Source: Macrostomum hystrix (lineage: Eukaryota; Animalia; Platyhelminthes). From it: 64,000 nucleotides of DNA. Each line of letters opens with the position of its first letter. The stretch's first letter is position 1. The translations under genes were made by a program, and so were the position numbers. The stretch spans positions 9,610,001 to 9,674,000 of the forward strand of contig CATNEN010000003.1 in assembly GCA_950097015.1 (NCBI GenBank), read 5' to 3'. Of the stretch, positions 1 through 64,000 are shown one piece after another. The notes beneath the pieces are model-generated. The model saw only the letters and a program-made list of their open reading frames with translations. It was not told the origin of the DNA and did not search any database.

Positions 1-1
1 G

Positions 2-3000
2 GCCAAGCTGATGAAAGACAACTCGGGTCAATTTTACCTTGTAAGCTCAACTGCTGATGTAACGGTACGCGGTGAGTCGGTGACGGAGGCTGAAGCACAA
101 TACTATCTGGAAAGCTCTGAAAAGAATATTGTGGCTCGAGTGATAAGCGAAGGTAGAGACTTTTCGACTCAAACAATGTCTCAATCACGCGCCACGCAAA
201 AGGAGAGCAGTACACAGAGCAGCAGAAGTGAACTGACTGATGTACAGGCTCAGTATGCCCTGTACTCTTCAAGCAAGGGCCAGACAGTGGAGCTCATCAA
301 ATCTTCAGAGGATTTCTCAACACAGACCCGGATTGCTAGTGTCCACAGTGGTGTCGCGAAGCCGAGTCTTCTGCGGGACAGCGCTGGTCAATACTATCTA
401 GCCAGTCAGGACTCGAAGGTCAAGGTTCAGGGACGAGTCGTCACGGAGTCTGAAGCGCGAATGCACTTAAGCACGTCAGAGAAAAGTATCGTAGCTAGGA
501 TAATTACCGATGTTCGCGATTTCACGACCCAAACTGTTTCTGAAGATGTTGAACAGGTCATAATCGCGGAGAGACAGCAGTACGAGTTGTACTCTGCCAA
601 CAGAGACCTATCTGCTTTAGCAAGCAACAGTGAGGATTTCGCAGTGCAGGTGAGGCATGATTCTGCCGATATGGCCAGCCAGTTCCAACCCAAGCTAATG
701 CGCGATAGCTACGGACAATATTACCTTTCCAGTGCAGATAGCAACTTGATCATTTCGGGCCAGCCAGTATCAGAGACTCAGGCCAGAAGCTACTTGGCCA
801 GCTCAGACAAGAGTATTGTTGCCAGAGTTAGCAGTGAGACTCGCGAATCTACCATGCAAACCGTGCCGAAGACAAAGCCAGAGCTGAAGCAGACTGGAAC
901 ACAGAGTGGCAGCACACTAGTCGAGGTGGATACGCAATACTCCCTCTACTCATCTAGTAAGAGCCTGACGGCGAATGTTATAAAGACATCGGAAGAATTT
1001 GGCACTCAAACTAAGACAAGCCTAAAGGAGAGCACATTCGTCCAGCCAAAATTGATGTGCGACAGTGCTGGACAGTACTACTTATCTAGTGAAGAGTCAG
1101 GGATGATGGTTCGAGGTCAAATTGTAACAGAGTCCGAAGCCAGGCATCACTTGTCGAGTTCCGACAAGAGCATCGTAGCCAAGGTGGTCAGTGAGACCCT
1201 GGACTTTGCCTCACAGACCGCCATTGAGAGCAGTAGCACCAAAATGCGGTCAGCTCGCGGACCACTACGCGACGTTCAAAGTGAATTCGTGTTGTATGCC
1301 TCCGACAAAAATTTGTCGACAGACGTTGCTACTGGTGAGTCCATGGCTGTTTTTCTCCAGACAGTGGAAACACGCGACGAAGGCACTCGCGTTCAGACGC
1401 AAGGAAAATCAGCTAGCGCTCTCGCCGGCTCCAGGGTGATGGTTGATGCCAGCGGGCAATACTTCCTAAAGACATCCAACTCCGCTACTCTTGTTCCCGG
1501 TGTCGTCGCATCTTCATCGGAGGCCAGAGCGGCACTAGAGAGTTCCGACAGCAGAATTGTTGCTAGGGTGTTTGGCGATGGGTTGGACGTCTCATCACAG
1601 ACGACTACAGCTGTCGCCTCAGCCCAAAGCGTCAGTACCACAAGAATGAAAGATGTTAGCACCCACTATGTCCTCATGACCTCATCGCACAATGTTTTTA
1701 GTCAGACAGAAGAAAACACCGCTACAAATTCCATGTGTCATAGTCAGGAAGAAGAGGTTGAAACAATTGTTCAAGTGTCCCAGGCACCGCTTCAGATGGA
1801 AATGACTGAACAGGTACACAGAGACACACAGGTAGCTGCTATGATGCACGATACTCACGCACAATACTTCATAGCCAGCTCAGAAGCATGCACTTCTCAG
1901 ACTGAGAGATTTGAAGCCTCGGGACACGTGCAAGCTCAGGTTGGAATGGAGTCGAGGACAGAGAAAGTGAAGGTCGACACAGCTGACTTCCAGTGTCAAA
2001 CTCATCCAGCAGCAGTTATGAAAGACAGTGCTTGTTCTTTTACTGTTAATAAATCAGTTAGCTTTGGCACACAGACTGTGGTGATCGAGAGTGATACTGC
2101 GAGTCTTCTCGAGTCAGGTTTCCAAACTGAGCGCTCACTTGATGATATTGCTAGAAGCACGCAAACTGAAATTCATGTTGCTAAAAGGCCCGAGTCTCAG
2201 GAAAGTCAGGTTAAAGTTTTAAGGGCAGTGCAAGCTGATCTATCCAGTCAGTTTGAAAGTGAAAACTACGAATTCGGCTTTCATTACCACGCCCAAGGGG
2301 CCGACTTCAGCTCGCAAGCCGCGCCGCAACTGCTTTCTAAGCGAGTGCAGCTTGGAGTTCCGTGGAATTTTTTTACTGACTCCGCTATTCAAACAGAAGA
2401 GTCGTCGTCTGACGAAGACAGCCTAACGGACCACACAGTCAGTAGGTTTGAACAGGACTGCCAAACAATGTTTATCTGGAGCTCCAGTGAAACGCAGACA
2501 GAGCAACTGCTGATTGAGGACACAACCGAGGAGGAAGACATTGAGCAAGAGACGGCCATACAAGTCCTTGCGGTTGATCAACGAGATGAAACAAGTCGTG
2601 CTTGCCAGACGGGCAAAATGAAACAGCGAGATGTCATGTCCGAATACTACGCCGATTCTGAGGACGCTTGCGTTGTCGCCAAAGAAGTAGAAAAAGATCT
2701 AAGGTCGGAATCTGTTCAAGTTGCTGCTGCCATCGATTATGTGGACACAAATTCCAAGGCCAAAGTTGAACAGATGGACGCATCCGCCAGCAAGCGCCTC
2801 TCTTATCAGGACGATAGCTTATTGTTCAACAGCCAGTGTGCCAATTGCAACAGACGTTCTTTAATCGGGAAAATCGATTCGGAGACGCAGTACTGGTTTC
2901 ATCACTCGGATACTAGTGCTCAGTTTGACCACTACAAAAGCGACAAGAGTCTTCAGGTCACGTTTATTGCTGAACCGTTGGCTGTGTCTGAACAAGGCTC

Positions 3001-6000
3001 ACAGGCCGCTGCGCGAAAGGAATTGGCTGATACTGAAGTCAAGGCAATCGACTATGACTACCATAGTCTGCAGGTCGTGTGTCGAACCTACGAGGGCCTC
3101 GTTGCTCGGTTTTCGCAAAAAGTGGCCGACTTAGAAGCTGCTGCTCACAGGGAGCTTTTGGAGCAACGCGTGCGTGCCAGACCGCATCAGAAGGCGAAGC
3201 GAATCCAAAGAGGCACATCAGCTTTCAACCTCATCGAGACGGCTAGCCAGACAGAGGAAGAACAAGAATTCATCCAGGAAGTTCAAGCAGTTCAACTTCA
3301 ATCGATTCCTCAGGTTGAGACGCAAAGTAGAGAGATTCAGACCCAATCGATAATGCAGGATGCTTTTATCAATGTGGATACAACTGAACCAGTTTCTATT
3401 GCGAAGGATACTCGCGATTCCCACACCGAGTCCAATGTGGAAATGCAGGAGATTTCAACTAGCTTTGACGTCACTCAGGTGCACAAGGTGATTCAGTTGG
3501 GAAGTCCGTTCTCTTATCTAAGAGACAATTACTGCAACACTGACCAGGCTGAAGAGATGAAAATACAGGTTCCTCACGTGGAGTCCGCTCCTGCACCTGT
3601 CACGGCTGACGAGGGAAGCCAGTACAATCAGCCAGAGCTGCAAGACGGTAGCATTCAGGTCGACTTGCCAGAGAAGCCTGCTCAATCCAAGCCAGCTTCT
3701 GAAAATGTCAGCGTTGCCCTTCAGTGCCACCAGCCAGCCATGCTGGACAGTGAGACAACATACAGAACTGAATCTGCGAATAAAGTAATTCAGCACGGTT
3801 GCCCGCATTTCCTGACTGTCGATGCCCAGTGCAACACTGAACCTATGGAGCCGACTATTGTTGAGGTTGCGGTGCCAGCCATTGTTAGCCAGCTAGATGA
3901 AAATGTAGGCACACCAGAAATCATCTGGAAATCTAAAGCCATTCAGAGGGGCTGCCCGTCATTCGCCGTAAACAGCGTCGCTAGCAATACTGAGAACTTC
4001 GAGGTTGAAGACTTCATTGATTACGGTGCATTCCAGCAGTATGTAATGCCTGAATCCGCGCGAGCAGCCGAGTACACGGAGGGAGCAGTGAAAGCTGTCA
4101 TGAAGCCAGATAGTCATCGCAAGGCTATTCAGCAAGGATGTCCTTTCGCAATGCTCTTAGAAGCAGGTACTCTTACCGAACCAGACACAGAATTTGTGGC
4201 TCCAGTGCTCGCGCCGAAAGTCGAGTCTGCTGCAGCGACCAAAAAACTCGATGCTGCGACGCAGTGCTTCCAGGATGTAGAAGAATGGGGCGTGCAGGTG
4301 GAACTCGGCAGTACTGCTAGCGAAGTGCCTCTGGCTAAGGCTAAGATTGAATTGGTGGATATTGGAAACCAATACGACGTTGTCTTAGCAAAAAAAGCCA
4401 TTCAGAGAGGTTGTCCTTGGTCAATGAAGTACGAGGCTGAGTGCGATACGACTGGCTTAGAAAGCCCTCTGGTAGATTCTCCATTGAGTCCGAAGAAAGC
4501 CGAAATGGTCGACTGTGGCAATCAGTACGATGTTCAAATGCACAGGAAAGCGATTCAGCGTGGTTGCCCATGGTTCATGACACTGGAGGCGGAAACTAAC
4601 ACGGAAGTAGAAGAAATTTTTGAAGAAATTCAAATGAATCTGCAGAGCACTGAGCCTCTAATAGCAAAAGAAAAAAAGGGCAAAAGCATTCAACACGGAT
4701 GTCCAGCCGCTTACAGGATTGACGTTGCAGTGATGGCAAATGAACCATCAGATGAGTCTCCAAATAATGCCAGAAAACAGTTTGGTGGACGTCGCCTATC
4801 CGATGAGTTCGAAGACTTCGGAACTCAAACCATTGGTGACTTATGCGACGGTGAAGTCCAGTGCAACATCGAGCCGGAGCAGGAGCCTCCAGCTCCTGTT
4901 GACAGCGCTGACGCAGCCTCCGATCCAATCGACATACCACGCCCAGCCAAGCGCGTCCAGCGAGGAGTTCCATTCTCCAAGATCAAGAATGTCGGCACGA
5001 ACACTGAACAGTTTGAAGCGTCAGCCCAGGAAGAGGAAGCGGAGGTACCGCCCTATTGCCCCAAATGGGATATCATGCCTGTGGAGTACGTCACAAAAAG
5101 TAGCGGAACTGGTGTTGAAACTGCGGAAGTTGCCTGCTTAATTACTATCAAGACCTCATCTGTCTACACCAGCTGCGAAATAGATATATGCGATGAATCG
5201 ACGGATGTAATGAAGGACGACGAGGAAACCATACAAGTTGTAAGCTACCGTCCTGTTGAGGCAACGCTTCCTGTTTTCAGTACAGTGTCCTGTCAAACAA
5301 TATCTTTTATGGCAGATAGTTATGGCCAGTATTTTAGTACAGGTGTTCCCTCAAGAACAATCGACTTCGGGAATGAGGCTTGCCAGACCAAAGAAGAAAT
5401 GTACGAGAGTGCCGGTCAGTTCTCAGTCGAGGTTTGTGATGTACTCGTGAAAGTTGATTGGGCACAAGAAACGTCTCAAGACAGCCCGAATCGAAAGTTG
5501 GAGTCCATCACTAGCAGCATGAGCGTAGTAGAGGTTCCTGTGCTGATGAACATCGCAATTCAAACCAGTGCTGAGCAATCTGAAAAGGAGACTGAGAAGT
5601 CTGACAATAAAACCATACAAGAGTACGTTGACACAGTTATGTTCCCAGTCACGCACTACACAGATCCAGCTGCTGAAGTTCTAGATACTCTCATTGTTGC
5701 TAGAGTCGAGATTTGGTCACGAGAGGTTCAGACTATCAGTTTTACCGAAGATTCGGACACGCAGTTCTCGCCAGTTGCTTCAACTCCACGAAAACAGTCA
5801 ATTAGTAGAACAGTAGAAACGTCTGAAATCAATACGCAGACTGAGACTTCCTCCGACGAAGTACAGACTCAAACTATCACTTATTGCGCAGATGCTACTG
5901 TCGGATGCGACTTCGACTTGGAGTTCGATCAGTATCCTAAGAATGCTGGACGATTGCGTGCTGCACCGGAGACACAACTTGAAACTGGCGATCAAGAGAC

Positions 6001-9000
6001 CCAAACGGTGGTTTTCTACGATATAGCCGAATCACAAACTGAAGCCTACAATATCTCAACTGCAGTTCAGTACGTCTTTGATGAAGTCGACTATTTAGCG
6101 CAGCAATCAAGGCTAGAATCAGCCGAAAACAGCGTGCGCCACAGAGCTGAGCAGCGAACTGCTCAAGTTCAAATGAGCTCAGTAGTGCTCAGAGATCGCA
6201 GGTCGCGTTCTCGCTCGAGGAAACGTGAAACGGAGGCAGTCTTTACTCAAACTGAGTTCGAAGAAGAGGAGACGATCGAATTGTTCGACGCACCTCTTCA
6301 AGAGGCCTTGCCTCCTAGAGTGGAGACAAATGATCAGTCTGAAAGCACTCACGTCGAGCTGGAAGATTGTAGCACAACGTATAACATTGAATTGCGCGAG
6401 TCATCGTTTAAAACGGAAGTACACCAGAAAGCCAGCGAAACAATGACAGGTCACTGCACCGATGAAGCGCAAGTTCAGTATAACCCTGAAGGCTTGTGCG
6501 ATTCATTTGTTGTTGCCCATCTTGAAGAGACAAATTTAATGCAAATTGTGCCCCATGTCAAGTTAGCTGTTTCTAGTACAACCGAGACATCCATTCAAAC
6601 GGATGGCTCTCTGGCTGACATGTATGTACAGTTTGAGGCTGAAGCAGAATCGCTAAGGACTATAGTAAAAACTATCGATGCTTTTACAATGACAGTGGCA
6701 CACTCGTTTGAGGAGCTAAAGACGCAGACAGAACAATATACAACCGCATCAGAAGTGCAGTTTGACCCCAACGAGATGAACGACAGATCAACTAACACCG
6801 AGGAAGTAGTCACCCAGACGGCAGATTTAAGTTCTAAATCGCAAATACAAACGCGCGAGGCATCGTCAATGACGACTACTGACAAGGCTGACTCCATGGC
6901 TCAGTACGATGCTGAAGCCGAGGCAGAAAAACCTGAAACGTGCGCAGCTGCAATGAAGTTTGCGACCGAAACATCAACTTCCGGTGCCCAAACCGAAGTC
7001 TACAGCGCTGATGCCGAAACAGAATGTGATCGAGAAGAGGAGCAAGTCGAAGAGCAGTTTCAAACACAAGTAGTAGTGATGCAAGAGTCGACACCACGAA
7101 ACAATGAGCACTGCCAAACAGAAGGTGTTATGAAAAGCTGTTCTACTGATTATCAGATGGAATTAGAAAGTCAAAGTGTGAAGGCTGGTGCTGAAGTGGA
7201 AAATTGCACTGTCAGCATAAAGTTTTCGACTGAAAAATGTTCAGTCGGAGCTCAAACTGAAGTCTACAGTACTGATGCTGAAACAGAATGCGATCGAGAA
7301 GAGGTGCAAATCGGAGAGCAGCTCGAAACTCAAGTAGTAGTGATGCAAGAGTCGACACCACGAAACAATGAGCACTGCCAAACAGAAGGTGTTATGAAAA
7401 GCTGTTCGACTGATTATCAGATGGAATTAGAAAGTCAAAGTGTGAAGGCTGGTGCTGAAGTGGAAAATTGCACTGTCAGCATAAAGTTTTCGACTGAAAA
7501 ATGTTCAGTCGGAGCTCAAACTGAAGTCTACAGTACTGATGCCGAAACAGAATGCGATCGAGAAGAGGTGCAAATCGAAGAGCAACTCCTGCATCAAGTG
7601 GCTGTGACAGTAGAGTCCATGCCACGACGTAGCGAGTTCTGCCAAACAGAGAGTACCATGGAAAGTTCTGCGACAGAATATCACAAAGAATGTGACAGCC
7701 AACTTGTGAAAGCTGGCGTCGAAGTTGTCCGTGAAATGTCGGAGCAGAGTACTCAGTGTAATTCACAACTTGCTGACGAAAAAACTGAAACTGAAAGCTA
7801 TACAGCGGACTTTGGTACTCAGGTCACCTTGGATATTACTGACCATGTTGTGTCTCGTGGTAGTAGCCAAAGCCAGACGGACTCCATCATGAAGAATTCA
7901 GAAACAGAATTCGAGAGTGTAGTGATGCTTCATGCCACCGCTAGTGCTCGAGCTGAGGGATCTGATGAAGGAACACAATGCGATGCGCGTGACCAGGCTG
8001 AGGCTGAAACAAATACTGCCAACAGCATGCAAGATTACGGCAGTCAGGCTGAAGTGCATTTTGCTCAGTCAAGTATGCAGGTGGATCAGCAGAAGTATGA
8101 GAGCGCTTCCATTCAGGCGAAAATCGAGTCTGCTGATGTGGAAACTCAGTACGAGCAGGACGAAGAGGTTATTTTGCCAACCCAAATCATTATTGAAGAG
8201 GCAGAGCCACGCCTGAACGCCGAGTGCCAAACGGACAAGATTGCTGAGGTGTCTGAGAAAGTGACACAATGTGACGAATGCGTCCGAATCGAGACTGGAT
8301 CGAATCCTGCCAAATTCATGCAGGATTTTGGCAGCCAGATGGCAGTGATTTCTGTTCAAATCGGCACACAGATTGATCAACAGAAGTCTGAAACAGTGGG
8401 CGTTCACAAAGACCTGACATCTATTGACGCTTGGATGTCGTGTGCTGTTGAAACAGACGAGGCTTTGATAAAAACGGAAATTCAAAATAAGTCTTCAATG
8501 CGAGATTCAATCGTCCAGTTCGATATTGAAACTACTCAGAGCGCTTCAATCACGACGAAAATCGAGTCTGCTGATGTGGAAAGTCAGTACGAGCAGGACG
8601 AAGAGGTGGTTATGCCTACTCAGATCACCATTGAAGAATCAGTGCCTCACATCGAATCAGGAAGCCAAACAATCAACTTTATGGAAAATGCCGCGACGGA
8701 ATTTGAAAGAAAAATGCAAGATGGATATGCTCAAGCAAAGGAACAGTTTGTTGAAAGTTTCGATAAATTTTCACAATGCGATGCAAAGGAGCAGCGAGAC
8801 AGCTGGTCAGATCCTGTCAGATTCATGGAGGACTACGGATGCCAGCTGCAAGTGAGCTCGGAATCCCTGAAGACACCGACTGCTGAAGCTTCCACTCAAA
8901 GCCAAGTGGAAACTGCCGATTCAGAAATCCTGACTCATTTAGATCAGAAGAAAGTCACAGAAGACGTTGCTATTCAAGTCAAGTTTGAAACAGCTAGCGA

Positions 9001-12000
9001 GTGTGTTGAAGTCGGAACTCAGTCAAGAAGCTCTATGGTGGATGCGTCAAGCGACCTTCAAGTTGACACAGCAGACAAGTTCACTCAAAGCAGGCAACTG
9101 ATTACCGATAGTGTCAGTGTAGCCGCCAACTTTAAAGAGGCCAAACAGTGCCAAGAAATCGGTGTCCAATCAAGAAGCTTTATGATCGAAGAGGGCTCAC
9201 AACTTTCAATCATTTATAAACAAGTGGAGACTCAGATTGACTTCATAGTAGCAGAGACAGCATATGTCAATGCTCGCACGGAAATGAAGACTAGCGGCAT
9301 GCAGTACATCCATGAGTTAAGTGAGTCTGCAACCCAGGTGCACATCAAAGTGTCCGAAGCTGCCACACAAAGCTCTGCTAAGCAACTCTGGGAAAGCTCA
9401 GTTTGTGTCAATACCATTCAGGGAAAAGAGACAACAGATCGTGGTGCCCAGAGTCGAATGGAACTACTTGAATTTGGCTCTCAGCATGGCTTGAAATCTG
9501 TCGACAAAGACACCGTGACTGACAGCAAGCTCTTCAGTGATAGCAATGTCCAGGCGAATTTCGTCCCCGAGGCAAAGCAGGTGACGAATCAAACTACGCA
9601 GTCCAGACAGCGTATGGTTGATGAAGAGTCACAGCTGTTTGTCAGCACCAAGGATGGCTGTACTCAGTTTGAGGCTGCTGTTAGATGCAACGCTGCCGTC
9701 AAGATCGCTGAATTTAAGATCACCCAGACAGTCGGCTGTCAGAGTGTGATGGAGATGTCAGACAAGAATGCGCAGTGCTCAACTCGACTCATTGATTCCG
9801 AAAGCCAGATGACCGTAGACAGCTCTACGGGATCGATGAAGAGCATTCGCATTGAGCAGTTGCTTGACTCAGTTTCAACTAAATTTGCATCAATTGATAT
9901 TGGCACGGAGACACGATTGCGTGGAGTTGAGGCTGCCACGGGTTACACTATGGAGACAGTCGAAAGTGCAATTAGCGCAATCAAAATGCCAGTTAACAGC
10001 AGTATGCAGATAGTTACAGTGCATCAAAAGGACGCCGGCTCTCAAACGGCAGATGAAGAACCAGACATAGAAGAGGAAATCACTCAGCACACTTGTCAGC
10101 ACGAGACTGTTGAAATACAGGAGCAAACACTACAAAAGTCAGAGCAGCCAACAGGCATTGAAGAGCTGGTGCGCTTTGGACCAATTGTCAGAAATTCCAG
10201 CTCTCAACATGAGCAGGAACCATCGGTTCGATTGGTTACGTCGGTGACACCAAACGCCACCGTTTCTAGCATGCAGTTCTCTTACTCAATGGCCGTTGCT
10301 TCCAGTCAGACAAGTTTGAGACCAACGTCTGACTCAGCGGCACTTTTCCAACCCGAAGAGTTGGTGCCTAAAGCACTGTCTTTTGTTTCGGAAGTCGAAA
10401 CTACGCAGCAGGCGTGTCAGGCACGCCAGGAAACAACAGACGGTTTCGCTCGAACACGCACTGAAATGGTTTCAATAGAGACCTCGTACAAGCAGGAGTT
10501 AGGTGACGGTTTCGTACGTACATTCGTTGATTCTGTTGATGCTCACGTCAAGCAGCTTCGAATTAAATCTGAAAGTGCTGACATCAGTACAGAAACTGAG
10601 GTCAAGGTGAATTCGGTTCAAACATCGTTCAATTTGATAATGCAAGACGCAGAAATGCAAATCGATAAAGAATACGTTAACAGCGACGTGCATGTGCGTG
10701 AGGCAGTGGAAGAGAAAGCCTTGCTGGTCGTATCGGGTCTGTCTGTGCGAGGACCAACTAAATCCACTGAAACATCTCACGATCTTTCGTTGCATGAAGC
10801 TGCAACTCAAGCATTGAGCGAGACTTCATATTCAAGTGTTTGTGTGTCACCCGCCTTGGCAGAGACGCTTGACACTGGAGTGGAGACTTCCCCAATCATG
10901 CAGTCCAGTGAGACAGCATTCGATGTGTTTTCAAACTCAATCGGGATCTCGTGTTCGACTCAATCAATGAGTGCGGAAACCCAAGTCAAATTTGCGACCA
11001 GAGAAGCAGAAACAATGACAGAGTCTGAGATTAAGAAAGAGTATTTCGACAGCGATGTGCGATACGCCGAGAGTAAGAGCACTTGTGATGTGAGCACAGA
11101 GCATGTACGCAATGAGCACTCGGCTGAAACACAGTGCATCTTTGAGATGAAAAACAGCGCAATGCAAGTTGTACGAGAATTCGCTGACGGCGAGGTCCGT
11201 GCGATTGAACAAAAAGCACAGACGATGGATGTGTACTCGGAGACAGCTCCAAGAATGAGCAATGTTGAAACATTTTACAGTGCTATTGTGGCGTCTGTCG
11301 AGTGTCAGTCAAGTATTGACCATGCTGATGTCGGAGTCACTGCTCATGAAGCCAAGCCTGAGAAAATGGACTCTAGTTGCTTGACCATTGCGGCGGACGT
11401 AGTCGAAATAGCTACTCAAACAGAACTGGCAGTTAGTTCAGAAGAATCTGTGATCGCCAAAGTCAATACCACATCTGTTGCCACTTTCTATGCTATTTCT
11501 TTGAAAGACAGTGCGACTCTCGCCAGCCGCTCTTACGAAGATGCCGTCTTGAAGATTTCAGAGGCTGCCATCGAGCGTGCTGATGTCGCTAGTGAAACGA
11601 AGATAACTGTTCGAGGGGTGTCTGTGCAGGTATTTGTTGACTCAGATACTTCCAGCGTTTGGGTTGCAGAGGAAATTGCTGCAACGGAGCATGCGACAGT
11701 TCAGACTGCTCAGAGATTGACTTCATCGGAAACAGAGTACAAGTTGGTTGTAAAGAATGCGGAATGCCAGACGTCTGAAAATGTTGTTGAAAAGGTCGAT
11801 TCGACTGTCAGAGCTGTAGTTGCTTCGGCCTCCATTCAGACGATGTATAACATCAGCGTGCAGGATAGCTCTTCACAAGCGATTATTAAATATGAAGATG
11901 CTAACGCATTAATAAAAGAGGCAGTCATTGAGATGGTTGAAGTTGCATCGGAGACAGCCCTGCGTTTAGAGTCAAAAGAAACATTGTGCAGATTGGAAAT

Positions 12001-15000
12001 ATGTGACGCTGTTGTTAGAGCCTTTACGCCGGCAAGAGATATGACGATCCAGGCAGAATCTGAGAAGATACAAACTTTAGAAGCATTCACAGAGACAAAG
12101 AACCGATTGCGAGATGTCGAAACAGATTTTAGTGTTCAAGTTAGCTTTGCAAACGTTGAGGCACTTGTGACCACTCAGAATGACAGTGTTTCAATCAAGG
12201 AAGTGATTTTGGAAAAGAAAGATGCTTCTACTGCAACAGAAGTTCGTTTAAAACCTGTTGAAGTACAAGCGTGTCCAGATTACACCGAATCCGCTGCTCT
12301 AGTACACGAAAAAGCTGTCGAGAAGACTGAAGCCGCAACAGAAACCATGAGAAGAATGGTGTCAGTTGAATCATCCTATTCTGTTGCCGTTCAGTCAGCA
12401 GAAACATCTTGCGTTGCAATAAGCTTATTCGATATGGCTACACAGGTTAAACAGGAAAGTTTTGAAGCGGATATGCAGACGGATGAAGAAGTAATTGAGT
12501 CTGTCAGCTCACACGTCCAAATGAGAGTAGAAATGCAGTCCACTGACTCGCACTATGAGACTCCACTGGCAACTAGAGATTCGCAGACCAAGAGCGAGAC
12601 TCAAGACGCAAATGTTCACGCAGTGGAATTCCGGCCAGAATTCCAAGAGAGCGGCATCAAGATTACGGCAACAGTGAAATCCGTGGAAACTTCGTATAGC
12701 TTGAGAACGCAGGACGTGTTTACTCAGATCTCCACTGAAACAGAACAGTCTCATGTAAAATATGCCGAAGAAGTTGCTGAAGTGGAGAAATCTGACGCCT
12801 CAACTTCATATAGCCTTCAAACTAATCACAGGGAAGTGCAGGCCTCGCGTGATCATAGCGATACCGGCGTGCAGATTAAGGAAGCCAAGACGGAAACAGC
12901 TGAGATCGGCATCAGAGCCGAAGTGAGCACAAAGTCGGTGGAAACCTTCTACGCGCTGAGTCTAAGAGATGTGGACTCACAGGTTTCAACTGATCGCAGC
13001 GACGCGAGCGTCAGAATTGTTGAAGAGTCTATAGAGACAGCTCAGAGCAGTTTCAAGACGCAGAGTAGTCTCGTCTCAACTTTATCACTGTACAATGTTC
13101 GGACTGAGCACAATGGATCACAAGCATCTAGAGAGTTCTCTGATGGAGCTGTGCAAGTTCAAGAGGCTAAAGCGGAGATGACAGAGAGCGGAATCGTTGT
13201 CTCGCCCGTTTATAAAATAGATATCGAAGTTCAAACTTCTGTGATACACGAGACCTCTTGGCTGCGTGTAGTGGAGCCCGTGCCCGACAAGCTCGATGCA
13301 TCTTCTCAAGATCTCAGTCAGTACGAAAGCGGTTCTGTGTGCATCCAGGAGGTAAAACCTGAGATGCTGGATGCCAGCTACAAGTTTCAAGCGCACTGTC
13401 GCTCCGTGGAGACATCCTTCGAGATTCGACAGAGCGACATGTCTTCGCAGGTTTCGGTGGACCTCAGCGATGGAAACATTTGGATTAAGGAGCAGCTTGA
13501 ACGCGTACACAGCAGTGTGAAAGCAGCAGAGGCAGTGAAAGCAACCGCTGAAAAGTCTGTTGAAGTGAGAACTCAAACCGACTCAGCTGGTGTAAAATAC
13601 CACGTGCCTACTGACGAATGCGTCACTCAGGTGTCCACAGAATACTGCGACTCAGACACAACCCTAGTGGAGGTAATCGAAAAAGTTGAAGTTCAAAAGC
13701 AGGAGGCAAAGCTGCAGTCAAGGTCCGTGGCAAGTTTCTATGAGGTGCGAGTTGAAAGCAGAGGGGCGCAGGCCTCAAAGGAGTATGATGACGTCACTGT
13801 TTTGGCCAGAGAAGAGAAGCCGGAGCTGATTCATGACAACGCCAAAGCAACTGTTTCCACAAAGACAACGGACACGCACTACAATTTGAGTCTGAATGAC
13901 GGTCACGCCCAAGTAAGCACCGAGCTAGCTGAAGCTCATGTTAAGATCGAAGAGAAGATCAAACTCGTAGAAAAGCTTGATGCAGCCACATTGTGCAACG
14001 GCCCAATTATGGAAGACGCTGCTTTGTACGTGTTTTCAAAACAAAGAGACGAAAGTAGCCAAGCGACAGAGACTAAGTCTGAATGTATGGAGAGCGGCAT
14101 CAAAGCAAGGACTGCTATCATGTCCGACTCTCAAGCGCAGATTGCAACTTTGACATCTGAATCTGGCATTAGTTACGCCGAGAAGGCAGTTATCATAGAG
14201 AAACATGACGCATCAACGTTGTACAGCATTCGAAACAATGACAGCGAAGTTCAGGTCTCAACGCAGAATTGCGAGTCAAGCGCGCATGTTCAAGAGTCGA
14301 AGGTTGAGACAGTTCAAACAGGTATCAGGGCAAGTGTTGACACGAAATTTGCCGAAACAGAATACACACTGAGACTCACTGACGAGCAATCCCAGGCCAC
14401 CACTGATGTGTGCCATGCAAGTGTCAGAAATGCTGAGGAATCAATTGAGATGGCTGAGAGCAGCTTCAAGTCGCAGACGAATCTAGTATCGACTTTGTCA
14501 CTCTATAATATCCGAACAGAGCACAGCGGAGCGCAGGCTTCCAAGGAGTTCGCTGACGGAGCTGCGCAGGTGCAGGAGGTCAAAGCTGAGGCGACTGTTA
14601 GTGGACTGAAATTCGAAGCGAGTGCTAAATCTGTTGAGACCGAGTACTCAATTAGACTAGCCGATGAGCAGTCTCAAGCATCGACCGAGATGGCTGCTGC
14701 GAATGTTCGCAAAGCTGAGGAATCTGTACAGACTGTGGAGAGCAGTTTTAAGACGCAGAGAAGTATGATTTCAACTCTGTCGCTGTACAGCATCAGGACC
14801 GAACACGGACAGTCGCAAGCCTCAAAGGAATTCCATGATGAAGCTGTTTTGGTCCATGAGGCGAAAATTGAGGCTGCAGAAAGTGGAATTCAGGTTTCAA
14901 CTGAAATCCGTGAGTCCTGTGCAAGCTTCAAGGAAAAAGTTTCGGTGATTGAGAAATCTAACGCATCCACTCAGTATGACATCGTGATTCGGAAAGAAAA

Positions 15001-16956
15001 TTGTGAAGTGCAGGCTTCAGCGGAGCGGGCTGATGGCAATGTTCAGATAATGGAGCAAAAGACAGTAGCCATTCAAAGTGACGTCAAAGCAGCTGTGAGT
15101 ACAAAATCCGTGGACACCACCTACAGCATCCGCGTTTTAGACGAAGAAATTCAAGCTTCTAAGGAGTATAGCGAATCGGCAGTCCGAATTCAGGAGGAGA
15201 CTGCAATCACAGAAACAGCGGATGCTTCGACTTTGTACAGTCTGCGCACATGCTATGGCGAAGCTCAAGTTTCTAAAGATTATGCCGAGAATGGCCTGCA
15301 AATAAAGGAAGCCAAGATTGAGTCCATCCACAGTGGCATTAAGACTGAGGTAGGTGCCAGATCAGTGGAGACCGCGTATTCCTTGCGTCTATCTGACCAA
15401 CTGTCTCAGGTGTCAATAGATATGAGCCACGCGAGCGTCCGTGTCGCTGAAGAACATGTTCAGACATTGGAAAGTGGTTTCAAGACACAGAGCAATTTGA
15501 GGTCAACCGATTCGCTGTATAATGTTCTAACCGAGCATAGCGCCTGTCAGATTTCAAAAGAGTTCGTCAATTTCGGTATTCACGCCAAAGAGGACCGTCA
15601 GTCAAAGCTTGTGGCGGTTGAAAGCGGCATGAAAGCGAAGGTCGCTGCCATCGCCAACAGCCAGATGCAAGCGACAGTTCGTCTGGTAGGCTCAAACATA
15701 CACTTCCAAGAGAAACCGGTTCTAAAGTTGCACACCGGGACAGAGACGATGCCAGATGTTTCTGTGTCAAAGGCAGCTTTTAAATCGGACTCTCAAAGCA
15801 AAGCTACTCAGATTGTGAAGGGTGATTTTATTCAAATTGAAGAATTCGCCATGCAACAAACGACTCAAAGACTTGAGTATGCCTTGCCCAAACTCAACAA
15901 GTCAAGCCAGACAGACGAACTACTATCTTTAATCTCTGGTCAACCCGAGGGACATCAAGAGCTGAGGGAAGCGGGAGTGACCTTTGTGGCTCCATCGAAG
16001 GTGGTCAGCTGCCAGATGAGCGTGCCGGTTGTAGAGAACGGAATCTTCCGAACTACTTCTAATCGCACACTATCAACCCAGGTCGAAGCGCTGGACATTC
16101 CTGACGCTCCTGTTCTTTCTCCTACGCGCCGACACGGCAGCCATCGCCATTCAATGTCTAGAGATACTGGCAGTCTAATTGAACTCAAATCGAAAGACCA
16201 GATTTTCCGGTACGCTCCGAAATTCGCCAACGCCCTTGTGAGCACTTCGTCGCGAGCGAGAGACACAGGCTCCGCTCACTCTCAGCTTCCACCTGCAGGA
16301 GACCAATCTCAGGAGAAGCTCCTGACCGGTGCTAGAACCTCGGATGTATTCCCGCCGCGCCACGGCTTTGTGGTAACGGGTGCCAAGCCAAACCACTCGG
16401 AGGAGGCGCAGGTACGTCAGCTGACTGGAAGACGCGACGCATCGTGCGGCACGGACACTCGAGGCCTGGTTGACTCGGCGCATAAGCAGATCCGAGTGCG
16501 CCCAGATTGCTACGAAGCCAGTGTGCGTACTGCTTCTGCTTCAGATGATCTGTGGCAGCAGCAGCAGCCGCAGCAGCAGCAGCAACAGCATCAGGAGCCA
16601 AGGCGCACCCTTGAATCTGTACTCGCCATCACCGATGCGGATGTCATCGACCGCGTTCGGTCCAGCGGTTCTCCGCAGCTGCGATCCGCCCTGCTGCGGT
16701 TGCTTCGACCGCCGACTTATGACGCCACAGTCAACGCCAAACCTGCCGATGCCGCACAACTGGAGCTTCAGCAGCCGCAGATGCTGCAGCAGTACCAGCG
16801 ACCATCACCAACGTTTGCCTCCTACGTTCAACGACATCGAATTGAGGAGGCTAGCTGCCAGACAGACCGACTGACCGAAGCCGACTTTGAAGCCTGGGCA
16901 TCGCAGAGCCTTGGTCGACCAGTTCGCATTGGTCGCGAGCTGCCAGAAGAGTCGCG
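2..16956 (+). CDS. Giant exon (5' truncated by window) of a >5,700-aa acidic, low-complexity repeat protein with very many TQT/xQT (LC8-binding-like) motifs
   Basis: Stop-free frame of ~17 kb. The frame is already open at nt 2 (GCC AAG CTG ATG = AKLM, matching the internal repeat start PKLMRDS), so the ATG at 11 is probably internal. Donor CG|GTGAGT at 16956/16957 lies just before the ORF's TGA. Confidence 0.9.
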
Positions 16957-17042
16957 GTGAGTTCTTTAAATATTAATTACTTTTTCACCTGATTTATGAT
17001 TCTCGAGACAATTCTTAAAATAAATAACTTGTCTTCATTCAG

Positions 17043-17093
17043 CGGCATTGAGCTATTATACGTGCCAAGCAGGAGCCACCTGTACAAGAGCCG
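17043..17093 (+). CDS. Penultimate 51-nt exon of the giant gene (GIELLYVPSRSHLYKS)
   Basis: ttcattcAG acceptor (17041-17042), GTAAAC donor at 17094; phase 2 to phase 2, keeps the frame open. Confidence 0.75.
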
Positions 17094-17405
17094 GTAAACT
17101 AACACGCTGCTAAATCAGATTTTTATTTAAATATATTTAAGTATTTTTTATCCAGCGAACCAATTGAATGCTTTTTAACTATTGGCTATCATGCACAGAG
17201 TCGATATGCTAAAGTTGGCAATCATAGTGCACTTTTGACCTATCTATGAGTATTATACGCTCGTGTATAATTGATAGTAACCGACTTTCTAATTGTTTAC
17301 TTGCAATTTCTTATTGAAAAAGTGTATTCCTACGAATTACTTCGATACACGATAATAGTTGAGCGAAAATCTGTTCCACTATTTTCGCTTCAAACTCGTC
17401 CGCAG

Positions 17406-17619
17406 ATCGCAGCCGGGACAACAGCAGATTCTGGAGATGGACATCGACAAGGTTGTGGATCCGGAGAGTCGACTGCCGCTAAAGCCAGCCGTTGCCATCC
17501 GGCTGCAGGTTCTGACTAGCGACTGTGGTCACTACAAGCTGGCTGATGGCTCCTTCATCACCTCAGCGGAGGCTGTTGAGCGCGGATTGATAGTTTTGCG
17601 ATCAACTCGCCGGCATTGA
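17406..17619 (+). CDS. Last exon of the giant gene; plakin/plectin-repeat-like motif pair (VVDPESRLPLKPAVAIRLQVL / ADGSFITSAEAVERGLI)
   Basis: cgtccgcAG acceptor (17404-17405), phase 2 consistent, TGA at 17617-17619; resembles plectin repeat consensus IIDPxTGxxLSxxEAxxRGLI. Confidence 0.75.
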
Positions 17620-19597
17620 TTGACAGCCCGATCGTTATTTATTATCAACTCGAAATTCCACATATATTTTTGTGACTGATTAATTAGTGTACCATTCGTT
17701 TATAAAACCTTTGTCGTTTGTCGTGTCTCTTGTTTTGGTAACAGTAACAGTATTTCTTATATTGCACTCGTAGTTGTGTCAATGCTGTGTGATTAATTAT
17801 GCTACGAATGGAATTTCAATGAGAAAAGCCTTTTTAACACCCAAAAATATTCAACACTGAAAAAAACTACAAACTTTCCTACTTTTTTTTCAGAAAACAC
17901 AAACTAAATATTAAATACAGGCTTTTTTCAATATGCTTCTGTCAAAAGAGTTTTGTTATAATTAGTTTATTTTATTGAATAGATCGCTAACTTGTCTAAC
18001 AAATCGAATCTTATAGTTTTTCTCATCGGTGATTAACGCCACTTTTTTCAGGTCGGATTTTCTCGAACCATGGAAAATTATTTTTGTGTATGAAACATTT
18101 TTACCTATATGTTGCAACAAATATTTATATTTTTTTGTGCTCAAACATAGATTTAAACCATATACTTCATGAATTTTATGTTTGTTTGTTTTTTCTCAAG
18201 CCAAAATTCAAAATCTAAAAAAACTTTTACTTGTTAATCTGTGATCGAACACGAGCCTTGAACTTTGAACTAAATTTGTTAGTTTTCTATTTACACCTGA
18301 ATATAAAAGAACTTTATAAAATTTGAAAGGTCCAAATTTAAGCAGCTACAATGCTTACCAAGTCAAAATCTTTTTAGTTCATCATTTACATTGTTATTTT
18401 CCGATAATTTAATATAGACAAAGTTTTTGTTTAATAATGCTATAATTAAAAAAACCTTTCAGCTACTTCTGTCCAAAGTACTCTACTTTAAGTAGACAGT
18501 GAGGTGCCGTTTGTTAAGACAGTTGGTTATTGTAGTCAATGGAGAAAAAAAATGGTTGAATTTCAAAATGTTTAGGCAAAGGAATCGAGAAAATGACACA
18601 AGATTCAATTTTGATTGTGTTATGTGCTGTGCGCTTTTCAGCAATGACGGCAATTCAATAAAGGTGTGAACGGTACACACAACAAGAGGTGGTCTTCTTA
18701 ACGGAAAAAATGCGTTTACAATTCAAGCATGAATGATTTGTGCAGGGACTGACACAGGACTAGCACAAAATTTTGCCAGTATTTTTTCAACAAGCTTTTC
18801 AAAGCTGAAGCAACGGATGTGTCGCCGATGCAGCTCTGAAAATGAATCAACTGCATAGAAGGAAGGAGGCTGTTAGATGCTCCTATGACGACACGTACGG
18901 TCAGTTAAGTAGTTAAAAAAATTAGTTGAATGAGTACATTTACTCGTACTTGTAGAGAGTAGGAAATCTGATTGATGCGATGTAATGCGAAGCGAAAAGA
19001 ACAGGTTTTCAGACTATCATGTCGAATCGTTCGTTAAATTCCATTCCTCCATATTTCTTATGTTTTATAAATTACTAGCAGTTATATTGTTTGTTATAGT
19101 TTTGTCGCCGCGTCATCACGGCCTGGTGGTAATTGTACTATTTGAATGTTGAACTAGTGTAATTAGAATAAAGGTACTCAACAGTATTGCAGAAAAAAGT
19201 AAGTAGTAAGCAATATAAAATTGTAGCAATTGACTTGAATCACAGAATTAGCGTCTTCATTTAAGCCTGTTAAGCCATAGACAAGTTTTCAAGCAACATC
19301 AGCGCACAATTTTAAATGTTGCGTGCTTTTATGAACTATAACAAACAGTTTAGCTGCTATAATGTGTTAAACTGTCAATTTTTTCAGTTACGTCATATTT
19401 TTTTCGACTTTTAAGCAAAAGTATTTAACGAATGCTTCTATTGGATGGCAGATTTTCAAACGTTAGAAATGACTAGATTCTGCCAGCGAAATATTTCATA
19501 CCATTTCGAACAGATAAGTTTGAATTCAGTCTTGGAAAACAAGGATTCTTTGATTGACAGCTACAGGTTTGGAAGGATTCAGGCCCCAAAGAACTCG

Positions 19598-20275
19598 TCA
19601 ACTCGGAGCTATCAGCGCTCCATCCTGCTGGCTGGAGTGGCTGCTTCGCCAGTACTGGAAGATGTCCTCGCAGGAGAGACACCTGGCGGGTCGCAGGCTT
19701 GTTGACGCTGAGCCTCGATGGTTGGGATTTGCTGGCAGATGAGTCGATTCGCGAGCTGGAACCCGCGACCCATTGCTGCCACCGCCGATGATGGAGCCAG
19801 TCGCTATCGACGCCAGATCTTCCGCATCCAACGGCGTCGAAGCTTCGACACTGTGCGGAAGTCGGGGAAGCTGGGCGGTACCGCCGTCCGAGATTGTCCA
19901 ACCGCTGCGCGACGGTAGCGGCTGACGTCGGGCGCGACGAGTCCAACGGTGACGCAACCAGCGCGATTTGCCAATCTTGTACAGGCCCAGCACCAGGGCC
20001 TGGATCATCTCGACCGACTCGAACAGGCCAACAATGCTGAGGCCCAGGTAGAGGCCTAGTAGGCCGCCAATGTCGGACATGAGCTGGGGAAACGGATACT
20101 CGGGGCTTTCAATCACTTTATCCGAAAAGATGCTGCGAGCGCGAATGTAGACATCTGAGCATTCGGACCGGAGCATGCTGCTGATGTTGTGCACAGAGAG
20201 GCTGCGAGATTCGTTCACGGCGTCCGCCTCCGTGAGGCTGGGGTCCTTGCGGAGCAGAACCTCCACTGCGATTTC
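19598..20275 (-). CDS. DEG/ENaC (ASIC/FaNaC-superfamily) sodium channel, exon 2 (TM2 and C-terminus)
   Basis: YPFPQLMSDIGGLLGLYLGLSIVGLFE is a DEG/ENaC TM2 with GxS filter; acceptor cttcAG at 20277-20276, phase 0 joins exon 1 (..HIRRQ|EIAVEV..). Confidence 0.9.
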   Translation of the reverse strand, partial: EIAVEVLLRKDPSLTEADAVNESRSLSVHNISSMLRSECSDVYIRARSIFSDKVIESPEYPFPQLMSDIGGLLGLYLGLSIVGLFESVEMIQALVLGLYKIGKSRWLRHRWTRRARRQPLPSRSGWTISDGGTAQLPRLPHSVEASTPLDAEDLASIATGSIIGGGSNGSRVPARESTHLPANPNHRGSASTSLRPARCLSCEDIFQYWRSSHSSQQDGALIAPS

Positions 20276-20400
20276 CTGAAGCAGGATTGCAATAATACAG
20301 GGAGGAAATTATGTAATGTACACATAAAACCATATAAAATTATTTTTTAGATTCGTTAGTTTTTTAAATCCTTTCAATCAGACCGCAGATATCTCGCGGT

Positions 20401-20616
20401 CCATCTGAAGGCTGCGTACGGCTGTTCAGTCCATGGACTGGTGAGACACCACACCCACCCTTAATTACGCCATTTAACAGCTGGGTGGACTGAAGCAACG
20501 CAGAGTTAAGTGTCTTGCTAAAGGACACACTGTTCTGGTGGAGTCGGGAATCGAACTCAAGACCTTCAAGTCGTGAGTCCGGCGCTCTAATCACTAGGCC
20601 AACAGCCTACAACCTC
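20401..20616 (-). mobile_element. tRNA-derived CORE-type SINE, copy 1 (ENaC intron)
   Basis: A-box TGGCCTAGTGA, B-box GAGTTCGATTC, CORE-like TGTGTCCTTTAGCAAGACACTTAAC..CAGTCCACCCAGCTGTTAAATGG; homologous to copies at 40.4 and 63.0 kb. Confidence 0.85.
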
Positions 20617-20680
20617 CACAAAAGGTACAAACGTATGGAGGCAGGTAGAATACTGTGTAACATGTAGAATAGACTCCTTT

Positions 20681-21065
20681 CTAACAGGTATATTCGTGTC
20701 TAACAGGTATATTCGTGTCTAACAGGTATATTCGTGTCTAACAGGTATATTCGTGTCTAACAGGTATATTCGTGTCTAACAGGTATATTCGTGTCTAACA
20801 GGTATATTCGTGTCTAACAGGTATATTCGTGTCTAACAGGTATATTCGTGTCTAACAGGTATATTCGTGTCTAACAGGTATATTCGTGTCTAACAGGTAT
20901 ATTCGTGTCTAACAGGTATATTCGTGTCTAACAGGTATATTCGTGTCTAACAGGTAGAATCGTGTAGAATCGTGTCTACCAGGTTCACTCCTTTCTAACA
21001 GGTAGAATCGTGTAGAATCGTGTCTATCAGGTTCACTCCTTTCTAACAGATAGAATCGGGCCTAA
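20681..21065. repeat. 19-bp minisatellite (CTAACAGGTATATTCGTGT), ~14 near-perfect copies plus degenerate tail
   Basis: direct tandem repetition. Confidence 0.95.
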
Positions 21066-21538
21066 CGAGTACTAGCGCCTACTATCTAACAGGTCTGACA
21101 GTCTACCAGTTCTATCAGGTTGAATCCGTGTTTTTATTGGACAAGTTTAATATTATTCGAGTCACAAGATCAGAGATAACAAAGTATGACAGTTTCACTG
21201 AATTTAAATTTTCTCTTTCGATATGAATTTTACTGTGCAGTTCGGTAGAATATTTCCGAGGCTATAGAATTTCATTGCCTTAGGAAATCGGATATGACTG
21301 ATACTGACTGAATATTGAGATTGGCTTAGAAATCAAATTTGGAGACAAGTGCGTGTACACAAGCAACCGCTGATGCGGGTTCCACGACGCCGATTCTGAC
21401 TTTGTGTGTTCGATTGCTGAACTGAATGACTTAAATCACTTTTATTTGTCAAAGTTTATCGTTAATTAATGTGACATTCAAATTTTCCTTAGACTTTACA
21501 GAAGCATAAAGTACAATCACAGTCTCCATAGACATATG

Positions 21539-21915
21539 CTCAGAGACAGACCCTCAAGGACAGACACTCAAAGACAGACACTCAAAGACAGATACTCAAA
21601 GACAGACACTCAAAGACAGACACTTAAAGACAGACACTCAAAGACAGATACTCAAAGACAGACACTCAAAGACAGACACTCAAAGACAGATACTCAAAGA
21701 CAGACACTCAAAGACAGACACTTAAAGACAGACACTCATAGACAGACACTCAAAGACAGATACTCAAAGACAGACACTCAAAGACAGATACTCAAAGACA
21801 GATACTTAAGGACAGATACTCAAAGACAGATACTCAGAGACATACTCAAAGACAGACACTCAAAGACAGATACTCATAGACAGACACTCAAAGATACACT
21901 TTTAGACAGACCTTA
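21539..21915. repeat. 14-bp minisatellite (CTCAAAGACAGACA)
   Basis: direct tandem repetition; explains ORF 21536..21916. Confidence 0.95.
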
Positions 21916-22559
21916 AAAGACAAACGTGGGAAAGACAGACCCGCAGAGACACAATATAGAGGCAGACTGAAAGACAGACACAATAAATAATACAATTTTA
22001 TAGCAGACACTAGAAAGGAAAAAGTCTTTAAGGACATTCGCATAAACTGTCACTCACTAGACAATGACAGAACGGTCATCAACCAAAGGGCACTGCTTAG
22101 GCTACAGAAATAATAAGCAGCTTAATCAGATAAATGATACCAAGGTCAGAATATCAAGTACCACATTTTGTCAATCGGAAATCAGTCTTTAAGAAAACAA
22201 ACTTTATAATTTATTTAGCACCAGACTCAGGCATCTAAGAAGTTGGTTTTATTTGTACTTTTTATAGTACAACTTGCTTCTCTTGGTAAGAAAAAAAATT
22301 TTAGATTGATAAGATTTTTTGAATGAGAGCAGATGGATGGGATTTGAAGAAGACAGTATATAGATAAGATTTAGTGAAGAGAAGTAGACAGACCAGATTT
22401 CGCGGAAGGGAGTAGATAGATGAGAAATAGGCCGGAGAGATTAAATAGAGGAAAAATTGGGAAGAGAGTAGATGTAGGAGATTTTGGGGAAGAGAGTAGA
22501 TGTAGGAGATTTTGGGGAAGAGCCAAGATAGGAGATTTTGGGGATGATAGTACTCGTAG

Positions 22560-25500
22560 ATAAATGAGAAATAGGGAAGAGGGTAGTAGATCGAGGAGAA
22601 ATAGGGAAGAGAGTAGTAGATCGAGGAGAAATGGGGAAGAGAGTAGTAGATTGAGGAGAAATGGGGAAGAGAGTAGTAGATCGAGGAGAAATGGGGAAGA
22701 GAGTAGTAGATCGAGGAGAAATAGGGAAGAGAGTAGTAGATCGAGGAGAAATAGGGAAGAGAGTAGTAGATCGAGGAGAAATAGGGAAGAGAGTAGTAGA
22801 TTGAGGAGAAATGGGGAAGAGAGTAGTAGATCGAGGAGAAATGGGGGAGAGAGTAGTAGATCGAGGAGAAATGGGAAAGAGAGTAGTAGATCGAGGAGAA
22901 ATAGGGAAGAGGGTAGTAGATCGAGGAGAAATAGGGAAGAGGGTAGTAGATCGAGGAGAAATAGGGAAGAGAGTAGTAGATCGAGGAGAAATAGGGAAGA
23001 GAGTAGTAGATCGAGGAGAAATAGGGAAGAGAGTAGTAGATCGAGGAGAAATAGGGAAGAGAGTAGTAGATCGACGAGAAATGGGGGAGAGAGTAGTAGA
23101 TCGAGGAGAAATAGGGAAGAGAGTAGTAGATCGAGGAGAAATAGGGAAGAGAGTAGTAGATCGAGGAGAAATAGGGAAGAGAGTAGTAGATCGAGGAGAA
23201 ATGGGGGAGAGAGTAGTAGATCGAGGAGAAATAGGGAAGAGAGTAGTAGATCGACGAGAAATGGGGGAGTGAGTAGTAGATCGAGGAGAAATGGGGGAGA
23301 GAGTAGTAGATTGAGGAGAAATGGGGAAGAGAGTAGTAGATCGAGGAGAAATGGGGGAGAGAGTAGTAGATCGAGGAGAAATAGGGAAGAGAGTTGTAGA
23401 TCGAGGAGAAATAGGGAAGAGAGTAGTAGATCGAGGAGAAATAGGGAAGAGAGTAGTAGATCGAGGAGAAATGGGGAAGAGAGTAGTAGATCGAGGAGAA
23501 ATAGGGAAGAGAGTAGTAGATCGAGGAGAAATAGGGAAGAGAGTAGTAGATCGAGGAGAAATGGAGGAGAGAGTAGTAGATCGAGGAGAAATAGGGAAGA
23601 GAGTAGTAGATCGACGAGAAATGGGGGAGTGAGTAGTAGATCGAGGAGAAATAGGGAAGAGAGTAGTAGATCGAGGAGAAATAGGGACGAGAGTAGTAGA
23701 TCGAGGAGAAATAGGGACGAGAGTAGTAGATCGAGGAGAAATGGGGGAGAGAGTAGTAGATCGACTAGAAATGGGGGAGAGAGTAGTAGATAGAGGAGAA
23801 ATAGGGGAGAGAGTAGTAGATCGACTAGAAATGGGGGAGAGAGTAGTAGATAGAGGAGAAATAGGGGAGAGAGTAGTAGATCGACTAGAAATGGGGGAGA
23901 GAGTAGTAGATAGAGGAGAAATAGGGGAGAGAGTAGTAGATCGAGGAGAAATGGGGGAGAGAGTAGTAGATCGAGGAGAAATAGGGAAGAGAGTAGTAGA
24001 TCGACGAGAAATGGGGGAGTGAGTAGTAGATCGAGGAGAAATGGGGGAGAGAGTAGTAGATTGAGGAGAAATGGGGAAGAGAGTAGTAGATCGAGGAGAA
24101 ATGGGGGAGAGAGTAGTAGATCGAGGAGAAATAGGGAAGAGAGTTGTAGATCGAGGAGAAATAGGGAAGAGAGTAGTAGATCGAGGAGAAATAGGGAAGA
24201 GAGTAGTAGATCGAGGAGAAATGGGGAAGAGAGTAGTAGATCGAGGAGAAATAGGGAAGAGAGTAGTAGATCGAGGAGAAATAGGGAAGAGAGTAGTAGA
24301 TCGAGGAGAAATGGAGGAGAGAGTAGTAGATCGAGGAGAAATAGGGAAGAGAGTAGTAGATCGACGAGAAATGGGGGAGTGAGTAGTAGATCGAGGAGAA
24401 ATAGGGAAGAGAGTAGTAGATCGAGGAGAAATAGGGACGAGAGTAGTAGATCGAGGAGAAATAGGGACGAGAGTAGTAGATCGAGGAGAAATGGGGGAGA
24501 GAGTAGTAGATCGACTAGAAATGGGGGAGAGAGTAGTAGATAGAGGAGAAATAGGGGAGAGAGTAGTAGATCGACTAGAAATGGGGGAGAGAGTAGTAGA
24601 TAGAGGAGAAATAGGGGAGAGAGTAGTAGATCGACTAGAAATGGGGGAGAGAGTAGTAGATAGAGGAGAAATAGGGGAGAGAGTAGTAGATCGACTAGAA
24701 ATGGGGGAGAGAGTAGTAGATAGAGGAGAAATAGGGAAGAGAGTAGTAGATCGAGAAGAAATAGGGAAGAGAGTAGTAGATAGAGGAGAAATAGGGAAGA
24801 GAGTAGTAGATAGAGGAGAAATAGGGAAGAGAGTAGTAGATCGAGGAGAAATAGGGAAGAGAGTAGTAGATCGACGAGAAATGGGGGATAGAGTAGTAGA
24901 TCGAGGAGAAATAGGGAAGAGAGTAGTAGATCGAGGAGAAATAGGGAAGAGAGTAGTAGATCGACGAGAAATGGGGGATAGAGTAGTAGATCGAGGAGAA
25001 ATGGGGAAGAGAGTTGTAGATCGAGGAGAAATAGGGAAGAGAGTAGTAGATCGAGGAGAAATGGGGGAGTAGTAGATCGAGGAGAAATAGGAAAGAGAGT
25101 AGTAGATCGAGGAGAAATAGGGAAGAGAGTAGTAGATCGAGAAGAAATAGGGAAGAGAGTAGTAGATCGAGAAGAAATAGGGAAGAGAGTAGTAGATAGA
25201 GGAGAAATAGGGAAGAGAGTAGTAGATCGAGGAGAAATAGGGAAGAGAGTAGTAGATCGACGAGAAATGGGGGATAGAGTAGTAGATCGAGGAGAAATAG
25301 GGAAGAGAGTAGTAGATCGAGGAGAAATAGGGAAGAGAGTAGTAGATCGACGAGAAATGGGGGATAGAGTAGTAGATCGAGGAGAAATGGGGAAGAGAGT
25401 TGTAGATCGAGGAGAAATAGGGAAGAGAGTAGTAGATCGAGAAGAAATAGGGAAGAGAGTAGTAGATCGAGAAGAAATAGGGAAGAGAGTAGTAGATAGA

Positions 25501-26705
25501 GGAGAAATAGGGAAGAGAGTAGTAGATCGAGGAGAAATAGGGAAGAGAGTAGTAGATCGACGAGAAATGGGGGATAGAGTAGTAGATCGAGGAGAAATAG
25601 GGAAGAGAGTAGTAGATCGAGGAGAAATAGGGAAGAGAGTAGTAGATCGACGAGAAATGGGGGATAGAGTAGTAGATCGAGGAGAAATGGGGAAGAGAGT
25701 TGTAGATCGAGGAGAAATAGGGAAGAGAGTAGTAGATCGACGAGAAATGGGGGAGAGAGTAGTAGATCGAGGAGAAATGGGGGAGAGAGTAGTAGATCGA
25801 GGAGAAATGGGGGAGAGAGTAGTAGATCGAGGAGAAATAGGGAAGAGAGTAGTAGATCGAGGAGAAATAGGGAAGAGAGTAGTAGATCGACGAGAAATGG
25901 GGGAGAGAGTAGTAGATCGAGGAGAAATGGGGGAGAGAGTAGTAGATCGAGGAGAAATGGGGGAGAGAGTAGTAGATCGAGGAGAAATAGGGAAGAGAGT
26001 AGTAGATGGAGGAGAAATAGAGAAGAGAGTAGTAGATCGAGGAGAAATGGGGGAGAGAGTAGTAGATCGAGGAGAAATGGGGGAGAGAGTAGTAGATCGA
26101 GGAGAAATAGGGAAGAGAGTAGTAGATGGAGGAGAAATAGAGAAGAGAGTAGTAGATCGAGGAGAAATGGGGGATAGAGTAGTAGATCGAGGAGAAATGG
26201 GGAAGAGAGTAGTAGATCGAGGAGAAATAGGGAAGAGAGTAGTAGATTGAGGAGAAATGGGGGAGAGAGTAGTAGATCGAGGAGAAATGGGGAAGAGAGT
26301 AGTAGATGGAGGAGAAATAGGGAAGAGAGTAGTAGATCGACGAGAAATGGGGGAGAGAGTAGTAGATCGAGGAGAAATAGGGAAGAGAGTAGTAGATTGA
26401 GGAGAAATAGGGGGAGAGTAGTAGGTCGAGGAGAAATGGGGGGAGAGAGTAGTAGATCGAGGAGAAATAGGGAAGAGAGTAGTAGATCGAGGAGAAATAG
26501 GGAAGAGAGTAGTAGATCGAGGAGAAATAGGGAAGAGAGTAGTAGATCGAGGAGAAATGGGGGAGAGAGTAGTAGATCGAGGAGAAATAGGGAAGAGAGT
26601 AGTAGATCGAGGAGAAATAGGGAAGAGAGTAGTAGATCGAGGAGAAATAGGGAAGAGAGTAGTAGATCGACGAGAAATGGGGGAGAGAGTAGTAGATAAA
26701 TGAGA
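22560..26705. repeat. 30-bp purine-rich minisatellite (TCGAGGAGAAATAGGGAAGAGAGTAGTAGA), ~4.1 kb, with higher-order duplications
   Basis: exact 30-nt period; source of spurious ORFs 22371..26833. Confidence 0.97.
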
Positions 26706-27579
26706 ACTAGGGGAGAGAGCCAAAAACTTGGAACCACGTGCCTCCAGCGCAAGCAGCGGTACAGGCATAGGTGAAGCGACAAATAATTACCGTGAGGTAT
26801 GTTTTCGAATCGATCAAGCATAAGAATTGACACGGAAAATTAGCATTAGCTCGACTGGTTTAACTTTTGTCTCAGATCGCTAGCAAATATTTTATATCCC
26901 TCAGTCTAACTGTGATCCCATCGAAAAGCAAGGCAGTAAACGAGAAAATTGACAAATGAGAATCTGTCCTAGCAACCTCCTAGATCCCCTAATTGTCCAT
27001 CAATAAATGACAAATAAATTACCGATTTAATTCTAAGCATAGACCGGACTCCAATGCAGGTTTATAAGTCTATATGGAATGGGTTAGAAAATTGATTGAC
27101 ACTGAATGTGTCCAACTCTATATATCTCTCACACTTTCCACAGAGCATTTTTCACTTCTCCATATCAAATCGAGATCGTTTTTGCTTTTCGTCCACAGTT
27201 TTAATGTAAACGCTTCTATTTTTCTACGGTTATATAGCAAATGAACTATTTGGGAGAAATTTTGTGGACTAGGATAAGAGATTGCGTGGAGGGCATACAC
27301 TCCAGGGATTTCTATATCAGTTGCAACCAGTCAAATAAAATGAGTTAACGAGATACGAAATTAACGATTTTAATAAGTCAGAGTTAATATTTCTTGAGGA
27401 AACCTAATATTTTCCTATACTAGAATTGGAATAAGGCTTAGAAAGTGTTTTATTGCTTCTACTGTAGCTCTGAGGGATTCGTGGAGAAAACTGAAATTCG
27501 AGTCAAACATCGATTTCATTCTTCTGTAGAAAAAAAGTAAAGCAAATATTATAGAGATGAGACAGTGGAGGAGACTAAA

Positions 27580-28322
27580 TAGAGAGGAGAGAGGAGAGAG
27601 GAGAGAGTGAAGTAGAGAGGAGATAGTGGAGTAGAGAGGAGAGAGTGGAGTAGTGAGGAGAGAGTGGAGTAGAGAGGAGAGAGTGGAGTAGAGAGGAAAG
27701 AGTGGAGTAGAGAGGAGATAGTGGAGTAGCGAGGAGATAGTGGAGTAGAGAGGAGATAGTGGAGTAGAGAGGAGATAGTGGAGTAGAGAGGAGATAGTGG
27801 AGTAGAGAGGAGAGAGTGGAGTAGCGAGGAGAGAGTGGTGTAGAGAGGAGAGAGTGGAGTAGCGAGGAGAGAGTGGAGTAGAGAGGAGAGAGTGGAGTAG
27901 CGAGGAGAGAGTGGAGTAGAGAGGAGAGAGTGGAGTAGCGAGGAGAGAGTGGAGTAGAGAGGAGAGAGTGGAGTAGAGAGGAGAGAGTGGAGTAGAGAGG
28001 AGAGAGTGGAGTAGAGAGGAGAGAGTGGAGTAGCGAGGAGATAGTGGAGTAGAGAGGAGAGAGTGGAGTAGCGAGGAGATAGTCGAGTAGAGAGGAGAGA
28101 GTGGAGTAGAGAGGAGATAGTGGAGTAGCGAGGAGAGAGTGGAGTAGAGAGGAGAGAGTCGAGTAGAGAGGAGAGAGTGGAGTAGAGAGGAGAGAGTGGA
28201 GTAGAGAGGAAAGAGTGGAGTAGAGAGGAGAGAGTGGAGTAGAGAGGAGAGAGTGGAGTAGAGAGGAAAGAGTGGAGTAGAGAGGAGATAGTGGAGTAGC
28301 GAGGAGAGAGTCGAGTAGAGAG
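27580..28322. repeat. 19-bp purine-rich minisatellite (AGAGTGGAGTAGAGAGGAG)
   Basis: GTGGAGTA recurs every 19 nt. Confidence 0.95.
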
Positions 28323-28859
28323 AGTGATAGGATGGCTAGAGGAGATTGGATGGCTAGAACATCAATTAACTGCAGTTAAAAGTTCTAGCTACAACTGCAA
28401 GTTGTATCCACTAGACTTAAGTCGGTGAATTTCACAAATTTATCACAAATTAATAGGCAGAAGTGTCACTAGACTATTTGGATAACCGTCGTACAAATAA
28501 ACTAGAATTTTCACTAATTTAGAAAATCGCGAGCAAATTTTCATAGCACTGTGCATTCTTTAAGATACATTTCGATTGGCACCTTTCAGTTACGTTGTAC
28601 TTGCAAGCATGGTGTAAACAGAGTTTTCTACTTTTAAGAAAGATTGAAAAAATTATGACAGGCCAGCAAAGAAGCAGAGATTTTTTGAAGACAGGTAAAA
28701 AATATCGTTTCTTCGATCTAGCAAGTGCAAAGTTGCTGGCATTCAAGGGTTTCACAGTTGCCGTGCCCACAAAATAACTGTGCCATTGTCTGATTGTTCA
28801 ACATATAAACATGGGCAAATGCCTGACTTCTGGTTCCCTTATACAAACACATGCACGAA

Positions 28860-29110
28860 GATTGGTTCCACATCTATCAGATTGGTTCCACATCTATCAG
28901 ATTGGTTCCACATCTATCAGATTGGTTCCACATCTAACAGTTTGGTTCCATATCTAACAGTTTGGTTCCACATCTATCAGATTGGTTCCACATCTATCAG
29001 TTTGGTTCCACATCTATCAGATTGGTTCCACATCTAACAGTTTGGTTCCACATCTAACAGTTTGGTTCCATATCTAACAGTTTGGTTCCACATCTATCAG
29101 ATTGGTTCCA
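28860..29110. repeat. 20-bp minisatellite (ATTGGTTCCACATCTATCAG)
   Basis: direct tandem repetition. Confidence 0.95.
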
Positions 29111-29114
29111 GCCG

Positions 29115-29325
29115 TGTTTCCGGTTTGAGATTTTAAGGTTTCCGGTTTGGTATTTTCAGGTTTCCGGTTTGGGATTTCAGGTTTCCGGTTTGGGATTTTC
29201 AGGTTTCCGGTTTGGGATTTTCAGGTTTCCGGTTTGGGATTTTCAGGTTTCCGGTTTGGTATTTTCAGGTTTCCGGTTTGGGATTTTCAGGTTTCCGGTT
29301 TGGGATATTCAGGTTTGCGGTTCGG
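29115..29325. repeat. 22-bp minisatellite (TTTTCAGGTTTCCGGTTTGGGA), abutting the 20-bp array
   Basis: direct tandem repetition. Confidence 0.95.
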
Positions 29326-29949
29326 GATCTCTATCTCAGAAATGGCACTGAATCCTTGTGCGTTTCCATGTGATTTAAAAATAATTTTTTGGTTATTATT
29401 TTAGAAAAAAGTTTTAAAATACTTTTTTAGGAATGTCCAACTCTCACTGAACTATTACTTTGTTAATCTTGGTACTGATTCTCCATCAGTGCTGGCCAAG
29501 ATAAAAGTCGACCCCATTGCAGGAGGGGGGCAGAATGCCCACATTCCTTCACCGGTGCCACAGAAAGAGCGCCAAAGACAATATTCGCAATGCTTTATCA
29601 CTGTCACGCCAAAGTGACCCCGCCGCGACCCACTCATCAATTTTCTTGTTTTTTCAACGTGTCTTATCTGTTCCAAGCTCTTTATTTATTAGTAACATAC
29701 CTGGCGCCCATTACAGCAATTTACTTTGCTGCTGTGGCAACATACGTTGACACTAATCTTCATAACTAGAATTTTCATTCTTTGAAGGCCTAGCCAAGAT
29801 GGAATTTAGGATTGCTATGAACCGTTGGGTCATTGCAGTGCATTTAGTCATATAACTGCTTCTAAAAATAGGAATTGGCATCCACCATTTTTAATTAGGA
29901 TTCTTACCTTACCGTTAAGATGAGGGTGCACTCTACACAAATTGTCTTT

Positions 29950-30720
29950 TTGGAATGAGGTTGCAGTAGACACCTTATCTCTGGAATGAGGGTGCAGTAG
30001 ACACCTTATCTTTGGAATGAGGTTGCAGTAGACACCTTATCTCTGGAATGAGGGTGCAGTAGACACCTTATCTCTGGAATGAGGGTGCAGTAGACACCTT
30101 ATCTCTGGAATGAGGGTGCAGTAGACACCTTATCTTTGGAATGAGGGTGCAGTAGACACCTTATCTCTGGAATGAGGGTGCAGTAGACACATTATCTCTG
30201 GAATGAGGGTGCAGTAAACACCTTATCTTTGGAATGAGGGTGCAGTAGACACATTATCTCTGGAATGAGGGTGCAGTAGACACATTATCTCTGGAATGAG
30301 GGTGCAGTAGACACCTTATCTCTGGAATGAGGGTGCAGTAAGCACCTGATCTTTGGAATGAGGGTGCAGTAGACACATTATCTCTGGAATGAGGGTGCAG
30401 TAAACACCTTATCTCTGGAATGAGGGTGCAGTAAACACCTTATCTCTGGAATGAGGGTGCAGTAGACACCTTATCTTTGGAATGAGGTTGCAGTAAACAC
30501 CTTATCTCTGGAATGAGGTTGCAGTAAACACCTTATCTCTGGAATGAGGGTGCAGTAAACACCTTATCTCTGGAATGAGGGTGCAGTAAACACCTTATCT
30601 CTGGAATGAGGGTTCAGTAAACACCTTCTCTCTGGAATGAGGGTGTATTAAATACCTTATCTCTGGAATGAGGTGCAGTAAACACCTTCTCTCTGGAATG
30701 AGGGTGTATTAAATACCTTA
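29950..30720. repeat. 31-bp minisatellite (GGAATGAGGGTGCAGTAGACACCTTATCTCT)
   Basis: direct tandem repetition, ~25 copies. Confidence 0.95.
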
Positions 30721-31699
30721 GGCAAGGATCCGAACAAGGGATCAAACAGCTTTATACTGTTTTTGCATCTTTAAACACAATTGGAACAAATCTCTCGTGT
30801 ACCTTATTCACGATCAATTTCAGTTCGCTCTAGGTGAGCACAAAGCTATACGATAATGCATTATACATTTTGCATAATTGAATTGACAGACATCAAAGAA
30901 AGTAGGGCTAAGCTAAGGCGATACACAGCCCAATAGGAAGGCCGTCTAGTATTGATTCGAATAGCAGTTCTCAAATGATAAGGCGGTGGATGTTTTTTTG
31001 CAGCAGAAAATTCTTTACATACGAGCCGTCGTAAGTTCATATTTCACATTTTTTCAGCCTCGGCATTTACATAAAAGCGTGAGATTCGGGTATAGTTATA
31101 TTGAGCATTAATTCTGCTAGATTTTCTTTCTTTTCTAGCCAAGCAGCAATCTCTCTATAGTATGACTACAATCGACCAGGGCCCCAGGGGGGGAGAGGCG
31201 ATGAGAGTTGAAGAGTTGTGAGTACATGTGGAAGCAAGGGTCTCAAGTGTGGAATCGAACAAGCTAAGGGGGGGGGTGCTCAGGTCTGGAAAGATTTGGA
31301 TGGGGTGTGAAAAGCGTATTTAAGCGGAACATGTTTGAGATTTGAGCACGCCGCGCGTTTTAGGTGGATGAGGTGGGTGCCAGACTCAGTGGGGATTTAA
31401 AAAAACAAAAGTGATTTAGGTATCGAATCCTATGACTGAGGGCTGCCGAGATTCTGCGATAAAAATTACCACCACGATGTCAGCACGGCTTAAAATGTAT
31501 AAGCAACGGTTTTTTTCAATTTACGAAGTCAACCATTGCTGAAAAAGTAACCGTAATTACTAACGATTATTTGATTAAAATGCGGTGGCATGAAGTACAT
31601 AAAACTATTGACTTATTCATAATTGAATCTGCAGAAATATGGGTGAAAATTCTCTAACCGTATATAGGGACGTTTAGCTGTGAGTGGCATTCAATAGAC

Positions 31700-32560
31700 T
31701 CGAGAGCGACGGGTCTCTAGCCTCGAGACTAACGGGTTTCTAGCCTCGAGACTGACGGGTCTTTAGCCTCGAGAGTGACGGGTCTGTAACTTAGAGAGTG
31801 ACGGGTCTCTAGCATCGAGAGTGACGGGTCTCTAGCATCGAGAGTGACGGGTCTCTAGCATCGAGAGTGACGGGTCTCTAGCATCGAGAGTGACGGGTCT
31901 ATAGCCTCGAGAGTGACGGGTCTGTAACTTAGATAGTGATGGGTCTCTAGCCTCGAGAGTGACGGGTCTCTAGCCTCGAGACTGACGGGTCTTTAGCCTC
32001 GAGAGTGACGGGTTTCTTACATAGAGAGTGACGGGTCTCTAGCCTCGAGACTGACGGGTCTTTAGCCTCGAGAGTGACGGGTCTCTAGCCTCGAGAGTGA
32101 CGGGTTCCTAGCCTCGAGAGTGACGGGTCTCTAGCCTCGAGATTGACGGGTCTCTAGCCTCGAGAGTGAGGGGTCTCTAGCCTCGAGATTGACGGGTCTC
32201 TAGCCTCGAGATTGACGGGTCTCTAGCCTCGAGAGTGACGGGTCTCTAGCCTCGAGAGTGACGGGTCTCTAGCCTCGAGAGTGACGGGTCTCTAGCCTCG
32301 AGAGTGACGGGTCTCTAGCCTCGAGAGTGACGGGTCTCTAGCCTCGAGAGTGACGGGTCTCTAGCCTCGAGAGTGACGGGTCTCTAGCCTCGAGAGTGAC
32401 GGGTCTCTAGCCTCGAGAGTGACGGGTCTCTAGCCTCGAGAGTGACGGGTCTCTAGCCTCGAGAGTGACGGGTCTCTAGCCTCGAGAGTGACGGGTCTCT
32501 AGCCTCGAGAGTGACGGGTCTCTAGCCTCGAGAGTGACGGGTCTGTAACCTTGAGAGTAA
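31700..32560. repeat. 23-bp minisatellite (GAGAGTGACGGGTCTCTAGCCTC)
   Basis: direct tandem repetition; 3' half homogeneous. Confidence 0.95.
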
Positions 32561-33309
32561 CACTTTTTTAACTACGAATGCAGTTTGTAAGTCTGCAATA
32601 TCTTGATAAGCTGTCTTCCGCGGCTCTAAATCTGTATACAATCATTGAAGCTTAAAATTAGAATATGTTAACCAAATAAAGATTTCCTGTTGCAACCTAG
32701 AAGCAGATCTCGCATTGGATTAGCATCGGATTACAGAAAAACGCAGTTTACAACTCATCAATTGTTATCAATTCATTTAGTCGGTTGAGCAAACATCTGT
32801 ACAAACAATTCTTGTTGTGCGTGTGTGACAATCGATCAGGTGTAGATTATAGTCAGTGGACCCGAACTGATCAATGCTTTATTCTAGGAGTCTAAGAACG
32901 TCCTGTTCCGCTTAGCTGCCAGCTGCCAGATTACACTGCGGATAAACTGGAGGTAACACGACGAGAGAAGATTTCCGTAAATGCCGACAAGATTGTGCGA
33001 GAATTGGCTTCACTGGGGGAGAATTATTGCGGACTAGCAAGAGTGTGTGGTTGTCTCCAGCAGCTAATTGATGCTAATTAAGCAGAATCTTTGCAGTTCT
33101 AACTTCGACACCCAAAGTTATTTTATTTGAGAGTCATATAGTCAGGCGACTGGAACTATATGGATTCGGGGCAGCGAATTTTGTCATAAAATGCACTTGC
33201 TTTGCACCGCACATCCGGGACTTCCCTAGAAAAGATAATAAACTCTGGACGCAGAGACTTAAAGCACATAAAGTTGGGCAATTAGGACAGTCTGATTCTG
33301 AGTAATAAA

Positions 33310-33960
33310 TTAGAAAGTGTAGCGATAGCAACCAAAACAGCTACGAACCAGCCAAGTTTCCATCATCTTGGAAATATTTTTGCGTGTTTTCTGTTCCTGT
33401 ACAGCAGCTGACTGTACGGGTCTTCTGCAACCGAGGTGGTCAACATCTCGAAGGAAACCTCGGCCAGGACCTGAACGGACAGGCGCAGGGCTTGATACTG
33501 AGGTCAATCGTGACGTCTGGCTGCCGAATGTACGCTGCCGTTGGCCGGGTGGGTGCGTCAGGTTGGTGGCCCCGGAGACTGGAAACATGCTCGCCTCTGC
33601 TCCGGCGTCGACCAGGAAACACCGACCGGTGGCCACGTCGGTTATGAGCAAGAGATTGTTTCTGCCGGCTGTCAAGGCGTTTACTGACGGTCGGGAGCCA
33701 AACTTCTCTTGGAAAAAGCCAGACCGGACTGTCAGCCTCTCCGGGCAGGTGCTGTTGCAGCTTGGCGCAGGTTGAAACTGTCGAGCGGCGGCGACAATAA
33801 CTGGCTGGTTGCGGGTCTCCGAAATCTGCACGCTGGGCCGATGGTCCAGCATGTCGTCCATGAGTTCGGACGGGCGGCGGTCGCCAAGACCGGCCAGTTT
33901 CAGCTCAGTGTTCAGTCATCGCAAACTATCGGTATGAGAGTCGGGCTCCCCAGTGTGGCG
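33310..33960 (-). mobile_element. Degraded, internally deleted Ty3/Gypsy (CsRn1-like) fragment: gag end and protease start, PBS-like site
   Basis: NLLLITDVATGRCFLVDAGAEASMFP resembles the aspartic protease N-terminus (cf. [13 protein letters not shown] in the intact element; DTG changed to DAG); CCACA-C-TGGGGAGCCCGAC at 33958-33940 resembles an LTR end plus tRNA-Trp-type PBS. Confidence 0.6.
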
Positions 33961-34607
33961 ATCTCGGCCACGTAAATTAGCTCGTATATTTGAAAAATGA
34001 CAGCAAGCATTTAAAGCAGTGCCAAGACAAGAAATTACGAGTCAAAGCTGTTTGCTAACTTTGATCATTAAGATTGATAGACTAGATTCACAGTCAGTGA
34101 CCCAGATACTCATCCAATAGCTTTGTACATAATCTGTTCAGTCCATTCTAATAGGACATTATTCGATTCTTCATTGTCTAAAAATCAAGTGTTCTTCTTT
34201 CATAAAGACACAAATTTTATCAAATGACTGGACTCCTAATATTTGACGTCGGCATAAACTATTGAAAATCTACCCCAACCTAAATATTTTAGTGAGGGTG
34301 AGTGGGAGAATGGTTAATGCGTTTGCCTTTCGCACTAAGGTCCCTGAGCTCGAGCTCGCGGCGAGGCCACATTAATTTGGGGGCTTGTCGTGCAATTTAC
34401 GCCCTTGAGGGCCAACCTCCAAGGCACAGTGAGATTGTACACTGCCTGACGATGAGAAAGTCAGGGCAGATGTACACACCTGTGTGCATGTGTCAGAATT
34501 GCCTCCTCGCTGGCTGCGAGTCTAGTGTCACCAAATGTTGTGCCATTGCCCGCAGCCCTCCTGCAATTATCATTATTAAATAATTTAGTTTCTAATCATT
34601 TTTAAAC

Positions 34608-35951
34608 CTGTCTTCGAATATGCTCGTATTTGAAGGGCTCTCGAGGGCTGAGCAATTGAATCACTTCACTCACGCGCATAAGACCCAGCCTGGCGGGGTT
34701 CAGATCCTCAGACCAGAGCTCCGGCCACATGTAGTCAGAACTCTCCGTGTTGTACTCGGTTCTGACGCACATCGTCCGTTTGACATGCGAGCACTCGCTA
34801 GCCAGTAGGCTTTGAAACACGGCTTCGTTGGAAAATTTAGCGTGCACCCCAGCCAGGCAGCGAGCGTTGGCCAGCATGGAGGAGTTGGAATAGACGGTCA
34901 TGTTGAAGCACAGGTGTGGCGTCGAGTTGTCGAATTTAAACACAGGAAGGAACGGTGTGTAGCAACGGCAGTTCTGATAGTACTGCTTGGCTGATACGTA
35001 CAGCTTGCACAGGTTGTAGTCCAGCTTCACCCTACGAGCGGTCTGCAGGGTGGTGCCGTACATTTCTACGTAGACTTCAGTGTTTCGGCAACTTCTCTTC
35101 TCAATTAGGTGATGCGTGACCACTGCTTTGAAGTTGATGTGCTGCGAATGTCCGGGTACTATTAGTATGCCCTCACCGTTTGGCACAGTGTCCGGGTCGT
35201 GCAGGTAAATTCTGGTACCTTGATGGAAATAGGCCGAGTTAAACAGTTTGTACGAATGAAAGTCGTTCAGTATGAAGAAGAACATGGCTTCCAGTTTGTG
35301 CGTGTCATCGGCTAGCGCGGTCAGTCGCTTGATCTGGATGGTGTGGCAAGGTAGGCGGTACCGACCAAACCAGGTGGTGGAAGTGACATGCTCCGGCGCC
35401 AGGTTAAACATCTCAATGTTGTTGTCAATCTGCACATTCAGCGCGATCGCTCGTTGACCGCGATTGTAGCCGACGCGAAGAAACGACCGACGAGTGTCCG
35501 TCTCCCGCTCGGCTAAGCTCATTGTGGACAAGGCCAGGGTGAGGTTTACAAGCAGCATGTCCTCACTCGAGATGCTGCTGGAATTGATTGTCTCCCGATC
35601 GCGAAATAGTCGAAAGAATTCAAACATGACGCTTGAGTTCTGGTACACCGACGCGTTGTCGAGCTTGGCGCGCCAGTTCTTGAGCTGCTCCGGGTCGGAC
35701 AGGCTTACTGGCACCTGATTGCAGAATGTGAAGTCCGGCCAGTCCATATAGTCCGCATTACTAAAGTACGAAGTGAGCATCGGCAATGAGTAATAGTGCT
35801 GCAGAGTGAAGGAGACATTGTATACGAAGGCTAGAAGGCCGCTGATACACAGGGTGGCCCAGAAGATTTCTCCTGGTCGGCTGTGAGCATTAGCTGCGTG
35901 GGCTAGACCGTGGACTGTCGACCTTTGAAACACCTCCTTGAGCTGGTGCAT
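34608..35951 (-). CDS. DEG/ENaC sodium channel, exon 1 (N-terminus, TM1, extracellular domain); spliced product ~673 aa
   Basis: STVHG gating motif, TM1 IFWATLCISGLLAFVYNV, WPDFTFCN post-TM1 motif, Cys-rich thumb (CRC..C..C..C..C); donor CAG|GTTTAA at 34608/34607. Confidence 0.9.
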
Positions 35952-36267
35952 TGTAGGTCCTGACTAGAAGTTGTCATGCAGATACCAGTGCTTGAAAGCG
36001 ACTAACTGATGCGAAGTCTTGATGTTAGCCCTGGTGCAATAAAATCGCATCAGATAGTCATAGCAGCTATAGCTAGCTCGTCTGCCATTGGCTGAAACAG
36101 TGCGTTCAATAACCATCGATTTGCACCGGATGAATTTATGATTTGTACAGCCTTACTGGTTGCAAAATTTATATTCTCCATAAGTCCTTGCGTTTTGATT
36201 TTAACAAGAAACTTAGATCTCTAATAACAGTGGTCTCACCAGTTACCCGTCTCTGAAACTTGTCTAC

Positions 36268-38826
36268 AAGACTAACACAAGACGAACATGTTATAACACA
36301 AGACTAACCTGTCTAAAACAAGACTAACCTGTCTAACACAAGACTAACTTGTCTAACACAAGACTAACTTGTCTAACACAAGACTAACTTGTCTAACACA
36401 AGACTAACTTGTCTAACACAAGATTAACTTGTTTAACACAAGATTAACTTGTCTAACACAAGACTAACCTGTCTAACACAAGACTAACCTGTCTAACACA
36501 AGACTAAATTGTCTAACACAAGACTAAACTTGTCTAACACAAGACTAACTTGTCTAACACAAGATTAACTTGTCTAACACAAGATTAACTTGTCTAACAC
36601 AAGATTAACCTGTCTAACACAAGACTAACTTGTCTAACACAAGACTAACTTGTCTAACACAAGACTAACTTGTCTAACACAAGACTAACTTGTCTAACAC
36701 AAGACTAACTTGTCTAACACAAGATTAACTTGTCTAACACAAGATTAACTTGTCTAACACAAGATTAACCTGTCTAACACAAGACTAAATTGTCTAACAC
36801 AAGATTAACTTGTCTAACACAAGATTAACTTGTCTAACACAAGATTAACCTATCTAACACACGACTAACCTGTCTAACACAAGACTAACCTGTCTAACAC
36901 AAGACTAACTTGTCTAACACAAGACTAACCTGTCTAACACAAGACTAAATTGTATGATACAAGACTAAATTGTCTAACAAAAGACTAACTTGTCTAAAAC
37001 AAGACAAACCTGTCTAAAACAAGACTAAATTGTCTAACTCAAGACTAAATTGTCTAACACAAGACTAACTTGTCTAACTCAAGACTAAATTGTCTAACAC
37101 AAGACTAACTTGTCTAACACAAGACTAACTTGTCTAACACAAGATTAAACTTGTCTAACACAAGACTAACTTGTCTAACACAAGACTAACTTGTCTAACA
37201 CAAGATTAACTTGTTTAACACAAGATTAACTTGTCTAACACAAGATTAACCTGTCTAACACAAGACTAACCTGTCTAACACAAGACTAACCTGTCTAACA
37301 CAAGACTAAATTGTCTAACACAAGATTAACTTGTCTAACACAAGATTAACTTGTCTAACACAAGACTAAATTGTCTAACACAAGATTATCTTGTCTAACA
37401 CAAGATTAACTTGTCTAACACAAGATTAACCTATCTAACACAAGACTAACCTGTCTAACACAAGACTAACCTGTCTAACACAAGACTAACTTGTCTAACA
37501 CAAGACTAACCTGTCTAACACAAGACTAACTTGTCTAACACAAGACTAACCTGTCTAACACAAGACTAACTTGTCTAACACAAGATTAAACTTGTCTAAC
37601 ACACGACTAACTTGTCTAACACAAGACTAACTTGTCTAACACAAGACTAACTTGTCTAACACAAGATTAAACTTGTCTAACACAAGACTAAATTGTCTAA
37701 CACAAGACTAACTTGTCTAACACAAGATTAAACTTGTCTAACACAAGACTAACCTGTCTAACACAAGATTAGCTTGTCTGACACAAGACGACCTGTCTAA
37801 AACCTGTCTAAAGCCTGTCTAAAACCTGTCTAAAGCCTAAAACCTGTCTAAGACCTGTCTAAAACAAGACTAAATTGTCTACACAAGACTAACTTGTCTA
37901 ACACAAGACTAACTTGTCTAAAACAAGACTAAATTGTCTAACACAAGACTAACTTGTCTAACACAAGACTAAATTGTCTAACACAAGACTAACTTGTCTA
38001 ACACAAGATTAAACTTGTCTAACACAAGACTAACCTGTCTAACACAAGACTAACTTGTCTAACACAAGACTAACCTGTCTTACACAAGATTAACTTGTCT
38101 AACACAAGATTAAACTTGTCTAACACACGACTAACTTGTCTAACACAAGACTAACTTGTCTAACACAAGACTAACCTGTCTAACACAAGACTAACTTGTC
38201 TAACACAAGACTAACTTGTCTAACACAAGACTAAACTTGTCTAACACAAGACTAACTTGTCTAACACAAGACTAACTTGTCTAACACAAGACTAACTTGT
38301 CTAACACAAGACTAACTTGTCTAACACAAGACTAAACTTGTCTAACACAAGACTAACTTGTCTAACACAAGACTAACTTGTCTAACACAAGACTAAATTG
38401 TCTAACACAAGACTAACTTGTCTAACACAAGACTAAATTGTCTAACACAAGACTAACTTGTCTAACACAAGATTAAACTTGTCTAACACAAGACTAACCT
38501 GTCTAACACAAGACTAACTTGTCTAACACAAGACTAACCTGTCTTACACAAGATTAACTTGTCTAACACAAGATTAAACTTGTCTAACACACGACTAACT
38601 TGTCTAACACAAGACTAACTTGTCTAACACAAGACTAACCTGTCTAACACAAGACTAACTTGTCTAACACAAGACTAACTTGTCTAACACAAGACTAAAC
38701 TTGTCTAACACAAGACTAACTTGTCTAACACAAGACTAACTTGTCTAACACAAGACTAACTTGTCTAACACAAGACTAACTTGTCTAACACAAGACTAAC
38801 TTGTCTAACACAAGACTAACCTGTCC
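36268..38826. repeat. 20-bp minisatellite (TTGTCTAACACAAGACTAAC), ~2.5 kb, starting ~320 bp upstream of the ENaC start
   Basis: direct tandem repetition. Confidence 0.97.
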
Positions 38827-39269
38827 AACGTCGAAAATATATCGACAAGAAAACACGTTGTGCCGTTTGTGCTACTGAACTGCAAGCAAGTAGTATATTT
38901 CGCACTGTCAGTGTTTAATTAATCCGATGTTTTCCTTGTAAGTGAAAGTGAAATGCGAATTATTAGATTCCAAATGATATAAATTTTTTATTCAATTACT
39001 GAATAGCTCAGTCAGTCCTGAAGTGGATTGGGTTCTGTGCTAGTGACAATATCAAGAACTAGTGACGCTTTAACGAGTATTGGCTTCAGTCCTGTGCTGT
39101 AGCTTTTTATTGCCTTGATACATTCGTCTTTCGATTTGAACTTTGACCTCTTTCGATAGAAGCCGAATTGAGTAAGTTTTGCACATAATACAGTTCTATA
39201 ATTTATCTTTTATTATAGCTTTGAATGCGATTAATAGAAACGCAAAACTGACAAGTTCCACTGGTTTAG

Positions 39270-40025
39270 TTCTCTACTCACTCCCTTCTCTCTTCACTCA
39301 TCTCCTCTCTTTAATCCTCTACTATCTCCTCTCCTCTCTTATCTCCTCTCCTCTCTCCTCTCATCTTCTCTTTCCTCTTCTCTCTACTCACCTCTCTCAT
39401 TTTCTCTCAACTCTCTCCTCTCTCCTTTGTTTTCTCTCTCCTCTTCTCTCTCCTCTCTCCTCTCCTCTTTCCTCTCCTCTCCTATCTCCCCTCCTGTATT
39501 ATCACCTCTCCTCTCCTCTTTCCTCTCCTCTCCTATCTCCCCTCCTGTACTATCTCCTCTCCTCTCCTCTTTCCTCTCCTCTCCTATCTCCCCTCCTGTA
39601 CTATCACCTCTCCTCTCCTCTTTCCTCTCCTCTCCTATCTCCCCTCCTGTACTATCTCCTCTCCTCTCCTCTTTCCTCTCCTCTCCTATCTCCCCTCCTG
39701 TACTATCTCCCCTCCTCTCCTCTTTCCTCTCCTCTCCTATCTCCCCTCCTGTACTATCTCCTCTCCTCTCCTCTTTCCTCTCCTCTCCTATCTCCCCTCC
39801 TGTACTATCTCCCCTCCTCTCCTCTTTCCTCTCCTCTCCTATCTCCCCTCCTGTACTATCACCTCTCCTCTCTAATCTTTTCTCTCCTCTCCACTCCCCT
39901 CTCCTCTCTCCTCTTCCTTCTTCTTTCCTCTTCCTTCTCCTCTCTCCTCTTCCCTCTCCTCTCTCATCTTATCTCTCCTCTCCTCTCATCTTCTCCTAAC
40001 TCTCTCCTCCCCCTCCTCTCTCTCA
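39270..40025. repeat. CT-rich low-complexity region with a 51-bp tandem core
   Basis: 17-codon periodicity in ORFs 39179 and 39427 (SPLSSPLLSPLLYYLLS). Confidence 0.9.
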
Positions 40026-40410
40026 CTTGTTCACTTGTCTATCTGCAGTTATCACTTTCCCGTTACACAATACGAATTCTCAGTCCTAATGACAATTCAA
40101 AGCTTCAGGCAACGCCAACTATAATGGATGACAGGCCTCACACAATGGCGTGAGAAAAAAATCATTTGAAATGTGAGCTTTTTTAAGTCAATAGGTATAG
40201 AACAGAAGGGCAAAAGACAAAAAAACGATGACTTGGCTACTATTCTTGCTTTCATGAGTCTTGTATCCCAGTAAACAAAACTAGTTGCTAGACAATTTTG
40301 ACAATGAATGTAGATATTAATAGCGCACAAAATACATGCGGGACCTTTGTTATTTCATGGAATAGCTGTCTCACCCGCCAGTAACAATCCAAGAGTTATT
40401 GTTGCTCTTG

Positions 40411-40643
40411 CAGCGCATCTGAAGGCTGCGTACAGCTGTTCAGTCCACGGACTGGGGGGACGCCACACCCACCCTCAATTATCCCAGCTGATGCTGGTAC
40501 CCATTTAACAGCTGGGTGAACTGAAGCAATGCAGATCGTTAAGTGTCTTGCTAAAGGACACAAATTGTTCCAGTGGAGTCGAGAATCGAACCCCCGACCT
40601 TCAAGTCGTGAGTCCGACGCCCTAACCACTAGGCTACAACCTC
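40411..40643 (-). mobile_element. tRNA-derived CORE-type SINE, copy 2 (best preserved)
   Basis: Head GGTTGTAGCCTAGTGGTTAGGGCGTCGGACTCACGACTTGAAGGTCGGGGGTTCGATTCTCG with A-box TAGCCTAGTGG and B-box GGTTCGATTC; CORE-like body; shared 3' end ..GCAGCCTTCAGATGCG. Confidence 0.88.
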
Positions 40644-40826
40644 GATTGGGGGCAGGTGTAATCAATTATTTTTTACTATACACACGGCTCATTTCTAAGT
40701 CGTACTTAGCTATTTCCTAGCTGTCCTTCATATATTTGCAGCGTTTTATCCAAGACAAAACAGATAAGATGTTACTCATTATGAGTTAGAGTCCTAGGGC
40801 TGACAACATATTGCTGTGAGACAAAT

Positions 40827-41199
40827 TGTAACATTGCAGTGTACCGTATTGTCTAAATTAGGTAATCTTCGAGAATATTCTAAGTCAAATCCTTCTATAA
40901 TTTTCTCAGAATTTCTAGAAGTTCTCAAAAGTAAATGTTATATTTCTATTAATCAGCTTGCAGTTAATTATAAGACTCAGATAATACTTTATCGTCACAT
41001 ATTTCGTACTATAGTTATTTCCGAATATTAACTTTGTTATAATGCAATAAAACATTCTAGAATATTCCGTTGGACACTATAAATATAAGTAGCCAAGGAG
41101 TGCAATCTCCAACCTTCCTCAAGCTCTCGGTCATACGATCGACAAACAACCGAAAAGAACCACCGCCTTTGTTCTCTGATTCATTACGAAAACGTTACA
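40827..41199 (+). repeat. 5' LTR (373 bp), TATA-like CTATAAATA near 41077
   Basis: direct repeat of 45534-45906, no differences seen by eye. Confidence 0.95.
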
Positions 41200-41222
41200 A
41201 CTGGTCCGGTGAGGCGACAAAC

Positions 41223-42236
41223 ATGATAAATCCCAGCGAGGAAACGACTTCACCGTCGGACAGCAATCCAACTCCTACACCGGTAGTCAGTCAGCCAAGC
41301 GCTACCACAAGCGCCGCGCCTCCGCCCATGAGCCAGCCCAGCAGCATCACCATTGCTCCTACATCGTTAGGTCAGCCTTACGTCGTCGCAGACTCTATGC
41401 CACTGCCAGTTTTCCAACCCACGTTAGCAGCTGTAAGCGTTAAGGCACCACCATTCTACCGCAATAACCCCGATGCGTGGTTTCAGACTCTCGAGTCACA
41501 ATTCAAGCTGGCACGCATCACGTCGGAGGATACTCAGTACCATCATCTCGTTGCAAACCTGCCTGAGGACATCGCCTCTGTGCTCCTGACGGCCGAGACC
41601 GTAGCCAACTACGCTGCTCTGAAGACAAGCGTCTGCAATATGATGCAAAAGAGCAAGCAGGAGAAAATCAACGACCTGCTGGCTACTTCGGACCTCGGCG
41701 GAGATAAGCCGTCCATCTTTCTGCAACGACTCACGGCCAAGATGTCGCAATGCGGAATCCAGCCGTCCGCCTGCCCCGACATGGTCAAGGCAACGCTGCT
41801 GCGCTGCCTACCCAACGAATTTCGCATCGCTCTATCCGGCTTTCAGCACCAGTCGCCAGCAGAACTCGCTTCAATCGCCGACTCGATGTTCGCAGTCCAG
41901 AACACATTCGGCAAAGTCAACGCTGCTCTGCCTAGCATGGTCGCGGCCCTCCCCGCGACATCGCACGGCGACTCCAGCCAGGCTCGGAAGCCGAATCGGG
42001 GCGGCATGAAGCCCTTTAAACCGGGCCAACGTCCGGTCATATGCCGCGCGCACGTTTTCTACGGTCTCCAAGCTCGCTCCTGTCGCCGATGGTGCCAATT
42101 TCCGAAGACGCCCGGGCACTCCCCGCATGTTCTCTCGAACAACGAGACGACGCCTGCTCAATCGCGTTCTTCGTCGCCAGTGCGACACAGTCAGGCCCCG
42201 GGAAACAGGATGGCGCTGCCCACCACGCCGCAGTGA
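41223..42236 (+). CDS. gag: Gag
   Basis: first ATG after PBS; [21 protein letters not shown] capsid N-terminal motif; C-X2-H-X9-C-X3-C ([18 protein letters not shown]). Confidence 0.9.
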
Positions 42237-42262
42237 GTAGCGTCGAGCCTGGGAGTGCGGCG
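42200..42262 (+). promoter_or_regulatory. -1 programmed ribosomal frameshift signal: G GGA AAC slippery heptamer plus downstream stem/pseudoknot
   Basis: heptamer 42200-42206 is in X XXY YYZ phase with gag; stem 42212-42219/42237-42244; loop CGCCGCA (42226-42232) complementary to TGCGGCG (42256-42262). Confidence 0.75.
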
Positions 42263-45200
42263 AGAAAAAACTTCCTGGTGGTAGACCTCACCTTCAGCAA
42301 CAGGTGCCTCTCCTTTCTTGTCGACACAGGCGCTGCCGTGTCCATCATTCCGACAAAGTACCTCCACCAGGCTCTCCAAGCAACCGGGTACCGATTGACA
42401 ACCGCCACCGGTGAGTCCATTCCTGTTTCCGGAGAGATTACGCTCACCATTGCCATCCGAGGTCTTCGCCGATCGTTTAAGTGGACCTTCCTCGTCGCCA
42501 CCGTCATTCAGCCGATTCTCGGGTACGACTTTCTGTCTCAGTTCGGATTGCTCGTGGACTGCAAGGCCCGACAGCTGGTGGATCCAGAAACGAACCTGCA
42601 CACGCAGACGCTGCCTGTCGCCAGCTTGCAGCTCGACACCTTTGCCATCTCCTTAGCGTACCCGGAGCACTGTGACGCGCGAGTCCAGCAGCTCATCGAC
42701 CGTTTTAAGGACACATTCTCGTACGTCGAAGGCGGCCGCTTGCCCAAAGCCGAGGAGGTCGGGCACGACACGAAGCACCATATCATCACCTACGAGCACC
42801 CGCCAGTTCACGCCAAAGCTCGACAGCTACATCCCGAGAAGTTGGCGATCGCCAAGGACGAATTCCAGCAGCTGATCGACGCCGGATACCTTCGGCCTTC
42901 CGCCAGCAACTGGGCGTCACCACTACACATGGTCCCCAAGAAGGACAACGGCGTCCCCAACGGCAAATGGCGACCCTGTGGCGACTACCGGCAACTCAAC
43001 AAGCTCACCAAGCCGGACAACTATCCGATTCCGCACATTCAGTGCTTCACAAGAAGTCTTCACGGCGCGAGGGTCTTCTCGAAACTGGACCTCGTACGAG
43101 CGTACCACCAGATTCCGATCGCCGAGGAGGACATCCCGAAGACCGCCATCATTACACCGTTTGGTCTCTACGAATGGACCCGGATGCCATTCGGCCTGAG
43201 GAACGCAGCACAAACATTCCAGCGTTTCATTGACAGCGTTCTGCGCGGACTTCCGTTCGCGGTCGCCTACATCGACGACCTGCTGGTTGCCTCCCCCAGC
43301 GAGGAGGAACACCTGCAGCACATGGAAGCAGTCCTGCAACGTCTGGCCCAGCACGGACTCAAAGCGCAGCTCAACAAGTGCGCCTTCATGCAGCGCGAGG
43401 TGACCTTCCTGGGACATCAGGTATCAGCCGAGGGCATACGGCCTCTCGCATCCAAGGTCGACACCATCCGCCAGTGGCCGGCTCCCAAGGACCCCCACGC
43501 CCTGCGTCGATTCCTCGGCGTCATCGGGTTCTACCGACGCTTTGTCCCGCAGTTCGCCGAAATCGCAACACCTCTGCAGGATCTCGTCACTACAACACTG
43601 CAGTCTCCGAGATCCTACAGATGGGACCCGGCTCATCAACAGGCCTTTGACAAGCTCAAGGCAACCTTAGCGGAGAGACTTCTGCTGCAGCACCCGGACC
43701 CCAAGTGCGACTCATACAGTCTCGTCACTGATGCTTCGTCCAGCAGCGTCGGCGCAGCTCTGCATCAATCGACCGACGCTACCACGACGCCCATTGGCTT
43801 GTTCAGCAAGAAACTGTCGGCAGCACAACAGAAGTACTCAGCTTTCGACAGGGAACTTCTCGCAGTGTACCTCGCTGTTCTGCACTTCCGGAGCCTGATC
43901 GAGGGTCGCAAGGTAACGGTCTTCACGGATCACAAACCCCTCGCCCAGGCGTTCCGCAGCAGCAACACCGGCACCTCCGACCGGAATCAACGGTACCTGA
44001 GCGTCATCGCCGAGTACGTCGTGGATATCACCTATATCCGCGGCTCCGACAACATCGTAGCTGATGCGCTATCCCGGCTTGACGAGGGCACCACCCCGGT
44101 CAACAGCGTCCTACCGACAACACCCATCGACATCCCGGCCATCGCTGAGCGTCAGGCAAAGGAGCAGCTGCAGCCATCCGAGGGCTGCCAACCCTTCCCG
44201 GTGAACGGACAGCGGACGATTCTTTGTGAGACCTCCTCGAGCTACCCGCGCCCGGTCATACCGGTGTCGATGCGACGAGCGACGCTGCAACACTTTCATG
44301 ACATCGGACACTTCGGTTTCCGCAAGACAGCTCGCCTCATCACGTCGCGCTACTTCTGGCCCAACATGCGCGCGGATATCAAAGACTACTGCCGAGCCTG
44401 CCAGACCTGCCAGCGCAACAAGGTCAGCCGCCACACCATATCCGGCACCTCAGCGTTCGATCTGCCTTCAAACCGGTTTGAGACCGTCCACATCGACATT
44501 GTCGGCCCGTTGCCAGTTCCCGAGCGAAAGCACGACGTCTCATGCGGCCTAACTCCACGGTACCTGCTCACCATGATAGACCGAGGCACGAGCTGGATCG
44601 AAGCAACGCCGATCGAGTCCATCACGGCTCAGAGTGTCGCGTCCGCTTTCCTAGCATCCTGGATCTCGCGATTCGGCGTACCCCTCTACGTCGTCACCGA
44701 CCGCGGCGCGCAGTTCGAAGCGGACCTCTTCAACATCCTGGCTACCAGCGTCGGCTTCTACCGGCTTCGGACGACAGCGTACCATCCGCAGACCAACGGG
44801 AAGATCGAGCGAGCTCACCGGACGCTCAAGCACATCCTGAAGGCTCATGGACAGGAGTGGCTCGACAACCTGCCCCTCGCACTACTCGCCATGCACATCA
44901 ACCCGGACGAGGATGGAGTCAGCCCTTTCACGCGTCTCACAGGAGAGCATCCGATGCTGCCGAGAGTCCTGGCCACCGAGGACGTCGACCCCAATGATCT
45001 ACGGCTTCGAATGGACGATATCACCGACGACGGCGCGCGACCTTCGCCTTCGACGGCCAAGCGATACATCCCAGCAGACCTCTGGACGGCGGAAAAGGTC
45101 TGGGTGCGAGTGGATCGCGTCCGCAAACCCTTGGAAGCACCCTACCAGGGGCCCTACCCGGTCATACGTCGGACGGCAAAGTTCTTCATTCTGGAGCTCC

Positions 45201-45430
45201 ACCCAGGTCAGCAGGAGGCAGTGTCAATCGACCGCCTGAAGCCGCTCCGTACCGCCGCTGCCACACCTCGTCCAAAGCCACCCGACCAAGCTCAACCGTC
45301 CAAGGATCGGGCGCAGAGCGACATCGCATTGCCACCACGGACGACTCCGGTGGCGGCGAGAGCACCAAGGACTACCAGGAGTGGCCGGCACGTGCGCTTC
45401 AAAAACAACAATGATTACCTATATTTTTAA
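42200..45430 (+). CDS. pol: Pol (protease-RT-RNase H-integrase), -1 frame relative to gag
   Basis: FLVDTGA protease, YIDD RT, TDAS/TDHKPL RNase H, HH-CC zinc domain, D,D(35)E core (HIDIVG, TDRG, KIER), GPY motif. Confidence 0.95.
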
Positions 45431-45533
45431 TGTCGAATATTTAATTTTTTCATAACTCTACCCTATCATACGGTACGTTAAGCCCCGCCAACGCATTATT
45501 TTAGGAGACTCCGTCTCCCGCAGGGGGGACTAT

Positions 45534-45906
45534 TGTAACATTGCAGTGTACCGTATTGTCTAAATTAGGTAATCTTCGAGAATATTCTAAGTCAAATCCT
45601 TCTATAATTTTCTCAGAATTTCTAGAAGTTCTCAAAAGTAAATGTTATATTTCTATTAATCAGCTTGCAGTTAATTATAAGACTCAGATAATACTTTATC
45701 GTCACATATTTCGTACTATAGTTATTTCCGAATATTAACTTTGTTATAATGCAATAAAACATTCTAGAATATTCCGTTGGACACTATAAATATAAGTAGC
45801 CAAGGAGTGCAATCTCCAACCTTCCTCAAGCTCTCGGTCATACGATCGACAAACAACCGAAAAGAACCACCGCCTTTGTTCTCTGATTCATTACGAAAAC
45901 GTTACA
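45534..45906 (+). repeat. 3' LTR (373 bp)
   Basis: direct repeat of the 5' LTR. Confidence 0.95.
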
Positions 45907-46132
45907 AAATAAGAGCAAATCAGAATAGAATACATGAAAAAAAGTTAGTTTTTCTGTTGCTGAGGATGGGGAGGCAGTGGAGGGGGTGCTGGATAGTCTC
46001 ATCCAGCTCAAACCAGCTCAAACCTTCACTGGCTCCCATCCTTCACACTCTACCTCTGTGTTGCCCCCATCCCTGACTCTTTCTGTTCTCTTGCGATGCT
46101 TTCAGCGATTCCTGGCGAACGCTGCATCCCCT

Positions 46133-46146
46133 GTTGCTATGGCAAC
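46133..46146. promoter_or_regulatory. RFX X-box-like motif GTTGCTATGGCAAC
   Basis: one mismatch from the palindromic consensus GTTGCCATGGCAAC; function not shown. Confidence 0.4.
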
Positions 46147-46674
46147 CGTTTCCTCTGCCCCCACAAACAAGCATTTTCCCGTTGCGGATCCTGCAGCTAC
46201 TATTTTTTCCACTGTTGCCCCATCCCAAAAAAACTTTGGAAAACACACAAGCGGCCAATAATTATTAAAGCCATTTTTAAAAAAGTACAAGACGGAGAAA
46301 AAGTATATAAAATGATTCCTATTTGTATTCGCCAAGTGGGTTTAGATGCATTTTTCATATCCCAAAAAATAAGCTGAAACCCGTCGTTGAACGGGCGTAG
46401 ATAAACTTGGAAAAAAACTTTTTTCTCAAGCAATAAAGTTCTCTAGTATTTTAGTGCATATCAAATGTATTCGCCAAAAAAGCAGTTATATAATTTTTTT
46501 AATTAGCCAGCCCATGCCACTTCACCTCGTCCATCATGCTTCCTAGGCCTGACAAACTCTCCGGTTTTAAGTTATCAATCTTCTAGCAGCATGCGTTTTA
46601 GGCTTGTTCTTGAAATCTACTTTATCTTCACATATCACTCATCCCACTGCATTCCCCTTATACGTGACCTCTTA

Positions 46675-47050
46675 ATCCTTTCATCTTCCTCTCTCCCTTC
46701 ATCTTCCCCTCTCCCTTCATCTTCCCCTCTCTCTTCATCTTCCCCTCTCTCTTCATCTTCCCCTCTCCCTTCATCTTCCCCTCTCTCTTCATCTTCCCCT
46801 CTCCCTTCATCTTCCCCTCTCCCTTCATCTTCCCCTCTCTCTTCATCTTCCTCTCTCTCTTTATCTTCCCCTCTCCCTTCATCTTCCCCTCTCTCTTTAT
46901 CTTCCCCTCTCCCTTCATCTTCTCCTCTCCCTTTCTCTTCCCCTCTCCCTTTCTCTTCCCCTCTCCCTTTCTCTTCCCCTCTCTCTTTCTCTTCGCCTCT
47001 CCCTTCTTATTCCCCTCGCCTTTCATCTTCCTCTCTCCCTTTATCTTCCC
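46675..47050. repeat. 18-bp pyrimidine-rich minisatellite (TCATCTTCCCCTCTCCCT)
   Basis: direct tandem repetition. Confidence 0.93.
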
Positions 47051-47258
47051 CCCAGCACATGTGTACCAGACAATGAGATCACGTGGTTTAATGAGTTCAA
47101 GCACAACCAAAGTAGAAGACGTAAGACACTCGTTTCGGGGGAAAATGTGCACTTGACCTTCTCTTTCCGTCGTTTGACATAAAATGATGCTGGCGTAGGT
47201 TATATTCATCACATACCCACAGTTACGTCCGTGCTCAATGTTAATGCATTTTCAGTAT

Positions 47259-47301
<43 letters not shown>

Positions 47302-47419
47302 CGGATTGGTCCACGGGCTAAGGGACGAGAAAATGAGATAGAGAGGAGGGAAAATAAGAAAAAAGAGAAAGAAGCAAAGAGAGGAGGTTGAGGGGCTGCA
47401 GGCATAGCCATGGGCTGGG

Positions 47420-47453
<34 letters not shown>
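47259..47453. repeat. Two (CAG)n microsatellites (14 copies at 47259-47300; ~9-10 at 47424-47453)
   Basis: seen directly. Confidence 0.95.
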
Positions 47454-47455
<2 letters not shown>

Positions 47456-47896
47456 AGCGGTCGCTGGTCTAAAGGGCGAGGGTGAGGCAAGGGCGAGGGG
47501 TCTGGGCTAGGAAAAGTGCTCAGGGACCAATCGCGTGCCAGTAGCTTCACTGACGACTCGACTTTTTGAGGCGCTCCTCCCGCCCTCTAAAGTCTCCCCT
47601 TCCACAACTGCGTGTCCTTCCCCCGCGCGTAGGAGCTGGAGAGTGACCGTCGGCAGACTAACGTTGACTTCATCGTCGCACCAGCAGCTGCCCGGCAAAA
47701 TACTTCTCTTTCTCTCCCTGTGTGTATCTCCTACGACTTTTCTATCCTCTTTTCCTCTGATGGTAAAGAGCCAGGACATGGACTGAGCCAGAGTTTGAAA
47801 ATCCCTGTCAAGCTCAAGGACAGAGAGAGAAGGTATCTCGAATTCTCCTCTATCACAGAATTCGCATTGCTTAGCACACAGAAGCGCAGTGTTAAG

Positions 47897-49111
47897 ATGA
47901 AGTGTGTCGGATTAAAACACATGATCTACGCCAACAGATGCTGCCGGTTGAAACACCAGTTGAACCAGTTCATCATCCTGCTATTGCTCAGTGTGACAGT
48001 CTTACTACTATTGCTCAGTTGCAGTCAAGACAGAAGCACCGATAGAGCCAGCTCGTCCATCACCTTTAGACTATGGCGCTACTGGTACAAGACATGTCTG
48101 AAGGGGAAAGAACTGCCTCAACAGGAAGCTACCACACCGCTGCCAACCACAGAGTCGCCAACAGCAGCTGTAGAGCGCCTGGCGTTGATACGCAACGGCA
48201 GCGTCAGATGCAAGGACATCCAATCGCTGTTTCCCAACAGAATACCGCCTGTGATTCACTGGACCAACAAGGACAATCGGGTTTTGCAGCAGCACCAGGC
48301 CATGGTACAGACGTGGCGCAATGTCTTCGGAGACTCTGTGGCCTACATGTACTGGGAGGACAAAGATGTGGAGAAGCTCCTAGTGAAGCATTATCCCAAC
48401 CTTCTGCCAGCATATCGGCATCTGCGAGTGGGCCTCATGCGGTCCGATATCGCGCGGCTGATCATCCTGCACCACGTGGGCGGCGTGTACACGGATCTGG
48501 ACGTAACACTGCAGCGCAGCTTTCACGACCTGATGGTGCAGCACACGGCCCTGTGGTCTCAAGAGCCAATAGAGCACGTCTACTACATGTACAAGAGGTT
48601 GTATTTCCTGAGCAATGCACTATTCATGACTAAGGCGCGACACAAATATCTGGACTACGTGCTAAAATCCTGGCCAAGCTGGTTTAAGTCCAATTGGTGG
48701 AATCGTATGGCGCAACTCAACAACGCCAACCAGGCCATCTTCATCACCGGGCCAGTGATGCTCAACCAGTTCTTGGATAACTATTACAACATTAGCAAGC
48801 ATCAGGCCGTCTCCAACATTGAGGACAGGCTAGACCTAGCTCACCCGGACCAGTTCCAACCAGTTTGGGACTCTTGGTTCGCTCAGAACATTGCTAAACG
48901 TCAGTGCCAGCAGCAACGCCACGCAATGTTACCGGAGCACAGAAAACATTGCGACCTGCTGACTGCTAGGCAGTTTGTGCTGCGGCCACTGCAGTCTAAT
49001 GTCACCTACGGGGTGCACAGGTTTTTGCACACCAGCTACGGCAGGAGAAACAGCTATGATAAGGCCAAAGCTGCTAAGGATATTCTGCCACTAAGTACCT
49101 GTATTATTTGA
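47897..49111 (+). CDS. Type II membrane glycosyltransferase, GT32 (Sur1/Och1-like DxD sugar-binding), intronless, ~404 aa
   Basis: N-terminal TM FIILLLLSVTVLLLLL, T/P-rich stem, IPPVIHWT, RSDIARLIILHHVGGVYTDLDV (DxD), TGP motif; start could instead be ATG 47921. Confidence 0.85.
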   Translation: MKCVGLKHMIYANRCCRLKHQLNQFIILLLLSVTVLLLLLSCSQDRSTDRASSSITFRLWRYWYKTCLKGKELPQQEATTPLPTTESPTAAVERLALIRNGSVRCKDIQSLFPNRIPPVIHWTNKDNRVLQQHQAMVQTWRNVFGDSVAYMYWEDKDVEKLLVKHYPNLLPAYRHLRVGLMRSDIARLIILHHVGGVYTDLDVTLQRSFHDLMVQHTALWSQEPIEHVYYMYKRLYFLSNALFMTKARHKYLDYVLKSWPSWFKSNWWNRMAQLNNANQAIFITGPVMLNQFLDNYYNISKHQAVSNIEDRLDLAHPDQFQPVWDSWFAQNIAKRQCQQQRHAMLPEHRKHCDLLTARQFVLRPLQSNVTYGVHRFLHTSYGRRNSYDKAKAAKDILPLSTCII

Positions 49112-49150
49112 CATCCAGAACAGGTGGACAGTCTGTTGAATGCGATAGTT

Positions 49151-50440
49151 AGACACCTAACCTGATAAGGACAGTGGGTGCAGTCAGTTTAATTAGACAC
49201 CTAACCTGATAAGGACAGTGGGTGCAGTCAGTTTAATTAGACACCTAACCTGATAAGGACAGTGGGTGCAGTCAGTTTAATTAGACACCTAACCTGATAA
49301 GGACAGTGGGTGCAGTCAGTTTAATTAGACACCTAACCTGATAAGGACAGTGGGTGCAGTCAGTTTAATTAGACACCTAACCTGATAAGGACAGTTGGTG
49401 CAGTCAGTTTAATTAGACACCTAACCTGATAAGGACAGTGGGTGCAGTCAGTTTAATTAGACACCTAACCTGATAAGGACAGTGGGTGCAGTCAGTTTAA
49501 TTAGACACCTAACCTGATAAGGACAGTGGGTGCAGTCAGTTTAATTAGACACCTAACCTGATAAGGACAGTGGGTGCAGTCAGTTAATTAGACACCTAAC
49601 CTGATAAGGACAGTGGGTGCAGTCAGTTTAATTAGACACCTAACCTGATAAGGACAGTGGGTGCAGTCAGTTTAATTAGACACCTAACCTGATAAGGACA
49701 GTGGGTGCAGTCAGTTTAATTAGACACCTAACCTGATAAGGACAGTGGGTGCAGTCAGTTTAATTAGACACCTAACCTGATAAGGACAGTGGGTGCAGTC
49801 AGTTTAATTAGACACCTAACCTGATAAGGACAGTGGGTGCAGTCAGTTTAATTAGACACCTAACCTGATAAGGACAGTGGGTGCAGTCAGTTTAATTAGA
49901 CACCTAACCTGATAAGGACAGTGGGTGCAGTCAGTTAATTAGACACCTAACCTGATAAGGACAGTGGGTGCAGTCAGTTTAATTAGACACCTAACCTGAT
50001 AAGGACAGTGGGTGCAGTCAGTTTAATTAGACACCTAACCTGATAAGGACAGTGGGTGCAGTCAGTTTAATTAGACACCTAACCTGATAAGGACAGTGGG
50101 TGCAGTCAGTTTAATTAGACACCTAACCTGATAAGGACAGTGGGTGCAGTCAGTTAATTAGACACCTAACCTGATAAGGACAGTGGGTGCAGTCAGTTTA
50201 ATTAGACACCTAACCTGATAAGGACAGTGGGTGCAGTCAGTTTAATTAAACACCTAACCTGATAAGGACAGTGGGTGCAGTCAGTTAATTAGACACCTAA
50301 CCTGATAAGGACAGTGGATGCAGTCAGTTTAATTAGACACCTAACCTGATAAGGACAGTGGGTGCAGTCAGTTTAATTAGACACCTAACCTGATAAGGAC
50401 AGTGGGTGCAGTCAGGTAATTAGACACCTAACCTGATAAG
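49151..50440. repeat. 44-bp minisatellite (AGACACCTAACCTGATAAGGACAGTGGGTGCAGTCAGTTTAATT), ~29 near-identical copies
   Basis: direct tandem repetition, no spacers. Confidence 0.97.
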
Positions 50441-50462
50441 TATTTAATTTATCCTGTAATCC

Positions 50463-50468
50463 AATAAA
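50463..50468 (+). promoter_or_regulatory. Candidate polyadenylation signal (AATAAA) of the GT32 gene
   Basis: first AATAAA after the stop codon, followed by GT/T-rich sequence. Confidence 0.5.
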
Positions 50469-51002
50469 GATATCCGTACCGTGTTTTTCCCCTAGCGTTT
50501 TTTGGCAAGTTAGATCCATTTTATTGAAGCTTTTTAATAACAGGTTATAAATAAAAAATGCCAATTAAAACGCGAGGGTTTTTGTTTCGTCTGCTCTATT
50601 TAAAAGGATCAAAGCACTTTTCTAGATTAATGTACTCGTAATTTCCTACTAGTAAAGTATTTATCCTGCATAATAAAATACATGGTTCTGTTTTTATGAA
50701 TTGATCTTGACTACTGTACTAATAAAAAAACAATGCTTCCTTCAAAACAGGCTTTTGTTAATGAAACTATTGATCGAAATCGTTCATTGTTTCCCATCGC
50801 TTTTGTAATTGCACTAAAAGTGGCTTTATACTATAGCTCGTAATTATGTAAACTGCGAGCGCAATTGCCTAACAAAAATGTGAATGGGCGTACTGCAATG
50901 TCATTGAAGTGCTTTTCAATTAGCGACTTTCTGATTTTCATATTCTTTGGTAACATACCTATAGCTTTTATAACGCTCATTGTTTTTAAGGCTTTGAAAT
51001 AT

Positions 51003-51540
51003 TTTGACACACCTGAGGTTGTTAGAAGCCTAACCTGAGGCTTTTGACGCACCTGGGTTTGTTAGAAGCTTAACCTAAGGCTTTTGACGCACCTGGGTTT
51101 GTTAGAAGCTTAACCTGAGGCTTTTGACGCACCTGGGTTTGTTAGAAGCTTAACCTGAGGCTTTTGACGCACCTGGGTTTGTTAGAAGCTTAACCTGAGG
51201 CTTTTGACGCACCTGGGTTTGTTAGAAGCTTAACCTGAGGCCTTTGAGACACCTGAGTTTGTTAGAACCTTAACCTGAGGCTTTTGACACACCTGAGTTT
51301 GTTAGAAGCTTAACCTGAGGCTTTTGACGCACCTGGGTTTGTTAGAAGCTTAACCTGAGGCATTTGACACACCTGAGGTTGTTAGAACCTTAACCTGAGG
51401 CTTTTGACACACCTGAGTTTGTTAGAACCTTAACCTGAGGCTTTTGACACACCTGAGTTTGTTAGAACCTTAACCTGAGGCTTTTGACACACCTGAGTTC
51501 GTCAGAAACTTAACCTGAGGGTTTTAGCACATCAGAGGTA
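51003..51540. repeat. 40-bp minisatellite (CTTTTGACGCACCTGGGTTTGTTAGAAGCTTAACCTGAGG)
   Basis: direct tandem repetition. Confidence 0.95.
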
Positions 51541-52408
51541 GTTGAATACAGAATAAATTGACTTAAACAAATTTGCTTCGAAATGCTTGAAAACTGTTCT
51601 ACAGAAAAATATAACCACCAAGGTTGTTGTGCCATTTAATGAAGTTACACTGACTCAACTCGCCAAGATTAGTGGCATGAGAATTTGGCTTTACTTAGAC
51701 TCATTTGATCCGATAATCTTTGGCTATATACTCGAATTGTCAGACAAAAGCGCATTATAGCTTAAAAATCCCTAGGACCTGAATGTGAAAATCAAACTGC
51801 TAGTTTTTCCTGGCTACCAAATCGTTGGGATTAACTTGACAGCTCAACAGAACATATAGATCAAGTTATTTATGAATTGAAGGACGACATCTGGTCGCGA
51901 AAGCCGCATTATCCAGACTAGTGCAGGCTGACTGGCTGTCCTAAAAATAAACCAAGCAGATATGAAGTTCTGATGCACTTGCTGACTGAAAAAAAAACTG
52001 AAAAAATTTTCAGCTAAAATATTTATAGAATTCATTCAGATTTCTAAGATAGCTATTTATTTTATATATTGCACTATACGGAAATAATCAGTGCTTTAAT
52101 CCAAGTATTTCAATTTTCTACTTTATACCAGCCAGTCAGCCTACACTTGTCCGGAAAATGGGACTTTCACAGCGAGTTGGCTCCCTAGTTTCTAGATTCA
52201 GATATCTATTAGCCTTCGAATCCTATGCCCAACAGTTTAAATATCGTAGGAGTAGAATCACGAAAAAGTGAAAATTTAAACGGCTTGGTGAAAGCTGCAA
52301 TTTCTATTTTTCTATTTTTCCCATTTAGTCTAATGCATCGGCAAACAGTGCACAGATGGTTTGTCAGGAACAGACAGAATCATATAGTCAGAAAATAACC
52401 AGTATTAT

Positions 52409-53942
52409 GAATCCATACTGGTTCTGAATCCATACTGGTTCTGAATCCATACTGGTTCTGAATCCATGTACTGGAACTGAATCCATACTGGTTCTGAATC
52501 CATGTACTGGTTCTGAATCCATACTGGTTCTGAATCCATACTGGTTCTGAATCCATGTACTGGAACTGAATCCATACTGGTTCTGAATCCATGTACTGGT
52601 TCTGAATCCATACTGGTTCTGAATCCATACTGGTTCTGAATCCATGTACTGGTTCTGAATCCATACTGGTTCTGAATCCATACTGGTTCTGAATCCATAC
52701 TGGTTCTGAATCCATACTGGTTCTGAATCCATACTGGTTCTGAATCCATACTGGTTCTGAATCCATACTGGTTCTGAATCCATACTGGTTCTGAATCCAT
52801 ACTGGTTCTGAATCCATGTACTGGTTCTGAATCCATACTGGTTCTGAATCCATACTGGTTCTGAATCCATACTGGTTCTGAATCCATACTGGTTCTGAAT
52901 CCATACTGGTTCTGAATCCATACTGGTTCTGAATCCATACTGGTTCTGAATCCATACTGGTTCTGAATCCATGTACTGGTTCTGAATCCATACTGGTTCT
53001 GAATCCATGTACTGGTTCTGAATCCATACTGGTTCTGAATCCATACTGGTTCTGAATCCATACTGGTTCTGAATCCATGTACTGGAACTGAATCCATACT
53101 GGTTCTGAATCCATACTGGTTCTGAATCCATACTGGTTCTGAATCCATACTGGTTCTGAATCCATGTACTGGTTCTGAATCCATACTGGTTCTGAATCCA
53201 TACTGGTTCTGAATCCATACTGGTTCTGAATCCATACTGGTTCTGAATCCATACTGGTTCTGAATCCATACTGGTTCTGAATCCATACTGGTTCTGAATC
53301 CATACTGGTTCTGAATCCATACTGGTTCTGAATCCATACTGGTTCTGAATCCATACTGGTTCTGAATCCATGTACTGGTTCTGAATCCATACTGGTTCTG
53401 AATCCATACTGGTTCTGAATCCATACTGGTTCTGAATCCATGTACTGGAACTGAATCCATACTGGTTCTGAATCCATACTGGTTCTGAATCCATACTGGT
53501 TCTGAATCCATGTACTGGTTCTGAATCCATACTGGTTCTGAATCCATACTGGTTCTGAATCCATACTGGTTCTGAATCCATACTGGTTCTGAATCCATAC
53601 TGGTTCTGAATCCATACTGGTTCTGAATCCATACTGGTTCTGAATCCATACTGGTTCTGAATCCATACTGGTTCTGAATCCATACTGGTTCTGAATCCAT
53701 ACTGGTTCTGAATCCATACTGGTTCTGAATCCATGTACTGGTTCTGAATCCATACTGGTTCTGAATCCATACTGGTTCTGAATCCATACTGGTTCTGAAT
53801 CCATACTGGTTCTGAATCCATACTGGTTCTGAATCCATACTGGTTCTGAATCCATGTACTGGTTCTGAATCCATACTGGTTCTGAATCCATACTGGTTCT
53901 GAATCCATACTGGTTCTGAATCCATACTGGTTCTGAATCCAT
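52409..53942. repeat. 17-bp minisatellite (GAATCCATACTGGTTCT) with interspersed 19-bp (+TG) variants
   Basis: direct tandem repetition; all three minus frames open only because the unit lacks stops. Confidence 0.97.
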
Positions 53943-54324
53943 TTTGATTTTAGGTGCTTGAAACACTCCCATAGTCTCATAACTGTTCGACTCGAGGTTT
54001 ATAAATGAAATATTCGAAATAAAAAAGACGATAATAAAAGCATTTAAAGTTCTTTACATACCATGCGAGTTGACAATTATTCGCATAGTCGTTATTAATC
54101 CTGCATTTGGAACAAGTCGCTGCTTGATTAAAACAAACAAGGAAGATACGACAGCTACAATGCGACAGTGATAAAACTAGTGTATATTCAGATTGCCAGA
54201 AACATTAACACATGTCTGAGGTAAAGTAACAGAGCAGCGTAAGAGTGAAATCTTTAATTTAATCTCGGTTGAATCTTAATATCATGATTGGTTATTGAAC
54301 TACAAAACTAAACTAAACTATAAA

Positions 54325-54971
54325 ACTGAAACTAAACTATTCAGTCCTCAGAATCTGAAACTAAACTATTCAGTCATCAGAATCTGAAACTAAACTATTC
54401 AGTCCCCAGAATCAGAAACTAAACTATTCAGTCCTCAGAATCTGAAACTAAACTATTCAGTCCTAAGAATCTGAAACTAAACTATTCAGTCCCCAGAATC
54501 AGAAACTAAACTATTCAGTCCTCAGAATCTGAAACTAAACTATTCAGTCCTCAGAATCTGAAACTAAACTATTCAGTCCTCAGAATCAGAAACTGAACTA
54601 TTCAGTCCTCAGAATCAGAAACTGAACTATTCAGTCATCAGAATCTGAAACTAAACTATTCAGTCCTCAGAATCTGAAACTAAACTCTTCAGTCCTCAGA
54701 ATCAGAAACTGAACTATTCAGTCCTCAGAATCTGAAACTAAACTATTCAGTCCTCAGAATCAGAAACTGAACTATTCAGTCCTCAGAATCAGAAACTAAA
54801 CTATTCAGTCATCAGAATCTGAAACTAAACTATTCAGTCCTCAGAATCTGAAACTGAACTATTCAGTCCTCAGAATCTGAAACTAAACTATTCAGTCCTC
54901 AGAATCAGAAACTGAACTATTCAGTCCTCAGAATCAGAAACTGAACTATTCAGTCATCAGAATCTGAAACT
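54325..54971. repeat. 29-bp minisatellite (AAACTATTCAGTCCTCAGAATCTGAAACT)
   Basis: direct tandem repetition. Confidence 0.95.
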
Positions 54972-55009
54972 GCTCCATCCCCTTAAGCAGCGTGTTTCGC
55001 AGTCTTAGT

Positions 55010-55420
55010 TCAGCACACCAGGCGCACTAAGCTATTATCACTGTCGTGACCGCCAGAGCTGACTGTTGAAGCGTTGGAGTCCAGCCTAATCCTTGCGTGT
55101 CGCTGCGGGCTTTCCACATCGCGCTTCTCCGTTTGTCGCCTCCTTCGCCGACGATTCTCTCTGGCTAGCAAGCCAATACGGCTGCCGCTCTCAATGGATG
55201 TCGAACATTTCTCCATTTGTTTTCGTCTTCGTCGACGCTCCGTCACTGGCGGCGGCATGACTCGACCTCGATCGTGCAGCAGCAGGTGCATCCGCAGCTT
55301 CTGACCGCTGCACAGGCTATAGGTGCAGCCAGGCCTCGGACAAGGAAATCTGACGCCCAGGTGACGTGAGCGAACGTGCTGCTGCAGGTTCTTGGCCAGA
55401 GTGTACACCTTGCCGCAGCC
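55010..55420 (-). CDS. TFIIIA-like C2H2 zinc-finger protein, exon 2 (fingers equivalent to 8-9, basic NLS-like tail)
   Basis: acceptor cactAG at 55422-55421, phase 0 gives CSYE|GCGKVYTLAKNLQQHVRSRH..CPRPGC..LRMHLLLHD, resembling TFIIIA F8-F9 (GCGRTYTTVFNLQSH..HAVVHD). Confidence 0.85.
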   Translation of the reverse strand, partial: GCGKVYTLAKNLQQHVRSRHLGVRFPCPRPGCTYSLCSGQKLRMHLLLHDRGRVMPPPVTERRRRRKQMEKCSTSIESGSRIGLLARENRRRRRRQTEKRDVESPQRHARIRLDSNASTVSSGGHDSDNSLVRLVC

Positions 55421-55602
55421 CTAGTGAGGAATTAACAAATTTACACGATTAATCTGTGCGACAGGCTAAACTTATTACTTACAGTAGGAGGAATGAATGA
55501 TGAAACCTATGTCAAATCTACAGTTATTAGTAGATAAGTTATTACTAGTCCAATAAAATAGACTGCAATGTAAACAATTGTCTCTTACCTCGTTTCATGC
55601 AA

Positions 55603-56292
55603 TAACCGGTAAAAACCCTACACCTCCAACAGGTAAAAACCCTACACTTCCAACAGGTAAAAACCATACACCTCCAACAGGTAAAAACCCTACACCTCCA
55701 ACAGGTAAAAACCATACACCTCCAACAGGTAAAAACCATACACCTCCAACAGGTAAAAACCATACACCTCCAACAGGTAAAAACCATACACCTCCAACAG
55801 GTAAAAACCCTACACTTCCAACAGGTAAAAACCATACACCTCCAACAGGTAAAAACCCTACACTTCCAACAGGTAAAAACCATACACCTCCAACAGGTAA
55901 AAACCCTACACTTCCAACAGGTAAAAACTCTACATCTACAACCGGTAAAAACCCTACACCTATAACCGGTAAAAACTCTACACCTACAACCAGTAAAAAC
56001 CCTACGGCTACACCTACATCCGGTAAAAACTCTACATCTCTAACAGGTAAAAACCCTTCAGATACAACAGGTAAAAACCGTATAAACTCCAACGTGTAAA
56101 ACCCTACACCTCCAACCGGTAAAAACTCAATACCTCTAACAGGTAACAGGTAAGAAACTCTAAACCTCAAACAGGTAAAAAACCGACATCTATCACCGGG
56201 AAAAAAGGCTACCCATCTAACCGGTAAAAACCTCACCCCAACAGGGAAAAAACCCGGTAAAACCGGAAATGGTATAGTGCAAACCGGTAAAA
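55603..56292. repeat. 24-bp minisatellite (ACAGGTAAAAACCATACACCTCCA) filling most of the zinc-finger gene intron
   Basis: direct tandem repetition, decaying to the right. Confidence 0.93.
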
Positions 56293-56325
56293 CCTAGCAG
56301 GCAAAATCAATCACAATGGCCTCAC

Positions 56326-56835
56326 CTCGTACGAGCATTTGTGAGTAGGCGCGGCGTCGTCAGATCCAGGACGATGAGCAGCAGCCAGATGAGTGCGGAG
56401 CAGCGCGCGACATGCCAATCGAAGCCCGCAGCGCTGACAATCGATTGGCGCCGGATGCTCAAGCGCCCGATGCCGACGAAGAGCGCTGTAGCCGACAAAC
56501 TCGGCGTTGCAGTCTTCGCAACGCCTGACAGCGTGTCGACGCTGATGACTGATTAGTTTGGACTGACAAACGAATTGCTGATGACAGCCGGGATGCGGAC
56601 AGGGTAGGCACAGTCTGGATGCTTTGTGCACAACAGCCCGGTGAGCGGCCAGCTGCTTCTTCTGACGGAAGCCGTTGTCGAAGGCGTTGGACCCTGGCGG
56701 ACAATCTGAGCAGTGATATCGGCGCTGATCAAACTTTTTAGTCTGCTCAGGATGAGGGCTAGAAGCTGAATCGTCTGCTCTAGATTTAGATTGCGGAGTC
56801 GAAGAAATTTCTGATTTATCGTTTGGGCAATCCAT
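56326..56835 (-). CDS. TFIIIA-like C2H2 zinc-finger protein, exon 1 (fingers equivalent to 4-7 and start of 8); spliced product ~306 aa
   Basis: four C2H2 fingers, including CPHPGCHQQFVCQSKLISHQRRH (TFIIIA F5-like ..SKLxxH); donor GAG|GTGAG at 56326/56325. Confidence 0.85.
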
Positions 56836-56935
56836 AGCTTAGAAAATTTTATGGTGGTGTTCTGCAATCGAATAAATTGGTAAGAGTTAAGATTTCGTAC
56901 AAGCTTAAGATTGTGTGCCATTGTATAGATATAGA

Positions 56936-57450
56936 TACCAGACTGGGGCGCGTGTACTTTAGATGTGGTTGCTATGGTAACCAAACTGGGGCTAGCGTAC
57001 TTTAGATGTGGTTTCTATGGTAAACAAACTGGGGCGAGCGTAATTTAGATGTGGTTGCTATGGTAAATAAACTGGGGCGAGCGTACTTTAGATGTGGTTT
57101 CTAAGGTAATCAAACTGGGGAAGGTGTATTTTAGATATGACTTCTTAGCTAAACAAACTGGGGCGAGCGTACTTTAGTTGTGGTTGCTAAGGTAAAAAAA
57201 ACTGGGGCGAGCGTATTTTCGATGTGGTTGCTAAGGTAAACAAACTGGGGCGAGTGCACTTTAGATACTGAAGTATGATCTCCAAAGTAAACAAACTGGG
57301 GCAAGTGCACTTGACTTGTAGTTACTAAGGTAAACAAACTGGGGCAAGTGCACTTAAGTTCTGTTTGCTAAGGTGAAAAACTGGGGCGGGTGTACTTAAG
57401 ATGTGGTTTCTAAGGTAAACAAACTGGGTGGGGCGAGTGTACTTTAGAGG
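56936..57450. repeat. ~43-bp degenerate minisatellite (AAACAAACTGGGGCGAGCGTACTTTAGATGTGGTTGCTAAGGT) just upstream of the zinc-finger gene
   Basis: ~12 diverged copies. Confidence 0.9.
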
Positions 57451-58074
57451 TGGCGGCTTAGTGGTAGAATTGATGCATGTGTACTTTTTGGGGTGGTGGG
57501 TTGGGCGTTTGAATTTGACGTGTACTTTTAAAAGTGTGAAATGGATGAAATTGTAAAGCGTCAACAAGAAATTAAAAGCGAAAGGTCGCACACAGTGCCT
57601 CAGTCCCAATTTGAATGCTTTAGTATAATTCAATATTACAACTATTACAAAATAGTTACCTACTTACAAATTAGTATGCACTGCACACATTTGTAATAAA
57701 AAGCATAGAAATGGAATAGAATTTGAGCAGTATAAAAAGCAGAGCATACATTGTATCGCATTTTTCATTCTAGGTAAAAGCTTTTCTAAAAAAGAATGCT
57801 TTGATCGTAATAGATTCGGAAATATTACAGACTACATTTTACAATAGGGATATTGTGTCCAAAATGAGCAAATAATTAAACATTTAACTTAAAAATTCAT
57901 CGCAAATCCATTTCGATCAGCCAGACTACTTATAAACGGCTAGTAGTACTATGCGACTTTGAAATATTAAAAGAACACAAAATGTAGAATTTGGAATGCG
58001 TTAAAAGTGACATCACTTGAGATAAGCTGGACCCTTTGAGAGGCTTAAACCAAAACCATGTTAAGCCAATGACT

Positions 58075-58165
58075 TCTAAAGGCTGTGTACAGCTGTTCTG
58101 TCCATGGCTGGCTGGGCAGGCTGCTACATGCATTTCAATTTCTATCCCAGCTAAAGTTGGTACCC
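58075..58165 (-). mobile_element. Degenerate 3' fragment of the same SINE family
   Basis: GGCTGTGTACAGCTGTTCTGTCCATGG..ATCCCAGCT..GGTACCCA..ACAGCTGAGTGAA aligns to copy 2. Confidence 0.65.
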
Positions 58166-58408
58166 AATGCACAGCTGAGTGAATTATAGATCACAAATGA
58201 ATGAAATGTATTTCTTAAGCAAACATTTTCCATTTAGGTATCAAGTACATGGATTCAAGTATATATCAGGACTAAAAGCTTTAGTTTGATTACTAAGGAT
58301 ATTAAAAATAAAAACTGAATTATACTACTTAAGTAGTATAGACCTTAGTTAATTACGAAAAATTAATTCTCAAATCACAAAAAGCAGAAATATTTTTTTA
58401 GAGATCCA

Positions 58409-59143
58409 TCAGTAGCTAGACTCGCTGGTGGTTGTGGTTGCGTCATCGTCATTATCAGCAATTGCAGCTCTCAATGAAGCCGCCTTGCCAACACCGGCAC
58501 CAGAGGAAGCAGCAGCAGCAGGCGCCGCTCCTTTCTTCAAGCGCTCCCTAGCCAATTGGAGTCGGTCTAACAATCGACCGACGTCAGCTTCAAGGCGTCC
58601 ATTGTCCTGACAGACGCCTTCAAGCTCAGTCACTAATTGACCGGCAGCATTGCTATTGGCTGGCCGATGTTTACCATTATTCTCGTTGCCTAGCAACAAA
58701 TGATCGTCGACATCGTCGTCATCATCGTCAAGGTCTGCAATGTCGTTGTCTGCTAGAATGAGTCGCTCGTCGTTGACTTCAGCGGCGATCGCCTGTTGAC
58801 GCCGTTGCTCCAACTGGTCGCCGATGCGATGCGCTTCAACCTGACGATGGCGCGATTGCAGCGCCCTCAACCGCTGCCGCTGGGCTGTTAGTGCGGCCAA
58901 TTCGTCAACTCGAGCTCGACGCTGCTCGGCGGCTAATCGACGACGCTGCTCCTTGAGAGCGGCCTCCTCGCGAGCGATCAACGTTCGGCGACGCTCCTCG
59001 GCTGCCAGCAGCAGCTCCTGCTGACGACACCAGGCTGCCTCTTCGGAACGCTGAGTCTCTGAGCGGCGCTGGGCTGCTTCGAGAGCGCGCCGCTCCTCCA
59101 GGTACCGACGCTCCTCTTCGCGCAGTCGATCGCGTTCGCGCAC
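58409..59143 (-). CDS. TBC1D31: TBC1D31 last exon (coiled coil)
   Basis: acceptor ttAG at 59145-59144, phase 0; E/R/A-rich coiled coil; TGA. Confidence 0.85.
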   Translation of the reverse strand: MRERDRLREEERRYLEERRALEAAQRRSETQRSEEAAWCRQQELLLAAEERRRTLIAREEAALKEQRRRLAAEQRRARVDELAALTAQRQRLRALQSRHRQVEAHRIGDQLEQRRQQAIAAEVNDERLILADNDIADLDDDDDDVDDHLLLGNENNGKHRPANSNAAGQLVTELEGVCQDNGRLEADVGRLLDRLQLARERLKKGAAPAAAASSGAGVGKAASLRAAIADNDDDATTTTSESSY

Positions 59144-59156
59144 CTAATGCGGCGGT

Positions 59157-59682
59157 TTGGGATTTGATCCTTTAGGGATTTAATCTTTCTGGGATTTGAC
59201 CCTTTAGGGATTTGATCTTTCTGGGATTTGATCCTTTAGGGATTTAATCTTTCTGGGATTTGATCCTTTAGGGATTTAAAATTTCTGGGATTGGATCCTT
59301 TAGGGATTTAAACTTTCTGGGATTTGATCCTTTAGGGATTTAATCTTTCTGGGATTTGATCATTTAGGGATTTAATCTTTCTGGGATTTGACCCTTTAGG
59401 GATTTGATCTTTCTGGGATTTGATCCTTTAGGGATTTGATCTTTCTGGGATTTGATCCTTTAGGGATTTAAACTTTCTGGGATTTGATCCTTTAGGGATT
59501 TAAACTTTCTGGGATTTGATCCTTTAGGGATTTGATCCTTCGGGGATTTTATTATTTAGGGATTTGATCCTTTAGGGATTTAATCTTTCTGGGATTTGAT
59601 CCTTCGGGGATTTTATGCTTTAGGGATTTGATCCTTCAGGGACTTTATCCTTCGGGGATTTGATCCTTTAGAGATTCGATCC
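59157..59682. repeat. 16-bp minisatellite arranged as a 32-bp dimer (GGGATTTGATCCTTTA/GGGATTTAATCTTTCT)
   Basis: direct tandem repetition in an intron. Confidence 0.93.
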
Positions 59683-59802
59683 ATCAACAGCGGTCATCCA
59701 TTTATCCTACTCTTATGATCCTTCAACTGTAGACGTTTATCCTTTCCAAAAATTGAATGTAGTTCCAATACAAAAAGCATCACACAGATGCACGGAACTC
59801 AC

Positions 59803-59997
59803 CTGATAGTCGACAATGAACACCGGATACCTATTGAACATTGGATACTGCGGACCGCCCAACGGACTAAAAGCTGGCAACAAGCGGCAAGGACAGATTT
59901 CGGCAGGTGTTCTGGCTCGCAATTGTCTAGCCTGTTTAATTAGATCTCTGGCGCCTAAACAGCCTGGCTGACGATAATAGACCTCGAATTCTCGCAC
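59803..59997 (-). CDS. TBC1D31: TBC1D31 exon
   Basis: AG/GT boundaries, phase 0/0; ..YPMFNRYPVFIVDYQ matches the conserved TBC1D31 motif YPxFNxYPxFIVDYQ. Confidence 0.88.
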
Positions 59998-60589
59998 CTG
60001 TCAATCATTGTGTAGAATTTAAGCATAAAGTTACAAAAACTGGATTCGGATTTTAACAGTAGGAATTTCCCCCCGTCCCTAATTTTTTGTGCTGCACCCC
60101 AACGGAGCAACGCAAGCACACGAAACTAAAGAACACGGGCCTACTTTTTGTTGCGCATCTTCTGAAACAATAGTCAAGTCGCCGGCGAGATATTCAATGC
60201 TTCTGGCCTAGAGCGCTAATGTATTTTAAACACCCCTATAAACGAATTAGCACTGCGCCTCAGTGCTGCATTGACAGGCATTCAGAACTGATCAGCATGT
60301 CACCCGAGTGTGCCTGCATCATCTCCCTCTTCTGTGGTCACCTACCCTTATCTAGACGGACTTCAGGACCTTCAATGGCTACGGCAGGTTAAACTAGGCC
60401 ACTATATACACCCTGACGCGAATTTCTCTAATGTCACTGATCAAGCCTAAATATTAGGCGCAGTTCAACCACAGGACACCATCGCCTAGTCTGTCAACCA
60501 ATCAGTCACCACCCAACGCTGTTAGCATTCAGGCGCTGCTAAAAAATGTCAGGAGGGGAAGACAGGAAAAATCTCTAAATGCTACAAAC

Positions 60590-61296
60590 CTCGGTAGCTC
60601 TGAGCAGCGGCCCCCTACTCAGAAGAGTAAAAGCAGCAACGCAGTACAGCAGATGACCAGGCGGTTGGCAAAGCAGGCAGTCCCACATTGACAGCCATTC
60701 GTCTCTGGTCAACACTTCAGTTAGCAGAGTCTGCAACAATGGCCAAGCTAGGATCTCAGAGGTCACGCCTTTGGCGCACAGATGCGCGTACAACTCCTTA
60801 TCGTGATAGGCTATCAGATTTTCTATCATAGCCAGAATGTTGAGCGGCGGATTAGGAAAGTATTCGAACCAATGACCACACCAGTTCATTAGGATAGTAA
60901 TAAGCACTTCAGTGGCGTGAAGTTGACTATTTTGAAATAATTTCACAAAAGGAAAAGCCAACAGCGGCAAATAGTCGGCTTCGCCAAATAGTGGACTCCA
61001 AAAGGCCACACAGCTGAGCGAGCGTTGCAGCACCCTGCCTAGCTTGTTGCTACGCAACGGGAAACGCTCCTGTAGAGTGAGAAACGCGGGATGAATGCCT
61101 TTGTCGTGTAGGGCGGTGAATGCGGCAGTGTTCTCAGGCAGTTGTAGCAGGGTCTTCCATATTAGCAGCCGGTATTTAGCTGGGAATTGGCCGAATTCTT
61201 GTAGGATTGCTCGAAGACGCTTGCGATTCAAAGGCTGAGGCTGCTGCTGCTGCTGCTGCTGGGGCGGTTGTTGCTTTAACGATTTGCCTGGCGGTG
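60590..61296 (-). CDS. TBC1D31: TBC1D31 exon (Rab-GAP TBC domain)
   Basis: LNRKRLRAILQEFGQFPAKYRLLIW..LPLLAFPFVKLF..WFEYFPNPPLNIL; boundaries acAG (61298-61297) and GTTTGT (60589). Confidence 0.92.
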
Positions 61297-61417
61297 CTGT
61301 TAAAAAAGCAGTATAAATTATAAATTATTTATAAATTATTTTATTTTTATAAGTAAAAACTTACTTTTCATTTGTCAAACATATCCATAGAATATAACAT
61401 CTATGAAGAAGATGAAG

Positions 61418-61975
61418 ATGAACTCTGTACAAGACTTCAAAGAACTCTGTACAAGACTTCAAAGAACTCTGTACAAGACTTCAAAGAACTCTGTACAAGA
61501 CTTCAAAGAACTCTGTACAAGACTTCAAAGAACTCTGTACAAGACTTCAAAGAACTCTGTACAAGAAGACTTCAAAGAACTCTGTACAAGACTTCAAAGA
61601 ACTCTGTACAAGACTTCAAAGAACTCTGTACAATACTTCAAAGAACTCTGTACAAGAAGACTTCAAAGAACTCTGTACAATACTTCAAAGAACTCTGTAC
61701 AATACTTCAAAGAACTCTGTACAAGAAGACTTCAAAGAACTCTGTACAAGACTTCAAAGAACTCTGTACAGGACTTCAAAGAACTCTGTACAAGAAGACT
61801 TCAAAGAACTCTGTACAAGACTTCAAAGAACACTGTGCAGGACTTCAAAGAACTCTGTACAAGACTTCAAAGAACACTGTGCAGGACTTCAAAGAACTCT
61901 GTACAAGGCTTCAAAGAACTCTGTACAGGACCTCAAAGAACTCTGTACAAGACATTCATTGAACTCTATACAATA
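61418..61975. repeat. 22-bp minisatellite (AGAACTCTGTACAAGACTTCAA) with 25-bp variants
   Basis: direct tandem repetition in an intron. Confidence 0.95.
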
Positions 61976-62036
61976 AATAGATCAAGACTGACACGACCCG
62001 ATCGTTTAATTGGCAGAAAAATGGCAGACTACTCAC

Positions 62037-62523
62037 ATGCCACAGCAGCCGATCTGCCAGACCCAATCGTATAAGTTCGACCAGTGTCTCCTCCGCCAGG
62101 CTCCGTAGATCGATCCGTTCGATCGGTGGCAATGATCGGTTCTGCGACTGGCCAGACAATTGCGGCGTCCGCGGCAGCAGCCGCGTTAGCGGCGGCCCTA
62201 GCCGATAGAGCCGCCTTGGCCGCATCCGGTCGCAGTGCTGTTGCTAGGCAATGAATAAGCAACTGTCCGGCGCTAACCAATACCAGTCGATCCTTGGAGA
62301 CTGCTAGGCGAGTCACGTGACTATCAGCCGACTGCAGACGGTTGGCAAGAATAGCGCCGCCACTGTTAGACCTGCCCAAACTGACGCTGACAACGCCACC
62401 AGAATGAGCAACAGCGAGTAGTGCCAGAGAACTGGACGATCTGGAAGACTTTTCATCGGCCGCCAAGTCTCGATCTGTTTCAGCACTGTCGCAGGCCGTT
62501 GATGCGGAATTGGCAAAGGCAAC
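62037..62523 (-). CDS. TBC1D31: TBC1D31 exon (WD40 end and linker)
   Basis: acceptor taaAG at 62525-62524, donor GTGAGT at 62036; phases 0/1 fit neighbouring exons. Confidence 0.75.
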
Positions 62524-62980
62524 CTTTAAAAAATGGTAGATTTTATTGAATTATTGAATTAGTATATGTCGTTATATTAGTATGGATATTCTAAATTAAT
62601 CATCGTTCTTTGAATAACGATGAATATAAGCATAATTTTTCTTATTTTTTTCAAAAATGTTCTATTTTTTCTGACCCCATGGTCATTCGGTTTGGGAGTT
62701 ATGGTAAAGTAGGCAGTGGGTATTTAAAATATCCCCGTGGTGTTTCTACTGTTAGTAGTTTTTTTAATACCTGATTTCTACGGAAGATAAAATAGTTATT
62801 CCTAAATCAATAAAATGCCATACCAAAAAATTTAATTACCAATTATTCCAAAACAATCTGATTCCTAGAAAATGTAAATACTTTGAAAAAACTATTTCCT
62901 ATTTTAATAAAACTATATCTGATTATAGTTAAGCTACAAGGCCAGGTGTGCAGCCGACAGCACAGCAGCAGCTAATGCGC

Positions 62981-63217
62981 CGCGCATCTGAAGGCTGCGA
63001 ACGGCTATTCAGTCCATGGACTGGGGGGGTACGCCACACCCACCCTCAATTATTACCACAGCTAATGCTGATTTTAACAGCTGGGTGAACTGAAGCAATG
63101 CAGAGTTAAGTGTTAAGTGTTATATCACAAATTATTCCAGTGGAGTAAAATACCAGACCTTCAAGAATCGAACCCATGACCTTCGTGTCGTAATTCCGAA
63201 GCTCTAACCACTACGCT
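62981..63217 (-). mobile_element. tRNA-derived CORE-type SINE, copy 3 (diverged, in TBC1D31 intron)
   Basis: aligns with copies 1 and 2 over head and body. Confidence 0.82.
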
Positions 63218-63365
63218 AAAATTGCTTTCTAGATTTATTTTAAATCCTAAACAAAAAAGTTATAAATTTCAAGAATTACATATTTTTTTTAGAAAGATAA
63301 ATAGTTTTAATTTCCTAATATTTAAGCTGTATTATTCAAACAACATCGCGTAACAAAGCTTTCAC

Positions 63366-63535
63366 CTGCCGCAGTGGGCACAGCTGCAGTCCAGCATTGG
63401 CTGGCAGCTCAAGCACCCTGACCAACTGAAGGCTGTCCAAATCCCACACGTGCAGCTGGCGGGTGCGACCGCAAGCGACAAGTTTTCGACCGTCCGGCGT
63501 GGCGTCCAGGCTGCGATAGCGAGGACCGAGATCGG
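63366..63535 (-). CDS. TBC1D31: TBC1D31 exon (WD40 repeat); further 5' exons lie beyond the window
   Basis: DLGPRYRSLDATPDGRKLVACGRTRQLHVWDLDSLQLVRVLELP (WD40; not in the ORF track); cacAG acceptor at 63537-63536, GTGAAA donor at 63365. Confidence 0.82.
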
Positions 63536-63599
63536 CTGTGGTGCGGGGAGACGGACTCGATATTATGAATGATTGCCAGACAAATTCATTTTGGAAGAT

Positions 63600-64000
63600 T
63601 CTAAATAAGGATTCTTAGTACGATTCTAGATGACGATCCTGGTACGATTCTGGTGAAGATCCTGGTACGATTCTAGATGAGGATCCTGGTACGATTCTAG
63701 ATGAGGATCCTACTACGATTCTAGATCTGAGGATCCTGGTACGATTCTAGATGAGGATCCTGGTACGATTCTAGATGAGGATCCTGGTACGATTCTAGAT
63801 GAGGATCCTACTACGATTCTAGATCTGAGGATCCTGGTACGATTCTAGATGAGGATCCTGGAACGATTCTAGATCTGAGGATCCTCGTACGATTCTAGAT
63901 GAGGATCCTGGTACGATTCTAGATGAGGATCCTGGAACGATTCTAGATCTGAGGATCCTCGTACGATTCTAGATGAGGATCCTGGTACGATTCTAGATGA
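63600..64000. repeat. 24-bp minisatellite (GATGAGGATCCTGGTACGATTCTA) with 26-bp variants, runs off the window
   Basis: direct tandem repetition. Confidence 0.95.

Follow-up and report, generated by a model that had tools for sequence, protein, structure and literature searches.

A transcribed Macrostomum plakin whose head is spliced to one giant exon of orphan repeats with T-Q-T motifs

The window analysed here, that is, the whole 64,000-nucleotide stretch of Macrostomum hystrix contig CATNEN010000003.1 (positions 9,610,001 to 9,674,000 of the forward strand), opens inside a giant exon of a plakin gene. In frame 2 of the plus strand, no stop codon was present across window nucleotides 2-16957 (5,652 codons), and the in-frame TGA lies at 16958-16960. 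The preliminary description had placed one giant protein at 2-17619; the open frame was confirmed and proved to be longer (7,384 codons from stop to stop), while its upstream end was found ca. 5.1-5.2 kb outside the window and its continuous part stops at 16957, not at 17619. The 5′ boundary of the tail exon is at L004:4889 (= window -5111), giving an exon of ca. 22,068 nucleotides or 7,356 codons. The parts of the gene are as follows.

L004:1192-1554, 2921-3159 and 3998-4435: plakin-head exons, joined to the giant exon in RNA contigs
Window 1-16956, plus strand: portion of the giant tail exon inside the window, read in frame from nucleotide 2, seen as an open frame and in RNA contigs
Window 16957-17405, plus strand: putative last intron, donor G/GTGAGT and acceptor tccgcag/A with fitting phase, predicted from the sequence
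Window 17406-17619, plus strand: putative terminal exon of 71 codons, an open frame with fitting splice phase that ends in TGA at 17617-17619

The gene is a transcribed Macrostomum plakin with its head spliced to one 22-kb exon. Public RNA contigs (13.7 kb), which came from four runs of one study, splice the giant exon to the plakin-head exons through GT..AG introns, and all three joints were in frame. In addition, every word sampled from window positions 2-4000 was found in four RNA runs. The exon at L004:2921-3159 matched SH3_10 (PF17902) with an E-value of 8.5e-13, the top of 12 such loci in the genome, and the head of ca. 444 residues is made of spectrin-like repeats with an embedded SH3, the arrangement that characterises a plakin domain. 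Residues 108-318 of the head of the Macrostomum lignano orthologue matched the desmoplakin plakin domain (3R6N, E = 2.7e-12) and plectin (3PE0, E = 7e-6).

The 3′ end of this gene model is putative. Position 17619 is reached only when the putative GTGAGT donor at 16957 is spliced to the CAG acceptor at 17405; without this splicing, the frame stops at the TGA at 16958-16960, and an AATAAA is present at 17019. By eye, the putative terminal exon resembles a plakin repeat, but Pfam and PDB searches gave no match at E-values up to 10, and a paralogue search of the genome with this exon found none.

The tail, of ca. 7,400 residues, combines blocks of diverged tandem repeats in mosaic fashion, the repeat units being 35, ca. 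115, 88 and 47/94 residues long, and is acidic and rich in Ser, Thr, Gln and Val. Its modules are diverged members of one repeat family; the copies found by the repeat profiles numbered 34 and 46 in the real sequence versus 0-2 in reversed or locally shuffled sequence. In each ca. 115-residue module, a small alpha/beta unit precedes two D/E-F-x-T/S-Q-T/V motifs. The tail is arranged in the window as follows.

8-367, 368-694, 695-1051, 1052-1435 and 1436-1840, plus strand: five of the twelve clear ca. 115-residue modules (alignment A1)
1841-2125, plus strand: degenerate ca. 115-residue copy after the five clear modules
2126-6055, plus strand: weakly repetitive stretch of rising acidity (full-frame residues 2441-3750) in which strong anchors are densest (13.7 per 1000 residues)
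6056-8305, plus strand: 88-residue repeats (42 + 46), some copies near-identical; the most acidic part (ca. 21% Asp plus Glu)
8306-10555, plus strand: degenerate repeats, poor in strong anchors (4 per 1000 residues)
10556-15805, plus strand: 47/94-residue repeats of the type E-T-x-Y-x-L-x-L-x-D-x-x-S-Q-A/V-S, with a hydrophobicity peak at a period of 3.6
15806-16956, plus strand: C-terminal stretch without repeats, including a short poly-Gln run

Searches of the giant exon against Pfam gave no family at E-values up to 1, and the tail repeats matched nothing in Pfam, PDB or known folds. In the genome, the A1 profile matched the giant-plakin gene only. The homologue search proposed in the preliminary description retrieved PAA75311.1 of M. 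lignano, which bears an automatic name only and is collinear and ca. 70% identical over residues 29-2800. The tail repeats were found only in Macrostomum, and a lineage-specific giant plakin is the best reading. In the region compared, TQT was kept at nine of nine sites, eight of them exactly (ca. 0.34 expected per site), and 11 of the 16 strong variants were retained. Identity between the species was 0.9-1.0 in the fold core and in D-V-x-T-Q-Y-x-L-Y-S-S, 0.42-0.83 in the DFxTQT columns and 0.1-0.4 in the linkers. One motif of each type illustrates the alignment.

Window 155-178, plus strand: first-type motif RDFSTQTM (positions -5 to +2), aligned with KDFSTQTA in M. lignano
Window 308-331, plus strand: second-type motif EDFSTQTR, within fragment 257-376, aligned with EDFATQTK in M. 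lignano

These motifs had been proposed as binding sites for the dynein light chain LC8. All 12 hexamers listed in that description were present where described, and their enrichment withstood the suggested shuffled control: in the window part, TQT occurred 17 times versus 3.6 ± 1.8 and T/V/I-Q-T/V 57 times versus 17.7 ± 4.1, the counted sites being tandem-repeat copies and hence not independent of each other. The whole exon holds 19 TQT (4.5 expected) and 45 T/V/I-Q-T/V variants (18 expected), or ca. one every 115 residues. Strong anchors number 64 in 7,356 residues with a median spacing of 78 residues, that is, dozens instead of the hundreds of a saturated chain; none was found in the 530 residues of the 35-residue block, in which the homologous motif is D-A-S-L-Q-A-S, and two more blocks were sparse. 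Under the rules of Jespersen 2019, which exclude sites with Pro ahead of the anchor, a bulky residue at -2 or more than 3 charges, 60 anchors were retained, and 39 of these had at least one favourable flank versus 8.1 ± 2.8 expected over the whole exon. Eight-residue motifs of the LC8 type, with TQT or something close to it as anchor and with permissive flanks, are present in the exon. Asp at Q-4, present at 124 of the Gln residues, was 3.5-fold enriched, and Tyr at Q+1 was 3.4-fold enriched. The D-x-x-x-Q pattern is pervasive and also opens the best-conserved strands as Q-Y or Q-F. The TQT-like hexamers are probably one variant of this pattern, and their excess over chance would need no LC8.

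In the AF2 model of the ca. 115-residue unit, residues 1-50 had pLDDT values of 77-89 and both motifs values of ca. 50 or below, the second lying inside a linker of pLDDT below 50 and the first at the edge of such a linker; D-x-x-x-Q formed the turn ahead of strands 9-12 and 81-87. A comparison of this model with PDB gave no fold match. The 47/94 block was predicted to be all-helical but unconfidently so (best pLDDT 61, other four models 26-34), and no confident extended fold was obtained for the repeats (pTM 0.44 and 0.24). Because these predictions are moderate (pLDDT 66 and 61, with shallow internal-repeat alignments), the picture of beads and linkers is provisional. The earlier picture of a chain with no globular domain fails for the gene: a plakin domain with SH3_10 is encoded upstream, and AF2 also predicted a small folded unit in each ca. 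115-residue repeat. Nor is the tail uniformly disordered, as FoldIndex predicted 36% of its windows as unfolded and Pro and Gly are very low. As a separate observation, TQT anchors are conserved above background in low-confidence linkers, the pattern that would be expected of a docking motif.

Plakins are universal junction-cytoskeleton linkers, the rods and tails of which are normally coiled coils, spectrin repeats or plakin repeats. We favour, with modest confidence, the reading that the window holds most of the tail exon of a giant plakin, specific to Macrostomum and ca. 7,900 residues long, that would act as a tether, a role proposed from its membership in the plakin family. The head would dock at a junction or membrane-cytoskeleton site, like other plakin domains, and the tail would be a very long modular tether or rod of small folded units, strand or helix segments and flexible linkers, taking the place that a coiled-coil or spectrin rod has in conventional plakins. 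Pfam searches found neither a coiled-coil nor a spectrin rod at the locus; none of the 113 genome matches to the spectrin rod family (PF00435) lay on C3 near 9.6 Mb, and the plectin repeat (PF00681) matched C39, C2 and C1, not the giant-plakin locus. Many plakins, though not every one, carry such plectin repeats. The TQT-like hexamers may then be variants of a D-x-x-x-Q turn or strand-start motif, and ca. 20-60 sites could still recruit LC8, the best of them probably in the ca. 115-residue units and the stretch that follows.

A partner for such sites is encoded in the genome. Three intronless full-length matches to Dynein_light (146-149 bits) represent LC8 genes, and the L018 open frame translates to an 89-residue LC8, presumably nearly identical to human DYNLL1; at least 36 Dynein_light matches bore out the suggested expansion of this family. 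Complex prediction with two LC8 chains (L018:1498-1764, minus strand) and two copies of the 40-residue fragment at window 257-376 scored 0.24, below the mark of 0.34, a result that speaks neither for nor against binding and leaves the sites as candidates. It is possible, and we entertain it tentatively, that the tail is a multivalent LC8 scaffold. Some tens of its 64 T/V/I-Q-T/V sites would each take up an LC8 dimer and so zip two parallel tails into a duplex, which would dimerise the protein as a coiled-coil rod does in conventional plakins. In favour of this idea are the enrichment of anchors (3-5 fold above shuffles, flank rules included), the Asp that is common at -4 as in good binders, and the conservation in M. 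lignano of all nine TQT and 11 of 16 strong variants; against it, the sites number dozens, not hundreds, and the chain is not uniformly disordered. The position of both motifs of the ca. 115-residue unit in low-confidence linkers, the three canonical LC8 copies in an expanded family and the lack of a coiled-coil or spectrin rod in Pfam searches of the locus also agree with it. Tail motifs are closely similar to the validated binders AEFSTQTP and ANYGSQTE of Bassoon and LDVSSQTD of WWC1 (Table S4, PMC6607443), and the first seven residues of the last are present in the tail. However, many TQT peptides are non-binders, and high charge counts against LC8 binding (PMC6607443), a rule under which the acidic context is unfavourable. 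By the same rules, the Tyr or Phe at +1 of the best-conserved Gln motifs does not fit the preference of LC8 at its buried positions, nor do the Leu at -1 and Ala at +1 (LQA) of the 35-residue block; in the best TQT sites, +2 is rarely Pro, Asp or Glu. Furthermore, the sites have a median spacing of 78 residues with folded or ordered segments in between, whereas the linkers of ASCIZ and Nup159 are short. The fold core is also better conserved between the species than the motif columns, and only one of six paralogous plakin-head genes with giant tails has a TQT-rich tail. A plakin with its coiled-coil rod replaced by an LC8-zipped duplex, two chains in register through tens of conserved TQT-type sites, is a doubtful proposal; if true, it would exceed every known LC8 client in multivalency by a wide margin and would be a cytolinker of micrometre scale confined to macrostomid flatworms.

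It is unlikely that the tail is a self-assembling fibrous rod, in which the repeats would fold against one another, or against a second chain, to give a continuous filament, either beta-rich or helical. Its internal ladders or caps would be formed by the conserved Gln, with no partner protein required. The very low Pro and Gly with high Val, Thr, Ser and Ile, the strand-like alternation in E-T-x-Y-x-L-x-L and T-Q-Y-x-L-Y-S-S, the 3.6-residue hydrophobic periodicity of the 47/94 block and the D-x-x-x-Q at predicted hairpin turns are consistent with such a rod, but AF2 gave no confident extended fold (pTM 0.44 and 0.24; four of five models of the 47/94 block below pLDDT 35), and solved folds gave no match. 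Envoplakin and periplakin are fixed by cross-linking in the vertebrate cornified envelope. That exposed conserved Gln residues might likewise be transglutaminase cross-link sites fixing the plakin in a resistant cortical layer is highly improbable; the idea draws on the analogy between a plakin head with regularly spaced conserved Gln and the cornified-envelope plakins, and the motif has no known transglutaminase consensus.

In this flatworm genus, plakin heads have been expanded and several of them joined to giant single-exon tails of orphan repeats, a different route to a very long cytolinker. Six of the other 11 SH3_10 loci precede giant open frames, which range from 990 to more than 2,400 codons, five being longer than 1,750 codons (loci among L024-L030). 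These paralogous genes resemble the giant plakin in that a single open frame follows within 1-7 kb of the SH3_10 head but have other repeat units, the A1 profile matching no other locus; one tail only (C34:5.59 Mb) is TQT-rich, and most others are almost without TQT. Should even a section of the tail dock LC8, no larger LC8 client would be known, and the tail would lend itself to testing how a flexible chain becomes a rod through multivalent LC8 binding. M. lignano is transgenic, amenable to RNAi and has a clear orthologue; therefore, the LC8 question is directly testable.

Compared with known LC8 clients (ASCIZ/ATMIN, Nup159, Chica/FAM83D, KANK1 and Bassoon), the tail has similarly repeated T-Q-T anchors, often with Asp at -4, some copies nearly identical to validated octamers and some in predicted flexible linkers. 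It differs in having several times more candidate sites than any known client, widely spaced (median 78) with ordered-looking segments between them, and in that many homologous copies carry anchors off the LC8 preference. With the plakin family (desmoplakin, plectin, periplakin/envoplakin and Shot/MACF1/VAB-10), the gene shares the N-terminal plakin domain with its embedded SH3 (PF17902), and with Shot and VAB-10A a head followed by a very long tail from one giant exon, theirs being plakin-repeat exons. Unlike these proteins, the Macrostomum plakin has a tail of ca. 7,400 residues of orphan repeats without plectin repeats (PF00681), a spectrin rod (PF00435) or any Pfam family, and the canonical plectin repeats of this genome reside in other genes, on C39 and C2.

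On the + strand, frame 2 was open from nt 2 to nt 16957 of the window, with a TGA at 16958–16960, and upstream of the window edge the open frame extended 5.2 kb further, giving 7,384 codons from stop to stop. When this stretch was searched for, it was found in four public runs, all from one study; since the contigs of these runs total just 42–47 Mb and skip introns, they are RNA-derived. The window corresponds to C3:9610001–9674000 of the genome, which comprises 220 Mb in 42 contigs. RNA contigs of 13.7 kb joined positions 1192–1554, 2921–3159, 3998–4435 and 4889 onwards of the upstream DNA (L004, in which the giant exon starts at 4889, window −5111) across three GT..AG introns with the frame intact. 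Judged by their length, they should extend to around nt 7,100 of the window. A short dispersed repeat is present in the intron that precedes the giant exon (L004:4500–4700, window −5500 to −5300); it was touched by many unrelated RNA contigs, with a summed depth of 112–312 versus ca. 20–45 on the exons.

At the 3′ end, the in-frame TGA falls within a perfect donor (G/GTGAGT) at window 16957, and a phase-compatible acceptor (tccgcag/A) at window 17405 opens a 71-codon frame to 17619; an AATAAA is located at window 17019. The end at 17619 in the preliminary description is the exact end of this putative terminal exon, although the continuous frame stops at 16957 and the splice is predicted. Pfam and PDB searches with the putative exon gave nothing at E values up to 10, and the genome contains no paralogue of it. 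By eye it is reminiscent of a plakin repeat, a likeness which these searches did not support. No rod or GAS2-type exons were found 3′ of the giant exon in the rest of the window, which contained the following:

22566–26719, 21539–21894 and 27591–28322: purine-rich satellites (30-bp unit in 139 copies, 14-bp unit in 26 copies, 19-bp unit in 39 copies)
34605–35951, − strand: 449-codon open frame matching the ASC channel family (PF00858, E 8e-24)
41070–45427, + strand: Ty3/gypsy-type retroelement, with a gag-like DUF7041 frame followed by a 1,129-codon open pol (protease, reverse transcriptase, RNase H, integrase)
47720–49108, + strand: glycosyltransferase DXD sugar-binding region (PF04488, E 4e-12) in a frame of 463 codons

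The satellites account for an extreme GC skew (0.73–0.83) and for a spurious minus-strand open frame of 1,465 codons. The segment at 34605–35951 is, as judged from its sequence, a DEG/ENaC channel gene or exon (amiloride-sensitive sodium channel family).

Searches with the gene were performed exon by exon. The exon at L004:2921–3159 encodes a plakin-type SH3 domain (PF17902, E 8.5e-13). A search of 1.84 billion proteins with the repeat profile of the giant exon gave a Macrostomum lignano cluster (PAA53624.1, PAA83991.1 and PAA75311.1) as the sole real relative, labelled hypothetical by NCBI and, automatically, 'Desmoplakin SH3 domain-containing protein' by UniRef. Four further weak matches were rejected as unrelated repeat proteins, one of them named a bacterial cadherin-domain protein and another a TIG-repeat protein by Pfam. 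Protein homology searches with the N-terminal 600 and the C-terminal 1,150 residues of the part encoded in the window gave no homologue in their length ranges. The homologue search in flatworm proteins suggested in the preliminary description, thus, yielded a collinear orthologue: PAA75311.1 aligned with residues 29–3514 of the full frame, with ca. 70% identity up to residue 2800, in a comparison reaching orthologue residue 4042, or about window residue 1,780. The head of PAA75311.1 matched desmoplakin (plakin domain, 3R6N; E 2.7e-12) as well as plectin (3PE0), and its first 444 residues were distributed by tblastn over six exons that precede the giant exon. The encoded protein is a plakin of ca. 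7,900 residues. The earlier statement that no globular domain is recognisable, therefore, does not apply to the gene, which has a plakin head and an SH3_10 exon; on the giant exon, nothing in Pfam matched above noise.

At about residues 3050–3400, PAA75311.1 contains about nine near-identical 39-residue copies (…IIKVDTT.PVEKEVS.SEVKARVEMQELSTGFGVAH…); in this region the identity to the M. hystrix protein was 42% and the alignment coverage fell. The repeat blocks, therefore, undergo independent expansion in the two species. In databases, the M. lignano orthologues are listed only as uncharacterised proteins, and a literature search found no paper on them or on flatworm plakins of the giant-orphan-tail type.

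The genome contains 12 SH3_10 loci. Downstream of six of the 11 other loci, at a distance of 1–7 kb, there was an open frame of 990 to >2,400 codons, most of these lengths being lower bounds:

C34:5587600–5597599 (L024)
C7:1126600 onwards (L025)
C38:25059900 onwards (L026)
C39:10035780 onwards, minus strand (L028)
C38:23111600 onwards (L029)
C38:23132100 onwards (L030)

These loci suggest that a family of plakin heads carrying giant orphan tails has expanded in this genome. Separately, canonical plectin repeats, near-identical to one another and arranged in an array (open frames of 1,217–1,316 codons), were observed at C39:9406500–9413600 on the minus strand, ca. 45 kb from spectrin-repeat matches at C39:9.359–9.362 Mb; the array may be part of a conventional spectraplakin-type gene.

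Self-comparison of the tail defined the following blocks on the + strand, in full-frame residues (window residue 1 is full-frame residue 1733):

380–910: 35-residue units
911–2440: ~115-residue units with a 229-residue super-repeat
2441–3750: weakly repetitive stretch
3751–4500: 88-residue units
4501–5250: weak repeats
5251–7000: 47/94-residue units
7001–7384: non-repeat end

Iterated HMMs across the exon found 34 copies of the ~115-residue unit and 46 of the 94-residue unit, as compared to 0–2 copies in reversed or locally shuffled sequence. Since each HMM also matched the block of the other, a single repeat family that has diverged probably makes up the tail. A direct hhalign comparison of the ~115-residue and 47/94 profiles was weak (probability 7.7%, E 0.0045), so the kinship of the blocks rests on the HMM cross-matches against these controls. 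The 35-residue unit corresponds to the C-terminal third of the ~115-residue unit. The profile of the ~115-residue unit gave no match in the PDB and no other gene in the genome, and the ESM Atlas yielded no usable match. The exon is rich in Ser, Glu, Ala, Val, Thr and Gln and very low in Pro and Gly, and its acidity rises towards mid-tail, where Asp and Glu together reach 21%.

AlphaFold2, run on the ~115-residue unit with an alignment made up of the 12 internal copies, gave a mean pLDDT of 66; residues 1–50 formed a strand-strand-helix-strand arrangement (pLDDT 77–89), with another strand at 81–87. Of the two DFxTQT motifs, the first borders a segment with pLDDT <50 and the second falls inside one. 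No PDB structure scored above Z 2.3 against this model (Foldseek, VIA-align). Of five models for a pair of 94-residue units, the top one was all-helical at pLDDT 61 and the remainder reached 26–34, which is not a confident fold; a 3.6-residue hydrophobic periodicity does hint at helices in the 47/94 block. The results for both units, thus, give no confident self-folding rod, yet the chain is not simply disordered. FoldIndex called only 36% of windows unfolded.

That description had interpreted the exon as a possible scaffold zippered by the dynein light chain LC8 at many dozens to hundreds of sites. All twelve hexamers it listed are present, and the expected enrichment over composition-shuffled controls was observed for TQT (19 in the exon, 17 of them in the window, versus 4.5 ± 1.9), other [TVI]Q[TV] (45, 40 in the window, versus 17.8 ± 4.0) and weaker variants (132, 104 in the window, versus 77.6 ± 8.9). 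Motifs were scored by regular expressions only, with rules from Jespersen et al. 2019 (PMC6607443; 79 binders and 32 non-binders in its Table S4), which exclude Pro before the anchor, a bulky hydrophobic residue at −2 and more than a few charges, and favour a hydrogen-bonding residue at −4, a basic one at −3 and either Pro or an acidic residue (Asp, Glu) at +2. The exclusion rules were passed by 60 of the 64 strong anchors (TQT and other [TVI]Q[TV]); 39 of these 60 had at least one favourable flank (8.1 ± 2.8 expected), and seven anchors had two (1.4 expected). In the compared region of the M. lignano orthologue, all nine TQT persist, eight exactly and one as VQT, and strong variants are kept in 11 of 16 cases; with 70% identity overall, chance alone would leave roughly one triplet in three unchanged. 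Three intronless canonical LC8 genes are encoded in the genome, which has at least 36 Dynein_light matches in all. The translation of one LC8 gene (L018:1498–1764, minus strand; 89 residues) appears almost identical to human DYNLL1. Complex prediction for an LC8 dimer and a 40-residue fragment in two copies gave a score of 0.24 (mark 0.34), which weighs neither way, and a literature search found no paper linking LC8 to plakins.

Zippering by LC8 at a subset of these candidate sites is, in our view, a serious alternative but less likely than not. The sites number dozens, not hundreds, with a median strong-anchor spacing of 78 residues and none in the 530-residue block of 35-residue units. Besides, the motif excess follows from the repeat consensus. 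Exon-wide, Asp is enriched 3.5-fold four residues before Gln, and Tyr is the most enriched residue after it (3.4-fold). This D-x-x-x-Q skeleton also stands at the start of the segments with the best conservation (D-S-S-G-Q-Y-Y-L and D-V-x-T-Q-Y-x-L-Y-S-S), forms a turn preceding a strand in the unit model, and appears as D-A-S-L-Q-A-S in the homologous copy of the 35-residue block. LC8 prefers a mid-sized hydrogen-bonding or hydrophobic residue at the buried −1 and +1 positions (PMC6607443); this preference is not satisfied by Tyr or Phe at +1, nor by Leu at −1 combined with Ala at +1. Per-column identity between the species was 0.9–1.0 for the fold core and the TQY strand, 0.67–0.83 and 0.42–0.75 for the two DFxTQT motifs and 0.1–0.4 for linkers; the motifs are constrained, though not as the main constraint. 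The only TQT-rich one among the six giant plakin tails elsewhere in the genome is located at C34:5.59 Mb, with 16 TQT in 2,259 residues, and the theme of the family is the giant tail, not TQT. An artefact or a pseudogene is ruled out, the gene being spliced, expressed and conserved.

On balance, we lean slightly towards reading the gene as a lineage-specific giant plakin, in which the head would dock as other plakin domains do and the modular, acidic repeat tail would serve as a very long tether or rod. The preliminary observation was confirmed in part, and its LC8 interpretation is supported in part, the candidate sites being enriched but numbering dozens. LC8 zippering is testable and would be remarkable if true. 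The validated LC8 binders AEFSTQTP and ANYGSQTE of Bassoon and LDVSSQTD of WWC1 (PMC6607443, Table S4) are close to EDFSTQT, EEFGTQT and LDVSSQT of this tail; an aromatic residue at −3 is, thus, tolerated.
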